A program made the position numbers and the translations under genes. Positions 1 through 64,000 of a stretch of 64,000 nucleotides of DNA are shown here, piece after piece. The stretch's first letter is position 1. The number at the start of each line of letters is the position of its first letter. The stretch is from positions 1,567,485 through 1,631,484 of the forward strand of contig OZ252015.1 in assembly GCA_965247525.1 (NCBI GenBank), in the 5' to 3' direction. This DNA is from Hyphomicrobiales bacterium (GTDB taxonomy: Bacteria; Pseudomonadota; Alphaproteobacteria; Rhizobiales; UBA4765). The notes under the pieces are model-generated. The model did no database searches. It had not been told where the DNA came from and worked only from the letters and a program-made list of their open reading frames with translations.

Positions 1-2234
1 ACACGAACACGCACCACATGGTGTTTCGTCTTGATGCCGTGGACGCTTACGAGCGAAAGCTGGTCAAGCAGATTGAGGTCGCCTCGATGGAAGTCGAGGG
101 CGGGCACAACAAGGCCTATGTGCGCTTTGTTTCGGCCAGCAACGGCAAGGGACCGGTGACCGCGCGCGTCGAGATCGACGTTCAAGAGGGCCAGCATGTG
201 CGCCGCAAGGAGGTTATCGTTCAGGACGGCGATGATCTTCAGGAGACTACGCGCCGCGCCGTCTATGCCGATTGCCGGATCGGCGAGATCCGCGCCGCGA
301 AGAATGACCAGCTACTCGAAGTGAAGCTTCCGGGCGGCGAGACGTTCCTATTGCCTGGCCAAGCGGTTGGCGATGTGGACGCCGACGCCATGAAGCGGCT
401 GATGATCCGCCGCACGATCCAGGAACATCTGGAAAAGGAAAAGCGCCTCGCGCCGCTGGGCATCAAGGTGTTGAGCCTATTTTTCATCGATGCGGTCGAG
501 CACTACCGGTCCTATGACGAAGACGGCAATCCGGTGAAGGGCAAATACGCGCGCATCTTCGAGGAAGAATACCGGCGAGCCGCGAAGCTCCCGGAGTTCG
601 TAAGCCTCTTTAAGGAGGTTGATCTCACCTCGGAAGCCGAAGAGGTTCACGACGGCTATTTCTCGATCGACAAGGCACGGCGCTGGACCGATACGGCCGA
701 CAACAATCAGGCCGGCCGCGACAACGCCGAGCGCGCCTATAACCTGATCATGAAGGACAAAGAGAAACTGTTGGGCTTCGAGACGAAGCTCAAGTTCATC
801 TTCTCGCATTCAGCCCTGAAGGAGGGCTGGGACAACCCGAACGTCTTTCAGATTTGCGCACTGCGCGAGATGGGCACCGAGCGCGAGCGCCGCCAGACCA
901 TCGGCCGCGGCCTGCGCCTCTGTGTGAACCAGAAGGGCGAGCGCTTGCGTGGCTTCGAGATCAACACGCTGACTGTTATCGCCACCGAGAGCTATGAGGA
1001 GTTCGCCGAGAACCTGCAAAAGGAAATCGAGAAGGACACCGGCATCAAGTTCGGGATCGTCGAGAAGCACCAGTTTGCCGCGATCCCGGTGGCGAAGGCT
1101 GACGGCTCAACCGGCATGCTGGGTTTCGACGAGTCCGCCGCCATCTTCGAGCACCTGAAGACGCAAGGCTTCGTGGATGCCAAAGGAAAGGTGCAGGATG
1201 CCTTGCGCACAGCGTTAAAGGACGGGACGTTTGCGCTTCCGAAGGCCCTGCAAGGTCACCTTGCTGCGGTTCGCGATGTACTGCGGAAGGTCGCCGGTAA
1301 GCTCGATATCAAGAACGCCGATGAGCGCGTCGTCGTTAAAACACGGCAGGCGATCCTTGAGAGCGCCGAGTTCCAGGCGCTCTGGGACAGGATCAAGCAC
1401 AAGACGACCTATCGCGTTCACTTCGACAACGAGAAGCTGATCACCGACTGCGCCAAGGCCATCTCCAATGGCCCGCCGGTCTCCAAAGCTCGTGTGCGGA
1501 TCAGGAAGGCCGATTTGTCCATTGGCCAAGGCGGCGTGGAGGCCAAAGAGCGCGACAAGAACAGCGGCACGATCGTGACAATCGAGGAGGGCGACATTGC
1601 CTTGCCCGACGTGCTGACCGATCTTCAGGACCGCACTCAACTCACGCGCAAGAGCCTCGTGCGTATCCTGACGGAATGCGGGCGGCTGAACGATTTCAAG
1701 CGCAACCCGCAGGCCTTTATCGAAATCGCGGGCGAAGTGATCAACCGCACCAAGCGCTTGGCGCTCGTCGATGGGATCAAATACCAGAAAATCGGCGATT
1801 ACAGCTACTACGCCCAAGAGCTTTTCCAGCAGGAAGAGCTGATGGGCTATCTGAAGAACATGCTGAAGGACGCGACTAAATCGGTCTTCGAGCACGTCGT
1901 CTATGATTCCGGCGGCGTCGAGCGAACGTTTGCCGAGCAGCTTGAGAAGAACGAGTCCGTCAAAATCTACGCCAAGCTTCCGGCGTGGTTCAAAGTCCCG
2001 ACACCGCTTGGCACCTACAATCCCGATTGGGCGGTGCTGGTCGAAGTCAGCGGCGAGGAGCGGCTCTATTTTGTGATTGAAACGAAGGGCAGCCTGTTTA
2101 CCGACGATCTTCGCGACAACGAGGCAGCGAAAATTATCTGTGGCGAGGCCCACTTCAAAGCGCTCGCCACCGATCCAAACCCGGCACGCTATATCAAGGC
2201 GACTAAGATCGACGACTTGATGGAGCACTGCTGA
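1..2234 (+). CDS. res: Type III restriction endonuclease Res subunit, C-terminal part (5' end lies outside the window)
   Basis: The frame is open to the window edge. It has a helicase motif VI-like QTIGRGLR and a C-terminal PD-(D/E)xK-like YNPDWAVLVE...FVIETKGS. Overall it resembles type III Res proteins. Confidence 0.75.
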   Translation, partial: TNTHHMVFRLDAVDAYERKLVKQIEVASMEVEGGHNKAYVRFVSASNGKGPVTARVEIDVQEGQHVRRKEVIVQDGDDLQETTRRAVYADCRIGEIRAAKNDQLLEVKLPGGETFLLPGQAVGDVDADAMKRLMIRRTIQEHLEKEKRLAPLGIKVLSLFFIDAVEHYRSYDEDGNPVKGKYARIFEEEYRRAAKLPEFVSLFKEVDLTSEAEEVHDGYFSIDKARRWTDTADNNQAGRDNAERAYNLIMKDKEKLLGFETKLKFIFSHSALKEGWDNPNVFQICALREMGTERERRQTIGRGLRLCVNQKGERLRGFEINTLTVIATESYEEFAENLQKEIEKDTGIKFGIVEKHQFAAIPVAKADGSTGMLGFDESAAIFEHLKTQGFVDAKGKVQDALRTALKDGTFALPKALQGHLAAVRDVLRKVAGKLDIKNADERVVVKTRQAILESAEFQALWDRIKHKTTYRVHFDNEKLITDCAKAISNGPPVSKARVRIRKADLSIGQGGVEAKERDKNSGTIVTIEEGDIALPDVLTDLQDRTQLTRKSLVRILTECGRLNDFKRNPQAFIEIAGEVINRTKRLALVDGIKYQKIGDYSYYAQELFQQEELMGYLKNMLKDATKSVFEHVVYDSGGVERTFAEQLEKNESVKIYAKLPAWFKVPTPLGTYNPDWAVLVEVSGEERLYFVIETKGSLFTDDLRDNEAAKIICGEAHFKALATDPNPARYIKATKIDDLMEHC

Positions 2235-2288
2235 GTGCAACAGACAGGGCCGTGTGCAAAAACGGAGCCGTGTATAAGGAGGAACCCG

Positions 2289-3221
2289 ATGAGTCAGCCC
2301 GCTGAAGCCTTCGGTCGAACAATTCAGCTTTTCCTTGTCGATGGAACGCCGAACGGCCTGACGATCGCCTCTATACACGGCTGGACGGGATCAGTTCTCG
2401 TTGCTGCCCAATCAACATTTGCAAAGCTGCTTGCGCGACCGGAGGTGGATCGGACTGGCGTATACATCCTGTTCGGACCCGATCCGGCAGATGCGCTTTC
2501 CATGCGGGCTTATATCGGCGAAGCAGACAGCGTTCGCGATCGTATCGCGCAAAGCGCGGCAGATCGGGGCTTTTGGGAAACCGCGGTTGTGATCACAACC
2601 AGCGACGAAGCTCTCACAAAGGGTCATGTCCGCTATCTGGAAGCGCGACTGATTGAACTCGCGATCAGCGCCGGGCGGGTAAGCCTAGACAACGGCCAGG
2701 CGCCGAGCGCTGACAAGCGCAGAATGCCAGAGTCCGACCGGGCGAACATGGAGGCATTCCTCGCGAATCTGAAAACCGTTTTGCCGGTGATTGGCTTGGA
2801 TTTGCTCAAGCCGCGCCCCGTCTCAGCGACCAAAGCGGCCGGGCAGACAACGGCTGTGAACGAGACAAGGTTCGAGATACGCCACAAGAGCGGGGTCAAA
2901 GCGACCGGTGTCGAGGAAGAAGGCGAGTTTGTTGTCCTTCAAGGCAGTGAAGCACTCAAGGACGCCGGCTATCAGGGCACGAACTCCTATGGCGAGCTGA
3001 AGCAAGAGCTCATCGCTCAAGGTGTACTCGGCGCGACGCCTGAAGCGAAGTTCTACACATTCGCCAAACCTTACGCGTTCAAGAGCCCGTCGGCTGCCGC
3101 CGCAGTTGTCCTCGATCGCAATTCCAATGGACGCTCGGAATGGAAGGTTGTTGGATCAAAGCTAACCTACCATCAATGGCAGGAAGAGAAGGCCCAGTTG
3201 TCGGGGAACCCGACACCTTAA
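2289..3221 (+). CDS. GIY-YIG nuclease family protein with a DUF4357-like C-terminal domain
   Basis: ATG at 2289 follows an AAGGAGG RBS. Motifs GVYILFGP...AYIGEADSVRDRI and HVRYLEARLIEL are present. The C-terminal AFKSPSAAAAVVLDRNSNGRSEWK is typical of DUF4357. Confidence 0.75.
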   Translation: MSQPAEAFGRTIQLFLVDGTPNGLTIASIHGWTGSVLVAAQSTFAKLLARPEVDRTGVYILFGPDPADALSMRAYIGEADSVRDRIAQSAADRGFWETAVVITTSDEALTKGHVRYLEARLIELAISAGRVSLDNGQAPSADKRRMPESDRANMEAFLANLKTVLPVIGLDLLKPRPVSATKAAGQTTAVNETRFEIRHKSGVKATGVEEEGEFVVLQGSEALKDAGYQGTNSYGELKQELIAQGVLGATPEAKFYTFAKPYAFKSPSAAAAVVLDRNSNGRSEWKVVGSKLTYHQWQEEKAQLSGNPTP

Positions 3222-3463
3222 CCGTTGCAAGCTCGCGCCTGATCGCGCAGCCGGGCGTAGTCCAGCATCGCCTGTTCGAGCGCCGCGCCGGGTGGCAGGC
3301 GTTGGATTTCGTCGGCCAGCCGTGCCTGGAAGGCGCGATCATAGGCAGCGACCGGCGGGCAGACGATGGACGGCCTAAAAGGTGCCGTCGCGCAGGCGGT
3401 CAGCGAGAGCGTCGCGATCACGAGGAGCGGCAGCGCCCGCTTCGAGCATCCGGCCTTTGGCAT
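3218..3463 (-). CDS. Phage o-spanin (outer-membrane lipoprotein, Rz1-like)
   Basis: Internal ATG at 3463 of ORF 3218..3604 gives MPKAGCSKRALPLLVIATLSLTAC with lipobox L-T-A-C. It starts inside the i-spanin gene in another frame. Confidence 0.6.
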   Translation of the reverse strand: MPKAGCSKRALPLLVIATLSLTACATAPFRPSIVCPPVAAYDRAFQARLADEIQRLPPGAALEQAMLDYARLRDQARACNG

Positions 3464-3608
3464 CGGAGGCCTCCTTCTGGGATTTGAGTTCGGCCTCGCG
3501 GGCTTTGGCCGCCTCGGCGGCGGCGCCCGCCTTGCGGCCAGCGGCGAAGATCGCCGCGGTGGCGATGACCACCGCGACGATGAGGACAAGAGCGAACCAG
3601 CCAATCAC
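3375..3608 (-). CDS. Phage i-spanin (Rz-like, N-terminal TM plus helical periplasmic part)
   Basis: 77 aa with an N-terminal TM (WFALVLIVAVVIATAAIFAA) followed by a charged Ala/Glu/Lys-rich helix. The GTG start overlaps the holin-like stop (GTGA). It sits at the end of the lysis cassette. Confidence 0.55.
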   Translation of the reverse strand: MIGWFALVLIVAVVIATAAIFAAGRKAGAAAEAAKAREAELKSQKEASDAKGRMLEAGAAAPRDRDALADRLRDGTF

Positions 3609-3802
3609 TTGTTCGCCCCGGTGATCCCGGCCCGCAGGGTGCCGAGACCGAGCGCGGCGAGGATCTGGGTGAGCCAGTCTGAACCGACATCGACGCCCGG
3701 CACGTCAATGCCGAGGCCCTTCTCGACGACCACGACGAGAACGAGCACGGCGGCGATGATGTAGGTGCGGTAGCCCGCACCGAACTGAAGAACGGCGTTC
3801 AT
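3605..3802 (-). CDS. Holin-like small membrane protein
   Basis: 65 aa with hydrophobic segments and an AAGGAG RBS. It lies between the endolysin and the spanins. Confidence 0.5.
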   Translation of the reverse strand: MNAVLQFGAGYRTYIIAAVLVLVVVVEKGLGIDVPGVDVGSDWLTQILAALGLGTLRAGITGANK

Positions 3803-3826
3803 AGAAATCTCCTTGGTTGGGTTGGA

Positions 3827-4396
3827 TCAGGCCTCGTTGACGGAGAGGCTTCCGCTCGCAGCGAGAGGGATCGGGCGGACGTTTGCGGGCTGGGCGCGGT
3901 AAGACGGGCGGCGCACCGCGACGAGCCGGTTGCGCGACAGCCGCGTGATCGAGACGCGATCGGATTGATTGCCGCCGAGAACGTGGAAGGCGCTCGCGTC
4001 GTGGCCGACATAGAGGCCGACATGCCCGCCGCCCTTGCGCTTGAAGACGAGCACATCGCCGAGTGCCGCAGCGCCCTTCGGAACCGACGTGCCGAACGAC
4101 GCCCATTCGAGCGCTGCCAGATAGAGTTTCGGAGGGTTGCGCTCGGAGCGGCGTTCGATGTTCGCGCGATGAGCCACGATTGCCATGAACAGGCCGCACC
4201 ACGGGATCGCGTCGTGGCGATAGACGCCGGCATAGATGCGGCCGAGACCGGCGGCTTCGAGTTCGTCTTGCCAGCCGATGATCTTCGGATTGTCGGCTTC
4301 GCCTGGCACTTCGAGCGTGCCGTAATGCTTCAGCGCTTCGATGATCATGCGCGGGCCGGGCTCGGCTTCGAGCCAGCGGTATTGGGCAGGCAGCAT
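3827..4396 (-). CDS. Endolysin, TIGR02594-type CHAP/NlpC-P60-like peptidoglycan hydrolase
   Basis: AGGAGG RBS. Catalytic-type motifs IPWCGLFM (Cys) and GGGHVGLYVG (His) are present. It resembles the phage-associated TIGR02594 family. Confidence 0.75.
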   Translation of the reverse strand: MLPAQYRWLEAEPGPRMIIEALKHYGTLEVPGEADNPKIIGWQDELEAAGLGRIYAGVYRHDAIPWCGLFMAIVAHRANIERRSERNPPKLYLAALEWASFGTSVPKGAAALGDVLVFKRKGGGHVGLYVGHDASAFHVLGGNQSDRVSITRLSRNRLVAVRRPSYRAQPANVRPIPLAASGSLSVNEA

Positions 4397-4416
4397 TGCG
4401 ACCTCCTGAAACGACG

Positions 4417-4439
4417 AAGCCCGCCGGAGGGGCGGGCTT
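4417..4439 (-). terminator. Candidate hairpin between the hypothetical gene and the endolysin gene
   Basis: Arms AAGCCCGCC and GGCGGGCTT (9 bp) with a 5-nt loop. The T tract is weak. Confidence 0.3.
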
Positions 4440-4473
4440 TCGGTCGGGTTGCGGTTGGGTTGAGGGCGGCGGA

Positions 4474-4812
4474 TCAGGCGTGCTTGCGCCCGTCCTCGTT
4501 GGCTTCGATCCGGTCGATGCGTTCCCGGAATTCGATCAGCGTTGCCTTGATCTGGGCGATGTCGCCGCGCGCATCGGCGACGGCGCGACGCCCGGCGATG
4601 TCGTTGCCGATATCGGCTTTCAACTGGGCCACGTCCTTACCAACGGTCATGAAGCTGGCGTCGATCATGGTGAAGCGGTGCGAGAGCCACCACGACACGC
4701 GAACGAGGAAGACAATCAGGACAAGCAGTTCGATGACGATGCTGCCGACGACGACCCAAGTGAGCGTGAGCGCTTCAGGGGCGACAGCGATTGAAGGTGT
4801 TGACGGGTTCAT
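4474..4812 (-). CDS. Hypothetical phage membrane-anchored coiled-coil protein
   Basis: AGGAG RBS. One TM (WVVVGSIVIELLVLIVFLV) followed by a helical heptad-like C-terminus. Confidence 0.5.
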   Translation of the reverse strand: MNPSTPSIAVAPEALTLTWVVVGSIVIELLVLIVFLVRVSWWLSHRFTMIDASFMTVGKDVAQLKADIGNDIAGRRAVADARGDIAQIKATLIEFRERIDRIEANEDGRKHA

Positions 4813-4827
4813 GGGGCGCTCCTGTTC

Positions 4828-5526
4828 TCACGAGGTCGGGGCGGTAAAGGCGAGCGCGTAAAGGACGACGCGCACCTTGCCGCCGGTGAAGTTGCCGCCG
4901 GCCGCGGTAACGCGGATCGGCGTGTTGGCGTAGAAGGCGGACGGCCCAATCACGCCGATATTGTTCGAGCCGAGCGCGATGCCGAGCGAGCCGCCGAACT
5001 GGCTGGTGTTGCCCGCCACACCGACGCCGTAGGAGGTCGCGCCGGTGATCGCCTGCGTCGTGCGCGAGGCAACGGCGAGCACGATCATGCGGTCGGCGAT
5101 CACGGCGGTGGTAGCATCGACGAAGGCGCCGGTGAGCGTCAGTTCCTGTTCAAGCGCCACGAGCCGGATAGCGCCGCCGTTCGCGGTGCCGACGATCCGG
5201 TCGCGCCAGGCGCCATCGGTCCAGGCGACGGTGAGGCGCTCGTCCTCGACATGGACGCGCCAGCCGACGACGGGCACAAAGAACGCCCATGCGCCCTCGC
5301 GCCAGAAGGCGATCTTGTCGGTCTGGCCTGCCCAGACGCCGGTTGCGCCGGATGGCACGATCCAGCGGTCGCCATTTGCCGGGCTTCCCGGCGGTGTCGC
5401 CAGCGCCCGGCTCTTGACGCTGGTTTGCACAAGCGCATCGAGGCGCAGCAGCGCATCGTTGTGGGCGATCTCCTTCTGCGCCTGTCCTTGCGCGAGCGTG
5501 GGCAGGCCGAGATTCGGCGTCGGCAT
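4828..5526 (-). CDS. DUF2793 domain protein (GTA/phage distal tail-associated)
   Basis: N-terminal LGLPTLAQGQAQKEIAHNDALLRLDALV is typical of DUF2793. It lies downstream of the host-specificity protein. Confidence 0.7.
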   Translation of the reverse strand: MPTPNLGLPTLAQGQAQKEIAHNDALLRLDALVQTSVKSRALATPPGSPANGDRWIVPSGATGVWAGQTDKIAFWREGAWAFFVPVVGWRVHVEDERLTVAWTDGAWRDRIVGTANGGAIRLVALEQELTLTGAFVDATTAVIADRMIVLAVASRTTQAITGATSYGVGVAGNTSQFGGSLGIALGSNNIGVIGPSAFYANTPIRVTAAGGNFTGGKVRVVLYALAFTAPTS

Positions 5527-5538
5527 TGGTGTGATCCT

Positions 5539-8500
5539 TCAGATGATGGCGGAGCCCGGCCAGCCACGCCCGACGGAGGCGGAGAGCTGGTAGACGCGCA
5601 CCGAGACCGAGCTTTGCGCCGATCCGAAATCCGCGACTTGCTGGGCGGTGGAATAGCTGGCGGTCGGCGTGGTCGTGGGAAAAGTGCGGACGACGATTGC
5701 GCCGTTCATCACATCGACCTCGTAGCGCTCGCTTTCCTCGTTGAGCGGAACATCGACGCCATCGGCCCAGACGCCGCCGAAGCGGGTGCGCCGAACCCAT
5801 GTGATGGTGAGATCGCCGCCGCCATTTCGCGCGCCCGCGATCTGGACCGGCGACCACGGCATGCGGCCGACGGCTTTCGCGGAGAAGGTCGTCTGCTGCC
5901 AGGCGGGATCGGCGAAATCGAGCGCTTGCGGTCCCCACCGGTAGAAGCGGGCGGCGAGACGTTCGGCAGGCTTGCCGTCGATCTTGGCGACAGCCTCGTT
6001 CAGCAGAACCACCGGCGCGCCGAGGGCCAGCGGCGAACGGATGGCGTGTTCGGTGCCGAGGCGTCCGCGCAGCAGCTTCGTAAGCCGATAGGTCTGCGAT
6101 CCGGTCAGGACCGCATCGGCGAACTGGACGATCTCCCAATCGCCGTCGGGCGTGCCGAGCGCCAGGCTGTTTGTGCCGCCGCTCAGGATCGTGTCGGGTG
6201 TGGCACTCGCCAATTCGCCTGCATAGAGCTTCAGCTCGAGGACGGAACCTTCGTCCCAATACTCCGTCGGCCCGGCGGAAAGCGGCTGGATGGTTTCGCC
6301 AACGGTGGCCCGCACGGCCAGTGTCGTGTCGAGCGCAAAGTCGGACCCGGTGGCGCTGTCCATCACCACAACGCCGCCCCAGGGCAAGGCGGAGGCTGCG
6401 GCATAGGGCGAAAATCCGTCGTCAGTGTCCCGCAGCAACGGCAGGTCCATCAGCCGCAAGACCGCTGCGCCATAGATCGGCGGCGGTGTCAGAGTCGGCG
6501 GCGCGATGCCGTTCAGCGGCGGTGCATAGATTGCCGCTTCCGCGCGCACCGCTTCGGCTTCGCGCGCGCCCTTGTCGAGCACGCGAGTCAGCCGGAACGA
6601 TCGCGCCCGGCCGTTGATGACGAGATCGATCACGTCGCCCGGATCGAGTGCGATGCGTGACGGCGGCAGGGTCAGTTGCGCGGTCTCGCGGGCAACCCAT
6701 GCTTCCACCAGTGCGCGATCGGCGATCGATTGCGCCTGAACCTGATCCATCACCAGCGCCAGCCGCAGATCGCTCTTGCGCTCGGAATAACCGGCAAGCC
6801 TCGTCGCAGAGACCGCGCCGGATTTGTATTCGTCCACCGCATCGGTGAAGCCGACCGCCACCTCGTTCGGCAGTTCGGTTTCCTGTCCGCGCGTCAGCGT
6901 GATCTCTTCGCCCTGATCAGGCACGGCGAGTTCCGGCAAGGTCAGCGTTGCGACCGAGGCCCGCCCGCGCGGCACGAAGCGGATCACGCCGTCGGCTTCG
7001 ACCGCATCGAAGGAATAGGCGGACGCCAGCGCTTCGATCTCGGCGCGCGGGCTCATGGGCCTGTCGCGCAGATATCCGGTGACGACGCCGACCAGCGCCG
7101 ACACATCGTAAGCCGTGAAGCCGACGCGCCTGCAGCGTTCGGCCACGAGCGCCGCGAGATCGGCAAGGCCGACCTTGCCGTTCAGCCAATGGCCGAGCGG
7201 ATAGAGATCACCGTCCGACCAGAGATCGGCGCGGCCCGGCCAGGCAGGATAGGGCCGTGCGTCCCATGTCCAGATGCCGAAGGCCTCAATCATCCGGCCG
7301 CTATAGACGCCAGAAGTCGGGTTATTGGCGCCTGAAGGCGCCCAATAAGCGAGAACCGCTTCGAGCGCGCGCCGCTGGATCAGATCGTCGCGCGTGCCCT
7401 TCGAGAAGTAGGGCAGGAAGCTCTCGGACGACTTCGGATCATAGAAGACGTTGGGCTGGTTCGCGCCCTTGTCGGCCGAGGGCACGCCGAGTTCGCAAAA
7501 CCAGATCGGCTTCATCTGCGCGAGCCACGCCGTCGGCGAACCGCTTTCGACGCCGCCCGGGCGGTCGTAGTGCCGGTTAAGCCACCAGTTCCGCAGATCC
7601 TTCGAGCGGAACACCCAGGGCTTGCCATAGGCGCCGTCGGTGATTGTGGTGCGGCTCTGATTGTTGCGGGCGGTGTCGCTGGCATAGAACCAGCTGAAGA
7701 ACTCGCCGCCTTCGATGTTCGATTGCAGATGGGCGCGATCATAGATCGACGGCGCGCCTGCGATGCGGTCGAGGTGGCCGGTGCCGTCGCGCCAATCGGC
7801 GAGCGGCGCGTACCAGTCGATCCCGACGAAATCGATGTTGCTGTCGGCCCACAGCGGATCGAGATGGAAAAAGACATCGTTCGAACCGTCGGCGAGCCGA
7901 TAACCGTTGTAGTCAGACCAGTCGGCGGCGTAGCTCACTTTCACACCGCCACCAAGAATACCCTTCACATCGGCGGCGAGGGTCTTCAGCCGGGCGACGG
8001 TAGGGAAGTTGGTGGCGCTGTCGCGGACCGAACAGAGCGCCCGGAACTCCGATCCGATCAGGAAGGCGTCGATGGTCCCGGCATCGATCGCGTTCACTGC
8101 CGAGCAGAGCTTGGCATAGTGAAGGATAAACCGGCGCAGGCCCCATTCGGCCGGGCCGGAATAGTTGGTCGTCACAGCATCAGTGCTGGCGTTGACCGAC
8201 ACTGAGACGTGTGACGCGAGGCAGGTGCCGAAGAAGGCCGCAACCTGCGTTCCCGCCGTCGCGGTCTTGTCTACCGTGCCGGGTTGACCGGCGGCCGGGT
8301 GGCAGGTGATCCGCCCACGCCAAGGATAGACGGGCTGGCCGGTGCCGCCATAGGGGTTCGGCAGCGCATTGCCGGCGGGCACGTCCATGAACACGAACGG
8401 ATAGAAGACGACGGCATAACCGCGGCCTTTCAGATCGCGGATGGCGCGAACGACGGTATCGTCCGACGGCGTGCCGCCATAGGCGGGCTTACCCGCGCTG

Positions 8501-9489
8501 AGCGACATCACGAGCGCGCCAGATCGCGCAAGGCCGTGAACCATCCAGGCGTCGGGCGTCGTTACTTTGTTGGCGACCTCGACCTTCGGGCGGATCGTGC
8601 AGGAGCCGCAGCGCAGATCGTCGCCGAACCAGCCGACCACCAGAAACACCGTATCGACGTTGGGTAGCGAGGCTTTCAGATCATCCAGCGCCACCGACCA
8701 GTCCGATGTCGAGCGCCCGGCGCTGTCGTTCTCGGGCGTGGTCGAGCCGCCGCCGAGATCGCGCTTCTGGACCTTGGTGTCATAGGCACGCTCGCCCGCG
8801 CCCGGAATCATGGTCACGGCGCGCACGATGGTCTCAAGGCTGTCGCCGGATGTGGAAGAGACGCGCCGGAACACCTCGAAGGTCAGCTGCGGCAGGCGGT
8901 TGCCGAACTTTTCCAGCGCGAGATTGTCGAAGACCACATAGGCGGTGCCGCGATAGGCGGGCGCATTACCGGTGCCTTCGACGCCTTCGATCAGCGGATC
9001 GGGCGACTGGCTCGTCGTGCCGCGATAAATCCGCATGGTGATGCCAGCGAGCGAGAGCGGCTTGCCGTCGGCCCAGATACGTCCGATCCGGTCGATCGGC
9101 CCTTCGCACAGCCCGACGGCGAAGTTCGCGAAATAGGAATAGGTGGTGGACGTGACCGATCCGCCGCCACCGCCGCCGCCCTTGCCGCCGCCTGAGCGCT
9201 GCGTGGTCGTGGTCGCTACTTCCTTGAACTTGGTCGCCCAGATGATCTGGCCCGCGATCCGCACCCGCCCGGCGATCTCGGGGATCGCCGCGCCCTCGGT
9301 TGAGGCCTGAACCTGCAAGCTGTCGAGGCGAGGCCCTTCCTGCGTCGTGTTGCCCATCGACGGGCCGAACAGCCGGTTGTCGATGAAGCTGCCGACAGCG
9401 GTTGCCGCAGCCGCTGCCGCGATCTGGACAAACGCCGAGGCGCCCGCCGTCAGCGCGGAGGCCGCGGCGGTGAGAAGCAGAACGGCCAT
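5539..9489 (-). CDS. Phage host-specificity / baseplate megaprotein (RcGTA g15-like, glycoside-hydrolase TIM-barrel-like centre)
   Basis: 1316 aa. It follows the DUF2460-DUF2163-NlpC/P60 trio, as in RcGTA-type clusters. A G-rich stretch SGGGKGGGGGGGS lies near the N-terminus. Confidence 0.8.
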   Translation of the reverse strand: MAVLLLTAAASALTAGASAFVQIAAAAAATAVGSFIDNRLFGPSMGNTTQEGPRLDSLQVQASTEGAAIPEIAGRVRIAGQIIWATKFKEVATTTTQRSGGGKGGGGGGGSVTSTTYSYFANFAVGLCEGPIDRIGRIWADGKPLSLAGITMRIYRGTTSQSPDPLIEGVEGTGNAPAYRGTAYVVFDNLALEKFGNRLPQLTFEVFRRVSSTSGDSLETIVRAVTMIPGAGERAYDTKVQKRDLGGGSTTPENDSAGRSTSDWSVALDDLKASLPNVDTVFLVVGWFGDDLRCGSCTIRPKVEVANKVTTPDAWMVHGLARSGALVMSLSAGKPAYGGTPSDDTVVRAIRDLKGRGYAVVFYPFVFMDVPAGNALPNPYGGTGQPVYPWRGRITCHPAAGQPGTVDKTATAGTQVAAFFGTCLASHVSVSVNASTDAVTTNYSGPAEWGLRRFILHYAKLCSAVNAIDAGTIDAFLIGSEFRALCSVRDSATNFPTVARLKTLAADVKGILGGGVKVSYAADWSDYNGYRLADGSNDVFFHLDPLWADSNIDFVGIDWYAPLADWRDGTGHLDRIAGAPSIYDRAHLQSNIEGGEFFSWFYASDTARNNQSRTTITDGAYGKPWVFRSKDLRNWWLNRHYDRPGGVESGSPTAWLAQMKPIWFCELGVPSADKGANQPNVFYDPKSSESFLPYFSKGTRDDLIQRRALEAVLAYWAPSGANNPTSGVYSGRMIEAFGIWTWDARPYPAWPGRADLWSDGDLYPLGHWLNGKVGLADLAALVAERCRRVGFTAYDVSALVGVVTGYLRDRPMSPRAEIEALASAYSFDAVEADGVIRFVPRGRASVATLTLPELAVPDQGEEITLTRGQETELPNEVAVGFTDAVDEYKSGAVSATRLAGYSERKSDLRLALVMDQVQAQSIADRALVEAWVARETAQLTLPPSRIALDPGDVIDLVINGRARSFRLTRVLDKGAREAEAVRAEAAIYAPPLNGIAPPTLTPPPIYGAAVLRLMDLPLLRDTDDGFSPYAAASALPWGGVVVMDSATGSDFALDTTLAVRATVGETIQPLSAGPTEYWDEGSVLELKLYAGELASATPDTILSGGTNSLALGTPDGDWEIVQFADAVLTGSQTYRLTKLLRGRLGTEHAIRSPLALGAPVVLLNEAVAKIDGKPAERLAARFYRWGPQALDFADPAWQQTTFSAKAVGRMPWSPVQIAGARNGGGDLTITWVRRTRFGGVWADGVDVPLNEESERYEVDVMNGAIVVRTFPTTTPTASYSTAQQVADFGSAQSSVSVRVYQLSASVGRGWPGSAII

Positions 9490-9507
9490 TTGAGGATCAA
9501 GTCCGGA

Positions 9508-9936
9508 TCAGATCTCGGGAAAGCGGAAAACGAAGCGCAGGCGGTTGCGCCACCACGGCACGAGCGAAACCTCCGCCACCGGATGGGACTCGATGGCGTG
9601 GATCATGCGATCAGCCGCGACGAGGATCGCGCAATGCTTGGCGGGCGCGTTGTCGTTTATGGTGAAGAGCAGGAGATCGCCTGGTTCGAAGGCATCCAGC
9701 GCCAGCGGGACCATGTGACGGCTGGCTGCATCGGCCAGTGTCTCCTCGCGCAGCGTCTCGGCCCAATCGCGCGAATAGGCGGGCGGGTGTTCGGGGTCGT
9801 CGCCATAAACCGCGCGCCAGACGCCACGCACGAGGCCAAGGCAATCGCAGCCGATCCCCTTGAGCGCCGCCTGATGGTGATAGGGCGTGCCGATCCAGGC
9901 GCGTGCCTCGGCGATGATGGTTTGTCGGATTGTCAT
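9508..9936 (-). CDS. NlpC/P60 family phage cell-wall peptidase (RcGTA g14-like)
   Basis: Cys motif GIGCDCLGLVRGVW and His motif AKHCAILV. Conserved gene order. Confidence 0.8.
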   Translation of the reverse strand: MTIRQTIIAEARAWIGTPYHHQAALKGIGCDCLGLVRGVWRAVYGDDPEHPPAYSRDWAETLREETLADAASRHMVPLALDAFEPGDLLLFTINDNAPAKHCAILVAADRMIHAIESHPVAEVSLVPWWRNRLRFVFRFPEI

Positions 9937-10820
9937 GTGATCTTGCCGCCGTCGTTCCCGGCGCCCTGGTTCGGATAAGACATCGCGAAGTCGGTGCCCG
10001 GCATGTGCGGGAAGCCGCCGAAATTGACCGTGTTGGCGAAGCGATCCCGGCAGGTGGCAAAGGTGCGGTCGCAGCCCGCTGTGGCGCTGAACGTGTCGCC
10101 GACTACCACCGGCGCGCCCATCGGCAGGGCAATGGCGATCCGTGAGACGCCAGCGCTGGAAGAGTGTGCCTTGATCTCGACTGCGAGGCCGTTGTTCACG
10201 CCGGAGGTCCAGACCAGCTTGCCGCGCGTGAGCACGCCTGACGCGACGCCGGAAAGGCCGGAGGCGAGGAATTCGAAGCTATCCAGAACCTGCGTCACCG
10301 CGCCAGTGCCGTTGCGCCCGGCCGCATTGAGGTCAATCCCGCAGCGCGCGTCGCCCAAATCCCAGGCGCAGGAGCGCTGGAAAATGCGGCCCGCCGGTTG
10401 ATCGAGCCTGGCGGCAAGGCCGCGCAATTCGGCGGAGAAGGCGAGCTTGCCGCGCGCGACCTGTCCGAGATTTCCGGCGCGCAGAATCACGCGCTGCACC
10501 ACGTCCGCCCAGTTCACCAGATAGATCGTGACGGCGGCGTCGTCGTAGCGCCCGCCGTGCAGATCGTCCTCGGTGAGCGCGTCAGACGACAGCGCGCCTT
10601 GCACATCGAGGTTCGAGACCGCCAATCCAAGCTGGCCCTCAATCGCCGTCGCGGTGAACCCCGACGCCGCCTTGTAGGTGACGGCATCGAAGACGAGATC
10701 GCGGTCGAAATCTGTAAAGCCCATCACCACTCCATCGCGTCGGTCCACCCGCCAGCAGCGGCACAGCGTCGTAAGCCCACCCGCAACGTGGGTTGCGAGC
10801 GCGGGAGGGAGAGTTTTCAT
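9933..10820 (-). CDS. DUF2163 domain phage protein (RcGTA g13-like)
   Basis: Motifs LTTLCRCWRVDRRDGVVMGFTDFDRDLVFD and C-terminal FGGFPHMPG. Overlapping stop/start codons with its neighbours. Confidence 0.8.
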   Translation of the reverse strand: MKTLPPALATHVAGGLTTLCRCWRVDRRDGVVMGFTDFDRDLVFDAVTYKAASGFTATAIEGQLGLAVSNLDVQGALSSDALTEDDLHGGRYDDAAVTIYLVNWADVVQRVILRAGNLGQVARGKLAFSAELRGLAARLDQPAGRIFQRSCAWDLGDARCGIDLNAAGRNGTGAVTQVLDSFEFLASGLSGVASGVLTRGKLVWTSGVNNGLAVEIKAHSSSAGVSRIAIALPMGAPVVVGDTFSATAGCDRTFATCRDRFANTVNFGGFPHMPGTDFAMSYPNQGAGNDGGKIT

Positions 10821-11410
10821 TCGAGGACTTCCACGAGGTCGATGTTGTTGACGATCTGCAAGTCCCAGGCGTTCGCCTGAACCGGCAGGCTGTCGGTGTC
10901 GAAACGGACGGGAACATCGAACTGGAACGAGGCGGTCGGTGCTGATCCCGGCGCGGAGGCGAAGGTGATCCGGCCCGTCAGCGTATCGATTGCGGTGGGC
11001 GTAACCGGGCTTCCGGCAATCTTGACAGTAACCGATCCGGCAACCGGCTTGGTGATCGTGCGGACGTGCTCATAGCCTGAGCGGTTGTAGCGCTTGACGA
11101 TCTGCCAGACGGTCGGTGTGATTTGCACCATCGCCTGATCGGCGGCGTCGAAATCGTTCCAGTCCTTGAAGCGGAACGAATAGGCCCGGCCCTTCACGAC
11201 ATGGAAATGGGCGATCACCGCCGCCATGTCGGCGCGGCTGCGAATGCCGGTCGAAATGTTCCAGCGGCCTCGGGCTTGCGACCAGTTGACGTTGCGCTGC
11301 TCAGCGCCCGACGCGAGCGTGACGATCTGGGTCGAAAACCCCGGCCCGCCGGTCGCGCCACGCCCGACAGAGCCGGGGAAGGCGATGTCGAGAAACGGTT
11401 GCGGCATCAC
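10817..11410 (-). CDS. DUF2460 domain phage protein (RcGTA g12-like distal tail protein)
   Basis: N-terminal FLDIAFPGSVGRGATGGPGFSTQIV is typical of this family. Translationally coupled to its neighbours. Confidence 0.8.
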   Translation of the reverse strand: MMPQPFLDIAFPGSVGRGATGGPGFSTQIVTLASGAEQRNVNWSQARGRWNISTGIRSRADMAAVIAHFHVVKGRAYSFRFKDWNDFDAADQAMVQITPTVWQIVKRYNRSGYEHVRTITKPVAGSVTVKIAGSPVTPTAIDTLTGRITFASAPGSAPTASFQFDVPVRFDTDSLPVQANAWDLQIVNNIDLVEVLE

Positions 11411-14400
11411 ATCCCTCGCATGCCGGAGCGAACGGCGCGGGCGAGCCCTGCCGCGATCTGGGTGCGGCTGGCGTCGAAGGCGGTCGGGTTCGGCGTCTGG
11501 ATCGTGACGTTGACGACCGCACCGCTGGATCGCGGATCTCCGCGTTCATACGCGCGCGCCTCCTTGCGGTTCAGCACGCGCTCGCCGCGTTGCAGGATCG
11601 CCGGCACCTCGTCGGGCTTGAGATAGGCGCCGTCATGGAAACGCGGCGCCGCGGCGAAGACGCCTGCCGGAACCATGCGGCCGACGCCGCCCGCGCCGAC
11701 GAGCCCGCCCTCGTGGAACAGCCGCGAGAAGATGCTTCCGAGGATGCCGCTGCCTTGCCCGAAGGTCGGCAGGTTCGAGCCAAAGAGCAGGTTCTTCAGA
11801 GGATTGAGGAGCGCGAGCTTGATCATCTCGCGGTTCAGATCCTGAAGCGCGAGGCGTCCTGCATCGGCCCATGATTTCCAGTCGAGTTTGCCCTGCGCCA
11901 GCACGTCGGCGAAGCGATCCAGCGCGGACCCGACGGCGGACTCAATGGCGCGATAGGCGGCGTCCTGCCGCTGAAGCTCCTGCGTCAGGCGTTCGATCTT
12001 GCCGGCGTTTTCGACGATGGCGCGGCCTTCCTCGCTCGCAAGATCGATCCCGCGCGAGCGCAAGCCTTGCTCGGCGCGCAGCTGGGCGATGATGACGGAA
12101 CGCTCGGACGCACTTTGGCCGATCAGCCCGATCTGGCGTTGCAGAAGAGTGATTTCGTCCTTCTGGTCTTCGACCGCTTGGCGACCGGCAAGCTGGCGAT
12201 TGAGTTCGTCGATCCGCCGGGCATTGCCGATGGCAGATTGCCCTTCCGGGCTTGCCGCATCGATCCCGCGCTGGCGCAATTGCTGGATAGCGCGAAGGGT
12301 TGCCAGTTCCTCGGAGCGCTTGGCGACGGATGCGCCAACAAGCGTGACCTGCCGTTCTAGCAGTGTGATCTCGTCGCGCTGATCGCGAAGCTGTTCCTGG
12401 CCGCGCAGCGTCCGGTTCAGGCCTTCGATCTGGCGGCCAGACTCGATATAGGCGCGGGCCTCCTCGCTCGCGAGATCGACGCCGCGGCGGCGAAGCTCCT
12501 GTTCGGCGCGCATCACGGCCAGCGCATCGCCGCGCGCTGCGACGGTCGCATTGATCAGCGCCACCTGCCGCGTGAGAAGTTCGACCTCGCGGCGGCGATC
12601 CTCGTTTGCGGATAGGGTCTGCGCGCGTTCCTGTTCGACGAAGAGCCGACCATAGGCTTCGCGCATCCGCTCGATGATGCGGGTGAGGGTTTCCTTCGCT
12701 TCGCCCTCGGCCAGCGCCTGGGCCGTCAGGAGCGGGCGAAGCGCCTGCTCCACCTGCATCACCTGCTGGGCCTTGGCCGAAGCCAGCGAGCCAGCTGCGA
12801 CCGCATCGTTGACGCGCTTCTGCGCGGACGCTTCCGCTGTCAGATCGGTAACCTGCTTTCCCGCTTGCGCGGCTCGTTCGGCGATGCGTTCGCGCAGCGC
12901 CTGGCGCACACGGGCTTCGGCATCGATGCCTTCGCGCGCCTGATCGATCAGGCCGGTCTTGCGGGCTTCGGCGCGCTCGGCCGCCGAGGCGCTTTCGAGA
13001 TAGGCGTTGGCCAGGGCCAGCGTCGAACGGATCGACACCTCCGTGACCGAGGATTGCGTGACGACGGCCTGCGTGGCTGCATCGACCGCCGGTCGGAAGC
13101 GGGCCAGTTCAGCCGTCACGCGCCGATAGGCGGCTTCGACTTCGGCGACATCGGCAAGCTTGGAGCGCGAAAGGGGATCATCAAGCGCCGCGCGCAAGGT
13201 CGCCTGTTCGCGGCGCAAACGTTCGAGATCGCGCGCGCCGGGAATGATATCGCGGGCGGTTTCACCGGCGCGCACCGAAAGTTCGTTCGCCCGCGCTTCT
13301 GCGGCGAGTCGAGCAGCGCGCTGCTGCTGATCGGCAAGCTGGGCTTCGATCTCGGCGATCCGACGCTCGACCTGCGGCAGCATCAGCGGCACGACATTGC
13401 CGCGGATGTTCTCGCGCAGACGGTCGCGCTGCCATTTCAGGAGATCGAGTTCTTCGGACGGATTGCGGCCATCGACCGCGCGATCCACCGCCTTGCCGAT
13501 GGCGTCAAAGGCGTTCGAGGCCTGCCGGGCGACATAGTTCCAGGCGCGTCCAAAGGCGTTGGTCGCCTGTTCGGCGTCGGCAAGCGCCGGCACGAGCGCG
13601 TTCAATAGAACCCGCTGCGCCTCGGTGCGATTGTTCTGGTCAACCAGCGTGCGGATATACTGCCGCGTCCGGTCGTCGAGAAAGGCGAGGCGGGAATTCA
13701 GCTCGTCGGCGCCGCGCACCGGATCGGCCAGGGCGGTTGCAAGCTGCTCGGCTCCGGCCTTGGTTTCGACGCCCATCGTGACGGCGAAGTTTCGGGCGAT
13801 GCCGATGGCGCGGCCCATTTCTTCCGCGCCGACCTTGCCGGTGCGCAGGAAGGCGACTTCCATTTCGCGCGCGGCGGTGACCGAGACCTTGCCTGTAACG
13901 CTCGATGCCTGGGCAACCCGCTCAAGCTCGGCGGCGGTCGCGCCCGAAGCGCGCCCAGCGCCCATCAGCGCGGTGGTGACAGCGCGCGTTGAGGCGTCAT
14001 TCGCCACCCAGGCGGCGGTGAGTCCGATGACCGCCGCCGCAACCCCGATCGCGATCCCACCGACCACGCCGAGCGCCGAGCCGAAAGCGGCCAGCGTTCC
14101 GCGCAAGCCGCCAAAGGCCTGTGTCACCTGACCTCCCTGCTGCATGAGGATGGTCATCGGCGACATGCCGGTCGACATCGACGCCACCACGTCGTTGAAC
14201 GTGTATTGCAGCGTCAGAAGCTGATTGCGTGTGAGGCCGGCTGCGCCGCCCACACCCTTGATCGCCTGCGTTGTCTGGTCGAAGCGCTGCTTCGCCAGCG
14301 CCTGCGCGGCGGTATGTTCGGCAGACGTGATCGCCCCACGCTTGGCAAGCGTGGCGTATTCGGCGAGTTCCTGGTTGAGGCGGGCCTGTGCCGCGCCGAG

Positions 14401-14754
14401 AGGATCGAGTGCGGCGCGCAGTGCATTCGCCCGTGCCGCGAAGCTTTCCGCCTCCCGCGTCGCTTCCTCGAAGACACCGGCGGAGTCGCGGGCGGATTTC
14501 GGGATCGGGCGGTCAACGTTCAGAACGGTGTTGAACCGCTTCTGCGAAGCGTCGGCTTCGCCGGCCATGCGCGCGGCTTCGGCCAGACGCTTCAGCCGCG
14601 CGACCTCGCGGTCGGTTGCGGCGCCGGAACGGTCCATCGCCTTTTCGACCGAGCCGAAGGCCGCTTGCCCGGATTGGCCGACCTCCTCGAAGGCGCGCTT
14701 GATCTCCGCCTTCCCCTCAACGCCGAGGCGGATGGAGACGTTGGTGGCGCTCAT
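11407..14754 (-). CDS. Tail tape measure protein
   Basis: 1115 aa, Ala/Arg/Glu-rich helical protein with a central TM-like GG-rich block. It lies downstream of the G/GT chaperone pair. Confidence 0.85.
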   Translation of the reverse strand: MSATNVSIRLGVEGKAEIKRAFEEVGQSGQAAFGSVEKAMDRSGAATDREVARLKRLAEAARMAGEADASQKRFNTVLNVDRPIPKSARDSAGVFEEATREAESFAARANALRAALDPLGAAQARLNQELAEYATLAKRGAITSAEHTAAQALAKQRFDQTTQAIKGVGGAAGLTRNQLLTLQYTFNDVVASMSTGMSPMTILMQQGGQVTQAFGGLRGTLAAFGSALGVVGGIAIGVAAAVIGLTAAWVANDASTRAVTTALMGAGRASGATAAELERVAQASSVTGKVSVTAAREMEVAFLRTGKVGAEEMGRAIGIARNFAVTMGVETKAGAEQLATALADPVRGADELNSRLAFLDDRTRQYIRTLVDQNNRTEAQRVLLNALVPALADAEQATNAFGRAWNYVARQASNAFDAIGKAVDRAVDGRNPSEELDLLKWQRDRLRENIRGNVVPLMLPQVERRIAEIEAQLADQQQRAARLAAEARANELSVRAGETARDIIPGARDLERLRREQATLRAALDDPLSRSKLADVAEVEAAYRRVTAELARFRPAVDAATQAVVTQSSVTEVSIRSTLALANAYLESASAAERAEARKTGLIDQAREGIDAEARVRQALRERIAERAAQAGKQVTDLTAEASAQKRVNDAVAAGSLASAKAQQVMQVEQALRPLLTAQALAEGEAKETLTRIIERMREAYGRLFVEQERAQTLSANEDRRREVELLTRQVALINATVAARGDALAVMRAEQELRRRGVDLASEEARAYIESGRQIEGLNRTLRGQEQLRDQRDEITLLERQVTLVGASVAKRSEELATLRAIQQLRQRGIDAASPEGQSAIGNARRIDELNRQLAGRQAVEDQKDEITLLQRQIGLIGQSASERSVIIAQLRAEQGLRSRGIDLASEEGRAIVENAGKIERLTQELQRQDAAYRAIESAVGSALDRFADVLAQGKLDWKSWADAGRLALQDLNREMIKLALLNPLKNLLFGSNLPTFGQGSGILGSIFSRLFHEGGLVGAGGVGRMVPAGVFAAAPRFHDGAYLKPDEVPAILQRGERVLNRKEARAYERGDPRSSGAVVNVTIQTPNPTAFDASRTQIAAGLARAVRSGMRGM
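11947..12594 (-). repeat. Three tandem ~72-aa (~216-nt) repeats inside the tape measure gene
   Basis: The unit (R/K)(D/E)E(I/V)xLLxRQ(V/I)xL(I/V)...LRxRG(I/V)DxASxEG/A... occurs three times consecutively. Boundaries were estimated by counting residues back from the C-terminus. Confidence 0.6.
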
Positions 14755-15071
14755 GATGGATCAGCGTTCCGGCGATAGGCGTTGACGACGATGGGTTCGA
14801 TCTCGGGCAGTACATCGACGAGAAGCGGGTTCAGCGCGCCCATGGCGTGGGCGAGCATCAGGATCGACCCGAAATCGAGCGCATAGACGCCGCCCATCAC
14901 CGCCCGAACCTGGCCAGCCGAACGGCGGATCACTGCCCACGCCAGCATTCCCTCGGAAGTCTCGGGTTCGTGCTCATCATAGGGACAGCCCGCACAGCGC
15001 AGCGGACAGGCGGCGCAATAGCTTTCGCCGCCGTCGAAGTGCCATTCGGCGAGGGCGATCAGACGTTTTTT
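14751..15071 (-). CDS. Frameshift extension (T part) of the tail assembly chaperone GT fusion
   Basis: The -1 frame is open from the slippery site to the stop at 14751 and runs into listed ORF 14751..14948 (MLAWAVIRR...). I translated the junction by hand. Confidence 0.7.
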   Translation of the reverse strand, partial: KKRLIALAEWHFDGGESYCAACPLRCAGCPYDEHEPETSEGMLAWAVIRRSAGQVRAVMGGVYALDFGSILMLAHAMGALNPLLVDVLPEIEPIVVNAYRRNADPS

Positions 15072-15415
15072 TCGTCGAGCCTCGTCAGCGCCGGGCCGAC
15101 ATAGAGGCGGTCGATGGCGTCGAAGGCGGGCCAGAGTTCAAGCAATTGCTCGATGGCCTCATTGTCGGGGTCAACCGGCTTGCCCTTGGCGTCGCCGATA
15201 CCCTCCCAGGCGACAATTCCGGTATGAGCGAGCGCGCGGGTGAAGGCCGCGCCCGCCTCGATCGTGGCCTGTTCGCCGCCAGTTTTCAGCGCTTCGCCCG
15301 CAGCGCCGCGCGCGATCAGCATTGCGGCGACCGAGACGGGGCGGAACTGGATGCGCACGCCGGGCAGCACATCGAGCCAGAAGGGTTCGGCGGACACGGG
15401 TTCGAGCTTGAGCAT
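15059..15415 (-). CDS. Tail assembly chaperone (gpG-like)
   Basis: 118 aa between the tail tube and tape measure genes. It ends ...LDEKNV* with the slippery heptamer 2 codons before the stop. Confidence 0.75.
   Translation of the reverse strand: MLKLEPVSAEPFWLDVLPGVRIQFRPVSVAAMLIARGAAGEALKTGGEQATIEAGAAFTRALAHTGIVAWEGIGDAKGKPVDPDNEAIEQLLELWPAFDAIDRLYVGPALTRLDEKNV
15065..15071 (-). promoter_or_regulatory. Programmed -1 ribosomal frameshift slippery heptamer A_AAA_AAC
   Basis: The minus strand reads GAC GAA AAA AAC GTC TGA. This is X_XXY_YYZ in the zero frame, at the canonical G/GT position. Confidence 0.7.
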
Positions 15416-15457
15416 GGTGGCTCCTTGGTTTGGGTGGCGATTTCGGGGAAGGAAAGA

Positions 15458-16729
15458 TCAGTAGGAGGCCACGTCGTTGGTCAGAACGACGGTGCAGGTC
15501 TTGGTCAGGACCGGATCGAGCGCAGCCTGCCAGGCGAAGGGCATTTGGATGCCGCCCGGCCCCTGAATTTGCCGGTTGCCGCGCGGCAGGAACACGCGGT
15601 GCGCGGTGAAGAGCAATGAGCGGCTGGCGTCGATGGTCCAGCCGAAGGCGATCTCGCAGGGCGTGCGGGCGGTCGCCTGATCAAGCAGGCTCGTGTCCTG
15701 AAACCGCGCATTGAGATTGCCCGAGCATTTGACGATACCGGGATCGATATCTGCGATGCGCCCGTCGGATCGAATGACCTCGATCTTTTCGAGGTTGTTC
15801 GAATACATCAGTTCCGCAGAAACGATGTTGCCGAGCACCGCGCCGTTGCGGGTGATCGACCCCTGAAACTGGCTGAACCGCTCGACATCGAGAACGGTCG
15901 GCGTGCCTGCCGCCGTCGCTGTGGCGGTCGCTTCGCCTTGGGCGATCACGTTGACCGTCGCGGACAGAAGCCCGGAACGCTGCGCCTGGACGGACAGGCT
16001 GTTCGCCCGCGCGCCATAGTTCATGCCGAAGAACGGCACGTCGGGAAGGCCGACTTCGATCGACATCGACGGCAGATTCTGCGTGCCCGACACGAAGGAG
16101 TGGCCGTTCGCGCCGCCGGAGAGCGTTGCGCCCGAGACCGTGCCGTTCGAGGCGGGCGTGGTGGAAGCCGCGAGGGTGAACGTATTGCCAGTCGGGCCGA
16201 GCACGGTGCGGGTGATCACCAGCGTGTTGCCGCCGGTCTGGGTATAGGTTGCCTGCTGAACGGCCGGCACAACGCTCGCGCTGAGTACGGTCACGATGTT
16301 GGTCAGCGTCGCGGCGAGGTTCGCGCCGATGTTGAACTGGTTGCCGGTCGCGCCGGAGGCGACGGCAGTGAACGCCGTGCCGCTGATGGTGATCGTCGCG
16401 TTCACGGCGGGCTGCGCCGAGAATAGGATCGAGCCCTTTGCGGCGACCGTCGCAACCGTGGTCGGATTGCCGAAAAGACCCTTCAGCCAGAACCCGATGT
16501 TGCGGTGATCCATCGGAACGACGATGTCGCTCTCGTTCGACACCACGTCATAGGCGGGCGTCAGCGGATCGCGGCCATAGCCGAGGAGATCGCTCTCGAT
16601 CAGGGATTGCTCTTCGCCGAGGTTGGCCGAGACGAAGGGCAGCTTGCGAAAGCCCGTGCCGGGCGTGACGCCATAGGTGGCTTCAAACACCGCAGCCATG
16701 ACGGCGTTGGCGCCGCGTGCGCGTGCCAT
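15458..16729 (-). CDS. Major tail (tube) protein with a large central insertion
   Basis: It occupies the position upstream of the chaperone. 423 aa, with a Thr/Ala/Gly-rich central segment. Confidence 0.6.
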   Translation of the reverse strand: MARARGANAVMAAVFEATYGVTPGTGFRKLPFVSANLGEEQSLIESDLLGYGRDPLTPAYDVVSNESDIVVPMDHRNIGFWLKGLFGNPTTVATVAAKGSILFSAQPAVNATITISGTAFTAVASGATGNQFNIGANLAATLTNIVTVLSASVVPAVQQATYTQTGGNTLVITRTVLGPTGNTFTLAASTTPASNGTVSGATLSGGANGHSFVSGTQNLPSMSIEVGLPDVPFFGMNYGARANSLSVQAQRSGLLSATVNVIAQGEATATATAAGTPTVLDVERFSQFQGSITRNGAVLGNIVSAELMYSNNLEKIEVIRSDGRIADIDPGIVKCSGNLNARFQDTSLLDQATARTPCEIAFGWTIDASRSLLFTAHRVFLPRGNRQIQGPGGIQMPFAWQAALDPVLTKTCTVVLTNDVASY

Positions 16730-16792
16730 GGGAATACTCCTGTCGTTGTTGGTTCAGTTGCAAAGGCCCAAGCGAAGTCGAAGGGCCGTCGA

Positions 16793-17227
16793 TCAGTTCA
16801 ACGGATCGGTCGTCGCGTAGACGGCGAGGATCGCGAGATCGGCGAAGCGTCCGGGCAAGGCGCCGAGCGCTTCGATATCGTCCGTCACCGGCGCTTCTGC
16901 TTCGATCCAGTCGCAAAGCCCGCCGAGCGTCCGGTTCCCCGTGACCGCCGCGCCGATCGCCCCTAGCATGGCGTCCACAACCTGTTCGCGGGTGAGCGTC
17001 GCGCTCTCAAAGGCGGCGATCTCAAGCGGGATGCGGTGCGAATAGAGATAGGTCAGTGGCGAGAGGCTGACCTCCGGTTCGCCCGGATCGCCGTCGCGGA
17101 TCACGACCAGCCCGCCGGGCGGAATGCGTTCGGCTTTGGCCAGATTGCGCTTCACTTCCGCGCCCGGCAGGGCAGCGGCGACAAGCGCCTTCACTGCCGC
17201 AAGGACGGTTTCGCGTTTCGAAGCCAT
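16793..17227 (-). CDS. Tail terminator / tail completion-like protein
   Basis: 144 aa, immediately upstream of the tail tube gene. Assigned by position and size only. Confidence 0.45.
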   Translation of the reverse strand: MASKRETVLAAVKALVAAALPGAEVKRNLAKAERIPPGGLVVIRDGDPGEPEVSLSPLTYLYSHRIPLEIAAFESATLTREQVVDAMLGAIGAAVTGNRTLGGLCDWIEAEAPVTDDIEALGALPGRFADLAILAVYATTDPLN

Positions 17228-17240
17228 GGATGACGAGCTT

Positions 17241-17873
17241 TCAGGATTGCGGCCAGTGCCGCGCGATCAGCGAGGGCACGCGCGCGGCTTGCCGCTTGGC
17301 AGCGCTCTCGACATCGAGCCGCTTCTTCAGCGCGACCTGCGGAACTAAAATGAACACGATGACGCTGGCCTGTCCGGTCTTGCGGCGATTGCGGGCGGCA
17401 AGCCCGCGCGTGTTTATCCGGGCATCATCCGCGACCAGCAGCGAAGGACGGCCGCGGCGATAGACGAACCGAAGCTTCAGGCCGGTTCGCCGCCGCCAGC
17501 CTTCTGGCGTGATCTTTTCGCGCGAGCCAACGGCACTCCGTCCGCTCTTGCCGGCGGCGGCGGTCGGGATCGCCAGGAACAGGCCGCGTGCCGAGCGGAT
17601 CATCACGCCCCGGTCAAAGGCATCGACGATCTTCGGCGCGCGCGACCAGACGTAGGCTGCGGCCTCGGCACTCTCGCCCACCTCGGGGAAGGTCTTTCCC
17701 CGCCATGTCCGCGACAGCCGTTCACCGAGCCCGGCCGCGACGACATCTTCGCGGAGATCCTGCTTCAGGCCATCAGCAGCGTCGCGCATCCCCGACGTGA
17801 CAGCGCGTTCGATATCCTTCTCGGTTTCAGCAAGCGCTTTGCCGAGATCGGGACGCTGGATGGTGAAGCGCAT
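17241..17873 (-). CDS. Phage neck / head-tail adaptor-like protein (hypothetical)
   Basis: 210 aa between the connector genes and the tail terminator. Positional assignment only. Confidence 0.4.
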   Translation of the reverse strand: MRFTIQRPDLGKALAETEKDIERAVTSGMRDAADGLKQDLREDVVAAGLGERLSRTWRGKTFPEVGESAEAAAYVWSRAPKIVDAFDRGVMIRSARGLFLAIPTAAAGKSGRSAVGSREKITPEGWRRRTGLKLRFVYRRGRPSLLVADDARINTRGLAARNRRKTGQASVIVFILVPQVALKKRLDVESAAKRQAARVPSLIARHWPQS

Positions 17874-17927
17874 TGAATACGGCGTCAGTTAGATTGATTG
17901 TTGTGCCCGGCTGGCCTAGCTCGATTT

Positions 17928-18728
17928 CTATATGGATTGTTGGTCAAGCCATGTCCGAACATGCTCAATTCGATAGACCAAGAGCGACTTTGTCTTCGTA
18001 TCCCAACGGCGGAGCAATCCGGTTACTACGGCGTCCAGTGGGGTCCAATTTCGGCCACTTGCAACTGTTTCAAGATAGCGGGTGTTCCAGACAAGTGATC
18101 CGCTGAAACCGCCCGGATCGTCATACTTGATCGAGGATCTGATTTCGTCTGGGGTTCCTTCAATGAAGGCTGTTTGTTGAGGTTCCCAGAACATCTCGAA
18201 AATCGATTCGTCGCCGGAGCCAAGAATTTCTTGCGAGCAATATCCGGTCGCCTTGGCTTCATACGTGCCGAATGCATGATTTGCATTCTCGTTCGCAAAG
18301 CCTCTAAAGAAAAGTAGTTCAGCTTGTTCGCTCACATGGTGGTTTGTGGCAAAATCCTCGTAAGAAATTGCTGCAGCTCTGTGTGCTTTGGCCGTCCAGA
18401 CGTTGCTGCCCAGTGGGGCAAATGCGATGTCGATCGGATGTGCCTGTGCGGTCCATGGACCGGGATGTTTATAAACTTCAAGCGCCCCATTGAAGCTGAA
18501 AGACAGCGGAGCGAACTTCGCGACGTGTTCGCATGTGAGTATGAAGACGCGGCAACCTCGTTGCACATACGAGCCACTTCCCTGAAAGATAGCTGCCTTT
18601 TCAGTTTCCTGAAATAGAAACGTGCCAAACTGACGTGTATGTTCAAGCATTGCGTCAGTTACATGATTGATGACGCTCATCCATTCGCTTTGATTCACTG
18701 TATCTTGTCCTGGGAAAAGGATGGCCAA
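17928..18728 (-). CDS. Trypsin/chymotrypsin-fold serine protease (AT-richer moron)
   Basis: A His-Asp-Ser triad is present in the canonical order and spacing: FILTCEHVA, HPIDIAF, DPGGFSGSLVW. TTG start. Composition is clearly AT-richer than both flanks. Confidence 0.6.
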   Translation of the reverse strand: MAILFPGQDTVNQSEWMSVINHVTDAMLEHTRQFGTFLFQETEKAAIFQGSGSYVQRGCRVFILTCEHVAKFAPLSFSFNGALEVYKHPGPWTAQAHPIDIAFAPLGSNVWTAKAHRAAAISYEDFATNHHVSEQAELLFFRGFANENANHAFGTYEAKATGYCSQEILGSGDESIFEMFWEPQQTAFIEGTPDEIRSSIKYDDPGGFSGSLVWNTRYLETVASGRNWTPLDAVVTGLLRRWDTKTKSLLVYRIEHVRTWLDQQSI

Positions 18729-18765
18729 CGCCGCATTCCAAATAGATGGAGAGCTTCACCTCATT

Positions 18766-19083
18766 TTACACAAATGTGCCCTCGCAAGCCAGCACAAGCC
18801 CGAGCGCATCGCCCATCGGTTCGCTGATGATCCGATAAGTCTCGGCGCCGATCAGGATCAGATCGCCCTCGGTGATTGTCGCGGTCTGAGAGCGCCGGAT
18901 ATCGATACCGACGGTCGGCAACACGGCGCGGCTGTCCCCGAATTCCGCCATGCGGTCGGGCGACTTGCGGATGATGCGGACAGCGACGCCAGCGCCGACG
19001 CCGCCCGCCTTCCACAGCGCGTCTTCGCCGATATTGGGATCGGCGAAGAGCGCATCGATGGCCGAAGCGAAAGCGTCGATCAC
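18766..19083 (-). CDS. Head-tail joining / connector protein
   Basis: GTG at 19083 overlaps the upstream stop (GTGA). The product starts VIDAFASAIDALFADPNIGEDALW. About 105 aa, in the head-completion position. Confidence 0.5.
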   Translation of the reverse strand: MIDAFASAIDALFADPNIGEDALWKAGGVGAGVAVRIIRKSPDRMAEFGDSRAVLPTVGIDIRRSQTATITEGDLILIGAETYRIISEPMGDALGLVLACEGTFV

Positions 19084-19430
19084 GGATCGTTCGCCCGGAA
19101 GGAGGCATTGAGCCGAACACGGCCGGTGGTGTTGCCCGCGCCGCCCGCGACCGCCGCCGCTGCGACGCCAATCAGAAGGTTGGCGGTAGCAACGGTCGTG
19201 CAGCGCTTGTTGGTGTCGTCCCAATAGACGAGCGCGCCGACCGTCCAGGCCTGCGAGCCGATCTTTGTGAGTTCGAACACGCCGGTAAGATCGAGTGCAA
19301 CATCGGCAGACAGCGCGGCATCATTCGTGGCGACGCCGAAGAGTTGACCGACCTTTGCGCCCTGTCCTGAAGTGAGCGCATAGGGCGCGGGCACCACCAT
19401 CGTGTTGCCCAGCATGATGAAATTCCGCAT
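19080..19430 (-). CDS. DUF2190 family head decoration / cement protein
   Basis: 116 aa just downstream of the capsid gene. The sequence pattern GQLFGVA...GVFEL...G..VYWD is typical of DUF2190. Confidence 0.65.
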   Translation of the reverse strand: MRNFIMLGNTMVVPAPYALTSGQGAKVGQLFGVATNDAALSADVALDLTGVFELTKIGSQAWTVGALVYWDDTNKRCTTVATANLLIGVAAAAVAGGAGNTTGRVRLNASFRANDP

Positions 19431-19471
19431 GGGATGGGTCTCCTTGAGTTCGAGTTAGGACAGCGCCGCCG

Positions 19472-21526
19472 TCAGACGCCGGCGTTGAAGAACAGGCCGC
19501 GGAAGTCGATCGCCTTGGCGGCGAAGTCGTGCCTGATCTTGAATTCGACGCCATCGACCTCGAACCCTACGCGCTGATCGAGGAAGGGCTCGGACTGGCC
19601 TTCGAGGCGGCAGTATTCGATCGTGTCGATGGTCGCGGGATCAGCCGCCAGCCACCAGCGCTGCGCACCCGCCGTGTTGAAGAGGCGCGGCTCTTCGATC
19701 ACGTCGAAGGCGTTGGCGTAGGGGTTGACCTGAGACGCCTGGGCAGGCGTCGTCTGTGCGATGATCTTGCGCGCCTCGATGGCTCGCGTGCCCGGCGCCA
19801 CCAGAATATAGCGCGGGTAGTTGTTGATGATCTGATCGCCGGTGACGCCGGCAGGCGTCATCTCGCGCTGCTGCGTCATCAGTTCGATCGCCTGCGTGAG
19901 CGATGTCTCGGTGATTGCCGCCGCCGTGCCCTGGTTGGCGCGGCCCGCCGCCGCCGAGAACAGGGTGACGCCATCGGCCAGGAGCGGGTTCGAGAGAATC
20001 TCGTTGTAGACGAGACCGCTTTCGAGATCTGAAGCCTTCATGCCCGCCGTTCCGAGCGCCCGGTCGAAGGCGCGCAGATCGTCATTGACGATGGCCTGCC
20101 GGGTGAGCGCGACGATGCGGCCGAAGGTGGCGAGGCGATAGGTTTCCCGGCTTTCCGCGATGGTGCCATAGCTGAACTCGGCGCCTTCCATGACCGGCAG
20201 CAGGCCGGGGAAGTTGCCGATCTGCGTCGGGAACAGCGGCTTGAAGTCGGTCGTGGTGATGCCGCGCGTCCAGCGCTCGAAGGTGCGGGGCGCGGTCGTG
20301 TAAGCCTGCCGCAGACGCTTGCCAGCAACATTGGCGAGGATCAGCGGAAAATCGCTGGTGCCATGCGGCCCGGCATTACGGAGCGCGAGTTGCACCACCT
20401 CGTTTGCGGTCATGCCGCGGGTGCGGACGCCAACCTGTTGCAGGGTTTCGCGGGCGATTTCGACCAGCGACATGCCGCGATACTCCCGGGCGCGATCCGG
20501 CAGCGCATTCGCCGACGGTGCGAGCCGATGGACAATCGCTTCGGTGATGGCTTCGCGTCGGGTGACGGTTGCATCGAGCCCACCTGCCGGGAAGGAGATG
20601 GCGGTATGACCGACGCCGCGCTCATCGCGTTCGGCGAGCTTGTCGAGAATAACGCGGCGGGCTTCCTCGATGGCGACGCCGCGCGTGACGAGATCATCGG
20701 CAAAGGCGCGCTCGAGCCGGAAGCGGTCGGCAAGGCCGAAGATCGCCGCCACACGCTCGCGCTCTTCCGCGCGAACCTGATCGGCATTCGGCCCAGCAGG
20801 CGGCGGATCGGTCGGCGCGGGATTGGCGCGCTCGTTGGCGGCATGCGAGGGCGGCGCTTCCGGCGCGGCATCACGGTTCTGGACAGGTTCGTCCATGGCG
20901 GCAGTCTCCATCGTTCGGGTGTGGGAAGTGACGAGTTCAAAGGGAAAGGTCGGCGCTTCGTCCGCCGCGCGGACTTGCGCGCCGGGATCTGCGCCGACGG
21001 CGACGAAGGACAGTTCGTGCGGCGTCCAGCGCTCGACAAACCAGCGTTCAGGTTCGCCAACACGTTCGGGCCGTTCGACGCGTACCTTGTCGATGCGGTA
21101 GCCGACCGAGATGTTGCGGACGATCCCGTCAGTCACGAGCGCGAACAGGCGATCGGCGGCTTCATCGACGCCTGGCTTCGGGAAGCGCAAGCTTGCGCGG
21201 CCTTCGCCCTTGTCGATCCAGGCGCGTTCGACGACGCCGACAATGGCGCGCGTCGTCCATTGCGAATGGCTGTCGAGCACCGGCGCTCCGGCATCGAGGC
21301 GCGAGAGATCGACCGCATCGCGCGAGACCACAAGGATTTCCTCGTAATCGATCGCGGTATCAAAGCCGGTCCAGCGACGGCGGCGCACGGACGCTCCGGT
21401 GGTCCAGACGACTTCGACGGTTCGGGTCTCGGCTTCGATTGAGGCGACCGGCGCAAGCCGGGTCTGCATCGGCAGCGCATTCGCCATAGGCGGTGCGCCG
21501 CGCGAAGGCGGATGGGCAGGTTTCAT
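19472..21526 (-). CDS. Prohead protease - major capsid protein fusion
   Basis: The N-terminal ~200 aa is HK97-type prohead protease-like (LDSHSQWTTRAIVGVVE..., NISVGYRI). A Pro/Ala linker follows, then a C-terminal major capsid domain. An alternative start is ATG 21487. Confidence 0.75.
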   Translation of the reverse strand: MKPAHPPSRGAPPMANALPMQTRLAPVASIEAETRTVEVVWTTGASVRRRRWTGFDTAIDYEEILVVSRDAVDLSRLDAGAPVLDSHSQWTTRAIVGVVERAWIDKGEGRASLRFPKPGVDEAADRLFALVTDGIVRNISVGYRIDKVRVERPERVGEPERWFVERWTPHELSFVAVGADPGAQVRAADEAPTFPFELVTSHTRTMETAAMDEPVQNRDAAPEAPPSHAANERANPAPTDPPPAGPNADQVRAEERERVAAIFGLADRFRLERAFADDLVTRGVAIEEARRVILDKLAERDERGVGHTAISFPAGGLDATVTRREAITEAIVHRLAPSANALPDRAREYRGMSLVEIARETLQQVGVRTRGMTANEVVQLALRNAGPHGTSDFPLILANVAGKRLRQAYTTAPRTFERWTRGITTTDFKPLFPTQIGNFPGLLPVMEGAEFSYGTIAESRETYRLATFGRIVALTRQAIVNDDLRAFDRALGTAGMKASDLESGLVYNEILSNPLLADGVTLFSAAAGRANQGTAAAITETSLTQAIELMTQQREMTPAGVTGDQIINNYPRYILVAPGTRAIEARKIIAQTTPAQASQVNPYANAFDVIEEPRLFNTAGAQRWWLAADPATIDTIEYCRLEGQSEPFLDQRVGFEVDGVEFKIRHDFAAKAIDFRGLFFNAGV

Positions 21527-21543
21527 GGTGTCCTCGAAGTGGA

Positions 21544-23079
21544 TCAGTCGCCGGGCTTGGGCTTCGGCTTGCCCGGCAGCTCGTTGTCGGCAGCGTCGCT
21601 GGCCGGCTCGTTCGGATCGGGCTGCGCAGTTCCCGCCTTGGTCATCATGCGCGGATCGCTATCGAGCACGATCTTCAGCCGATCGAGCAGCGCATTCATT
21701 TCCGCGATTTCGCCCAGCTGTGAGGCGGGATCGTAACCCTGCCGGGCGATAGCCTGGGCGAGAGTCATGGTGCCCGAGCGCAGCATCAGAAGATCGGCCT
21801 GCGCGTCCTTCAGGGGATCGACGGCATCGAAGCGCGGCGGTTGCCATTCGACTTTGACCACGGGGTTCGGGATCAGGCCGGCGACCCAAGCCGCCTCGGT
21901 GAACCAGCGCCAGACCGGTTCGCAGAAGCCCGGGATCACCAATTGCCATTGCAGGGCATCGACCATGCGCCGGAACTCGACCAGACCACCGCGCAGGCTC
22001 GAATAGTTGACCTGAGACAGATCGCCGGTGAGCAATTCGTAAGGCACGCGGTATCCGGCGGCGATGATGTGCAACTGCGCCCGAAGCCATTCCGAGACGC
22101 CAGCCGTTGAAGCGGGCTGGTTGAACTTTATGTCCTTGCCGCCGCGCGCATAGGCGATCAGTCCGGGCTCGAATTGTTCAATGGTCTTGCCCTCGGCATC
22201 GACGACGGTCGGCGCCACGCCCTGATCAGCCTCGTCCGCACCGAGCACCACGCCAACGAGGCAAGCTTCGGTTTTCTTACGCACCAGTTCGGCGTTGGTC
22301 CAATCATCGAGATCGCGCATCGCCCGCATGGCCGGTGCGCCCCAGGGCACGCCGCGGCTTTGCACGCGCTGGCGCTCGAAGAGATGGGCGATGCCATCCG
22401 CAGGGACGCGCGCCGAGGTGAGGCTACGCGAGAGCGGCACGCTGGTATCGCCCGGATGATCGGGAAACAGCCAATAGGCGCGGCGTCGTCCGATAGAGTC
22501 ATATTCGATGCCGCGCACGATCCGCCCGCCGTCGGGAAGTGCGCCGATCTTGGTGTCGTCGAGGTGATCGGCTTCGAGAAGCTGAAGCTGCAAGGGCACG
22601 GGCAGCTTGTCTTCGGTGCGGCGGATGCGACGGCGCAGGAACACGTCGCCGCCTTCAATCATCTCGCGGACGGAAAGCGTGGTGAGTCCGTGGAAATCGG
22701 CGAGACCATCGGCATCCGATCGCGCTGCCCAGGCTTCCCAGAGTTCATTGATCTTGTTGTCGAGCGCATCCGTTCCGGTCGCCGCGCGCGGCCTGATCCC
22801 GGCGCCGACAATGTTGTTCACCAGCACCGCCACGGCCTTCGCCGCGTGCGGATTGTTGCGTGTCAGATCCCGCATGCGGTCGCGCAACCGCGACGCGCCG
22901 GAAGCGATTTCGCCATCGGCGGAGCTGGACGACGACCGCCAGCCGTCGGTGCGCCGTCCAACCGCTGCGCCGTCATAAGCGCGCGCCAGCTTCTCGAACG
23001 CCTGGCGTTCCAGAAGCCGCTTGCGGGCGGCGCCCGGCGCGACGCTGGCGATGGCGCGGTCGATCCAGTTTGCGGCCAT
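21544..23079 (-). CDS. Portal protein, lambda family
   Basis: N-terminal WIDRAIASVAPGAARKRLLERQAFE...YDGA...GRRTDGW and RNNPHAAKAV are typical of lambda gpB-type portals. Confidence 0.85.
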   Translation of the reverse strand: MAANWIDRAIASVAPGAARKRLLERQAFEKLARAYDGAAVGRRTDGWRSSSSSADGEIASGASRLRDRMRDLTRNNPHAAKAVAVLVNNIVGAGIRPRAATGTDALDNKINELWEAWAARSDADGLADFHGLTTLSVREMIEGGDVFLRRRIRRTEDKLPVPLQLQLLEADHLDDTKIGALPDGGRIVRGIEYDSIGRRRAYWLFPDHPGDTSVPLSRSLTSARVPADGIAHLFERQRVQSRGVPWGAPAMRAMRDLDDWTNAELVRKKTEACLVGVVLGADEADQGVAPTVVDAEGKTIEQFEPGLIAYARGGKDIKFNQPASTAGVSEWLRAQLHIIAAGYRVPYELLTGDLSQVNYSSLRGGLVEFRRMVDALQWQLVIPGFCEPVWRWFTEAAWVAGLIPNPVVKVEWQPPRFDAVDPLKDAQADLLMLRSGTMTLAQAIARQGYDPASQLGEIAEMNALLDRLKIVLDSDPRMMTKAGTAQPDPNEPASDAADNELPGKPKPKPGD

Positions 23080-23288
23080 CAGCGATCACCGCGGCCGAAG
23101 CTGGCAAATCCGGCGATGGGGCGCGGGTTGCCGGACGTGCTGGCGATCTCGGTCTCGATCGTGCGAATGCGCTTCAAGAGATCGTCCGCCGAGCCATACT
23201 CAACCGTCTTGCCGTCATAGGTAACCCGCAGCGTTCCGCCCGCGAAGGCGCGCTTCAGCGCATCGAGTTCGGTCTGCGTCCAGGGCAT
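23079..23288 (-). CDS. gpW-like head-tail joining protein
   Basis: MPWTQTELDALKRAFAGGTLRVTYDGKTVEYGSADDLLKRI, about 69 aa, between terminase and portal as in lambda. The listed ORF extends to 23324. Confidence 0.65.
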   Translation of the reverse strand: MPWTQTELDALKRAFAGGTLRVTYDGKTVEYGSADDLLKRIRTIETEIASTSGNPRPIAGFASFGRGDR

Positions 23289-23307
23289 CGGAAATCCCGC
23301 GAAAAGT

Positions 23308-25299
23308 TCAGAACCATTTGTCACGTCGTCCGAGCCAGTCGGAGCGGCGCACGGGCGCGGTCGTGGGCGTGAGACCGCGCTGATCGACGGGCCTTGCTTC
23401 GTCCTCGGCTGCTACCCGAAGCTCTTCTTCGAGTGTCTCGAACTTGGCGTCGTCGAAGCGGTCGATCCCGAGCAGCCAGGCGGCGGCGCGGGCATAGACT
23501 CGGCAATCGAGCGCCTCGTTGCGCTCGCGCATCTGCCGCCATTCGAGTTTCGAGAAGCCGCGGCGGTCGCGAACCGTCACCAGCTGCTCGGCGACAAGCT
23601 GCTTCACCCATTCGGCGGTCACGCTCTTCGGCAGGTGCACGAAGCCGTCCGGAAACGGCGTGTCGGCGGCGAGTTCTTCATCGGTAGGGCGGTCAAGCCG
23701 CAGGAAGCGATAGGTCTCCGACTTGAAAACGGCGACCGAGACCTTCCAGAGCTTCACGCCGCGCCGGATCGTGCGGCCATGCTCGTTGACATCGACATAG
23801 GTCGGGCCATCGACCGGGGTTGATCGGTCGAATCCCTCGACGCCCTTGATCGCGAGCGCCTGGCCGACACCGACGCGCCGCACCCAGCTATAGACGGCGG
23901 CGGTGTTGCGCCCATCGCCCGAGTCGATCGCAAGCCGCGCGATCCGCATCCGTGCACCGTTCTCATGGCTCCACGTTTGGCCGAGCAAAGCGGTGAGATT
24001 TCCCCAAACCTCCTCGCGGGACGTGTCGCCTTCGAGCACGATGTGTTCGACGAGCGCGCTGGTGAGCCGTCGGCCCCACGCCCAGATATCGACCTCGATC
24101 CGGTCGTGCTGGACGTCGGCGCCTGCCGTGAGGATCAGGCCACACATTGGCACCAGCGGCGCGAAATCTTCCCGCCGCTCGTAGAGGCGCTGCCAATCCG
24201 GCGCTTCGCCGCGTTCCTGCCACGTCTCGCCGAGCAGCGTGTTCTTTGCGGCCTTGAGCGCCGCATCATCGCCCTGGGCGGCTTCCCATTCGCGGGCGAT
24301 ATCGGCCCAGCCGAGCCAGCCCACAGGCGAATAGAGCCCGGAGATGTGAAAGCCGACGCAATGCGGATCAGCTGGCGTGGCGGTCGCACGCCATTCACCC
24401 GCCGACAGCATCGCCGTCTTGTGGTGCTCGGCGATCGGTTGATCGCAACCCTCGCAATGATAGGAGGCGCTCGCCGGTTCACCGCTGGTCCACTTCAGTC
24501 GCTCGAACTTGAGCCATTGCAGCATCCCGCAATGCGGGCACGGCACGAAGAAGCGGCGCTGATCGCTTGCCTCGAATTCGCGTTCGATCCGCGAAAGGCC
24601 CTTTATCGTCGGCGTTGAAACCAGAAACACCTTGGCGCGGTGGCCGAAGGTGCGCGTGCGGGCGATGGCGAGCGCGACTGGATCGCCTTCGCCATCCACA
24701 TCGCCCTCATAGGCGTCCACCTCGTCGAGGAAGACGTAACGCGCCGGCATCGACCGCAGACCAACGGCAGAATTGGCACCGGTCAGGACGAGCTGCCCGC
24801 CAGCGAATTTCTTGGCGAGCACCGTGTTCCCGCTATCGCGCGAGCGCGACGGCAGGATCAGCGCCCGAAGTTCCGGACTTTCATCGATCAGCGGCTCAAT
24901 GCGCTGTTGTGACAGGCGCTTTGCGAGATCGGTCGTCGGCTGAACGCCGAGGAACGGACCCGGCGCCTGATGGATACAGTAGCCGATCCAGTTGTTACCG
25001 GCCTCGGTCGCGCCGACCTGCGCCGCTTTCATGAACACGATCCGCCGGGCCGAACTGCCGGGCGAGAGCGCATCCATGACGCCGCGCATGTAGGGCGTCC
25101 GGTCGGTGCGATAGCGGCCCGCCTCGGACGAGGCGCGCGAGGACAGAAAGCGATAACGATCCGCCCAGGCCGAAACCGTCAGCGCCGGATCGGGCGCAAG
25201 GCCGCGGCTCCATGCGGTGATGATCTCCGCGCGTCCGTCGAAGCCTTCATCGAAGCTCGATGCCGATTTGGCTGAGTTCTTCGAGATGGCGTCGGACAT
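23308..25299 (-). CDS. Terminase large subunit, GpA family
   Basis: 663 aa. Motifs TPYMRGVMDALSP and VFMKAAQVGATE (Walker A-like) are typical of lambda gpA-type terminases. Confidence 0.85.
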   Translation of the reverse strand: MSDAISKNSAKSASSFDEGFDGRAEIITAWSRGLAPDPALTVSAWADRYRFLSSRASSEAGRYRTDRTPYMRGVMDALSPGSSARRIVFMKAAQVGATEAGNNWIGYCIHQAPGPFLGVQPTTDLAKRLSQQRIEPLIDESPELRALILPSRSRDSGNTVLAKKFAGGQLVLTGANSAVGLRSMPARYVFLDEVDAYEGDVDGEGDPVALAIARTRTFGHRAKVFLVSTPTIKGLSRIEREFEASDQRRFFVPCPHCGMLQWLKFERLKWTSGEPASASYHCEGCDQPIAEHHKTAMLSAGEWRATATPADPHCVGFHISGLYSPVGWLGWADIAREWEAAQGDDAALKAAKNTLLGETWQERGEAPDWQRLYERREDFAPLVPMCGLILTAGADVQHDRIEVDIWAWGRRLTSALVEHIVLEGDTSREEVWGNLTALLGQTWSHENGARMRIARLAIDSGDGRNTAAVYSWVRRVGVGQALAIKGVEGFDRSTPVDGPTYVDVNEHGRTIRRGVKLWKVSVAVFKSETYRFLRLDRPTDEELAADTPFPDGFVHLPKSVTAEWVKQLVAEQLVTVRDRRGFSKLEWRQMRERNEALDCRVYARAAAWLLGIDRFDDAKFETLEEELRVAAEDEARPVDQRGLTPTTAPVRRSDWLGRRDKWF

Positions 25300-25834
25300 G
25301 GGCTTCGAGAACCTGCTCGCAGCGGTGAGGATCGATTTGCAGTTCGGCGGCGATCAGGGCGGCGGCGCGCGCCGGCCATTGCACCCAGGCGTCGCGTTCG
25401 CGCCTGGCGAGCGCAAAGACCGTTGAGACAGCGCGCGAGCGATCCACGAGGTCGCCCTTGAGCTTGCCAAGGCGGATGCGGCGCTCCTGCGCCTTGATCA
25501 CCTCATTGGCGGTGCGCGCCTGGACGAAGGTCATGTTGCCGGCGGCGGGCGCGGGCTCGCCGCTTTCGCGCAAGGTTTCACGGACGGCTTCGACTGCCGC
25601 CATCGGCACCGGACGCGGCGTGCCGCGCGGTGGCGGCGGCGATTTCGCCACGGGGCGAACCTGCGCGGGATCAGAGCTCGATCCCCAGGCGCGATCCGCC
25701 TTCTCGGGATCGATCGTGCCGTCGTCCTCAACGGTGATCCGGCCCGAGGCGATGGCCTTTCGAACCGCCATGTCGGAGACGCCGCGATGGCGCGCATAGG
25801 CCCTTCGCGACAGACCCATGGGCTGCGCTCCCAA
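25247..25834 (-). CDS. Terminase small subunit-like HTH protein
   Basis: N-terminal HTH LSRRAYARHRGVSDMAVRKAIASGRI. It overlaps the terminase large subunit start. The likely start is ATG 25819. Confidence 0.55.
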   Translation of the reverse strand: MGAQPMGLSRRAYARHRGVSDMAVRKAIASGRITVEDDGTIDPEKADRAWGSSSDPAQVRPVAKSPPPPRGTPRPVPMAAVEAVRETLRESGEPAPAAGNMTFVQARTANEVIKAQERRIRLGKLKGDLVDRSRAVSTVFALARRERDAWVQWPARAAALIAAELQIDPHRCEQVLEAHVRRHLEELSQIGIELR

Positions 25835-25927
25835 TCGAAAATAATGAGCGATTAGAGCGACTTAGGAGTTGCTCCGATTTGTGTGTCGAGGCTGTCTGCG
25901 ACGCGTCCTAACCCACGGAGATCGCTC

Positions 25928-26179
25928 ATGAAAAGCCGCCGCAAAGTTTATCCCGCCGACGCCGCCAACGCTGCAGTTCTCGCCCAAGCCGTTCGCTTCG
26001 ACGTTGCCCTGTTCCTCGGAACCGGGCGCTACGCGAGGGCAAGCGCACTGAGCCTTGAAGATGCGCGGATCGAAGCGATGCGCCTCGTCGCCGAGAACCC
26101 GACCCCGTTCGGCAAGCGCCTTCCGCTGATCTACGGCGTCACCGCCGAAGGCCGCTCGGCGCTTGTCACTTCGAACTGA
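25928..26179 (+). CDS. Hypothetical protein (opposite-strand insert)
   Basis: ATG 25928 has a GGAG RBS. 83 aa, with no recognisable motif. Confidence 0.4.
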   Translation: MKSRRKVYPADAANAAVLAQAVRFDVALFLGTGRYARASALSLEDARIEAMRLVAENPTPFGKRLPLIYGVTAEGRSALVTSN

Positions 26180-26203
26180 ACCCAATCCTGAAGGAGCACG
26201 ACC

Positions 26204-26656
26204 ATGACCACGGAAGCCACGACCTACGACAAGAAGTTCAACGCCCAGCGCGGTGCGCAGCGTATCGGGTTGAAGCCCGGCGAGTTCGAAGTTTTCAAGA
26301 CGCCCGATGGCCGGTTCGGCTGGCAGGCAATTGCGCCCGCCAGCGACGACCAAGCGCCGATCCAGATCACTGAGCCCGAGCAGGCAACATCGCCGACCAG
26401 CCCAAAGCCCGGCAAGCGCAAGGCGATCATCGAGCGGGCGCAGGCTGGCGCGCTTCCGGCAGCGCCGGATTTCTCAAAACCGACGCATGCGCGGTTTCGG
26501 GCGAAGCTCGCCAAGCTGGTAGCGTTTGCCGAGGCGGGCGATGTCGAAGGCCTCAAGGCCATCGAGATCAACCCGGTTTCAACGAGCCCGAAGGCGATGG
26601 CGCGTTATCGCGATCTGGCGATCATCGCCATCGAGGCGCGCCGCATGGCGGCATGA
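26204..26656 (+). CDS. Hypothetical protein (opposite-strand insert)
   Basis: ATG with a GAAGGAG RBS. 150 aa, with no recognisable motif. Confidence 0.45.
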   Translation: MTTEATTYDKKFNAQRGAQRIGLKPGEFEVFKTPDGRFGWQAIAPASDDQAPIQITEPEQATSPTSPKPGKRKAIIERAQAGALPAAPDFSKPTHARFRAKLAKLVAFAEAGDVEGLKAIEINPVSTSPKAMARYRDLAIIAIEARRMAA

Positions 26657-27361
26657 TCAGGGCCGAGCAGGCCCAGCGACATTCCAGAACACGACGCGGC
26701 CCGGACCTTTCCGGGCCGTCATCGTCTCCCAAGCCTTCGCATCATAGTGCGGATCGGACGGAAACGGCGATATCGCTTTCGCGACATAGGAGAATGGGCG
26801 CGGATAGACGTGAATCGTGGCGTTCGCCACGTCCTCGCGCGCAAGTTCCCGCCCGACCTGAACGGCATGACGCCGGGCACGAGGCCATGCTTTCGCCAGC
26901 GCCCGGGCAAGCACGCCGGAACCAGCCGCACACCAGACTTCATCGGGATCAAGCCCGGTTGCGAGCGCCGCGTCCGCGAGGCGCGTGATGGCCTCCGGCA
27001 GATCGACGCCGAACGGCACCAACTGTGCGCCGTTCGCTTTTGTATAGTCTTTCGCGCGGGCCTGAACGACCGAGAGATAGCCGGGCCGAACCGGCACTAC
27101 CTTCGCGCCGAGCCTTGCCGCTTCCAGCGTTCGCGGATGGAGCTTCGCCCGCGCCGCGACGAAGATCGTCGCGCGCTTGCCGAGATCCTTCGCGACGGTC
27201 GCGAGCGCGGTTTGCGCGCCGCCCTCAGCCGGGCTGGCGTAGACGGCTTCCTCAACGCCTTCGAACAGCACCGGCATGAACCGCGCTTTCGTGCCGCCCG
27301 GATAAAGATCATCGCGGATCACTGATACGCCGCCGTGCTCACGGACAATCGGCGCCGTCAT
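26657..27361 (-). CDS. PLP-dependent enzyme, short ACC-deaminase / D-cysteine desulfhydrase-like fold
   Basis: ATG 27361 overlaps the upstream stop (ATGA). IRDDLYPGGTKARF matches the GGNKxRK PLP-lysine motif, VWCAAGSGVLARAL matches the phosphate loop, and SDPHYDAKAW matches DPvYtgKa. The long N-terminal extension of the listed ORF is rejected. Confidence 0.65.
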   Translation of the reverse strand: MTAPIVREHGGVSVIRDDLYPGGTKARFMPVLFEGVEEAVYASPAEGGAQTALATVAKDLGKRATIFVAARAKLHPRTLEAARLGAKVVPVRPGYLSVVQARAKDYTKANGAQLVPFGVDLPEAITRLADAALATGLDPDEVWCAAGSGVLARALAKAWPRARRHAVQVGRELAREDVANATIHVYPRPFSYVAKAISPFPSDPHYDAKAWETMTARKGPGRVVFWNVAGPARP

Positions 27362-28296
27362 AGCTGCACTTCCTCGATTTCGCCGAATTCGACCTCGCCG
27401 CAGGCTTCCGTTGCGCGCCGCGGATCGCCCTTCACGAACACCAGCACGCTTTGATGCGTGCGCCCAAGTTTGCGCGCGGCGGTGAACTGGCGGCCTGTGC
27501 GGATCGGCAGCGAGCCGACGGCGGTCACGAGGATCGCCTCGTTGTAAAAGCGCGCGCCCGCCGCCTCGAAGGCTTCGACCGTTCGGCCTGGCAGGTTGAC
27601 GTAGAAGCCGCGGTCGTCGCGCACATCGCCGACAACCCAAACCGCGAAGCGATCCTCCTTCAACCGGGCGACAACGGCGGCAATGATCGCGGCCTGCGCT
27701 TCGAAAAATGACGCCTCATCCATAGTCGAAAGGTCGGCGGGATCGTCGGAATAGCGTTCGAGATTCCAATAGGGCGGGCAGGAAAAGATCAAGTCGGCCG
27801 AGACATCCGCGGCAATAGCGCCGAGATCGCGCGCGTCGCCGACGCGCCATTCCGGCAACGGTTCGGCGGCGATGGCGCCCTGCGCGCGGTTCGCCTCAAC
27901 CTGCTCGGGCCGAAGTTCGATCCCGACATAACGGCGACCAAGCCGCGAGGCGACGATGCCTCGCACCGAGCCACCCGCGAAGGGATCGAGCACGGTTCCG
28001 CCTTGCGGACAGAACCAGCGATAGGCGATCTCGCACAAGACTGGATCGAAGATCGAGGTGCCGGAAGCGGTCGGCGCGTCCGACGCCTCATAGTGACCGC
28101 CAAGGAATTCTTCCGTCGTCAGCTCGCGGCCAAGTTCGGCTTCGCGGGCGCGCTTCTTCGCATAGAAGCCCGGATCGGCCGACGTGTGCGAGGGCATCAG
28201 CACGCCATTGTTGGTCTTGGCATTCGTTTGCGCGCCGACCTTATGCTCGCCGCGCATCAGATCCTGGCCGAAGGTGCGGGCGAGGCATTTAGCCAT
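27358..28296 (-). CDS. DNA methyltransferase core (N6-adenine / N4-cytosine type)
   Basis: TSIFDPVLCEIAYRWFCPQGGTVLDPFAGGSVRG is the SAM-binding motif I. DLIFSCPPYWNLERY is the catalytic (S/D)PPY motif IV. Confidence 0.8.
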   Translation of the reverse strand: MAKCLARTFGQDLMRGEHKVGAQTNAKTNNGVLMPSHTSADPGFYAKKRAREAELGRELTTEEFLGGHYEASDAPTASGTSIFDPVLCEIAYRWFCPQGGTVLDPFAGGSVRGIVASRLGRRYVGIELRPEQVEANRAQGAIAAEPLPEWRVGDARDLGAIAADVSADLIFSCPPYWNLERYSDDPADLSTMDEASFFEAQAAIIAAVVARLKEDRFAVWVVGDVRDDRGFYVNLPGRTVEAFEAAGARFYNEAILVTAVGSLPIRTGRQFTAARKLGRTHQSVLVFVKGDPRRATEACGEVEFGEIEEVQL

Positions 28297-29032
28297 GGGT
28301 GGATTTGTCCTTCTTTCCGGTCCAGCCCCGATCCAGCGGGCGGGGTGAGCCGCCAGGCGCCGCGCTGTTCCGGTTGCGATAGTGATTGAGACCGGGCTCG
28401 GTCACGCCGTCGGCGACGCCGTAGGTCGCGCCTTCGCCGCGTCCAAGTTCGGAGCGAATGCCGAGATCGATCCAGGCGCGCTTGCGATCCTGCCACCAGC
28501 CCTTGCGGGCATCGAGAACCGAGAACGGCGGAACGCCGAAGCGCTCGGCAAGGGTCGCGCGTTGTGTTTCGGTCGAGGCATCGGACGACTGCTCGCCGTC
28601 CGCCGCGCCATCGCCGCCGGTATCGGCGTCGAGGCCATCGAGCAACCGGCCGAGCTCTTCCTCGGCAAAGCCGAGAAGATCGAGATCGAAGGCGTCTTCG
28701 TGCAGGGCGGCGATCTCGGCCTTGAGCATCGCATCGTCCCAGCCCGCATTTTCCGCGATCCGGTTGTCGGCGATGACCAGCGCCCGGCGCTGCGATTCCG
28801 AAAGATGCGAAAGCACGATGATCGGCACCTCGGCGAGCCCAAGCTTCTCGGCGGCGAGAACGCGCCCGTGGCCAGCGATGATCACATCGTCGGCGCCGAT
28901 CAGCACCGGGTTCACGAAGCCGAACTCGGCAATCGATCCCGCGATCTGCGCAATCTGATCGCCCGAATGGGTCCGTGCGTTGCGGACATAGGGGATCAGC
29001 CGCGCAATCGGGCGGGTCTCGATGGCGAGCAT
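28289..29032 (-). CDS. ParB/Srx-like N-terminal domain protein carrying the start of an MTase domain
   Basis: ATG 29032 with a GGAG RBS. ParB-like IARLIPYVRNARTHSGDQIAQIAGSIAEFGFVNPVLI...IIAGHGR. The C-terminal PPFSVLDARKGWWQDRKRAWIDLGIRSELGRGE resembles the N-terminus of ParB-fused phage MTases. Confidence 0.7.
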   Translation of the reverse strand: MLAIETRPIARLIPYVRNARTHSGDQIAQIAGSIAEFGFVNPVLIGADDVIIAGHGRVLAAEKLGLAEVPIIVLSHLSESQRRALVIADNRIAENAGWDDAMLKAEIAALHEDAFDLDLLGFAEEELGRLLDGLDADTGGDGAADGEQSSDASTETQRATLAERFGVPPFSVLDARKGWWQDRKRAWIDLGIRSELGRGEGATYGVADGVTEPGLNHYRNRNSAAPGGSPRPLDRGWTGKKDKSTHG

Positions 29033-29491
29033 TGTGTCTCCGTTGAATGCGAACCGGGGTGCGAACCCGCGAACCTCAAGGGCGGGTGCGAACCCGGTTC
29101 GCGAACCTGCCGCTAGCAAAGGATCGCGCTGCCGCCGCCCGCATACGTTGAGGGCCGGGAAGAACCTAGAAGGGGCGGGGATCGCCGGTTTCGCGCCGCG
29201 TGCGCGCGTCGAATGCGCTTTGTCGTCGTGTTGTGCGTTTGAATGCGAGTGCGCTGGGGATCGTGGTGTCGATGCCTGCACCTCTCGCGATCATGCCAAC
29301 AAATATCGCCAAAACAGCTGAATTTGTCTCGCTCGAAGTTCGACGATCTGGCGTCGATATACGCCTGTTGAGCGCAGTCGAGAGCCGCGCCCGCGTCGTC
29401 GAATGCGCGTTCAAGTCGCCCCTACGCGCGCGCGAAGGATGAAAGCGCTTCCGCGCTGAAGGCGGGACTGATATGATCGAGCCCTTGAATT

Positions 29492-30247
29492 TTGGGGAGG
29501 TTGTCCGTGACGTCATGGCCAAATGGCGCTAAAGCTGCCATCAGTTTTACATACGATGATGGGCACGGGTCTTGTTTGGACTTTGCCATACCGCAACTGG
29601 AATCTCGTAAGTTTAAAGGAAGCTTTTTCATAACACCAACATTATATGGTGTAGGATCTCGTATTCACGAGTGGAGGGATGCTCATTCAAGAGGACACGA
29701 AATTGGTAATCACTCGTTTAGCCACCCGTGTATGCGTGGCGAATTACGTCTACCTCGCTATCTTGACTGGAGAGTTTTTGCCTCCGAGGAAACCGGACGG
29801 GCAGAGCAGTGGCTGAACGATAACATCTCGGTAGATAATTACAGGGCCTACGCTTATATTTGCGGTGAAACGAAACTCGGACCGGGGCCGGATGACGAAG
29901 CTGAATCAAGATATCTTGAGTTGGTTCAGCACACGTTTAGTGCTGCTCGCACCGGTGGCGGTGGGCCTGCTTCGGTCGAAGGCGTTTTGAGCGATAGACT
30001 TAGGATACCTGCTCAGGCTCTGACATGGGGAAATAATAGCGCAGACAAGTCGATCGAATACTGCCAAGCGGCCTTGCGAACAGGTGGCTGGGCCAGTTTA
30101 ATTTTTCACAAGATTGGCAATCCTTCGATCGATGAATCATACACTTCTTCGGATGTGCATCAAACGATTATTGATTTCGTCGCCTCCACTCCAGAAAATT
30201 TTTGGGTAGACACTTTTTCGAATGTTGTTAGATATATAGTAAAATAA
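29492..30247 (+). CDS. Polysaccharide deacetylase (NodB homology / CE4) family protein, AT-richer moron
   Basis: TTG start. ISFTYDDGHGS (the D-D motif) and HEIGNHSFSHP (the H-x4-H motif). It is on the opposite strand to the phage backbone and visibly AT-richer. Confidence 0.75.
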   Translation: MGRLSVTSWPNGAKAAISFTYDDGHGSCLDFAIPQLESRKFKGSFFITPTLYGVGSRIHEWRDAHSRGHEIGNHSFSHPCMRGELRLPRYLDWRVFASEETGRAEQWLNDNISVDNYRAYAYICGETKLGPGPDDEAESRYLELVQHTFSAARTGGGGPASVEGVLSDRLRIPAQALTWGNNSADKSIEYCQAALRTGGWASLIFHKIGNPSIDESYTSSDVHQTIIDFVASTPENFWVDTFSNVVRYIVK

Positions 30248-30252
30248 TAGTT

Positions 30253-30672
30253 TTAGACTTTAAGTCTTCTTTGGTCCAACACGGACTTCACATGCAGGCG
30301 ATGGCTGATCTTGATCAGCGCGGTCGCCCACCAGCGCCAGGCTGTCGCCCTGCTCACGCCGAGCCTTCGGCAGATCGGCTTCCACCGCATGCCCTCGGCG
30401 CGCAGCCACACAACGCGCGCCTCTTCGGGTTCGAGCCAGAACAGCCAGGCAAAGCATTCGTCCATGCGGTCGATGGATTGCGGCGTTGCCCAGACCTTCA
30501 TGGGCTGGCGCTCCATGGCCATGATCTCCCATGTCGTTCGCACGATAGCGGGCCAGACGTTGAAATAGCCCTGCGGCTTGTCGTCAGGCAGGCGGCGCAG
30601 GGTGCGTGCCGCTTCCTCGAAGCGGTCCTCGATCTCGTTCGGCGAAAGCGGTCCAGACAGGCGCTTGCTCAT
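30253..30672 (-). CDS. Phage regulatory protein with a C-terminal HTH (hypothetical)
   Basis: 139 aa with a C-terminal ICRRLGVSRATAWRWWATALIKI helix-turn-helix. Its start overlaps the RuvC stop. Confidence 0.45.
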   Translation of the reverse strand: MSKRLSGPLSPNEIEDRFEEAARTLRRLPDDKPQGYFNVWPAIVRTTWEIMAMERQPMKVWATPQSIDRMDECFAWLFWLEPEEARVVWLRAEGMRWKPICRRLGVSRATAWRWWATALIKISHRLHVKSVLDQRRLKV

Positions 30673-31202
30673 TATGCGCCTCCGATCTCATTGGCGATGG
30701 CCCAGGCGAGAAGCGCCAGAGCATCGGCCTCGTTGTCGTCCTTCGGTAGGAAACCTTGCGCCCGCACGGCGCGGATCACGTCCTCCTTCGGCGCATTGCC
30801 CTTGCCGGTGGCATGGCGCTTGATCGTGGCCACAGGCACGCCGAGATAGGGCGCGGCCTTGCGCTCGCACCATGCGGTAAGATGGGCGAGGAAGCCGCCA
30901 TAGACCTGCGCGGCAAGTGTTCCGGCGTGGGCGCGGACTTCCTCGAACACGACGGCGTCGAACGGGCCAGCATCGCGGTTGAGATCGGCGAGAAATTTCT
31001 CGAAGCGCAGGAACGCCATGCCAGCGCCTTCGAAGCGGCCAGGACGGAATTCGGTCACGCCCGAGGCAATCCGGCCCGAGCGCGGCAGCACGGCCCATCC
31101 GGTTCTGGTTCCAAGATCAAGCGCGAGGATCGTTCGCGACGGCGGCGGCGTCACGGCGGGCGCCGGCGGGATGGAAGGGTTTTTTACGGCGAGGGCAAGC
31201 AT
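30672..31202 (-). CDS. RuvC-like Holliday junction resolvase
   Basis: ATG 31202 with an AGGAGG RBS. ILALDLGTRTGWAV, AVVFEEV and KDDNEADALALLAWA carry the acidic catalytic residues in RuvC order. The listed ORF's long N-terminal extension is rejected. Confidence 0.75.
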   Translation of the reverse strand: MLALAVKNPSIPPAPAVTPPPSRTILALDLGTRTGWAVLPRSGRIASGVTEFRPGRFEGAGMAFLRFEKFLADLNRDAGPFDAVVFEEVRAHAGTLAAQVYGGFLAHLTAWCERKAAPYLGVPVATIKRHATGKGNAPKEDVIRAVRAQGFLPKDDNEADALALLAWAIANEIGGA

Positions 31203-31216
31203 GGGTTCCTCCTGAG

Positions 31217-31924
31217 CTAGAACGGGATGTCGTCGCCGCGTTCCCAATCGATCGGCGGCTTGGTGGATGGTGTTTCTGGGCGGGAATCGAGCAGCGGTGC
31301 GTAAAGGCCAGCGAAGCCAACAGAACGGCTTCGGCGATTGCGGGCAGGCAGTTTGCGGGTGGGCTTCGTCTCGCGTTCTGTGGCCACGACAGGCGCGGCA
31401 GAACCGATCGTAAGTTTGGCGGTTGTGCCTGCGGGCCGAACCGCGGTGACTTCGGCGCCGGGGAAGGCCTCTTTCGTCGCGCGCACCGTGTCGCCGAAGG
31501 CTTCGATTGCAATCGCCACTTCGGCGAGCGTCCAGACCGCGCCCTTGCGTTCCTTCGCCAGAGCGAAGGCCTCGTCGGAATCGCGCACGATGGCGATCAC
31601 CTCGCCGGTTTCGGGCAGCACGGTTTCCCAGACCGTCGGGGCCAACGGTTTCCAGCCGCCGGTGATCGCAGCCGCATCGAGCGCATTCCACGCCCGCAGC
31701 ATGGCTTCGGCCTGGGCCGAGACCGCGGCCGAAACATCCGAACGGATCGCCTCGTCGAGACGTTCGGCTTGCGACCGAAACCGAACGGCGAGCGGCGCAT
31801 CGACAAGCTTCGGGAGGCGATCAATTCCCCACTTGCGTTCCATGACTGAGGCCACCGCATCGAGGCGATCGAGCGAGGCCTTTGCCAGATCGGCGGCGGG
31901 CATTGGGTTCAGAGCGGCGGTCAT
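31217..31924 (-). CDS. Hypothetical phage replication-module protein with an SSB-like C-terminal tip (…GDDIPF)
   Basis: 235 aa: a structured N-terminal part, a basic/Pro-rich linker, and a terminal DWERGDDIPF. Confidence 0.55.
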   Translation of the reverse strand: MTAALNPMPAADLAKASLDRLDAVASVMERKWGIDRLPKLVDAPLAVRFRSQAERLDEAIRSDVSAAVSAQAEAMLRAWNALDAAAITGGWKPLAPTVWETVLPETGEVIAIVRDSDEAFALAKERKGAVWTLAEVAIAIEAFGDTVRATKEAFPGAEVTAVRPAGTTAKLTIGSAAPVVATERETKPTRKLPARNRRSRSVGFAGLYAPLLDSRPETPSTKPPIDWERGDDIPF

Positions 31925-31981
31925 GCCAGCGCCCTCCGCCAGAAGCGCGGCGCGGCACGCCTTCGCGTGCGCGCCCGCGCG

Positions 31982-32000
31982 GTATCCCCGTAGGGGATAC
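31982..32000. repeat. Perfect palindrome GTATCCCC-GTA-GGGGATAC
   Basis: Read directly: 8-bp arms with a 3-nt spacer. Confidence 0.8.
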
Positions 32001-32006
32001 TGGCCT

Positions 32007-32124
32007 GTCTCCGTTTCCGTCTCCGCTTTGAAATCAAGGGCTTAGCGCGACGTTTCCGCGTCTCCGCGATGTTTCCGCCTTCAATGAAATCAAGCACTTG
32101 GGCTACGTCTCCGCCCTGTCTCCG
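32007..32124. repeat. Iteron-like array: 8 copies of GT(C/T)TCCG plus 2 copies of GAAATCAAG
   Basis: Heptamers start at 32007, 32013, 32019, 32052, 32060, 32071, 32107 and 32118. GAAATCAAG occurs twice in the same stretch. Confidence 0.75.
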
Positions 32125-32138
32125 CCGATCCGTCGCGG

Positions 32139-34367
32139 TCATTCGAACTCCTCCGCAGGTTCATGGTTTCGGCGCTGGTCGGAGCGCATATCGCGCTCGT
32201 CCAAAGGGACGATCCGCAGGCCGTAGGTTTTGGTTTTGGCGTCGAAGAGCGTCCGTTCGATCGCACCGCCGCCCATCAGCCGGGCCAGCACATCCGCGAC
32301 GGTTTCGGCGGCGACGCGCAGCGCCTTTCCGACGATCCCCGGCGCATAGCGATCCTTCGCCCGGGGTTGTTCGGAGAGCGGCGAGCCTCCGTTCCAGGCG
32401 GTTCGGATCGCTTCGAACAGCGCGCTTTCGATTTCGGTAGAGCGGTCCTGTTGTGGGGCGCGCTCATTCGGATCGCCGGGCACCAGTGCGCCGACTTCCT
32501 CGCCATTGGCGATGATGATCGACACGCGCTTGAACCAGCGCGCCGAACCGGACGCGAGCGACAGGTTCGCCTTCGCATCATCGAGACGCACCCACAGGCG
32601 GCGCTCATCCGCATCGAGGCCAAACTTGTCGGCGTCGCTCTGCGACATGGCGAAGAGCGTGCGCATGATGCGAGCGACACCGCCGAGGGACGACGCGCCA
32701 CGCGAGGCCGACAGCGAGCCCGTCCAGGCATCTGGCGACGCCGACGGCGGCTTGCCGGTGTGGTGGACGATGACGACCGCGCAATCGCCGCGCCGGGCCA
32801 CTTCGCGCCACATGGCGGCGACGGCCTTGATCTGGGCGTTGTTGTTTTCATCGACCTCGTGGGTCTCGACGAAGGGATCGACGATAAGGAGGCCGATGCC
32901 TTCGGCCTGCACGCGCTCGATGATGGCTTCGATATCCGGCAGGCGCACCACCGCGCCGTCCTTCGTCGCCTTGGCGATGACGAGCGGGCGCTCCGAGCCG
33001 GAGTTGAGACCGAGCTTGCCGCGCAGATCAGCGGGCGCGACGTTCCATTGCTGCATGATCGCAGCCAGGCGACGACGCAGTTCATTGCGGTCGTCCTCGT
33101 TGTTCCAGACCCATGCCTTGATTGTCTCGTGAACGGTTTCGCCCACGATCTCGCCACGACCGGTGACGCCGGCGACCGCCAGCGCAATGCCGAGCGTGGA
33201 CTTGCCCGCACCGGGCGGCGCCACGAGCACGGTCAGATGGCCGCGGATCGCAAACGAGCCGACCAGCCAGCGGCGGCGCGGGATCATGGCGGCGCTTGCG
33301 CCGTCCTCCCATTCGATCGTGAGCGGAGGCGGCGGAAGCTTGTCCTCGATCGTCAGGACCGGGTTCGGCAGGTTCCACTTGCGCCGCGCGCCCGTGATCA
33401 TCGAGTTGAGTTGAAGGCACGTCTGATCGACCGTGTAACTTCGCCCGTCCGGCCCGTTGCCGATGGTCAAAGCGGGCGCGAATGCCAGGATCTCGGCGTT
33501 CGACAATCCGCGCGCCACCCAGTTGCCGACGAGCCGAACGGCGTTCTGGTGCCAGTGGTCGTTGCGCTGGATCGCGGCCAGCGTCGCCTCGACCGACAGA
33601 CTGCCAATAGGCAGTTCGAGCGGCCTCGGCGGCGAAGGCGCCATTGAGGGCGCTGACGGCTCCGAAGCTGCCGGAGCAGTCTGCAGGAGCGGCGCGGGCG
33701 CGGCGAAGGCTTGCGCGAGCGCCGACGCCCAATAGGCCGGCGGGCGATCATCTTCGGGGATATGGACTTCGGTAGCTTCGACAACGCGGCCCGGCTTTAG
33801 CGGCCAGGCAATCGATCCGCCGAGTCGCAGCACGCGGCCGGGGTTCGAGACGGTGCTGTCGCCGCCGAGCGCGAGGCCGATGCTGGAGCAAAGCGTCTTG
33901 ATTGCCGCGCCGTCCCGCTCGGCGTCCACAAGCCGCCACCAGAATTGCGCGCGCATGTGGGGATGGCGACCGGTGACAACGGTCATGGTCGCCGGAACAC
34001 CTGCCGCCTTCGCCGCTTTGATGGCCGCTTCGACGCAATCATCATCGATATCGGCCCAGGCGAAGGGCGCGGAATGGAAATCGGAATCAGCCGCGCGCTT
34101 CGCCAGCGCGGTGCCCGGTTTGCGGAGCGCGGCGCCGACATAGACGTTGCATCGCTCGGTGCGGTTCAGTTCAGCGGCACGCTCGACCAGTTCTTCGAGC
34201 TGATCGGTGCCGAACATCTGCGCGTTGCGAAGCGAGCCGGTCGCCGGATCGGTCCACGCCAGTTCGACGAGCCCATCGAGCGCACCGTCGAAGCCGCCGC
34301 CGAACACCAGTTCGACATGGCGGAGCATCGCAATGGGATCGGGCTGAATGGTTGAGGCCTCGCTCAT
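32139..34367 (-). CDS. Bifunctional primase-polymerase / RepA-like (AAA_25) helicase
   Basis: 742 aa with a prim-pol-like N-terminus. Walker A is LVAPPGAGKSTLGIALAV, and Walker B-like LLIVDPFVETH follows. The start overlaps the C5-MTase stop (ATGA). Confidence 0.8.
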   Translation of the reverse strand: MSEASTIQPDPIAMLRHVELVFGGGFDGALDGLVELAWTDPATGSLRNAQMFGTDQLEELVERAAELNRTERCNVYVGAALRKPGTALAKRAADSDFHSAPFAWADIDDDCVEAAIKAAKAAGVPATMTVVTGRHPHMRAQFWWRLVDAERDGAAIKTLCSSIGLALGGDSTVSNPGRVLRLGGSIAWPLKPGRVVEATEVHIPEDDRPPAYWASALAQAFAAPAPLLQTAPAASEPSAPSMAPSPPRPLELPIGSLSVEATLAAIQRNDHWHQNAVRLVGNWVARGLSNAEILAFAPALTIGNGPDGRSYTVDQTCLQLNSMITGARRKWNLPNPVLTIEDKLPPPPLTIEWEDGASAAMIPRRRWLVGSFAIRGHLTVLVAPPGAGKSTLGIALAVAGVTGRGEIVGETVHETIKAWVWNNEDDRNELRRRLAAIMQQWNVAPADLRGKLGLNSGSERPLVIAKATKDGAVVRLPDIEAIIERVQAEGIGLLIVDPFVETHEVDENNNAQIKAVAAMWREVARRGDCAVVIVHHTGKPPSASPDAWTGSLSASRGASSLGGVARIMRTLFAMSQSDADKFGLDADERRLWVRLDDAKANLSLASGSARWFKRVSIIIANGEEVGALVPGDPNERAPQQDRSTEIESALFEAIRTAWNGGSPLSEQPRAKDRYAPGIVGKALRVAAETVADVLARLMGGGAIERTLFDAKTKTYGLRIVPLDERDMRSDQRRNHEPAEEFE

Positions 34368-35656
34368 GGGCGGGCCTCGGAGGTGAGGATGGCACTAAGG
34401 ATTTGCGCGGCGACTTGCGGAACGATCGCGTTGCCGAGCGCCCTTAGTCGAGCCACCCGTTCGGATATCCCATGAGCCAGCAAACCCAAGCCGGGTTCAG
34501 TGCGCCGGAGTTTTCCGTCGGCGCATTCGACCCAGACGGCATGTCCCCACGGATCGCTGTCTGCGCCGCTTGCGCAGGCAGTGGTTGACCGCCCGCCCCA
34601 AACGCCTGGTTCGGCCCACCCTTTGCTCCGTCCGTCGCGCGGGGCGTTGACCAGTTCGCTTTGGCCTGCACGTTCAGCGCCTGGCTGTTCCGGCAGAACT
34701 GGCTCGGCGCTCCCAGGTTCGCGGAATCGTTCTGTGTCGGCGTTGACCACGGAGCCACCGCCGAGCGCCGCGCAAGTTGATCGAGCCCCATCTCGTCTTT
34801 GCGCTCGCCGCTGCGGCTGCGAAAGCTGTCCGTCCCCGGCGTCGGCCAGTTCGCCGGTCCCGCCCGATACATCTCCGTCCGGTTCATCCCCGACGACCGC
34901 TCGCCCGAGCAAACCCGGGGCGTCGGCCAGGGCGCCGACAGCGCGAGCGTTTTCAGCGCCGGACCTCCCTGCCGTCCGGGCGGCGGTTGCGCTCCGGTGC
35001 TTTCGTTCGCCCTCGGCGTCGGCCACGGCGATACGGCCATCGCCACCTCGTCCGGCAGGTTCGCCCCGCCATGTTTCCCGCCAAACCTCCGCCACCGCTT
35101 CGGATCGCCCCGGCCCTGCGCATCGTGCGCCTGTGGCGTCGTCCAGCCCTTTGGCGACGATCCAGACCCGCATGCGGTCATGGGGCGCGCCGACGGCGCA
35201 AGCCGGAATCCAAAACGGCCGGCCGGCGTAGCCCAGGGCTTCCAGATCAAAGAGCGTTCGATCGAGCCCCAGATCGCGATGACCATCAACGTTTTCGAAC
35301 AGGCACCAAGCGGGTCTTTCTTCGAGAGCCCCGAGGAGGCGAGCGCATTCCGGCCAGAGGTAGCGATCATCCGACATTCCGCGCCGGACGCCTGCGACCG
35401 AGAACGGCTGGCACGGGTAGCCGCCGGTCCAGAGCGGGCGGTCGTCGGGCCATCCTGCGAGGCGGACGGCAAGGCCGAAGCCGCCGATCCCGGCGAAGAG
35501 ATGGACTTGGGCGTATCCCCGAAGATCGGCAGCTTGAACTGTTCGGATGTCACGGTCGTCAACGTCCCCTGGCGGCAACGATCCGTCGGCGATCCGGCGC
35601 TTCAGAACGGCGACGGCGAACGGATCGATCTCGTTGTAGTAGGCGCGCAGAGGCAT
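34364..35656 (-). CDS. DNA (cytosine-5)-methyltransferase with an apparent internal frame switch (possibly a pseudogene)
   Basis: The frame of ATG 35656 carries motif I (LFAGIGGFG), motif IV (YPCQPFS), motif VI (FENV), APHDRMRVWIVA and the C-terminal motif X (LGNAIVPQV). The typical TRD/motif IX sequences (WPTP repeats, ATDGAKGGPNQ, WLMGYPNGW) are in the overlapping ORF 34444..35562. Confidence 0.7.
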   Translation of the reverse strand: MPLRAYYNEIDPFAVAVLKRRIADGSLPPGDVDDRDIRTVQAADLRGYAQVHLFAGIGGFGLAVRLAGWPDDRPLWTGGYPCQPFSVAGVRRGMSDDRYLWPECARLLGALEERPAWCLFENVDGHRDLGLDRTLFDLEALGYAGRPFWIPACAVGAPHDRMRVWIVAKGLDDATGARCAGPGRSEAVAEVWRETWRGEPAGRGGDGRIAVADAEGERKHRSATAARTAGRSGAENARAVGALADAPGLLGRAVVGDEPDGDVSGGTGELADAGDGQLSQPQRRAQRRDGARSTCAALGGGSVVNADTERFREPGSAEPVLPEQPGAERAGQSELVNAPRDGRSKGWAEPGVWGGRSTTACASGADSDPWGHAVWVECADGKLRRTEPGLGLLAHGISERVARLRALGNAIVPQVAAQILSAILTSEARP

Positions 35657-35738
35657 GGCGTGATCGCCCACGTGTTGAAGGGATTGGTGGATGGCAGAGC
35701 GATTGCCCGCGCCGGTTCTCGGCGCGGGCGGTGCGCGT

Positions 35739-36374
35739 TCAGAAGTCGGTCTCGTAGACGGGTTGTGGCGCAGGCTTCGCGGCGGGCGGCGGCACATGGC
35801 CAGCGGGCGCGGGCTTCGACGCTGCGGCGACGTTGCCTTTCCAGACCTCGCTCTCTTCGACCGCCGAGGCGTCCGGGAATTCCGCCGGGCGATCGACCCA
35901 CTTCGTCAGTTCGAGCTTCGGCCGGTAGTTGGTGCCGTATTTGTCCTTCATTGCGTCAGCGCCGGTACAGGCGATCACCGGCACCTTGCCGCGGTTCTCC
36001 GTGCGCCCGGCCTGTTCCTCGAACACCGCATAGACATCGCGGATCGCATTCGAGACGTGGATCGAGGCGGAGGCCATTTCGACGGCGCCGCCGAAGAACT
36101 TCGGCGAGAAGGCCATCACGACGAAGCCACGCTTGAAGCCCTCGCCGGGAGTGGGCGCGACCTTATCCAGCGCAGGATCGATCAGCCGTTCCGGCGCCTG
36201 GCCTTCCTGAAAGCGCAGCCAGCCGGTGCGGATATTGGCGAGATCGAGCAGGAAGGTGGGACGGGCGATTTCCAGATCGCCGCCGCCCTCCGCGCGGATA
36301 AACCACTTGTCCGATTTGGCGTTGTATTTGACGTAAGGGCGGATGATGCCGGAAGCGCCGATATTGAGTGCCAT
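35739..36374 (-). CDS. Hypothetical phage protein, possibly ssDNA-binding/annealing (gp2.5-like?), with an acidic-aromatic C-terminal tip
   Basis: 211 aa with a C-terminal Pro/Ala linker ending in VYETDF. It lies next to the nuclease gene. The functional call is positional only. Confidence 0.4.
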   Translation of the reverse strand: MALNIGASGIIRPYVKYNAKSDKWFIRAEGGGDLEIARPTFLLDLANIRTGWLRFQEGQAPERLIDPALDKVAPTPGEGFKRGFVVMAFSPKFFGGAVEMASASIHVSNAIRDVYAVFEEQAGRTENRGKVPVIACTGADAMKDKYGTNYRPKLELTKWVDRPAEFPDASAVEESEVWKGNVAAASKPAPAGHVPPPAAKPAPQPVYETDF

Positions 36375-36415
36375 TGTTTGTCTCCTTGAGCGTTGAGCCT
36401 TGAGCGATTGAGGGT

Positions 36416-37201
36416 TCAGAACCCGAAGACGTCCCGGCCAGCCGCGCGAACGGATGGGTCCGACCAGTAGAAACTGTCGAAGTCCGGGACGATGAGACCC
36501 GCGAGTTCGCGGGCGTCATGGGAGAGGGCGAGGAATCGCCCGAGCGAGAGGGCGATCAGCCGAAGCGCCGCCAGATGGGCGCGCACGTCATCGCCTGACA
36601 TTTCAAGAACCTGGACCTGCCGTCCATCGCCTTTGGCCGGAGCGGGCTTGGCGTAGGCGAAGCGCATCCCGAAATTGCCGTGGGCGGTGGCATAGACCGC
36701 GCCTTGGCGGCCGTGGCTTGCGCCAATCGCGGATGGCAATCGTTCGGTGGTCTTGAGATCGACGATCAGTCCGTGGGCCGAGAAACGCCAATCGACGAAG
36801 CCGATCACCGGAACGGCGATATCGTCCAGGCGGATTTCGACCTTGCCCTGGTAGCCATCGGCATCGGGCAGGCCATATTGTCGGAGTTCGGCCAGCGCAC
36901 CCCGAACATAGCCCGGCAGTTTCTTGCGTTCCTCATCGCGACGCGGATCGGGATTGAGCGCGGTTTCGCGATCGAAGGCGCTTTCCGCTTCTGCGATGCA
37001 GGCCTCAATGGGAAGCGTCGGATCGTGCAGGCCGATATTGACGCCGGCCTCGACCGCCTTGCCGCGCGCGGCCGGAATGCCGGAGGGCGAGCGCCTCCCA
37101 AGCAGGCGTTCCATGATCCAGAGCGCAGGTTCTGCCGCCCAGAGATTGAGCGATGAAGCGGAGAGATGGCCTATACCGTGCCGTTCGAAGGGGTTGCTCA
37201 T
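36416..37201 (-). CDS. PD-(D/E)XK nuclease (Cas4/RecB-like phage exonuclease)
   Basis: ATG 37201 overlaps the upstream stop (ATGA). VIGFVDW...LIVDLKT gives a D...D-x-K core. The listed ORF's N-terminal extension is rejected. Confidence 0.6.
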   Translation of the reverse strand: MSNPFERHGIGHLSASSLNLWAAEPALWIMERLLGRRSPSGIPAARGKAVEAGVNIGLHDPTLPIEACIAEAESAFDRETALNPDPRRDEERKKLPGYVRGALAELRQYGLPDADGYQGKVEIRLDDIAVPVIGFVDWRFSAHGLIVDLKTTERLPSAIGASHGRQGAVYATAHGNFGMRFAYAKPAPAKGDGRQVQVLEMSGDDVRAHLAALRLIALSLGRFLALSHDARELAGLIVPDFDSFYWSDPSVRAAGRDVFGF

Positions 37202-37470
37202 CGCACGCCCCCACGGATCAGGATCTCGGCGCCGCGTTCGATCAGATCGGACGGGGTTTCGAGGAATTCGACATCCTCGTCGCGGAAGGCCACGCCGAGC
37301 TTGAGTTCGACATCGCCGACGAAATCCAGCCGGGCGATCGGATCGATCTGCCACAGGCGATCTTCAGCGGAAGGGTGTTCACCGAAGCGCTCATAGAAGG
37401 CGGCGCGGACGGCTTTGGCGGCGAGCGCGCGGGCTTCAAGCCGCTCGGCAATCATCAGGGGCGCGATCAT
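37198..37470 (-). CDS. Hypothetical small phage protein
   Basis: ATG 37470 overlaps the upstream stop (ATGA). 90 aa. Confidence 0.4.
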   Translation of the reverse strand: MIAPLMIAERLEARALAAKAVRAAFYERFGEHPSAEDRLWQIDPIARLDFVGDVELKLGVAFRDEDVEFLETPSDLIERGAEILIRGGVR

Positions 37471-37724
37471 CGGGCGGACCCCGTGCGCTTCGAGACCACC
37501 GGCCCGCGTTCCTGGGAGATCATCCATTCGCGGAAGGCATCGGCGCGATAGAAGACGCGGCGGCCGATCCGGACGCAGGGCGGGCCGATCCGGCGGGTCT
37601 GCCAGCGTTGCAAGGTCGCGGTCGAGATTCCCAGCGCTTCGGCGACCTCGCGCCGCCCCATCCAGCCTTGCATCAGTTCGGCAGATGCAGCTCCGTTTCG
37701 TTGCGCGTTAACTTGATCGTCCAT
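37467..37724 (-). CDS. HTH DNA-binding protein (excisionase/AlpA-MerR-like or Cro-like early regulator)
   Basis: ATG 37724. WMGRREVAEALGISTATLQRWQTRRIGPPCVRIGRRVFYRADAFREWM. It is divergent from the ImmA-XRE pair. Confidence 0.65.
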   Translation of the reverse strand: MDDQVNAQRNGAASAELMQGWMGRREVAEALGISTATLQRWQTRRIGPPCVRIGRRVFYRADAFREWMISQERGPVVSKRTGSAR

Positions 37725-37871
37725 GCCCGTTTCCTTGTGTCCTTGCGGTTCCGATGACCGCAAAGGGACCACGGCGAGCCGGCGTCAGGCAGGGTTGAAA
37801 CGGGCGCAAACGGGGCAGAAACAACAGAGCGAGGGCACAAAGACGGGCCGAATACGGGCGGAAACACGGGC
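37724..37871. repeat. Six imperfect direct repeats (minus-strand GCCCGTnT(T/C)) in the immunity intergenic region
   Basis: Copies at about 37724-37733, 37797-37806, 37807-37816, 37839-37848, 37850-37859 and 37861-37871. Confidence 0.5.
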
Positions 37872-38046
37872 ATAAACAACCGCAAGCGTGTTTTGGCCGC
37901 TTCAGTCCACCGTCGGAGGCGGCGTGGTCCCTCGTACCAATCCACAACGCGAAAGCTCTGGCGCCGAAAAATCGACTCGACTCCGGAGCAGAAAGAACAT
38001 ATCAAGAACTGACTGTTGACCAATCGGGTTATGAAAGGAGGCGGAG

Positions 38047-38793
38047 ATGGTTCTGGCCATCGCGTATCCAAGCACGGCTGCGGGCGATCCCCATCGCTTG
38101 AGCGCCCAGAAGATCGCGAGTATCGCCAGCGATATCCGCAGCCGCCTGTTCGGGATTCAACCAAGGCCGGTCGATGTGGCGGCGCTGATCGCAAAGACGG
38201 CGCGCCTTGCGGTCAACGGCAAGCCGATCACCCTGTCCTGGGGCCTCGATCGACCGATCCACGACGAGAACGGCCACGAGGCGCTCGGCGTTTGCGAGAA
38301 CGATCCCGAGCTGCCCGACACTGTGATGATCAGTGTCAACGCCAGCCTGCTGGCTCATCAGCCGGAGGTGATCCGTTCAACCGCCGCGCACGAGTTTGCG
38401 CACGCCATCTTCGACATGCCGGCGGCGATGGGCGGCAATATCCGGCGGACATTCCGAACATCGGTTGCGCCCGCCATTGCCAAGCCCGGCGCGCCGATCG
38501 ATTGGGTTGAATGGCGGGCCGACGAGTTCATGGGCGCGTTTCTGGTTCCGGCCGACAAGCTGGCGCGCGTGCTGCCAAAGCACGCAAGCGCCCTTGATCT
38601 GCCGTTCCGCTGGCGCGCCGCGCCCGATGGCCGCTCCGTTCCCTTCGTCGATCTTGATCCGAGCGAGGGCACGCTCGGCCTGCTGGTCGATGACCTCGCC
38701 GAAGCCTTCGGCGTGACCGCCGCCTTCATGTCGGTGCGGTTGGCGAAGGGCGGTTTCATCGGGCGGAGCTTTGAAACCAGGAGTGCGATCTGA
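38047..38793 (+). CDS. ImmA/IrrE family metallopeptidase
   Basis: The HEXXH motif is in STAAHEFAHAIFD, with a downstream EWRADEFMGAFLVP. GGAGG RBS. Confidence 0.8.
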   Translation: MVLAIAYPSTAAGDPHRLSAQKIASIASDIRSRLFGIQPRPVDVAALIAKTARLAVNGKPITLSWGLDRPIHDENGHEALGVCENDPELPDTVMISVNASLLAHQPEVIRSTAAHEFAHAIFDMPAAMGGNIRRTFRTSVAPAIAKPGAPIDWVEWRADEFMGAFLVPADKLARVLPKHASALDLPFRWRAAPDGRSVPFVDLDPSEGTLGLLVDDLAEAFGVTAAFMSVRLAKGGFIGRSFETRSAI

Positions 38794-39083
38794 TGGCCTT
38801 CGGTCAAACCGTCCGCTTTCACCGCAACGACAAGGGCTTCGGCCTGAACGAGTTCGCCGAGCGTCTCGGCGTCTCGCCCGCGTATTGGAGCCGCGTCGAG
38901 CGCGAACAGGAAAACCCGCCGCGCGACGATCTCGTCGAGCGCGTCGCCGCCATCCTTGAAGTGAAGCTCGACGATCTTTTCTGCGAAGCAGGACGCCTGC
39001 CGCCCGATCTGCGCGGCGACATCAAAGCCGTGGTCACGCTCTATCGACGCAGCCGCGACACAAGGAATTCCACCAGCAAATGA
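38793..39083 (+). CDS. XRE family HTH transcriptional regulator (candidate prophage repressor)
   Basis: GLNEFAERLGVSPAYWSRVEREQENP. The start overlaps the ImmA stop (TGATG). Confidence 0.8.
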   Translation: MAFGQTVRFHRNDKGFGLNEFAERLGVSPAYWSRVEREQENPPRDDLVERVAAILEVKLDDLFCEAGRLPPDLRGDIKAVVTLYRRSRDTRNSTSK

Positions 39084-39113
39084 TGACCATGACCAAATAG
39101 CGAGTGTTTCAAG

Positions 39114-39749
39114 ATGCCAGCGCCGCCCCGTTCCTTCCTGACCGTTACCGACACCGCGATCCGCTGGCAGGTTCCCGCCCTCGACATCGCGGGCTGGGCG
39201 ATCGATGGCGAGATCGCGCTTTCCGCCGTGCTGCCAACCGTTGAGACCGCCGATAAGCAGATCGCCTCCGGGATCGTGGAGATCGACGGCGCGGACGTGG
39301 TCGCCTTGTTCCGGCGTGACGGCGCATCGCGCAAGCCGGCGCTGGTGCGGCGCTTCCGCCGTTCGAAGAAGACGGAGTGGGAGTGGATTGCGCGCCCGGT
39401 CGATGGCGTCGCCGTCACCTCCGCCGACGTGATCATCCTGCGCAAGGAGTTCGAGCGTTGCGAGCGCGCCTGGGGATTGTTCGACGCGGGTGCGGCCGAG
39501 AGCGGCCCGAAGGCATCAACACAAGCCAAGCGCGCCGCCGGGCCGGGCGCGCCGCCCAAGCACGATTGGGACGCCTTCGCAGGCGCCATCGCCCGGCGCG
39601 TGCATGATCACGGCATGCCGGTCAGCCAGGGCGAGCTGGTGCGCGATATGATGGACTGGTTCGCGGGCCGGGAGGATTTCCCGCCGCCTGATGAGCGGAC
39701 GGTGCGACGGAAGGTGTCAGCGATTTGGAGGGAACTGGTCTCGCATTAG
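39114..39749 (+). CDS. Hypothetical protein
   Basis: 211 aa with phage-backbone-like GC. No motif recognised. Confidence 0.45.
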   Translation: MPAPPRSFLTVTDTAIRWQVPALDIAGWAIDGEIALSAVLPTVETADKQIASGIVEIDGADVVALFRRDGASRKPALVRRFRRSKKTEWEWIARPVDGVAVTSADVIILRKEFERCERAWGLFDAGAAESGPKASTQAKRAAGPGAPPKHDWDAFAGAIARRVHDHGMPVSQGELVRDMMDWFAGREDFPPPDERTVRRKVSAIWRELVSH

Positions 39750-39858
39750 GACAAAGCCGATCGAGACCCAGCTCTGCTGCACTTCGCAGCGTCAGTACGG
39801 TGCAGGCTTACGGCATTACTCGAATTGATATAGTCTGCGAGTTCTTTGGAGGAGATAC

Positions 39859-40347
39859 ATGGCCCGCAAGGTGTTCTTCAGCTTTCACTATGCCCGTGAC
39901 GTTCGTCGAATCGTCCAGGTTCGGAATTCGTGGGTCGTTCGGGCCAAGGGCGATGCACCTCCCTTCTATGACGCGGCCGAGTTCGAGGAGGCGAAGAAGC
40001 GCGCAGGCGGCATCGAGAAGTGGATTGAGGAACAGCTAAAAGGCACCTCCGTGACGGTCGTCCTGTTCGGGGCGGAGACCTATGATCGCGAGTGGGTTCG
40101 GCACGAGATCAAGCGCAGCTACGAACTAAAAAAGGGCATGCTCGCGATCGACATTCACAAAGTGAAAGACCCGCAGGTCGGAGCCGATGTGCAAGGCAGG
40201 AACCCGCTGGACTACTGGCAAGTTGAACAAAACGGCCAAAAGGTGCCGTTCAGCAGGCTCTACAGGACGTACGATTGGGTCGACAACGACGGCTATAACA
40301 ATATCTCGACTTGGATCGAGGCAGCCGCCAAGGCTGCTGGCTACTGA
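39859..40347 (+). CDS. TIR-like domain protein (DUF1863 / ThsB-type)
   Basis: GGAGGAG RBS. N-terminal KVFFSFHYARDVRRIVQVRNSW and REWVRHEIKRS with the conserved Glu. 162 aa, single domain. Confidence 0.7.
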   Translation: MARKVFFSFHYARDVRRIVQVRNSWVVRAKGDAPPFYDAAEFEEAKKRAGGIEKWIEEQLKGTSVTVVLFGAETYDREWVRHEIKRSYELKKGMLAIDIHKVKDPQVGADVQGRNPLDYWQVEQNGQKVPFSRLYRTYDWVDNDGYNNISTWIEAAAKAAGY

Positions 40348-40354
40348 GGCTCCT

Positions 40355-41515
40355 ATGAGCTTATACGAACTCGCGATTTTAGGGCATGTCACGCCGGATG
40401 ACAGGCAGAGACTCACCGAAACCCTGTGCGGCGTCATCGACGATTTCGGCTTGGTCCTCGGTATCGAAGTGCTGGTGCATGATGGCGCTACCGTCGCGGG
40501 TCGAGACAAGCGTGCTGCGTTTGCCGCCGTGTACTTCGGCGGGGACATCACAGCTGACCAAGAGACGGCAAAGGAGCTGCTGCGGGCCAGCGCGCCCGTT
40601 ATTCCGACTGTCGCGACCGACGGCGATTTTGGGCACCAAATTCCGGAGTTTCTCCAGTTCTCGAATGGATTGAAGCGGCGCGCCGACGACCCCAACATGA
40701 CAGAGCTCGCTGCGGCGTTGCTCGAGTGCGTTGGCCTACTGCGCCGTCAAAGGCGTGTTTTCGTCAGCTATCGGCGGATCGAGTCCCGCGCCGCCGCTCT
40801 TCAACTTCATGATCTTCTCTCTGCTCGCGGCTTCGATGTGTTCTTGGACACGCACGATATACGCCCCGGCGACCCTTTCCAGGACGTACTCTGGCACCGT
40901 CTGGTCGACTCCGACGTAATGGTGATGCTAGACACGCCGGGATACTTCGATAGCCGATGGACCCGACAAGAGATCGGTCGAGCCAGGGCGAAAGATATCC
41001 AGGTGCTGCGGGTGATTTGGCCCGAGCATACGCCCAACAAACTCACCGATATGGCTGAGACGGTCTATCTGGACGCCGGTGAGCTGGAGGGTCCTGACGG
41101 CCCGATCGCGGACGTTGTCGCGGAAACGATTGTGCTTGAGGTCGAGCGGCTGCGGAGCCGAAGCATTGCTGCGCGCTACATGTCGATTACTGGGAAGCTA
41201 AGGGCTGACGTGGAGAAGATCGGCGCTTCTATAGAGGGGGTTGGTGCTCATAGAGCAATCGCGGTGCGCCTTTTAGATGATCGCCGGGTCTGGGCATACC
41301 CGGTTGTTGGCGTTCCAACAGCAGAGATACTGAACGATATTGCAGACAAGGCGAACAGGGCGGATCAGCACGAGGTGCCGGTACTAGTTTATGATCACGT
41401 CGGTATACGCGATGCCTGGAGCGCCCACTTGAAATGGCTTGACGACCAGATTCGGGCAGTGCGCGCGATCAAAGTATCGGAGGCGGGTTGGGCACTTGCC
41501 GCGTGGGAGGCATGA
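40355..41515 (+). CDS. Multidomain TIR domain protein (unknown N- and C-terminal domains)
   Basis: ATG 40355 follows a GAGG RBS. The central TIR core is RVFVSYRRIESRAAALQLHDLLSARGFDVFLDTHDIRPGDPF...VMVMLDTPGYFDSRWTRQEIGRA. Confidence 0.7.
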   Translation: MSLYELAILGHVTPDDRQRLTETLCGVIDDFGLVLGIEVLVHDGATVAGRDKRAAFAAVYFGGDITADQETAKELLRASAPVIPTVATDGDFGHQIPEFLQFSNGLKRRADDPNMTELAAALLECVGLLRRQRRVFVSYRRIESRAAALQLHDLLSARGFDVFLDTHDIRPGDPFQDVLWHRLVDSDVMVMLDTPGYFDSRWTRQEIGRARAKDIQVLRVIWPEHTPNKLTDMAETVYLDAGELEGPDGPIADVVAETIVLEVERLRSRSIAARYMSITGKLRADVEKIGASIEGVGAHRAIAVRLLDDRRVWAYPVVGVPTAEILNDIADKANRADQHEVPVLVYDHVGIRDAWSAHLKWLDDQIRAVRAIKVSEAGWALAAWEA

Positions 41516-41517
41516 AC

Positions 41518-42174
41518 ATGGCGGACGCCATCTTTCTCTCAGCGGGTGTTCCAGACCCCAGGCGCGGCCCGGAATACGCGGTCACGGCAGATAGCGTGGC
41601 GATCAGCGCTGCTGTCTCTGCGCTAGTGCACGTCACGCTCGGCCGCCGCCTTCTGGTGTGGGGTGGCCAGCCTGCTATAACACCGATGATCTGGGTGGTC
41701 GCCCAAGACATTGGTGTCGACTATGGTCGTTGGGTGCGGCTGTATCAATCGCGCCACTTCAAGGACGATTTTCCAGAGGATAACGAGCGTTTCAAGAACG
41801 TCACTTTCACCGACGATGTCGAGCGGGATCGAGAGAAGAGCCTACTACTGATGCGCGAGAGGATGTTCTCTGAGCATGCTTTTAAGGCTGCGGTCTTCAT
41901 TGGTGGGATGGGTGGCATTGTCGATGAATTCGAGCTGTTCCGTCGCTTGCAGCCCAAAGCTGCGGTCGTGCCGGTCGTCTCGACAGGCGGAGCGACGTTG
42001 GAAGTGGCGTCCCGCGCGGGCGCTCTTCCGGCTGAACTTACCGATGATCTGGATTACGTAGCGTTGTTCCACCGTCAGCTGGGCATATCCGTGAAGGAAG
42101 AGCGTTTCAGGAGTCCTGAAGATCAGCCGACCGAGATGGACGCGCGCTTTTGGCGTCCGGCGCCAAAAACCTAA
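41518..42174 (+). CDS. Stand-alone SLOG/LOG-fold (ThsA sensor-like) Rossmannoid protein
   Basis: GGAGG lies 7 nt upstream of ATG 41518. An alternative ATG at 41512 overlaps the upstream stop. Motifs are AIFLSAGVP, LLVWGGQPAITP, FIGGMGGIVDEFELF (GGxGGxxxE) and AAVVPVVSTGGA. No TM segment or other domain is visible. Confidence 0.55.
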   Translation: MADAIFLSAGVPDPRRGPEYAVTADSVAISAAVSALVHVTLGRRLLVWGGQPAITPMIWVVAQDIGVDYGRWVRLYQSRHFKDDFPEDNERFKNVTFTDDVERDREKSLLLMRERMFSEHAFKAAVFIGGMGGIVDEFELFRRLQPKAAVVPVVSTGGATLEVASRAGALPAELTDDLDYVALFHRQLGISVKEERFRSPEDQPTEMDARFWRPAPKT

Positions 42175-42247
42175 GATGGTGAAGGCGTGAACCGCTACTT
42201 CAAATCCGCGTGGCTAGTCACCAATGCTGGCGCTTCTTGGCCCGCGC

Positions 42248-43447
42248 CTACATGGTCACTGCCTGAACCAGCCTCGGCTTCGCCCGCAGCATATCGCCGA
42301 CCTGTTCAAGCCCCGCGCGAAGGGGATCGTCGAGCAGGTGGGCGTAGCGCTGCGTGGTCTGAACCTGCGTGTGGCCGAGCAGCTTGCCGATCATCGGCAG
42401 CGTCATGCCACCCGAAACCAGCAGCGACGCGAACGTGTGGCGCAGATCATGGATGCGTACGGCGGGCAGTTCGGCCTTTGCCCGGACATCTTCCCAGAAC
42501 CGCTTGATGTCCTGAAGCGGCTTGCCTTCGGCATCGCCCGGAAACACCCACTCGCAATCTTCGGGCACGCGCAGCCGGATCGTGCGCAGCAACGCGGCGG
42601 CGGAAGCGCTGATCGGCGCACGATGCAGACGGCGCTGCTTCGTAGTGGCGGCAGGCTTGATCCAGACGCCGGCGTCGAGATCGAATTGATCCCAGCGAGC
42701 GTTCAGGACTTCGCCGCGCCGCGCGCCGGTTAGTAGGATCAGCCGCACCGCATCGGCGGCGCGCCGGTTCGGATGCGCATCGAGCGCGGTAGACAGCCGC
42801 CCGATTTCATCGGGTGAGAGATAGCGGTCCCGAGGCGCCTCGGCGTTCCGGGCAAACCCGGCGGCGGGGTTGTCGGCGCGAATGCGCCAGCGGATCGCAA
42901 GGTTGAACATCTTGCGCAGGATTTCGCCGAGCCGGTTCGCGCGCACTGGCGTCGGCTTGCGGCCTCGCTTTCCCGGCGTGCCACCGGCGATCTGGCGCAG
43001 CAGCCGATCAACATCATCGGGCTGGATCTCTGCCGCCTTGCGCGGTCCCCAGGCAGGCTCGACCAGCTTGCGCAGCATCGACGCCTGATCGTCGCGGTTG
43101 CGCTTCGCAAGCTTGGCGGCGTGCTCTTCGAGATAGCGGTCGATCAGTTGTCGCACATTGGGCGACTCCCGGGCTTCGTCCCGTTCGGCCATAGGATCGC
43201 GGCCCTGATCGATTTCGCGCTTGAGGCGCTTGGCCTCTTCCCGGGCGGCTGTGACCGACCAATCCGGCCATGCGCCGATGGTGAGGCGGCGTTCCCGCGC
43301 CTCGATCCGATAGGTCAGGATGAAGGCGCGCGTGCCGCCACTGGTGATGCGCACGCCGAAGCCGACCACCTCCTCGTCATAGACGATGATGTTCTTCTGC
43401 TTCGGCTGAAGCCCTTTCACGCTGCGTTCGGTGAGATGCGCCTTCAT
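42248..43447 (-). CDS. int: Tyrosine recombinase / phage integrase (P4-type, DUF4102 N-terminal arm-binding domain)
   Basis: N-terminal LTERSVKGLQPKQKNIIVYDEEVVGFGVRIT. C-terminal HDLRHTFASLLV...LLGHTQVQTTQRYAHL. Confidence 0.9.
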   Translation of the reverse strand: MKAHLTERSVKGLQPKQKNIIVYDEEVVGFGVRITSGGTRAFILTYRIEARERRLTIGAWPDWSVTAAREEAKRLKREIDQGRDPMAERDEARESPNVRQLIDRYLEEHAAKLAKRNRDDQASMLRKLVEPAWGPRKAAEIQPDDVDRLLRQIAGGTPGKRGRKPTPVRANRLGEILRKMFNLAIRWRIRADNPAAGFARNAEAPRDRYLSPDEIGRLSTALDAHPNRRAADAVRLILLTGARRGEVLNARWDQFDLDAGVWIKPAATTKQRRLHRAPISASAAALLRTIRLRVPEDCEWVFPGDAEGKPLQDIKRFWEDVRAKAELPAVRIHDLRHTFASLLVSGGMTLPMIGKLLGHTQVQTTQRYAHLLDDPLRAGLEQVGDMLRAKPRLVQAVTM

Positions 43448-43545
43448 GCTTTCGACCCTTTCCGCAGCACTCAGCCGCGGTCATTTCCGGTCAGCAAGAT
43501 GCTCTCGGCGGGTCTCCCTATGAATGGCGGGAACGGGTGCAATCA

Positions 43546-43592
43546 GGGCCGAAAGCCAACGATGCGGAGATAGTGGGGCGGGCTTTCGGCCC
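43546..43592. repeat. 12-bp perfect inverted repeat GGGCCGAAAGCC / GGCTTTCGGCCC with a 23-nt spacer, upstream of int
   Basis: Read directly. A second inverted repeat, AACGATG (43559-43565) / CATCGTT (43599-43605), is interleaved with it. Confidence 0.6.
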
Positions 43593-43824
43593 GAGCCCAT
43601 CGTTCCGTGTCCGCACTGTGTCCGTCGCCTTCCGTGCCTCGAACGGCTGTTCGCGCCGTGTTCCGCCGTCGAATGCGCGCGACGAAAAACGCCGCCAATC
43701 CGGTGAGCGCGCGTTCTCGAATTGCACCTGAACGACGCCGACGCCGAAATCCGAATGACATCAAAGTGTTATGAAAGGTGTTGCGTTTGCGAACAGCGGC
43801 GCATACAAGCGCGGTTCTCAGTGA

Positions 43825-43901
<77 letters not shown>

Positions 43902-44027
43902 AATTTTTTTGAAAGTGCATATTTTTTCAGCGTATATTTTTTACCTTATGAGTTCCAGCATCGACGTTTTTACGCAAACTCGTTATAAAACCTTTCAAAT
44001 CATACGCGCACCTTACGGATTTCGTTC

Positions 44028-44594
44028 ATGTCACAGCCAATCCGTTTTTTTCTAAAAGATGCGACCGCAAAATCTCACTTAAAGCTCGATACGCTGGTCT
44101 CGCAGCTCGACCTCTCAACAAAAACAGGACTGTTGGCATTTCTCAAAATGCACGCGCTTGCGCTGTCAGCCATCGAGCCTTTTTTGTCCGCCAATGGTGT
44201 ATCGAAACTTTTGCCCGACTGGAATGAGCGCACACGGTTAGGGGCGGCACAAAATGATTTGCGTGCACTGGGTGAATGCGGCGAGCTATCACAGCCTCCT
44301 GTTTTTAAAAGTGAGGCAACGATCCCGGATCTTCTCGGCATGCTTTATACGATTGAGGGATCACGGCTTGGCGCACGTGTGCTGCACCAGCAGGCTGGCG
44401 AGCATTGCATTGCAGGCGGTAGCCAGTTTTTACAACATGGGCTTGGGAAGAAGTTTTGGCCGACATTTCTAGGTGTGCTTGAAGGGCATGACATGAAAGC
44501 AAATGAGGCTGAGAGTGCCGCGCATTCTGCCAACCGTATTTTTAATTTTTACGTACAAACATTTGAAATGTCTTATCTGGAGCCCGTATCATAG
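44028..44594 (+). CDS. bphO: Heme oxygenase (biliverdin-producing, BphO-like)
   Basis: N-terminal LKDATAKSHLKLD and YTIEGSRLG are heme-oxygenase-type motifs. Its stop overlaps the phytochrome start. Confidence 0.7.
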   Translation: MSQPIRFFLKDATAKSHLKLDTLVSQLDLSTKTGLLAFLKMHALALSAIEPFLSANGVSKLLPDWNERTRLGAAQNDLRALGECGELSQPPVFKSEATIPDLLGMLYTIEGSRLGARVLHQQAGEHCIAGGSQFLQHGLGKKFWPTFLGVLEGHDMKANEAESAAHSANRIFNFYVQTFEMSYLEPVS

Positions 44595-47164
44595 TGGTTG
44601 CTGCACAACGAGAAACGCTTTCGCCGCAGGATCCTGTTGATCTGACAAATTGCGAACGCGAACCTATCCATCTTTTGGGTAAGATCCAGCCTGTCGGGTT
44701 TCTGGTTGCGGTGTCATCGGACTGGATTGTTCAGTTTGTGTCGCAAAACATCGCGGAGTTTGTCGGCAGCAGCGCCGATGCCATTTTGGGCCTGCCTTTG
44801 TCGCAACTGTTTTGCGAGGCTTCGCTTGTGAGGTTTCGCGCCTCCCTCCGCCTTCTTAACAATAACAATGATCTTGAGCGCATTTTCAATGTGCAGGTGA
44901 GCGCGGATGGGCCGGAATTCGACGTCACACTGACGCTCAACCAAGGCCGCGTTCTTATTGAATGTGAGCCATCAACGCCAGCTGATGTGGCAACGCGCGA
45001 TGCCTCGGTGCGCGTTATCATCAGCCGTTTAAATGCGGCACCCGATGTCAACACGCTATGCCATACGGCAGCGCGCATGGTCAAAATGATGACCGGGTTT
45101 GACCGCGTCATGATTTACAGATTTCTTCACGACGATTCAGGTGAAGTCGTTGCGGAAGCAAAGCAAGACACGTTGGAGAGTTTTCAGGACCTGCGCTATC
45201 CGGCGAGCGACATTCCAAAGCAGGCGCGAGAGCTTTACAAAAAAAACCTCATTCGTATTATTGCCGACGTCAATGGTCAAACGGTTCCTATCGTTCCGCA
45301 AAAAGACCCGCACGGGCAGATACTTGATCTTTCAACAAGCGTTCTGCGCTCGGTTTCACCCATCCATATCGAATATTTAAAAAACATGGGCGTTGGCGCA
45401 TCCATGTCAGTGTCAATTCTTCTCAATGGCGAGTTGTGGGGGCTTGTTGCCTGCCACCATATGACGGCGATCAAGCTTAATGTGCATCAGCGGGTCATGG
45501 CCGAACTTGTCGGGCAAATGCTGTCGCTGGCACTGGAAAGCCGCGAGCGGCGCGAGGATCTTGAAGATACTGAAAAAGCGCAAAAGTTTCATGAGCATAT
45601 TATGCGGACGGTGGCATCGTCACAAAACCCGCTGACATCATTGACGCAAGGCATTGAAGAAATGCGGGTGCTGTTAAAAGCTGATGGTGCCGCTCTTTAC
45701 ATTGATGGCGACCTGCAGCTTTTTGAAAAAACACCATCGCCGGATGAGTTTAAAGATCTTGTTCGGTTTCTGAACCGCACGGCTTCTGCAACTGTCTTTC
45801 ACACCTACCAGATTGAAAATATTTATGAACCTGGGCGGGATTTTACCTCGCGTGCCGCCGGGCTGCTGGCCATTCCAGTGTCGCGTCGGCCGCGTGATTA
45901 TCTTGTCTTCTTTCGCGAGGAGATTGCCAAATCCGTCAAATGGGCTGGAAATCCTGAAAAAGCGGTAACTTACGGGCCCAATGGCGCGCGCCTTACGCCT
46001 CGTAAAAGTTTCGAGACGTGGCAGCAAACGGTACAAGGCCAATCAGAGCCGTGGTCGCGCAATGAAATCAGGCTTGCCGAATCTTTGCGCCATACTTTGC
46101 TTGAAGTTGTTTTGAGGCAGACAGACTTTCTCGAAAAAGAAAGAAAAGCCGCGCAGGAAAAGCAAGAGCTTCTCATTGCTGAGTTGAACCACCGCGTTCG
46201 CAATATTTTGTCGCTTATTCGCGGATTGATCAGCCAGAGCCAAAATGAGCAAAAATCAACCGAAGATTTTGTCGACACGCTTGATGATCGTATTCGCGCA
46301 CTCGCGCGCGCGCATGACCAGATTACAAAACAAAACTGGTCGCCAGGCTCCGTGATCGAGTTGATTAATATGGAAACAGAAGCTTACCTTGGCGATAAGG
46401 CCGACAAGGTGCGAATAACGGGTGAAGACTTTTTGTTGCAGCCTGAGGCATTTTCAACATTGGCCTTGGTGATCCATGAGCTAACGACAAACTCGGCCAA
46501 ATATGGTGCCTTGTCGGATTTTTCCGGCATTGTTGAAATTTCTCTTTCGGGCGACGGCGACAATAATTTTATTTTGAATTGGAAAGAGCGAAACGGCCCT
46601 CCGGTAAAGCCGCCAACGCGCCGCGGCTTTGGCAGCACAATTATCGAGCGCTCGATTCCACATGGATTAAAAGGCGAAAGCGACATTCACTACGCGCTGG
46701 GTGGTGTTGAAGCTAAACTGCTTATTCCAGCAAAGCAGGTGGCAGAGCGTCAAAAGCCGATGGTAAAGGTTGCGAGCATAAAGCCAAAAGAAGTTTCAGC
46801 CAGTTTACGTCTCAGCGGCGAAGTGCTTCTTGTTGAAGACAATCTCATAATTGCTCTTGATACGGAAGCCATGGTTGAAACACTTGGGGCTGCAAAAGTT
46901 TATACGGCAAGCAATATCAAGGAAGCGAAGGATTTTATTGAACAGAAAAATTTAAGTTTTGCGTTTCTTGATATTAACCTTGGCGACACAACAAGTTTCT
47001 CAATTGCCGAAACGCTAATCAGCAAAAACGTGCCTTTTATCTTTACGTCAGGCTACGGAGATGACACGTCCATTCCTGAAAACCTGCGACATGTTCCGCG
47101 CGTCTCTAAACCTTTCGACATACACACGCTTCGCACTGGCATGAGCGCCACCAAAGCGCTTTAA
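44594..47164 (+). CDS. bphP: Bacteriophytochrome: PAS-GAF-PHY photosensory core + HWE histidine kinase + receiver
   Basis: GTG start. The biliverdin Cys is in LTNCEREPIHLLGKIQP. GAF motifs YRFLHDDSGEVVAE and SPIHIEYLKNMGV. The HWE kinase shows LNHRVRNILSLI and NWKERNGPPV...RGFGS. The C-terminal REC shows VLLVEDNLII. Confidence 0.9.
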   Translation: MVAAQRETLSPQDPVDLTNCEREPIHLLGKIQPVGFLVAVSSDWIVQFVSQNIAEFVGSSADAILGLPLSQLFCEASLVRFRASLRLLNNNNDLERIFNVQVSADGPEFDVTLTLNQGRVLIECEPSTPADVATRDASVRVIISRLNAAPDVNTLCHTAARMVKMMTGFDRVMIYRFLHDDSGEVVAEAKQDTLESFQDLRYPASDIPKQARELYKKNLIRIIADVNGQTVPIVPQKDPHGQILDLSTSVLRSVSPIHIEYLKNMGVGASMSVSILLNGELWGLVACHHMTAIKLNVHQRVMAELVGQMLSLALESRERREDLEDTEKAQKFHEHIMRTVASSQNPLTSLTQGIEEMRVLLKADGAALYIDGDLQLFEKTPSPDEFKDLVRFLNRTASATVFHTYQIENIYEPGRDFTSRAAGLLAIPVSRRPRDYLVFFREEIAKSVKWAGNPEKAVTYGPNGARLTPRKSFETWQQTVQGQSEPWSRNEIRLAESLRHTLLEVVLRQTDFLEKERKAAQEKQELLIAELNHRVRNILSLIRGLISQSQNEQKSTEDFVDTLDDRIRALARAHDQITKQNWSPGSVIELINMETEAYLGDKADKVRITGEDFLLQPEAFSTLALVIHELTTNSAKYGALSDFSGIVEISLSGDGDNNFILNWKERNGPPVKPPTRRGFGSTIIERSIPHGLKGESDIHYALGGVEAKLLIPAKQVAERQKPMVKVASIKPKEVSASLRLSGEVLLVEDNLIIALDTEAMVETLGAAKVYTASNIKEAKDFIEQKNLSFAFLDINLGDTTSFSIAETLISKNVPFIFTSGYGDDTSIPENLRHVPRVSKPFDIHTLRTGMSATKAL

Positions 47165-47168
47165 AAAA

Positions 47169-47188
47169 ACAGCTCCAAAAGGAGCTGT
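47169..47188. terminator. Bidirectional rho-independent terminator
   Basis: ACAGCTCC-AAAA-GGAGCTGT hairpin flanked by an A7 run and a short T run. It lies between convergent genes. Confidence 0.7.
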
Positions 47189-47196
47189 TTGAAGGG

Positions 47197-47274
47197 CTAA
47201 ATAACCTTGAAAAGATAAAGAAGAATAATAATCGGGATTGGCAGTCCTAAAAACCATAACAAAATACCGCGCAT
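47197..47274 (-). CDS. Small hydrophobic protein, 25 aa (not in the ORF track)
   Basis: MRGILLWFLGLPIPIIILLYLFKVI. AGGAGG lies 9 nt upstream of the ATG, and an EcfG-like promoter is upstream. Confidence 0.45.
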   Translation of the reverse strand: MRGILLWFLGLPIPIIILLYLFKVI

Positions 47275-47306
47275 ATGACTTTTCCTCCTGTTTAAGATGT
47301 ATTTTA

Positions 47307-47331
47307 AACTTTGGGACGGCATCTATGTTCC
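47307..47331 (-). promoter_or_regulatory. EcfG-type (general stress) promoter candidate GGAAC-N16-AGTT
   Basis: Minus strand: GGAAC at 47331..47327 and AGTT at 47310..47307. Confidence 0.4.
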
Positions 47332-47343
47332 AGCAAAGTTTTT

Positions 47344-48297
47344 TTATCCCGTTTTAAATTCTGTGTTAGGCCGCAACACTTTTAGAGATTTGGGCAAGAT
47401 TTTAAAATTTAGGATTTTTGGCAAATCTTGCATTTCGCCATCAATAATCATCTTTATTTGCCGCATTCTTTTGGTTTTGATTTTCAGCGTCAATGACTGG
47501 CCTTTAAGAACCTGTATGTCGCGGTTCGATTGCCAACGACCGAGAAGAATATCAACACCAAGGCGGAAAAAATCATAGGGCGACCGCGAGGTGCAGACAT
47601 AAACACCCAAAAGCCCTTCATCGAGACGATCGGCATAGGGAAGGTGTCCCTCCCCAAACAGATTGTTGGAAACTGAAATGGCAGGTGTTTCGCTTAGTAG
47701 CGTCCGACCATCAAGTTCAAGCTCGGCGCACAACCTTGGAGGATTGGAAAAAGCAAAAAGAGCGGCGCGAAAACTGGCATAAATTTTTTGAAGTTTGGAA
47801 TGATGTGCCATGGTTTTACGTTTTTTGACCAGTTTTGCATGGAGGCCAATGCTAAAATTCAAAATGAAAACCTGATCGTTGAGCATCGCTGTATCGATGG
47901 CTTTTATTGACCCTTTTGCCAGTGCCTCTGCAGCATTTTCCAGTTCTTGATTTAGTCCAAGACTGCGTGCAAAAAGATTCATTGTGCCCCCTGGCAAAAC
48001 ACCAAGCGCCATTGATGAACCTACAAGCTTAGCGGCCGCTGATGAAATTGTACCGTCACCACCCGCAGCGACAAGAACATCATAATCCTGTTTAGAGGCC
48101 GCAATAAGAGCGTTATCCATGTCCTTTCCGCTAACAGTCTGACATGTTGTGGTGTGGCCGTGTGCTTCAAATCGCGACGCAATCCTTCGCGCAATATCAG
48201 CGCTGTCAGCTGTTTTGAGGCTGCCGCCATCGCAATTTAAAATGCAGTGAACGCGCATGAGATCAGATAGCTGAAAAACATCAATTGAGTCTGGCAA
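47344..48297 (-). CDS. Diacylglycerol kinase catalytic-domain lipid kinase (YegS/BmrU family)
   Basis: VLVAAGGDGTISSAA and LGVLPGGTMNLFARSLG. The listed start is TTG 48297. The alternative ATG 48258 (MRVHCILN) fits family N-termini better. Confidence 0.8.
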   Translation of the reverse strand: MPDSIDVFQLSDLMRVHCILNCDGGSLKTADSADIARRIASRFEAHGHTTTCQTVSGKDMDNALIAASKQDYDVLVAAGGDGTISSAAAKLVGSSMALGVLPGGTMNLFARSLGLNQELENAAEALAKGSIKAIDTAMLNDQVFILNFSIGLHAKLVKKRKTMAHHSKLQKIYASFRAALFAFSNPPRLCAELELDGRTLLSETPAISVSNNLFGEGHLPYADRLDEGLLGVYVCTSRSPYDFFRLGVDILLGRWQSNRDIQVLKGQSLTLKIKTKRMRQIKMIIDGEMQDLPKILNFKILPKSLKVLRPNTEFKTG

Positions 48298-48328
48298 AAA
48301 AATAAGGCCATGAAAAGACCCGATAAGT

Positions 48329-49792
48329 TTAAGCAGCCTGTAATTTTAAAATATTATGATCTGCTGTCCGGACAAAAGAATGTGCTTTTCGAAGATCTTC
48401 GACAAATCGCTTTTGTTGCTCTTCTTTTCCAACAGGCAGGCGCAGCAGATAAGAAGGGTGAACCGTCATCATCAATGGCGTTTCGTCTTCAAGTTTAAAA
48501 AAAGTGCCGCGGGTTTTTAAAACCTTTTGTGCTTTGCCAGTTATAGAAAGTGCCGCTGTAGCGCCAAGTGTTACAATAAGCTTAGGTTTGACGAAAGCGC
48601 GTTCTAAATTGACCCAGAAACGACAGGCATCGACCTCTGCTTTATTCGGTGAGCGATGAAGCCTTAACTTGCCTTTTGGCTCGTATTTGAAATGTTTTAC
48701 GGCATTGGTAATATAAACGGATTTACGATCAATCCCTGCTTCGCTCAAACAAATATTAAACAACTGCCCGGCAGGGCCGACAAAGTTTCGCCCTGCCAAA
48801 TCTTCCTTATCGCCTGGCTGTTCGCCGACAAAAAGAATGTCTGCATCAGGATTGCCTTCGCCAAAAATGGTTTGTGTCGCATGACAATAAAGATCGCAGC
48901 GTTGGCAATGTGCACTTTCAGCTTTTGCCGTTTGAAGCGATGAAATATCAACGCCTGATGCTATGTTTTTTTGCAAATGAGTTTTCCATTTATGAGATTT
49001 GGAAGAGGGTGTCGATGCTGGTGCATCCACCATTTCTTCCAAATGGCGCGAGGCCTGTTTGATAAGATCTGGAATAAGACGGGCTTCGGGTAAGTTGGCC
49101 CAATATTTTTTTGGCATCTCGCTTTGCATGGCCTTTATTTTCAAACGCGCTGGGTTGAATATATTGGCATAATAGGTTTGCCACAAAGCTTCGTTGTTAT
49201 CGCTGACATCAAATTGAGGTTTGGGCGCGCCCGCAGAAAAGGCAAGTTTTTTAAGATCCCAAGACATTGTGCAATAAGGCGTCATTATCATAAAGTTCAT
49301 TGTGCTGAAGCGCCGCATAAAAAATGGCGCTGTGCGTTCGACAATAAAATGCTCCGGTTCAAACCATGCGACATAAGTCTCATTTTTCTCAAAGGAAGAT
49401 ATTTGGTGAAAGCGCACAAATGCTTTCATCTTATGACTGTCGCGACGGACGCTTTTTGCAAAACGCTGAAGCATCAAAACATCTTTATCGGAAGCAATTT
49501 TCAAAAGGGTTCGCTCTGACTGTAGTCGCCATAAAAGACGATAAAGCAGGCCAAAGCGACGCGGGTCTGAATGACAAATGACAATTTGCGCAAGCTCAAG
49601 AAATTCGGCGGGAACAGACACTGGTCTCGTCTGCTCAATTAAAGAGCTGTTGATGTCGACAATAAAATCAGGGTTGGAATCTTCGGCTAGCCAGTGAACA
49701 AACGACGGATCAATACCTTGCTGGCACAAGTCACGTGCATGACTGCGCCATTCATCAAAGTCATTCATGCTTTTAAGCCGTATAACTGTCAT
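48329..49792 (-). CDS. DUF4130 (TIGR03915-like) domain fused to a UdgX-like family 4 uracil-DNA glycosylase domain
   Basis: The C-terminal half has CQRCDLY...IFGEGNPDADILFVGEQPGDKED and NAVKHFKYEPKGKLRLHRSPNKAEVDACRFW (KRRIH-like loop with His), then HPSYLLR. The start overlaps the radical SAM stop (ATGA). Confidence 0.75.
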   Translation of the reverse strand: MTVIRLKSMNDFDEWRSHARDLCQQGIDPSFVHWLAEDSNPDFIVDINSSLIEQTRPVSVPAEFLELAQIVICHSDPRRFGLLYRLLWRLQSERTLLKIASDKDVLMLQRFAKSVRRDSHKMKAFVRFHQISSFEKNETYVAWFEPEHFIVERTAPFFMRRFSTMNFMIMTPYCTMSWDLKKLAFSAGAPKPQFDVSDNNEALWQTYYANIFNPARLKIKAMQSEMPKKYWANLPEARLIPDLIKQASRHLEEMVDAPASTPSSKSHKWKTHLQKNIASGVDISSLQTAKAESAHCQRCDLYCHATQTIFGEGNPDADILFVGEQPGDKEDLAGRNFVGPAGQLFNICLSEAGIDRKSVYITNAVKHFKYEPKGKLRLHRSPNKAEVDACRFWVNLERAFVKPKLIVTLGATAALSITGKAQKVLKTRGTFFKLEDETPLMMTVHPSYLLRLPVGKEEQQKRFVEDLRKAHSFVRTADHNILKLQAA

Positions 49793-51027
49793 GCCAGCAG
49801 TTCCAGCTGCGCCGGCTTGGGTTTGAAACGGTCTACAAGATAAGGGTCATCAATCAACCCATGCGGCGACCAGTCATCCGTTTTGACGAATGGACGTATT
49901 TTTTTGAATGAAACGCAAAGGCGTGAAACGTCGTCGATACGAAGACGGCGGTGACGCCGCTGCTTAAGAAGCGCATTCACCGATTTTGCTCCAAGCCCGG
50001 GAATGCGCAGCAACATTTCACGCTCTGCCATATTCACGTCAACAGGAAAGAATGAGCGATTTTTTAAAGCCCATGACAATTTCGGGTCGATTTCAAGATC
50101 AAGCATGCCACTGCTGCCGGGCGGAGCAATTTCATCAACCGTAAAATTGTAAAAGCGTAGAAGCCAGTCTGCCTGATAGAGACGATGCTCCCGCATCAAA
50201 GGCGGCTTAATCAGGGGAAGTTTTAGCGATGCATCAGGTATCGGGCTGAAAGCCGAATAGTAAACGCGTTTCAAATTATAGCTGCTGTAAAGCCGTGTGC
50301 TGCCATGCAAAATATTTCGATCATTGCAGTTGTCCGCACCAATAATCAGCTGCGTGCTTTGACCCGCAGGAGCAAAAAGCTTTTTCTTTTTTGTTTGTAA
50401 CGAAGGCTCGCTGTTTTCATCAATTTTCAAACGCAGGCGCGCCATTGCCTTTCGAATTTCGTCAGGATTCTTTTCCGGTGCAAAATTTCGAACGCTTTGA
50501 TCAGTCGGTAACTCAACGTTTATCGAAAGCCTGTCTGCGTAAAGGCCAGCCTCTTCGATGAGGGCAGGCGACGCATCCGGAATTGTTTTCAAGTGGATGT
50601 AGCCACGGAACTGATGGGTCATCCGCAATTCACGCGCGATGCGAACCATGTCTTCCATCGTCTGATCAGGTGAGCGAATTATGCCCGATGACAGAAAAAG
50701 CCCTTCAATATAATTTCTTTTGTAGAAATCGAGTGTCAACTTCACAACTTCATCAACAGAAAATCTGGCGCGTTTAACATTGCTGGACGCCCTATTGATG
50801 CAATAAGCGCAATCAAAAATACAAAAATTCGTCATCAGAATTTTAAGCAGCGAGATACACCGCCCGTCAGGTGCATAGGAATGGCAAATGCCGTTTCCTT
50901 CGGTCGAGCCTAAACCTTGCTTGCCAAGCGAATTGCGTTTTGTCGTGCCACTGGAGGCGCAAGACGCATCATATTTTGCAGCATCAGAAAGTATTTCAAG
51001 CTTTTGTTGAATTGTGTGGCGAGTCAT
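49789..51027 (-). CDS. Putative DNA modification/repair radical SAM protein (TIGR03916-like)
   Basis: ATG 51027 (MTRHTIQQKLEILSDAAKYD). The radical SAM cluster motif is CIFDCAYC. It is paired with the UDG-family gene. Confidence 0.75.
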   Translation of the reverse strand: MTRHTIQQKLEILSDAAKYDASCASSGTTKRNSLGKQGLGSTEGNGICHSYAPDGRCISLLKILMTNFCIFDCAYCINRASSNVKRARFSVDEVVKLTLDFYKRNYIEGLFLSSGIIRSPDQTMEDMVRIARELRMTHQFRGYIHLKTIPDASPALIEEAGLYADRLSINVELPTDQSVRNFAPEKNPDEIRKAMARLRLKIDENSEPSLQTKKKKLFAPAGQSTQLIIGADNCNDRNILHGSTRLYSSYNLKRVYYSAFSPIPDASLKLPLIKPPLMREHRLYQADWLLRFYNFTVDEIAPPGSSGMLDLEIDPKLSWALKNRSFFPVDVNMAEREMLLRIPGLGAKSVNALLKQRRHRRLRIDDVSRLCVSFKKIRPFVKTDDWSPHGLIDDPYLVDRFKPKPAQLELLA

Positions 51028-51029
51028 TC

Positions 51030-51044
51030 GTTCACTATATGTTC
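51030..51044. promoter_or_regulatory. Alphaproteobacterial LexA (SOS) box GTTC-N7-GTTC
   Basis: GTTCACTATATGTTC was read directly, 3 nt upstream of the radical SAM start codon. Confidence 0.6.
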
Positions 51045-51063
51045 TTTTTTTAAAAAGGCAACA

Positions 51064-51098
51064 AAAAGCCGCTCTGCGCAAATGCGAAAGCGGCTTTT
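51064..51098 (-). terminator. Rho-independent terminator after the DUF3309 gene
   Basis: 10-bp stem AAAAGCCGCT / AGCGGCTTTT flanked by A/T runs. Confidence 0.6.
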
Positions 51099-51107
51099 TA
51101 TTTTAAT

Positions 51108-51266
51108 TTAGATGCGGCCTGTAAGAACCAGAATTAGCAAAATCACAAGAAGCACACCAACAATGCCAGAAGGGCCGTAGCCCCAGCCACGTGCGTGCGG
51201 CCATGCAGGCACGGCGCCTACTAAAGCAAGAATAAGAATAATGATAAGAATGGTACCAAGTGTCAT
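51108..51266 (-). CDS. DUF3309 family small membrane protein, 52 aa (not in the ORF track)
   Basis: MTLGTILIIILILALVGAVPAWPHARGWGYGPSGIVGVLLVILLILVLTGRI. WP..R.WGYGPSG is characteristic of the family. Confidence 0.7.
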   Translation of the reverse strand: MTLGTILIIILILALVGAVPAWPHARGWGYGPSGIVGVLLVILLILVLTGRI

Positions 51267-51295
51267 GACTACATATCTCCAATTGTCAGTTACCC

Positions 51296-51320
51296 AACAT
51301 GCAGATGTAAATCTTGTTCC
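51296..51320 (-). promoter_or_regulatory. EcfG-type promoter candidate GGAAC-N16-TGTT
   Basis: Minus strand: GGAAC at 51320..51316 and TGTT at 51299..51296. Confidence 0.45.
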
Positions 51321-51346
51321 GATATGCGCAACGAGCTTATAAAAAA

Positions 51347-51368
51347 AGCGGGGTACAATGACCCCGCT
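51347..51368 (-). terminator. Rho-independent terminator after the DUF1328 gene
   Basis: AGCGGGGT-ACAATG-ACCCCGCT hairpin with an A7 run on the plus strand, which reads as a T run on the minus strand. Confidence 0.6.
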
Positions 51369-51388
51369 TTCACTCTAAATGTTTAAAA

Positions 51389-51559
51389 TCAGGCACGGCC
51401 GCGGCGCATCAAGCCAATGATCAGCGAGATGATCAAAAACGCGACGAAGATGTAGAACAGAAACTGGGCAATTCCTGCAGAAGCCCCGGCAATACCGCCG
51501 AAACCAAGAGCGCCAGCAATAAGAGCGATGACGAGAAAAACGACTGCGTAATATAACAT
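51389..51559 (-). CDS. DUF1328 family small membrane protein, 56 aa (not in the ORF track)
   Basis: [65 protein letters not shown]. Confidence 0.75.
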
Positions 51560-51586
51560 ATTGATCTCCTTCTATGATGAGAAGAC

Positions 51587-51612
51587 AACGTCACCGCACT
51601 CTTGAAGGTTCC
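51587..51612 (-). promoter_or_regulatory. EcfG-type promoter, consensus GGAAC-N17-CGTT
   Basis: Minus strand: GGAAC at 51612..51608 and CGTT at 51590..51587, about 28 nt upstream of the DUF1328 ATG. Confidence 0.65.
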
Positions 51613-51618
51613 GAAAAC

Positions 51619-52413
51619 TTATGCTGCAAGTCTTGCATCTTGATCAAAAAACAGCGCCTGGCTTATTAATGCTTTTACCATGTCGGGGTTGAATGGTTTT
51701 GTCACCAAAAACGCGGGTTCAGGGCGTTCGCCCGTCAAAAGCCGTTCCGGAAAAGCGGTAATAAAAATAACTGGAATAGGTGCCATGCTCAAAATTTCAT
51801 TGACGGCCTCAACGCCTGAGCTTCCGTCAGCAAGCTGAATATCCGCCAAAACCATTTTCGGATTTTTGGCGTTGTACATTTCGACAGCTTCTTTGTGCGT
51901 GCGTGCCGTGCCGACAACATTGTGGCCAAGGCTTGTGACCATGTGCTCCAAGTCCATCGCAATCATCGGTTCGTCTTCAATGATCATGATGTCTGTGTGC
52001 ACTTGCTCGGAAATTTCTTTCGATGCTTTTTCAATCAGTTTAGAAAAAGCGTTAGCATCCACGCCCAAAATCTCAGCGGCTTGCTCTGTGTTAAAATCTT
52101 CGATCGTGACGAGAAGAAACGCCTGACGCGCGTCGGGTGTAATGGCGCGCAGGTTGGCAGCAGCATGTCTTTCCCATGCATACATTTGTTCAGGTTCTGG
52201 AATTTCCAAATTCAGCTTGTCAAAGAGCTGGGTGAACACTTTATAAAGTGCAACCTTGTCATCGCTCACTTTCGGAAAAAGTGAAATATCAGCCACGAGC
52301 GCTTCAAGCAAAGCGACAACGTAAGAATCGCCGCTGGACTGCGAACCGCTAATTGCGCGTGCATAGCGGCGAAGAAAAGGAAGATGAGGCGCGATACGAG
52401 ACGAAAGTGACAT
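51619..52413 (-). CDS. phyR: PhyR anti-anti-sigma response regulator (sigma-like N-terminus + receiver)
   Basis: N-terminal IAPHLPFLRRYARAISGSQSSGDSYV. The C-terminal receiver shows IMIIEDEPMIAMDL...VLADIQLADGSSG. It is divergent from nepR. Confidence 0.9.
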   Translation of the reverse strand: MSLSSRIAPHLPFLRRYARAISGSQSSGDSYVVALLEALVADISLFPKVSDDKVALYKVFTQLFDKLNLEIPEPEQMYAWERHAAANLRAITPDARQAFLLVTIEDFNTEQAAEILGVDANAFSKLIEKASKEISEQVHTDIMIIEDEPMIAMDLEHMVTSLGHNVVGTARTHKEAVEMYNAKNPKMVLADIQLADGSSGVEAVNEILSMAPIPVIFITAFPERLLTGERPEPAFLVTKPFNPDMVKALISQALFFDQDARLAA

Positions 52414-52488
52414 GTCAATTTCCCAATTTGTCGTGATAAATCTTCTTTAACTATAAAACCTTTATTCACGCAAATCGTATTTTCACGA

Positions 52489-52514
52489 GGAACGATATCG
52501 TATGCCGCGGCATT
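52489..52514 (+). promoter_or_regulatory. EcfG-type promoter candidate GGAAC-N17-CATT upstream of nepR
   Basis: GGAAC at 52489..52493 and CATT at 52511..52514. Confidence 0.45.
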
Positions 52515-52547
52515 GGTTGATTAAATACATTCGCGTGAAAGTTGAAA

Positions 52548-52727
52548 ATGGACCAAAGTCCTAACAAGTCCTGTCAAAACCCTAGAAGAGTAACAAGGCC
52601 TGATTTTGGCTCTAACACTCTGATAGGAGATGCTTTGCGCATAATGTATAATAGAGTTGTTGCAGAAGATGTGCCTGAGAGACTTACCGATCTTCTTCGC
52701 GAACTGGAAGACGCCGAAAGACATTGA
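52548..52727 (+). CDS. nepR: NepR anti-sigma factor
   Basis: IGDALRIMYNRVVAEDVPERLTDLLRELEDAE, small and divergent from phyR. ATG 52548 (the listed TTG is at 52542). Confidence 0.8.
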   Translation: MDQSPNKSCQNPRRVTRPDFGSNTLIGDALRIMYNRVVAEDVPERLTDLLRELEDAERH

Positions 52728-52755
52728 TATTTGATATTTATTTCTTCCTGCCTTT

Positions 52756-53874
52756 TTAAGGCAGCTTTGTTGTTTGAAAGTTTAAAACGTTCTTTTGTGG
52801 CAGAAGGTTACGTGCGACAGCGTAGCATATTAACAGGAACGGGACTGCGATAAATCCACCGATTGGCCCCCAAAGCCAAAGCCAAAATGTAATGGTCAAA
52901 AATACAAGAAACGGGTTCATTGTCATTGTACGCCCGATGACATGCGGTGTTACGGCTTGCGCCTCTGTCATGTGCAATCCAAGATAGACAATTCCAGGTA
53001 ACAGGCCTGTGACGAGATTGGGCATTGTTGAAAGACCAATGGCCAGCATCGTTACAGTCATAATGGCCGGGCCGATATAAATCACATAGTTCATGACAAA
53101 GGCGAGAGAGCCCCACAGCGCCGGAGACGGAACGCCCAGCGCCCACATGGCAAAAGCCACGCTAAATCCAAGACCGGCGTTCACAATTGTGATCGACAGC
53201 AAATAACGGGAGACATGGCTTTCAATGTCGTTAAACATCCGCGTTGCTTGCCAGCGGGAGCGCCGGTTGTAAAAGAGCTTCAACACAGATGTTTTGAATT
53301 TATTGCGCGTTGCAACGTAAAAATAAAGGCTCGCAAGAAAAATAAGAATCTCCGCAAAAACAGTCGGCGCTAAAGTTGCAAGCTGTTTAACCGTGCTATT
53401 GTCGTCGACAATCACTTCCATCTGGCTTGTCGCACCGTTCCCTGATGTCATAGTTTTTACCTGCGCGCCAAAGTTGCGGATCGCCTGTAGAGGTTCACGT
53501 AGCGCCGAAATTTGCTCGCGAAATTTCACCCACATTGCAGGCGCACGCGCGACCCATTCCGACAAAGGTGCTGAAAAAAGCGCGCTCGCTGTTAAAATCA
53601 TGCCTAGCAATAAAAGCACGACAATAAGGGCAGACAGACCTGAAGGGACGCCAAAACGCTCTACGCGCGCCGCGACCGGTCCAAACATAAGGCCAACAAC
53701 TATTGCCAGCGTCACAGGTGCTAGAAAGACTTTGCCAAGGTGTAAGGCAACGATCAGCGTGAAAATGCCTATGAAAACAATCGCTGTGCGGGATGAATTT
53801 GTAAGCCCAAGTTCTGAGCGGCTTTTTTTTGCCAACTGCACAACCTGAGGGACCTGTGGGCGAATAATTTTCAT
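52756..53874 (-). CDS. AI-2E family transporter (PerM/UPF0118)
   Basis: A multi-TM protein of about 372 aa from ATG 53874. Overall similarity to the AI-2E family. Confidence 0.75.
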   Translation of the reverse strand: MKIIRPQVPQVVQLAKKSRSELGLTNSSRTAIVFIGIFTLIVALHLGKVFLAPVTLAIVVGLMFGPVAARVERFGVPSGLSALIVVLLLLGMILTASALFSAPLSEWVARAPAMWVKFREQISALREPLQAIRNFGAQVKTMTSGNGATSQMEVIVDDNSTVKQLATLAPTVFAEILIFLASLYFYVATRNKFKTSVLKLFYNRRSRWQATRMFNDIESHVSRYLLSITIVNAGLGFSVAFAMWALGVPSPALWGSLAFVMNYVIYIGPAIMTVTMLAIGLSTMPNLVTGLLPGIVYLGLHMTEAQAVTPHVIGRTMTMNPFLVFLTITFWLWLWGPIGGFIAVPFLLICYAVARNLLPQKNVLNFQTTKLP

Positions 53875-53925
53875 GAGATGTCCAAAATCAACAAAATGCC
53901 ATTGATTCAGCATCTTACGGCAAAT

Positions 53926-53951
53926 AACATTTTTTATTCGGTTTTCGTTCC
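53926..53951 (-). promoter_or_regulatory. EcfG-type promoter candidate GGAAC-N17-TGTT (towards the AI-2E gene)
   Basis: Minus strand: GGAAC at 53951..53947 and TGTT at 53929..53926. Confidence 0.4.
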
Positions 53952-53958
53952 GAGCGCT

Positions 53959-53984
53959 GGAACTTTATAGCTTTAACACGCATT
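53959..53984 (+). promoter_or_regulatory. EcfG-type promoter candidate GGAAC-N17-CATT (towards the DUF883 operon)
   Basis: GGAAC at 53959..53963 and CATT at 53981..53984. It is back-to-back with the minus-strand -35 box 7 nt away. Confidence 0.45.
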
Positions 53985-54018
53985 TAGCTTGGGAAACCAA
54001 TTAATTCAGGAGCGTCAA

Positions 54019-54390
54019 ATGAATACTTTTGTCAACAAAGCAGAAAACGTAAACGACAAGATGAATGATAAAATCAAATCAGGCATTTCTCAAATTCGTC
54101 CAAGCACAGGCAACATCGAAAACGATCTTGCAGCCCTTCGCGAAGATATCGTTACGCTTGCAGAAACCGTTGGTCGTCTTGGTTCCTCTAGCGTTAAAAA
54201 CCTAAAAAATCGCGCCATGGAGAATTTTGACAGCCTTAAAGAAAGCGGCAGTGATGTAGCGGGCTATTTAAAAACACATGGTTCCGAAATGGAAAAACAG
54301 CTTGTTGAAACCGTGCGTGACCGTCCGCTGGTAGCTATTGCAGCAGCGGCCAGTATTGGTCTTCTTATCGGCCTTATTACAAAGAAATAA
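54019..54390 (+). CDS. DUF883 (ElaB/YqjD-like) stress protein with a C-terminal TM anchor
   Basis: ATG 54019 follows an AGGAG RBS. It ends with ...RDRPLVAIAAAASIGLLIGLITKK. Confidence 0.75.
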   Translation: MNTFVNKAENVNDKMNDKIKSGISQIRPSTGNIENDLAALREDIVTLAETVGRLGSSSVKNLKNRAMENFDSLKESGSDVAGYLKTHGSEMEKQLVETVRDRPLVAIAAAASIGLLIGLITKK

Positions 54391-54394
54391 TTTG

Positions 54395-54877
54395 ATGTTT
54401 GGTACAGCACTTATCGGCACGGCAGCTAATGAAACAAAAGCGGCTGCCGTGCGTCTTGCGCGCTACACAGCGGTATATGCTGTTGCGGCAGGACTTTTTA
54501 TTACATCGCTTGTCTACGCCGCAGGTGCGGCTTATTTGCAGCTGTCATATATATTTGGCTCAATCAATGCCGGCTTGATGCTCAGTGCCGGTTTTATGTT
54601 GCTCGCAGTAATCGCTTTTTTATGTATTCACATCATCAACAATAAAAACAAAGTTGAAACGCAAACAAGGGTTAAATCCGAAGCGGGTTCTCTTGCAACT
54701 GTTGCAGCGATTTCGGCTCTGCCGGCCTTTTTGCGCCGACGTAGCTTTGCAAATTCGGCAAGCCTTGTGTTGCCTTTGGCGATAGCAGGGGGAATGTTTT
54801 TATGGGCAAAATCGTCAGACGGCACTTTAAATGATCTTAAAAAATATTTTCCAAATCTTTTTTCACCCGAAGAATAA
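54395..54877 (+). CDS. Membrane protein (holin-X / phage-holin-family-like partner of DUF883)
   Basis: ATG 54395. Two long hydrophobic segments. A typical gene partner downstream of DUF883. Confidence 0.55.
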   Translation: MFGTALIGTAANETKAAAVRLARYTAVYAVAAGLFITSLVYAAGAAYLQLSYIFGSINAGLMLSAGFMLLAVIAFLCIHIINNKNKVETQTRVKSEAGSLATVAAISALPAFLRRRSFANSASLVLPLAIAGGMFLWAKSSDGTLNDLKKYFPNLFSPEE

Positions 54878-54893
54878 CGAAGGGGTTTAACGC

Positions 54894-55022
54894 TTGCCAG
54901 ACCAGATACAAACGCAAAAAGCCAAACAAGGGCGCGGGGGCAAGGATGTCGTTATTGTCCTTGCTTTCTCGCTTGCTTTAATCATTGGGGCTTTCACGGC
55001 TGTTTATTTGTACTGGCAATAA
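54894..55022 (+). CDS. Small membrane protein, 42 aa (not in the ORF track)
   Basis: TTG start after an AAGGGG RBS. Product ...KDVVIVLAFSLALIIGAFTAVYLYWQ. Confidence 0.3.
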   Translation: MPDQIQTQKAKQGRGGKDVVIVLAFSLALIIGAFTAVYLYWQ

Positions 55023-55099
55023 GACCAATTGCTAAAATGGTTTGAATTTTTCGACGGATGAAGTAGACCTGACGTCTCTTTTAACTGACAGGTTCAAGC

Positions 55100-56218
55100 A
55101 TGCTGATCGGCGTTCCTAAAGAAATCAAAAACCATGAATATCGCGTCGGCCTAACGCCTGAAAGCGTAGCAGAGGTCATCGCCCATGGTCACAAAGTGAT
55201 TGTTGAGGCAGGGGCTGGCGATGGTATCGGCGCTGATAACGCACTTTATCAGCAAGCCGGTGCCGAGATTATAGACACTGCGCAACATATTTTTGCAAAA
55301 GCCGACATGATCGTGAAGGTCAAAGAGCCCCAAGCGGGTGAGCGTAAAATGCTGCGTGCCGGTCAAATTCTTTACACTTATCTTCACCTTGCACCCGATC
55401 CCGAGCAGACAAAAGATCTGATTACATCCGGCGCTGTCTGCATTGCATACGAGACCGTGACCGACGATGCCGGCGGCCTGCCGTTGTTAAAGCCGATGAG
55501 CCAGGTTGCAGGGCGTATGTCGATCCAGGCGGGTGCAACCGCATTGGAAAAATCACATGGCGGCCGTGGTGTGCTGCTAGGAGGCGTGCCGGGTGTTGCA
55601 CCGGGGCGTGTCCTCATTATTGGTGGCGGTGTTGTTGGTTACAATGCCGCACAGATGGCTGTCGGAATGCATGCCAATGTCACAATCCTTGACCGCAACC
55701 AAACCATTCTTGAAAAACTGGAAAGCGAATTTGCCGCTGGTGCCAAGGTGCTGTATTCAACCAAAGCTGCGCTTGAAGATCTTGTCGCACGTGCCGACCT
55801 TGTGATTGGCGCCGTTCTTGTTCCGGGCGCTGCTGCGCCAAAGCTGATTACGCGCGATATGCTCGCAACCATGAAGCCCGGCGCTGTTTTGGTTGATGTT
55901 GCCATCGATCAGGGCGGCTGTTTTGAAACATCACACGCCACCACCCATGCCGATCCAACCTATATGGTCGACGGCATCGTGCATTACTGCGTTGCCAATA
56001 TGCCGGGCGGGGTGGCCCGCACCTCCACCTATGCCTTGAACAATGCGACTTTGCGCCACGCCGTTTCAATCGCGAACAAAGGCTGGAAGAAAGCTCTTGC
56101 CGACGATAAAAACCTGCGCAATGGCCTCAATGTCTGGGACGGCAAAGTCACCTATGAAGCGGTCGCGCAAGATCTCGGCTATGCTTACACGTCAGCAGAG
56201 CAGGCTGTGGCCGCATAA
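55100..56218 (+). CDS. ald: Alanine dehydrogenase
   Basis: MLIGVPKEIKNHEYRVGLTPESV and the NAD-binding VLIIGGGVVG. Confidence 0.9.
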   Translation: MLIGVPKEIKNHEYRVGLTPESVAEVIAHGHKVIVEAGAGDGIGADNALYQQAGAEIIDTAQHIFAKADMIVKVKEPQAGERKMLRAGQILYTYLHLAPDPEQTKDLITSGAVCIAYETVTDDAGGLPLLKPMSQVAGRMSIQAGATALEKSHGGRGVLLGGVPGVAPGRVLIIGGGVVGYNAAQMAVGMHANVTILDRNQTILEKLESEFAAGAKVLYSTKAALEDLVARADLVIGAVLVPGAAAPKLITRDMLATMKPGAVLVDVAIDQGGCFETSHATTHADPTYMVDGIVHYCVANMPGGVARTSTYALNNATLRHAVSIANKGWKKALADDKNLRNGLNVWDGKVTYEAVAQDLGYAYTSAEQAVAA

Positions 56219-56233
56219 AGTGCTGGCGGTCGG

Positions 56234-57115
56234 CTAGATAATTTTTGCGGCCTCTTGAATGTCACTGAGCGAAGGAAGGCCCGCTTCATTTCCCAAATGG
56301 CGGATTTTGTGCGCCGATGCGGCGCGTGCAAAACGGAAATGCTGCTCCCATTCCGCATCGGGATGTTTCAGATAAGAATAGACATAAGCGCCATGGAAGA
56401 CATCGCCCGCGCCATTCGTGTCAATGACATTAACGTCAGGAACCGGCAATGCAGCCATTGTGCGTGTTGCTCCCGTTTCATCGAACCAGACCAGACCTTC
56501 ACGGCCAAGCGTGACCCCGCCAATTTTGCAGCCTTTGCTTTTAAGATGGTCAAGCATTGCAGACGCGGAGAGCTGCATCTGCTCGCACAACCGTTCCGAC
56601 ACAATTGCAACATCAATAAACTCAAGAAGCTCTGTTGTGTTTTCGCGTAATCCCCCGCCATCAAGCGAGGTCAGGATGTTTTGCTCCTTGCATAGTTTCG
56701 CATAATAAATCGCGGCATCGGGCTGGTGGCCGTCGAGATGGAGCGCCCTGCAGCCTTTGAGATTAAGCTGCGGAAACGGATGAAGATAATTGCTGTCGCG
56801 GCAGCGCAAAATGGCGCGCTGGCCGTTATGCGGCATCACGAATGAAAGGGAAGATTCTTTCACCTTTCGCGGGTGGATTGGCATGCCGTAGCGCGCTGCC
56901 ATGGCGCTGAACATCTGGCCAAGCCAGTCATCGGCAAGCGATGTTAAGAGATCAGGCTTGATGCCAAGCTTGGCACAGCAAAATGCGGCGGTGACAGCGT
57001 TGCCGCCAAATGACACGGCATAGTCATCAGCCACCGCTTTTTCATCACCAGTCGGGATTGATTGGGCAATGAAAACGATGTCGATATACGTCTGGCCAAT
57101 AAAAAGAGCATCCAT
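56234..57115 (-). CDS. PfkB family carbohydrate kinase
   Basis: C-terminal DTNGAGDVFHGAY motif and the N-terminal GGNAVTAA. Confidence 0.8.
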   Translation of the reverse strand: MDALFIGQTYIDIVFIAQSIPTGDEKAVADDYAVSFGGNAVTAAFCCAKLGIKPDLLTSLADDWLGQMFSAMAARYGMPIHPRKVKESSLSFVMPHNGQRAILRCRDSNYLHPFPQLNLKGCRALHLDGHQPDAAIYYAKLCKEQNILTSLDGGGLRENTTELLEFIDVAIVSERLCEQMQLSASAMLDHLKSKGCKIGGVTLGREGLVWFDETGATRTMAALPVPDVNVIDTNGAGDVFHGAYVYSYLKHPDAEWEQHFRFARAASAHKIRHLGNEAGLPSLSDIQEAAKII

Positions 57116-58263
57116 TATAAAACACCAGAAGTGGTTAAAGCGTCACCCTTCACCCAGCTGTTAATGACATTAAGGTTTTCATCAAGCGCAGTGAAATTTG
57201 CAAATGCGTTTTGCGTGATCCGGCCATGGGTTTTATCAACTCGCAAGAACGCCGCCGGCGTTGAGGTTGCCATCTGCAGTGCCTGCGCGGTTTCAACCCC
57301 GACCTCATTCACCATGAAACGCACGGCACTGGCCATATCGAGATGCGCTCCTGCAAGCGTTCCAGTCTTGTCGGTAAGGCGGCCGTCGCTGACAAAAATC
57401 TCATTGCCGAAAAGGTTAAATGAGGTTTGCGCGGCGCCGATGCTCGACATAGCATCGCTGACAAGTAAAAGCCGCGCAGCGCCAAGCGCGTTAAATGCAG
57501 CGCGGATGGCTAGCCTGTCGACGTGATGGCCGTCAGCGATAAGGCTGGCAAAACAGCAGTCGCTGGCAAGTGTAGACCCGACAACGCCGGGTGCGCGTCC
57601 CTGTAACTGCGACATTGCGTTGTAGAGATGCGTCACTCCGCTTAATCCCGCTTGAAATGCCGCCTGCATTTGCGCGCCATCGGCATCGCTGTGCCCTGCG
57701 CTGACAATCACACCATTTTTGACAAGCGTTTCAATAAACGCATGGGGCGTGCATTCGGGTGCGAGTGTTAAAAGCGTGCACCCATTTTTAAGACTGCTGA
57801 TAAACGCGCCATCATCATCGTTTGGTTTTAAAAAATGCGTGTGCCGATGAATGCCCTTGCGGGCTGGATTTAAAAAAGGCCCTTCAAGATGAATGCCAAG
57901 AATAGAGAAATGCCCATTTTCGATTGCCTTGTCGACCGCCGCGATGGCGTCACGCATAACCTCGCGCGTGTCGGTAATCAGGGTTGGCATAATGCTTGTT
58001 GTGCCGCGCGCGCGATGGCTTTTCGCGATGTGTGCCAAGCCTTGCACAGTGGTATTATCATTGAACATAAGGCCGCCGCCGCCATTGACCTGCGCATCGA
58101 TAAATCCCGGAGACAGGATATCATTTTTGCCAAGTTTCAATGCATTCGGGCGCGCACCTTTTTCAAGCCCGCTGACAATGCCATTTTCAAAAATGACAGT
58201 TGTATCGTCTTGAAAGGATATGCCGTCGAACAAACGCGGCGCATAAATCGCACCGCTTGTCAT
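57115..58263 (-). CDS. nagA: N-acetylglucosamine-6-phosphate deacetylase
   Basis: PGFIDAQVNGGGG, HLEGPF and AGHSDA motifs. Confidence 0.85.
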   Translation of the reverse strand: MTSGAIYAPRLFDGISFQDDTTVIFENGIVSGLEKGARPNALKLGKNDILSPGFIDAQVNGGGGLMFNDNTTVQGLAHIAKSHRARGTTSIMPTLITDTREVMRDAIAAVDKAIENGHFSILGIHLEGPFLNPARKGIHRHTHFLKPNDDDGAFISSLKNGCTLLTLAPECTPHAFIETLVKNGVIVSAGHSDADGAQMQAAFQAGLSGVTHLYNAMSQLQGRAPGVVGSTLASDCCFASLIADGHHVDRLAIRAAFNALGAARLLLVSDAMSSIGAAQTSFNLFGNEIFVSDGRLTDKTGTLAGAHLDMASAVRFMVNEVGVETAQALQMATSTPAAFLRVDKTHGRITQNAFANFTALDENLNVINSWVKGDALTTSGVL

Positions 58264-59279
58264 AATGTTTCCGTCACTTTTTGAAGCCCGTGTGGGTTGT
58301 CAGGATTGCGGCCGCGGCGGCGCGCTTCCTGTTCAATCGCGAGATAAGCGGGGATCAGCATCGCAATAGGATCGAGCACTGCATTGTCATCGCCAATCCA
58401 GGGCAGCTCGCCATTGCCGCCGCACAGCGACACAGGAAGCCTGTCATGTTTTAAGGTTGTGACGAGTGTATCGACGCTTTGCGCCATCGGGTCATTTTGC
58501 CGCAAAGCCAAAACCGGTGTTGCAGCGCTTAAAGCCCCGCGCGGGCCATGAAGAAGCTCTGCGGAACTGTAGGCAAGCGCTGGAAGATTGAGCGTTTCAG
58601 ACATTTTCAACGCGATCTCGCGGGCAGGGCCGTAGCCATAGCCGCGTCCGGTCACATAAGCCGCGCTCGCCTCTCTCAAGGTTGATGTCCATTGCTGCCA
58701 GTCGAGCGAAAGCGCCTGTTCAAAACGCTCTGGTGTCTTTTGCAGTGCGGCAAGCAATTGCTGATTGTTTGAAAGTTTGGCAACAAGACACGCGCCAGCC
58801 ACCATTGAATTGACGACCGTTTTGGTTGCGGCAACCGCAATTTCTTCGCCTGCGCAAATATCAATCACATAGTCTGAAATTTGCGCAGCAGGCGAATGCG
58901 CATCATTGACAATGGCCAGCGTGACCGCGCCGCCATCGCGTGCGGCCTGCGTCGCTGCGATAAGGTCGGGGCTGCGACCTGATTGTGAAATCACGATAAA
59001 AAGAGCACCCTTCATTTTCGGGGCACCGTGATAGCCGGTAATGACAGATGGTGCGCTGTTTGAAACACCAAGTGCGAGCTGCGTCTCAATCAAATAACGT
59101 AAATGCACCCCTGCATGGCCTGAGCTTCCACGCCCGCAAATAATCGCATAAGTAAAATTATGCTGCGCCAATGTCGCCGCAACCGCATTGATTTTTGTGT
59201 CGCAGGTCGCAAGCAGACGATTGGCACAGGCAGGGATTTGCCGAATATCCGCGGCCATGAGAGTGGGCGTTGTCATCAT
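58260..59279 (-). CDS. SIS domain sugar-phosphate isomerase/deaminase (GlmS C-terminal-like / NagB-II type)
   Basis: Two SIS repeats (ICGRGSSGHA, VISQSGRSPD). Overlapping start/stop codons with nagA and murQ. Confidence 0.75.
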   Translation of the reverse strand: MMTTPTLMAADIRQIPACANRLLATCDTKINAVAATLAQHNFTYAIICGRGSSGHAGVHLRYLIETQLALGVSNSAPSVITGYHGAPKMKGALFIVISQSGRSPDLIAATQAARDGGAVTLAIVNDAHSPAAQISDYVIDICAGEEIAVAATKTVVNSMVAGACLVAKLSNNQQLLAALQKTPERFEQALSLDWQQWTSTLREASAAYVTGRGYGYGPAREIALKMSETLNLPALAYSSAELLHGPRGALSAATPVLALRQNDPMAQSVDTLVTTLKHDRLPVSLCGGNGELPWIGDDNAVLDPIAMLIPAYLAIEQEARRRGRNPDNPHGLQKVTETL

Positions 59280-60181
59280 GCTTTTTTCAAATTTATCGCA
59301 GGCGCAATTTCAGCCATGGCAAAGCGCAAATTGCCCTCATGCCGCGCAAGCAGTTTTTTTGCGGATTCAAACTCAACGCCGCAGGCCAGAAGGGCTGCAA
59401 GCTTCACGTCGCCTTCAGCCTGTGTCACGGCGCTTTCCGCAACATCCTCGTCGCAGCCTGTAATCGTTGCCACCATCTGTGTCGAACGGCGGCGCAGTTT
59501 TGCGTTGGTGGCGCGCATATGCACCATCAGGCCGCGATACACCTTGCCTAGGCGCACCATTGCCAGCGTCGAAAAAAGATTAAGCACCACTTTTTGCGCT
59601 GTGCCTGCTTTCATGCGGGTGGAGCCGGCGATGATCTCTTCGCCCGTATCGACGAGAATGGACAGCTCAGCGGCGGCAAGAAGTTTTGAACGTGGATTAT
59701 TGGCAATGCCAATTGTCAACGCTCCCAGCTGGCGTGCTTTTTCAACGGCTGAAATTGTAAAAGGGGTGTTGCCGCTGGCCGCAATGCCGATCAGCACGTC
59801 TTTTTCACACACTGAAATTTCGGCCATCCGCTCCGCGCCGCCAGCCGCGCTGTCTTCGGCGTTTTCGATGGCGCGCAAAATGGCATTTGTCCCGCCCGCG
59901 ATCGCAAAAGCGAGTTGTGAGGCAGGCCAGTCAAAAGTTGGGGTCAGTTCTGCGCCATCCTGCACACCGATACGGCCGGATGTTCCTGCGCCCGCATAAA
60001 TCAGGCGTCCGCCAGCGCGCAGGCGCGGCACGGCACGCTCGACCGCCAGCGCAATGGCAGGCAAAGCAGGCCCAACGGCTGAAACGGCCGCAAGTTGACC
60101 TTCATAAAGCGCTTTCAGCGCTTCGACATTGTCCCAGAGGTCAAAGTCGAGATAGCGCGGGCTGATATCTTCGGTGGTCAT
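59276..60181 (-). CDS. murQ: N-acetylmuramic acid 6-phosphate etherase
   Basis: GGRLIYAGAGTSGRIGVQDGAELTPTF and GIAASGNTPF. Confidence 0.85.
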   Translation of the reverse strand: MTTEDISPRYLDFDLWDNVEALKALYEGQLAAVSAVGPALPAIALAVERAVPRLRAGGRLIYAGAGTSGRIGVQDGAELTPTFDWPASQLAFAIAGGTNAILRAIENAEDSAAGGAERMAEISVCEKDVLIGIAASGNTPFTISAVEKARQLGALTIGIANNPRSKLLAAAELSILVDTGEEIIAGSTRMKAGTAQKVVLNLFSTLAMVRLGKVYRGLMVHMRATNAKLRRRSTQMVATITGCDEDVAESAVTQAEGDVKLAALLACGVEFESAKKLLARHEGNLRFAMAEIAPAINLKKA

Positions 60182-60259
60182 GTTTTTTCACGTATTTGTC
60201 TGTGAGAGATAAGAGCAGCACGGATTGAATGGCAAGCAAAACCGCGCCAAAAGAGAGGG

Positions 60260-61129
60260 ATGGACACTCCTCTCTACCTTGGAATCGACGGCGGCGGAAC
60301 CTCGTGCCGCGCCAGACTGGAAGACGAGGATGGGAAAATTCTTGGTCAGGGTCTTTCAGGCCCGGCCACCACACGCCTCGGCATGAACAATGCCCTTTTA
60401 TCAATTATGGCGGCGGCAAGAGGCGCAATGGCGCAAGCGCAGCTGAGCGACGACGCGATGGCCCGTGTGCGTGCGGGGATTGGTATTGCCGGCATGGGCC
60501 GAAAAGGCGTGCCGCAATTTCTTGAAAACTGGGCGCACCCGTTTCACTCGGTCGCTTTTGAAGGCGATGCTTACACGGCGTGTCTTGGCGCACATCAGGG
60601 GCATGATGGCGGCATTATCATCATCGGCACGGGCTCGATTGCCTATGCACGCCGCGGCACCGAAACGATCAGGCTTGGGGGCTACGGGTTTCCTGTGTCT
60701 GATGAGGCAAGCGGCGCCGATCTCGGTCTGAATGCCTTGCGCCTTGCTTTGCAAGCGGTGGATGGGCGCATTCCATCAAGTCCGCTGCTTGATGCCATGC
60801 TCAACCAGTTTTCGTACGATCCTTTCAAAGTCGTTGACTGGATGGATGCCGCAACCGCGACAGATTATGCCGCTTTTGCCCGTATGGTTGCACAGCAGGC
60901 CGAACACGGCGACACGGTTGCCGTCAATCTCATGGCCGAGGCTGCAGCTCACGTCGGCAATATGGTAAAAGCGCTTAATGCCAAAGGCGTCGTGAATATC
61001 TCTCTTCTGGGGGGCTTGGCCAAATATATGGTGCAATGGTTGCCAGCTGAAATCGCCATAAAAATCACGCCCGCCAAGGGCGATGCCATGGCAGGGGCCA
61101 TTTTGTTTGCTAAGCAAAGACAGGGCTAA
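60260..61129 (+). CDS. N-acetylglucosamine kinase (BadF/BadG/BcrA/BcrD ATPase family)
   Basis: LGIDGGGTSCRARL and IIIIGTGSIA. Confidence 0.8.
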   Translation: MDTPLYLGIDGGGTSCRARLEDEDGKILGQGLSGPATTRLGMNNALLSIMAAARGAMAQAQLSDDAMARVRAGIGIAGMGRKGVPQFLENWAHPFHSVAFEGDAYTACLGAHQGHDGGIIIIGTGSIAYARRGTETIRLGGYGFPVSDEASGADLGLNALRLALQAVDGRIPSSPLLDAMLNQFSYDPFKVVDWMDAATATDYAAFARMVAQQAEHGDTVAVNLMAEAAAHVGNMVKALNAKGVVNISLLGGLAKYMVQWLPAEIAIKITPAKGDAMAGAILFAKQRQG

Positions 61130-61212
61130 TCTGCATGATTTGATGCGGACTTGTGTCTTGCATTCGCCGCCACCTTGCTTAAAAGAGAGCCAAGATAATT
61201 GAAGAGGTTTTC

Positions 61213-61776
61213 ATGTCGTATTCGCTTGCACTTTCCCAGCCTGTCCTTCGCCAATGGGCCGGTCAATCGCTCGCAAAAAATCTGATGCTTGTTGTGCTCG
61301 GTTCGCTGCTTCTGGCAGCAAGTGCCCAAATTCAGGTGCCGATGATTCCTGTTCCTATGACCATGCAGACGCTTGGCCTTCTTCTTATCGGCGGTTTTTC
61401 AGGCGTGCGTATAGGTTTTGCGTCGGCCGCGCTTTATCTGCTGGAGGGCGCGCTTGGCCTTCCCGTTTTTGCTGGCGGTGCCGCCGGTCTTGGTGTTCTG
61501 ATTGGGCCGACAGCTGGCTATCTGATCGCGTTTCCTTTTGCCGCAGCTCTTGCAGGTTACGCGGCTGACAAAGGCTGGCTACGCAATATCGCGGTCGGCT
61601 TTGCAATCATGATTGCGGCGCATACTATGGTTTTTCTTGGCGGTGTTGCTTATCTGGCAAATTTCATAGGTTTGAAAGCGGCGATCGCTGCAGGCCTGAC
61701 GCCATTCCTGCTTGGCACAGTTGTGAAATCGGCGCTTGCCGCTTCTGCCGTGCGTTTGGACCGCCCCCGCGTCTGA
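61213..61776 (+). CDS. bioY: Biotin transporter BioY
   Basis: QIQVPMIPVPMTMQTLGLLL and GPTAGYLIAFP. Confidence 0.85.
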   Translation: MSYSLALSQPVLRQWAGQSLAKNLMLVVLGSLLLAASAQIQVPMIPVPMTMQTLGLLLIGGFSGVRIGFASAALYLLEGALGLPVFAGGAAGLGVLIGPTAGYLIAFPFAAALAGYAADKGWLRNIAVGFAIMIAAHTMVFLGGVAYLANFIGLKAAIAAGLTPFLLGTVVKSALAASAVRLDRPRV

Positions 61777-61777
61777 T

Positions 61778-62209
61778 ATGAACGTTCGCCTACGCGGACA
61801 CCATCTTTTGTGCATGCTCACCTATGAAGGCAAAGGCTACAGCCCTGCCTTTATTACCAATTTTGACTCTATCGTTTCACGCGTGAATGATGGCGAAGAG
61901 ATTGAACTTCACAAAGGCCCTGACGATATTTGCGCGCCGCTTCTTCAAGAAGATGCTTGCGCGCATTGCGTGAATGACAGCGTAACAGCACGCGATACAT
62001 TGGCGCTCGAACAGCTTGAGGCGCAAAATCTTGTTCCGGCACGTGTTCCTTTTGCGCTCGACGATGCTCATATTACAAAAATGCGAGAGGCCTTTGCGAA
62101 GGGGCTTATTCGTCAGGCCTGTGAAGGTTGTGAATGGCATGGGTTATGCAGCGAGGTTGCCCAAACGGGTTTTAAAACCGTGCGTTTAAAGTCACTCGCA
62201 TCTTTTTAA
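61778..62209 (+). CDS. DUF1284 domain protein
   Basis: ATG 61778. LRGHHLLCMLTYEGKGYSPAF and Cys-rich motifs. Confidence 0.65.
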   Translation: MNVRLRGHHLLCMLTYEGKGYSPAFITNFDSIVSRVNDGEEIELHKGPDDICAPLLQEDACAHCVNDSVTARDTLALEQLEAQNLVPARVPFALDDAHITKMREAFAKGLIRQACEGCEWHGLCSEVAQTGFKTVRLKSLASF

Positions 62210-62245
62210 CGCGTTTGGTGTTAAATCACATGAAGGAGATTTGCC

Positions 62246-63415
62246 ATGACAGCCTGTATCGTCGGCCTTGCCCACACACCATTCGGCAAGCATGAAAATG
62301 AAACTGTCGAAAGTTTGATTGTCCGCGTTGCAAAAGAGGCGCTGGTCGATGCCGGCATCGAGGCGTCTGATGTCGATGAAATTGTTTTGGGTCATTTCAA
62401 CGCAGGGTTTTCCAAACAGGACTTTACAGCGTCGCTGGTTTTGCAGGCCGATCCGGCCTTTCGCTTTAAACCTGCAACACGCGTCGAAAACGCCTGCGCC
62501 ACAGGCTCCGCCGCGGTGCATACCGCGCTAAAAAGTATCGCTGCAAAACAAAGCCGCATCGTTCTTGTGGTCGGTGTCGAGCAGATGACGACCACGTCAG
62601 GGCCGGAGATTGGCGCCAACCTGCTCAAAGCCTCTTATCTGCCGGAAGACGGCGACACACCCGCAGGATTTGCCGGTGTCTTTGGTAAAATTGCAGGCAG
62701 CTATTTTCAGCACTATGGCGATCAGTCAGATGCGCTGGCGATGATCGCGGCCAAAAACCACGCCAACGGCGTTCACAATCCGTATGCACAAATGCGCAAA
62801 GATCTTGGCTTTGAGTTTTGCCGTGCTGAATCTGAGAAAAATCCTTACGTTGCTGGGCCGCTAAAACGCACGGACTGCTCGCTTGTCTCCGACGGGGCGG
62901 CAGCGATTGTTTTGACTGATACGGAAACAGCGCTGCGCCTTGGCAAGGCGGCGGTTGTCTTTCGCGGCGCGGCGCATGTGCAGGATTTTCTCCCCATGTC
63001 GAAGCGTGATATCGTCGCTTTTGAAGGGTGTGCCATGGCATGGTCACGCGCTTTGAAAACGGCAGGGCTTTCGCTGGATGATCTCGATCTGGTCGAGACC
63101 CATGACTGTTTTACCATTGCCGAGCTGATTGAATATGAGGCGATGGGGCTTGTGCCAAAAGGCCAAGGCGCGCGTGCCATTATGGAAGGCTGGACACAAA
63201 AAGATGGCCGCCTCCCAGTCAACCCGTCAGGCGGATTGAAAGCCAAAGGGCACCCTATCGGCGCAACGGGTGTGTCAATGCATGCACTGTGCGCGATGCA
63301 GTTGCGGGGGGAAGCTGGCGGGTTTCAGATTGAGAACGCCACTATGGCTGGCATCTTCAATATGGGCGGCGCAGCTGTTGCCAATTATGTGTCGATTTTG
63401 GAGCGCTTGAGATAA
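62246..63415 (+). CDS. Thiolase family acetyl-CoA acetyltransferase (SCP-x type)
   Basis: VENACATGSAAV (active-site Cys), GHPIGATG, and the C-terminal NMGGA. Confidence 0.85.
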   Translation: MTACIVGLAHTPFGKHENETVESLIVRVAKEALVDAGIEASDVDEIVLGHFNAGFSKQDFTASLVLQADPAFRFKPATRVENACATGSAAVHTALKSIAAKQSRIVLVVGVEQMTTTSGPEIGANLLKASYLPEDGDTPAGFAGVFGKIAGSYFQHYGDQSDALAMIAAKNHANGVHNPYAQMRKDLGFEFCRAESEKNPYVAGPLKRTDCSLVSDGAAAIVLTDTETALRLGKAAVVFRGAAHVQDFLPMSKRDIVAFEGCAMAWSRALKTAGLSLDDLDLVETHDCFTIAELIEYEAMGLVPKGQGARAIMEGWTQKDGRLPVNPSGGLKAKGHPIGATGVSMHALCAMQLRGEAGGFQIENATMAGIFNMGGAAVANYVSILERLR

Positions 63416-63416
63416 C

Positions 63417-63929
63417 TCAGGCCGACATTTTGAGATCAGACGGGCCAAGCGCTTCAATGGCAGGCATATCGCTTTCGTCATTGGCGGGTTTCAGCGTTTT
63501 GGATGGTATTTTTGAAAGCGTTTTTGAAATGGCTTTTAACAGCTTTTTAATGCGCGCTTTGTCTTTGCTACCGAACCCTTTCAGGGTTTCCTTGTCGAGG
63601 CGTTTCCAGATTTTATCAATTTCCCGCGCGCGCTCTTTGCCAAGTTTTGTCAGCTTGATTTTGAGGACACGCGAATTTGTTTTTTTCCAGCGTTCAACCA
63701 GCTGCTGCGCTTCAAGGCGGCTAATCATTTTTGTGACCGTGGGTGGTTTCACGTCCAGCCTCTCGGCAAGCGCTGTCATGCTCAGCGCCTTTTTCTTGAG
63801 AAGCAGCTTCAAGACTGTTTCCTGTCCCGGATAAAGCCCAATATCGCTCAAGGCATAAGCGGCGCGGGTGCGATGAAGACGGGCCGCTTGAGGGAGCAGG
63901 GTTGAAATGCAGTCTTTATATTTTGCCAT
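63417..63929 (-). CDS. MarR family transcriptional regulator
   Basis: Winged-helix LSMTALAERLDVKPPTVTKMISRLEAQQLVER. Confidence 0.8.
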   Translation of the reverse strand: MAKYKDCISTLLPQAARLHRTRAAYALSDIGLYPGQETVLKLLLKKKALSMTALAERLDVKPPTVTKMISRLEAQQLVERWKKTNSRVLKIKLTKLGKERAREIDKIWKRLDKETLKGFGSKDKARIKKLLKAISKTLSKIPSKTLKPANDESDMPAIEALGPSDLKMSA

Positions 63930-64000
63930 GGCGAACCATTGCGCCGAAGATGAGTCGCGTCAATTCATGTCCTGTCTTTTTGCAGAGGTTAAGCTGCAGG

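Follow-up and report, generated by a model that had tools for sequence, protein, structure and literature searches.

Three tightly packed genes on the + strand (39859-42174) of the 64,000-nucleotide stretch of DNA analysed here (the window) encode, by open reading frame and domain reading, a TIR protein, a second TIR protein and a SLOG protein. The question raised by this locus is whether a SLOG protein with no effector attached, encoded together with two TIR proteins, constitutes a new Thoeris architecture, as the initial annotation had proposed on the premise that described Thoeris systems always fuse the effector to the sensor, and how the three proteins might divide sensing, signalling and execution between them. 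The cassette lies between the regulatory genes and the integrase of a prophage, with the following features:

37467-37772, − strand: excisionase-like HTH gene, upstream of the cassette
38047-38793, + strand: ImmA/IrrE-like M78 peptidase (Peptidase_M78, 2.8e-4, a weak match)
38793-39083, + strand: XRE-type HTH protein (HTH repressor PHROGs, 7e-9)
39114-39749, + strand: phage protein of unknown function (phrog_13283, 5.9e-45)
39859-40347, + strand: gene 1, small ThsB-type TIR protein, ThcB2-like, 162 aa (Pfam ThsB_TIR, 4.7e-24)
40346-40349, + strand: GAGG motif resembling a ribosome-binding site, read from the sequence; it lies 5 nt 5' of the ATG that opens gene 2 and runs into the stop codon of gene 1
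40355-41515, + strand: gene 2, ThcB4, three-domain TIR protein, 386 aa from the ATG chosen in the initial annotation (NF058526.1)
40355-40738, + strand: ThcB4 N-terminal alpha/beta domain, aa 1-128 (AlphaFold2 pLDDT 82-95, alternating beta/alpha)
40751-41089, + strand: ThcB4 TIR domain, approximately aa 133-245 (Pfam TIR_2, 2e-17, aa 135-241)
41096-41512, + strand: ThcB4 C-terminal domain, aa 248-386 (in the predicted structure a long helix, then beta-beta-beta-alpha-beta-alpha-beta-alpha)
41512-41515, + strand: ATGA stop/start overlap of thcB4 and thcA, read from the sequence and indicating translational coupling
41512-42174, + strand: gene 3, ThcA, stand-alone SLOG protein, 220 aa (NF058525.1; PF18180)
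42248-43447, − strand: tyrosine integrase, directly 3' of the cassette (phrog_1 integrase, 2.9e-66)

Inspection of the reading frames and junctions bears out the earlier description of three co-directional, packed genes, with a 7-nt spacing and GAGG motif between genes 1 and 2 and the ATGA overlap between genes 2 and 3; the motifs quoted at the time (KVFFSFHYARDVRRIVQVRNSW, REWVRHEIKRS, RVFVSYRR..., AIFLSAGVP, FIGGMGGIVDEFELF and VVSTGGA) are all present in the translations. Gene calling done independently on an identical metagenome contig recovered the same three proteins, of 162, 386 and 220 aa, and the integrase there carries the Arm-DNA-bind_3 and Phage_integrase Pfam families. The cassette is also, as had been surmised, less GC-rich (0.57-0.60 over 40000-42000) than the flanking prophage (0.62-0.70). 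Farther upstream lie terminase, portal, head-protease, tape-measure and tail genes, and the cassette is accessory cargo of a temperate siphovirus-like prophage, situated between its regulatory region and int; the integrase on one side and the XRE HTH, weak M78 and excisionase-like genes on the other fit the accessory slot, flanked by immunity genes and int, to which it had been assigned. Scanning the + strand 5' of gene 1 gave no promoter-like site (a weak test for a GC-rich host), and the promoter and terminator scan yielded nothing useful on that strand.

By sequence, the cassette is a reduced, three-gene form of type III Thoeris, comprising a ThcB2-like protein, ThcB4 and ThcA. Gene 2 matches the NCBIfam equivalog NF058526.1 (Thoeris_type3_ThcB4) over aa 4-379 and model positions 1-375 of 375 (1.2e-147; 491.7 bits against a cut-off of 220), and gene 3 matches the equivalog NF058525.1 (Thoeris_type3_ThcA) over model positions 1-184 of 184 (6.8e-78; 260.6 bits against a cut-off of 110), whereas no NCBIfam model matches gene 1. 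A type III system from Pseudomonas aeruginosa L0872, composed of ThcA and ThcB1-4, was reportedly described in 2024 by van den Berg et al. (Cell Host Microbe 32:1427), as cited in later papers. The TIR domain of gene 2 shares 59% identity with TIR 4 of the L0872 system (E 8.7e-41), and gene 1 shares 42% with TIR 2; together with the two equivalog matches, these identities point to a three-gene version of the five-gene system. The window holds more than one TIR-domain protein (ThsB_TIR in gene 1, TIR_2 in gene 2), and thcB4 lies directly 5' of thcA, as expected of type III. Two reports define this type by several TIR proteins together with a protein that is SLOG only, its SLOG domain being distinct from the STALD type (10.64898/2025.12.03.692087; 10.64898/2026.01.22.701046). 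The label 'Thoeris-like' was thus well chosen, but the trio corresponds to a subtype already catalogued through the ThcB4 and ThcA equivalogs and already published with its SLOG-only protein, and the cassette is not a new architecture. In PADLOC (2023 models), ThsB models match genes 1 and 2, and no ThsA model matches gene 3, leaving the locus with no ThsA component.

The citing literature describes type III Thoeris as defending against phage with no abortive-infection phenotype and, in P. aeruginosa, as inhibited by TadIII-1, and still calls its signal, receptor logic and effector activity uncharacterised. Our literature search on ThcA and ThcB found no mechanistic study.

Gene 1 has the hallmarks of the ThsB family. 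It matches the PADLOC ThsB model PDLC00431 over its full length (1e-63) and the PDB entries 6LHY (2.6e-28), 9B7D and 8WCF (all at E ~2.6e-28), and is 45% identical to the type I ThsB of Bacillus cereus. Its Glu83 aligns with the glutamate of the ThsB 'WVRYEI' motif, and conservation of this residue reaches 90% or more among 47 relatives, in agreement with the original assignment to the DUF1863/ThsB-type TIR family with its conserved Glu. The protein also matches the PADLOC candidate PDC-M50B.

Gene 2 had been read as a canonical TIR core between two regions that could not be assigned, and this description stands. The TIR domain matches the SARM1 and RPS4 TIR domains in Foldseek (probability 1.00) and 7UXR, TIR-1 and SARM1 in PDB profile searches, and its Glu206 is invariant in 32 sequences. 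The flanking domains remain without Pfam or PDB identity: aa 1-128 have no Pfam match at E ≤ 10 and only noise in the PDB profile search (best E 0.33), and for aa 248-386 even the top sequence matches in Pfam and the PDB (E 0.24 and 0.28) are unconvincing. A fold search with the whole chain returned mostly generic multi-domain alpha/beta proteins (EngA, SIS domains; TM 0.15-0.28), with the true TIR matches falling on the middle domain, and is uninformative on the flanks; a sequence search of the PDB copy detected no solved structure of full-length ThcB4 or of ThcA. Nearly all of 1836 homologues are 386 aa long, and mean column identity is 81% over the protein, 71% in the N-terminal domain (14 homologues) and 86% in the C-terminal domain, its best-conserved part. 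In PADLOC, gene 2 matches its own full-length ThsB model (PDLC00434, 1.8e-80), followed by partial SAVED-TIR and CBASS TIR effector models; these effector-model matches and the TIR_2 class give gene 2 an effector-like character, set against the ThsB_TIR class of gene 1.

A NucS-like nuclease domain has been hypothesised for type III Thoeris, an idea that Englert et al. (2026) credit to the primary paper. Searches of the window's proteins detected nothing nuclease-like. A NucS/EndoMS profile, rebuilt from a mycobacterial sequence and validated against PDB 5GKE and 2VLD, aligned by hhalign with a probability of 0.1% to ThcB4 and 0.4% to ThcA (all with shallow profiles), and the terminal domains of ThcB4 have no Pfam NucS match at E ≤ 10. 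The alpha-beta-beta-beta-alpha-beta order of the C-terminal domain is similar to that of a PD-(D/E)xK core, but no conserved residues of the D...(D/E)xK kind were seen in the strands where they would be expected, and the domain is not called a nuclease here.

Gene 3 (218 aa when counted from the second ATG, at 41518, the start found in most homologues) is a stand-alone SLOG protein with no fused effector, as originally proposed: it matches Pfam PF18180 ('SLOG cluster3') over the whole length of the model (2e-80, model positions 1-170 of 170), and its AlphaFold2 model (pLDDT 84) has as best PDB folds DprA (4LJK, probability 0.98), LOG-like 1WEH and TRPM N-terminal domains. ThsA is absent among the 50 structural matches listed, and a profile of DprA, LOG and TRPM folds agrees with the published non-STALD SLOG. 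Its glycine-rich motifs, W50-G-G-x-P and G131-G-M-x-G-I-x-x-E139, are invariant and LOG-like, the second (GGMGGIVDE, with the invariant E139) resembling the PGGxGTxxE of LOG; SLOG cluster 3 is, however, the only Pfam family found, with no LOG match at E ≤ 1.

The pairing of genes 2 and 3 is far beyond chance. Both at full length, ThcB4 and ThcA stand side by side in 78 of 80 unrelated genome loci, the thcB4/thcA junction stays within -13 to +6 nt in every one of the 78, with 41 of them showing an overlap of 4 nt, and the identities of the two proteins to those of the window co-vary (r = 0.88, n = 76). In three representative proteins (P0326, 600 aa; P0352, 572 aa; P0294, 735 aa) a ThcB4-like and then a ThcA-like part form a single chain. 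The accessory small TIRs, by contrast with this core, number from zero to five per locus over the 78 loci and vary in family, side and strand; in the 52 loci whose ThcB4 is at least 65% identical, gene 1 has an ortholog in 22 and a paralogue below 50% in 21, and went undetected in nine. One TIR gene plus the core, as in the window, is the commonest layout (18 loci). No accessory TIR was found near the core with the queries used in 17 of the 78 loci; some of these lie at contig ends, and others have a Tle1-like hydrolase or UDG-like gene beside the core instead. A Klebsiella plasmid operon places ThcB4–ThcA beside three small TIRs and a SLOG(cluster 2)–patatin fusion, a classic sensor–effector fusion on which a signal of the same kind could act. 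In the nearest genomic relatives (L001, L002, L004 and L005) thcA is followed by a further, ThcB1-like gene; the window lacks it because int comes next.

Prophage carriage itself looks unusual. Whether on bacterial chromosomes or on plasmids, ThcA homologues are tied to ThcB4, and none occurs in 50,697 phage genomes or was found in IMG/VR; there is no PHROG match, and a viral fold library yielded nothing beyond generic SLOG/DprA-like folds (E > 1e-3). The neighbouring phage genes of the window are absent from the 80 related loci, where only distant integrases were seen, in seven.

On balance, and with moderate confidence, the locus is read as a reduced type III Thoeris system carried as prophage cargo and operating through a split TIR–SLOG receiver/effector. 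Gene 1, predicted to be both phage sensor and signal-producing TIR, would sense the infecting phage and use Glu83 to turn NAD+ into an ADP-ribose-derived signal, a step suggested by its 45% identity to B. cereus ThsB. ThcA, the predicted receptor, would bind this signal and act with ThcB4 as one 'TIR–SLOG' unit analogous to the SIR2–SLOG ThsA of type I. The ligand would then switch on ThcB4, either through its TIR domain (Glu206) as an NADase or through its conserved C-terminal domain, and activated ThcB4 would block phage replication and shield the lysogen from superinfection. That the pair is invariant, co-evolving and sometimes fused argues for such a split receiver/effector, and the natural fusions in particular indicate that ThcB4 and ThcA are probably one unit driven by the small TIR, lending support to the earlier suggestion of the elaborated TIR protein as candidate effector. 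A conserved ThcB4–ThcA core with variable small TIRs mirrors the conserved ThsA and variable ThsB of types I and II. A simple NAD+-depletion model fits poorly with the non-abortive phenotype reported for type III.

Of the readings that depart from this one, a doubtful one reverses the roles, making ThcB4 both sensor and signal-producing TIR, with N- and C-terminal domains that recognise a phage component, ThcA a relay or gate, and the small TIRs or neighbours (for example, phospholipases) accessory effectors or amplifiers. Multidomain TIR proteins that carry recognition domains often serve as sensors, and the 17 of 78 loci with ThcB4–ThcA and no detectable small TIR mean that ThcB4 may make the signal itself; the Tle1-like hydrolase or SLOG–patatin beside the core in some loci would then be possible true effectors. 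Yet phage-protein sensors usually diversify, whereas ThcB4 is exceptionally conserved, above all in its C-terminal domain, and it is the small TIRs that are variable and swappable; gene 1, moreover, resembles a known signal-producing ThsB, and the window holds no other effector gene. It is unlikely that type III departs from the usual scheme, in which a signal activates a killer domain fused to its receptor, and that ThcA, as a LOG-like enzyme or allosteric subunit, forms with the highly conserved C-terminal domain of ThcB4 a new, non-abortive effector of which the three-gene prophage cassette is the minimal natural unit. Quite unlikely is a purely enzymatic ThcA, a LOG-like glycohydrolase acting on the nucleotide that the TIR makes; by converting or destroying it, the enzyme would make the real second messenger or reset the system. 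The invariant glycine-rich motifs with E139 and the missing effector domain would suit this idea, as would the reported non-abortive phenotype, but the Pfam result is SLOG cluster 3 and not LOG, the SLOG domain of ThsA keeps similar motifs for ligand binding alone, and the natural fusions to ThcB4 fit a sensor–effector at least as well.

Whether three genes suffice bears on a further reading. The window does not carry the ThcB1- and ThcB3-like genes of the validated P. aeruginosa system, which has four TIR genes, so function is not guaranteed, and the ThcB1-like gene of the closest relatives could likewise suggest a decayed or incomplete five-gene remnant, non-functional in the prophage. This is very unlikely, given that the three reading frames are intact and full-length with conserved catalytic residues, that one TIR plus the core is the commonest layout and that an identical cassette occurs on an independent metagenome contig. 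The initial annotation had also raised a phage counter-defence sponge that soaks up host Thoeris signals, for which a prophage-encoded SLOG protein with no effector domain would be suited. This idea finds no support and is exceedingly improbable: gene 3 is the equivalog of a defence-system component, it accompanies ThcB4 in 78 of the 80 bacterial loci and is in some proteins joined to it in one chain, and the phage genomes, PHROGs and viral folds searched hold no homologue or close structural match.

None of these points alters the classification, and for the specialist the locus is a useful extra example rather than a surprise. Its layout, being the commonest, offers a simpler construct for mechanistic work than the five-gene P. 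aeruginosa operon, and, as cargo next to int with no homologue in the phage collections searched, it may be an under-sampled case in which a prophage confers TIR-based immunity on its lysogen.

Among known systems, anti-Thoeris sponges of the Tad1/Tad2 type are small, phage-encoded proteins that act alone, whereas ThcA is paired with ThcB4 and absent from the phage genomes searched. Type II Thoeris uses an effector with a Macro domain and transmembrane helices, and no Macro match was found here in Pfam or PADLOC. The predicted 'SLOG-patatin' and 'SLOG + 4TM' Thoeris effectors in the supplementary tables of Yirmiya et al. (2025) share SLOG-based receivers linked to TIR genes, but fuse SLOG to a membrane- or lipid-attacking effector of which the window has no counterpart. 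With TIR-SAVED and TIR-STING of CBASS and type III CRISPR the cassette would have in common a ligand-sensing domain coupled to a TIR_2-type NADase executioner; its sensor, however, is a separately encoded SLOG protein, fused only occasionally, ThcB4 has two extra, unassigned domains, and the signal would presumably be NAD+-derived through a TIR rather than made by a cyclase.

The P. aeruginosa L0872 system is closest, sharing the stand-alone SLOG protein ThcA, the three-domain ThcB4 and at least one ThsB-type small TIR. It has five genes where the window has three, with int directly after thcA and no ThcB1-like or ThcB3-like TIR, and the window's version sits in an alphaproteobacterial-type lineage, inside a prophage beside int; nor does it have a detectable counterpart of the NucS-like domain hypothesised for type III in the citing paper. 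Because accessory TIRs number from zero to five over the 78 loci and NCBIfam matches only ThcA and ThcB4, the four-TIR set looks variable rather than defining. In type I Thoeris (SIR2–SLOG ThsA plus ThsB in B. cereus MSX-D12), a protein of the same ThsB TIR family as gene 1 is likewise combined with a presumed receptor of the SLOG superfamily, although no gene of the window encodes SIR2 and its SLOG domain belongs to Pfam 'cluster 3' rather than the ThsA/STALD type. The logic of variable TIR sensors and a conserved receiver appears to be the same, with the receiver of the window split between two proteins and a second TIR as its candidate effector domain.

The cassette at 39859–42174 is almost certainly a type III Thoeris system. 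NCBIfam release 20 holds equivalog models for this type, and two of the three genes match them end to end, gene 2 with Thoeris_type3_ThcB4 (1.2e-147; 491.7 bits, cut-off 220) and gene 3 with Thoeris_type3_ThcA (6.8e-78; 260.6 bits, cut-off 110). The architecture, which the initial annotation had presented as new, is thus that of an already catalogued defence subtype, and the chief claim to novelty falls. Yirmiya et al. treat type III Thoeris as a described system, citing van den Berg et al. 2024; a 2026 review sets the type III SLOG apart from those of types I and II, which are of the STALD type, and Englert et al. 2026 describe type III ThsA as a SLOG domain only, with the TIR genes named thcB.

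Genes of the cassette
39859-40347, + strand: gene 1, small TIR, ORF of 162 aa
40355-41515, + strand: gene 2, thcB4, ORF of 386 aa
41512-42174, + strand: gene 3, thcA, ORF of 220 aa (218 aa with the start at 41518)

The three co-directional ORFs are arranged as originally described, with a 7-nt gap between genes 1 and 2, a GAGG that overlaps the gene 1 stop codon, and an ATGA overlap of genes 2 and 3 at 41512–41515. The cassette is also, as had been noted, less GC-rich (0.57–0.60) than the surrounding phage sequence (0.62–0.70). A JGI metagenome contig carries an identical copy in which the same three genes were called independently. The start of thcA is ambiguous between the ATG at 41512, which overlaps the thcB4 stop (220 aa), and that at 41518 (218 aa); most ThcA homologues have the 218-aa form, matching the latter.

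Gene 1 encodes a ThsB-family TIR protein (Pfam ThsB_TIR, 4.7e-24; PADLOC ThsB model end to end, 1e-63), and its nearest solved structures are the ThsB proteins 6LHY, 9B7D and 8WCF (E ~2.6e-28). The conserved Glu proposed for it is Glu83, within REWVRHEIKRS; in alignment it falls on the Glu of the motif ‘WVRYEI’ in B. cereus ThsB, and 47 relatives show at least 90% conservation at this residue. The reading of gene 2 as a TIR core flanked on both sides also holds: a TIR_2 domain lies mid-protein at residues 135–241 (Pfam, 2e-17), with Foldseek matches to the TIR domains of SARM1 and RPS4 and a Glu206 that is invariant in 32 homologues. The AlphaFold2 model (pLDDT 81, pTM 0.78) has three domains, the TIR being preceded by a confidently modelled alpha/beta domain (residues 1–128) and followed by a long helix and a beta-beta-beta-alpha-beta-alpha-beta-alpha domain (248–386); neither flank has a Pfam family or PDB sequence match above noise. 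Gene 3 matches Pfam PF18180 (‘SLOG cluster3’) across the whole model (2e-80), and its length leaves no space for an effector domain. Its AlphaFold2 model (pLDDT 84) has DprA as best fold match (probability 0.98, TM 0.48), other top folds being a LOG-like protein and TRPM N-terminal domains, all members of the SLOG superfamily. The effector-free SLOG fold predicted for it therefore stands; no ThsA is among the 50 fold matches listed.

ThcA relatives number 1624 matches in a 90%-clustered collection and form 934 clusters at 50% identity (E<=1e-3). The protein is strikingly conserved, with 72–89% identity over the best 120 matches, which include Alphaproteobacteria and a myxobacterium; ThcB4 is comparably conserved, nearly every match being exactly 386 aa long. 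Of 80 loci from different species, 78 have a full-length ThcB4 gene that runs up to the thcA start, the junction always lying within -13 to +6 nt and being a 4-nt overlap in 41. Of the two exceptions, one sits at the edge of its contig, and the second, an Arenicellales MAG locus (L066, 6001-6618), has a ThcA homologue of 63% identity and is the sole case among the 80 in which, away from a contig edge, no ThcB4 was detected upstream of thcA. The identities of ThcB4 and ThcA to the window proteins co-vary (r = 0.88, n = 76), and ThcA and ThcB4 were the only NCBIfam matches in the loci tested, consistent with these two being the system-defining proteins.

The small TIR genes, in contrast, are accessory. 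Up to 1.5 kb from the core there are 0 to 5 of them, upstream or downstream and in either orientation, and several families are represented, ThsB-type families among them; one TIR_2-type family is the counterpart of P. aeruginosa TIR 1 (45% identity). Counted as (upstream, downstream), the window’s layout (1,0) is the commonest (18 loci), followed by (0,0) in 17, (1,1) in 15 and (1,2) in 14. Where ThcB4 is at least 65% identical (52 loci), gene 1 has an ortholog in 22, a paralogue of <50% identity in 21 and no detected counterpart in 9, so that the small TIR is evidently swapped for others without regard to the ThcB4–ThcA core. Other genes can occupy this position. In Sphingopyxis and related loci (L025, L026, L029-L032; ~3631-4797), a 386-aa Tle1-like/DUF2235 hydrolase (PF09994, 5.7e-71) directly before thcB4 takes the place of the small TIR, and in two further loci (L038 and L023) a UDG-superfamily protein is found there; either may serve the core as an alternative partner or effector. 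Plasmids of Enterobacter, Citrobacter, Serratia and Klebsiella carry ThcA matches at ~49% identity. On Klebsiella variicola plasmid pKLVA-1 (NZ_AP024593.1, operon L081, 1914-7401), the order is TIR, TIR, SLOG(cluster 2)-patatin phospholipase, ThcB4, ThcA, TIR, the third gene being annotated ‘CBASS cGAMP-activated phospholipase’; here a conventional sensor–effector fusion stands beside the ThcB4–ThcA pair, amid shared TIR genes.

Among the 149 best 50%-cluster ThcA representatives, 124 are stand-alone proteins of 150–280 aa and three are single chains with a ThcB4-like region followed by a ThcA-like SLOG (P0326, 600 aa; P0352, 572 aa; P0294, 735 aa, with an additional N-terminal region of ~170 aa). 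Their ThcB4-like regions match gene 2 at E 1e-26 to 8e-33 and their SLOG regions gene 3 at 4e-31 to 9e-44, and the domain order equals the gene order in the operons. Two other ThcA-like representatives carry unrelated extensions of ~200 residues, C-terminal in P0268 and N-terminal in P0296. Together with translational coupling and co-variation, these ‘Rosetta-stone’ fusions argue that ThcB4 and ThcA work as a single physical unit.

On the model of types I and II, in which the conserved part is the receiver or effector and the variable, multiplied TIRs are sensors or signal makers, gene 1 would detect infection and produce an ADP-ribose-derived signal, ThcA would bind this signal, and the ThcA–ThcB4 unit would carry out defence through the ThcB4 TIR or C-terminal domain, the latter showing 86% mean column identity. 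Taken as a whole, this scheme is tentative, with slightly less than an even chance of being correct. There is some evidence that the ThcB4 TIR is of the effector type, as it is TIR_2-type, has the invariant Glu206 and gives partial PADLOC matches to SAVED-TIR and CBASS TIR effector models. Englert et al. 2026 report type III as having no abortive-infection phenotype and as hypothesised to act through a NucS-like nuclease domain; with shallow hhalign profiles, no NucS similarity was found in ThcB4 (probability 0.1%) or ThcA (0.4%). The non-abortive report, the NucS hypothesis and the core-only loci count against a simple NAD+-depletion model.

The existence of core-only loci also means that ThcB4 may itself generate the signal, and the main rival reverses the roles, making ThcB4 both sensor and signal generator; we regard this as unlikely. 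That ThcA is a LOG-like enzyme is favoured by its retained glycine-rich motifs and invariant E139, and is given a small probability. Smaller still is that of a decayed remnant, as the ORFs are intact and the (1,0) layout is frequent. The initial suggestion that the SLOG protein is an anti-Thoeris sponge is very improbable, being contradicted by its obligate pairing with ThcB4 and by its absence from phage collections: no ThcA homologue was found in a tblastn search of 50,697 phage genomes, nor in a pattern-based scan of IMG/VR, whose reach is limited to close relatives. Homologues are carried by 29 plasmids.

The surroundings of the cassette are a temperate tailed-phage genome.

Principal features of the prophage
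5539-9489: tail protein
11407-14754: tape measure
19472-21526: head/protease
21544-23079: portal
23308-25299: large terminase
27358-28296, - strand: DNA methyltransferase (PHROG, 1.6e-130)
28289-29281, - strand: ParB-N-like protein, weak (below Pfam’s cut-off)
32139-34367: primase/helicase
34364-35797, - strand: DNA methyltransferase (PHROG, 6.9e-63)
42248-43447, - strand: tyrosine integrase
43825-43901, + strand: tRNA-Met

An excisionase-like HTH and then an ImmA/IrrE-like peptidase adjoining an XRE-type HTH precede the cassette and the integrase follows it, which bears out its placement in an accessory slot with immunity genes on one side and int on the other. The methyltransferases and ParB-N-like protein may aid the phage against host restriction. 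A 15-bp exact direct repeat (GGGGCGGGCTTTCGG; rough chance expectation 0.03–0.1), with copies between int and tRNA-Met (43575-43589) and close to where the GC-rich block ends on the other side (4429-4443), is a candidate attL/attR core that would delimit a prophage of ~39 kb. The tRNA-Met adjoining int is turned toward the prophage with its 5′ rather than its 3′ end, which departs from the usual geometry of tRNA-gene integration, so the tRNA may be a mere neighbour. Two further low-GC patches, 17900-19300 (0.53; unassigned ORFs beside a DUF6441 gene) and 29000-31000 (0.56–0.58; a polysaccharide-deacetylase-like ORF at 29492-30247, 5.7e-10, and an unassigned 192-aa ORF), may hold extra accessory genes, and their ORFs gave no PADLOC match. 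At the window’s left edge (18-3221, + strand, GC 0.58–0.60), a type III restriction enzyme subunit (PADLOC REase_III, 3e-270, model 252-985/989), truncated where the window starts, lies beside the PADLOC candidate defence gene PDC-S14 (3.4e-114, DUF4357). Together they make up another defence cluster, located at the opposite end of the prophage or just past it. Past ~44 kb host genes start and GC drops to 0.40–0.52, an unusually big gap from the prophage (0.65); a heme-oxygenase-like gene and, after a 1-nt overlap, a bacteriophytochrome (PAS_2, GAF, PHY, HWE histidine kinase and receiver domains) form an operon there (44028-47164, + strand).

For the validated type III system of P. aeruginosa L0872, the TIR-domain sequences in the Yirmiya supplement were compared with the cassette by BLASTP. 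In gene 2, the TIR domain shares 59% identity with TIR 4 (E 8.7e-41). The best L0872 match of gene 1 is TIR 2 (42% over 154 columns, E 1.5e-31), followed by TIR 3 (40%); with ThsB of the B. cereus MSX-D12 type I system, gene 1 shares 45% identity. Combined with the equivalog matches, this gives a ThcB2-like protein, ThcB4 and ThcA in the window, from which the ThcB1- and ThcB3-like genes of the described system are absent. The remaining interest of the cassette thus lies in its being a natural minimal three-gene form of type III Thoeris, housed within a prophage, and in a core/accessory anatomy and fusions that bear on the unsolved type III mechanism.
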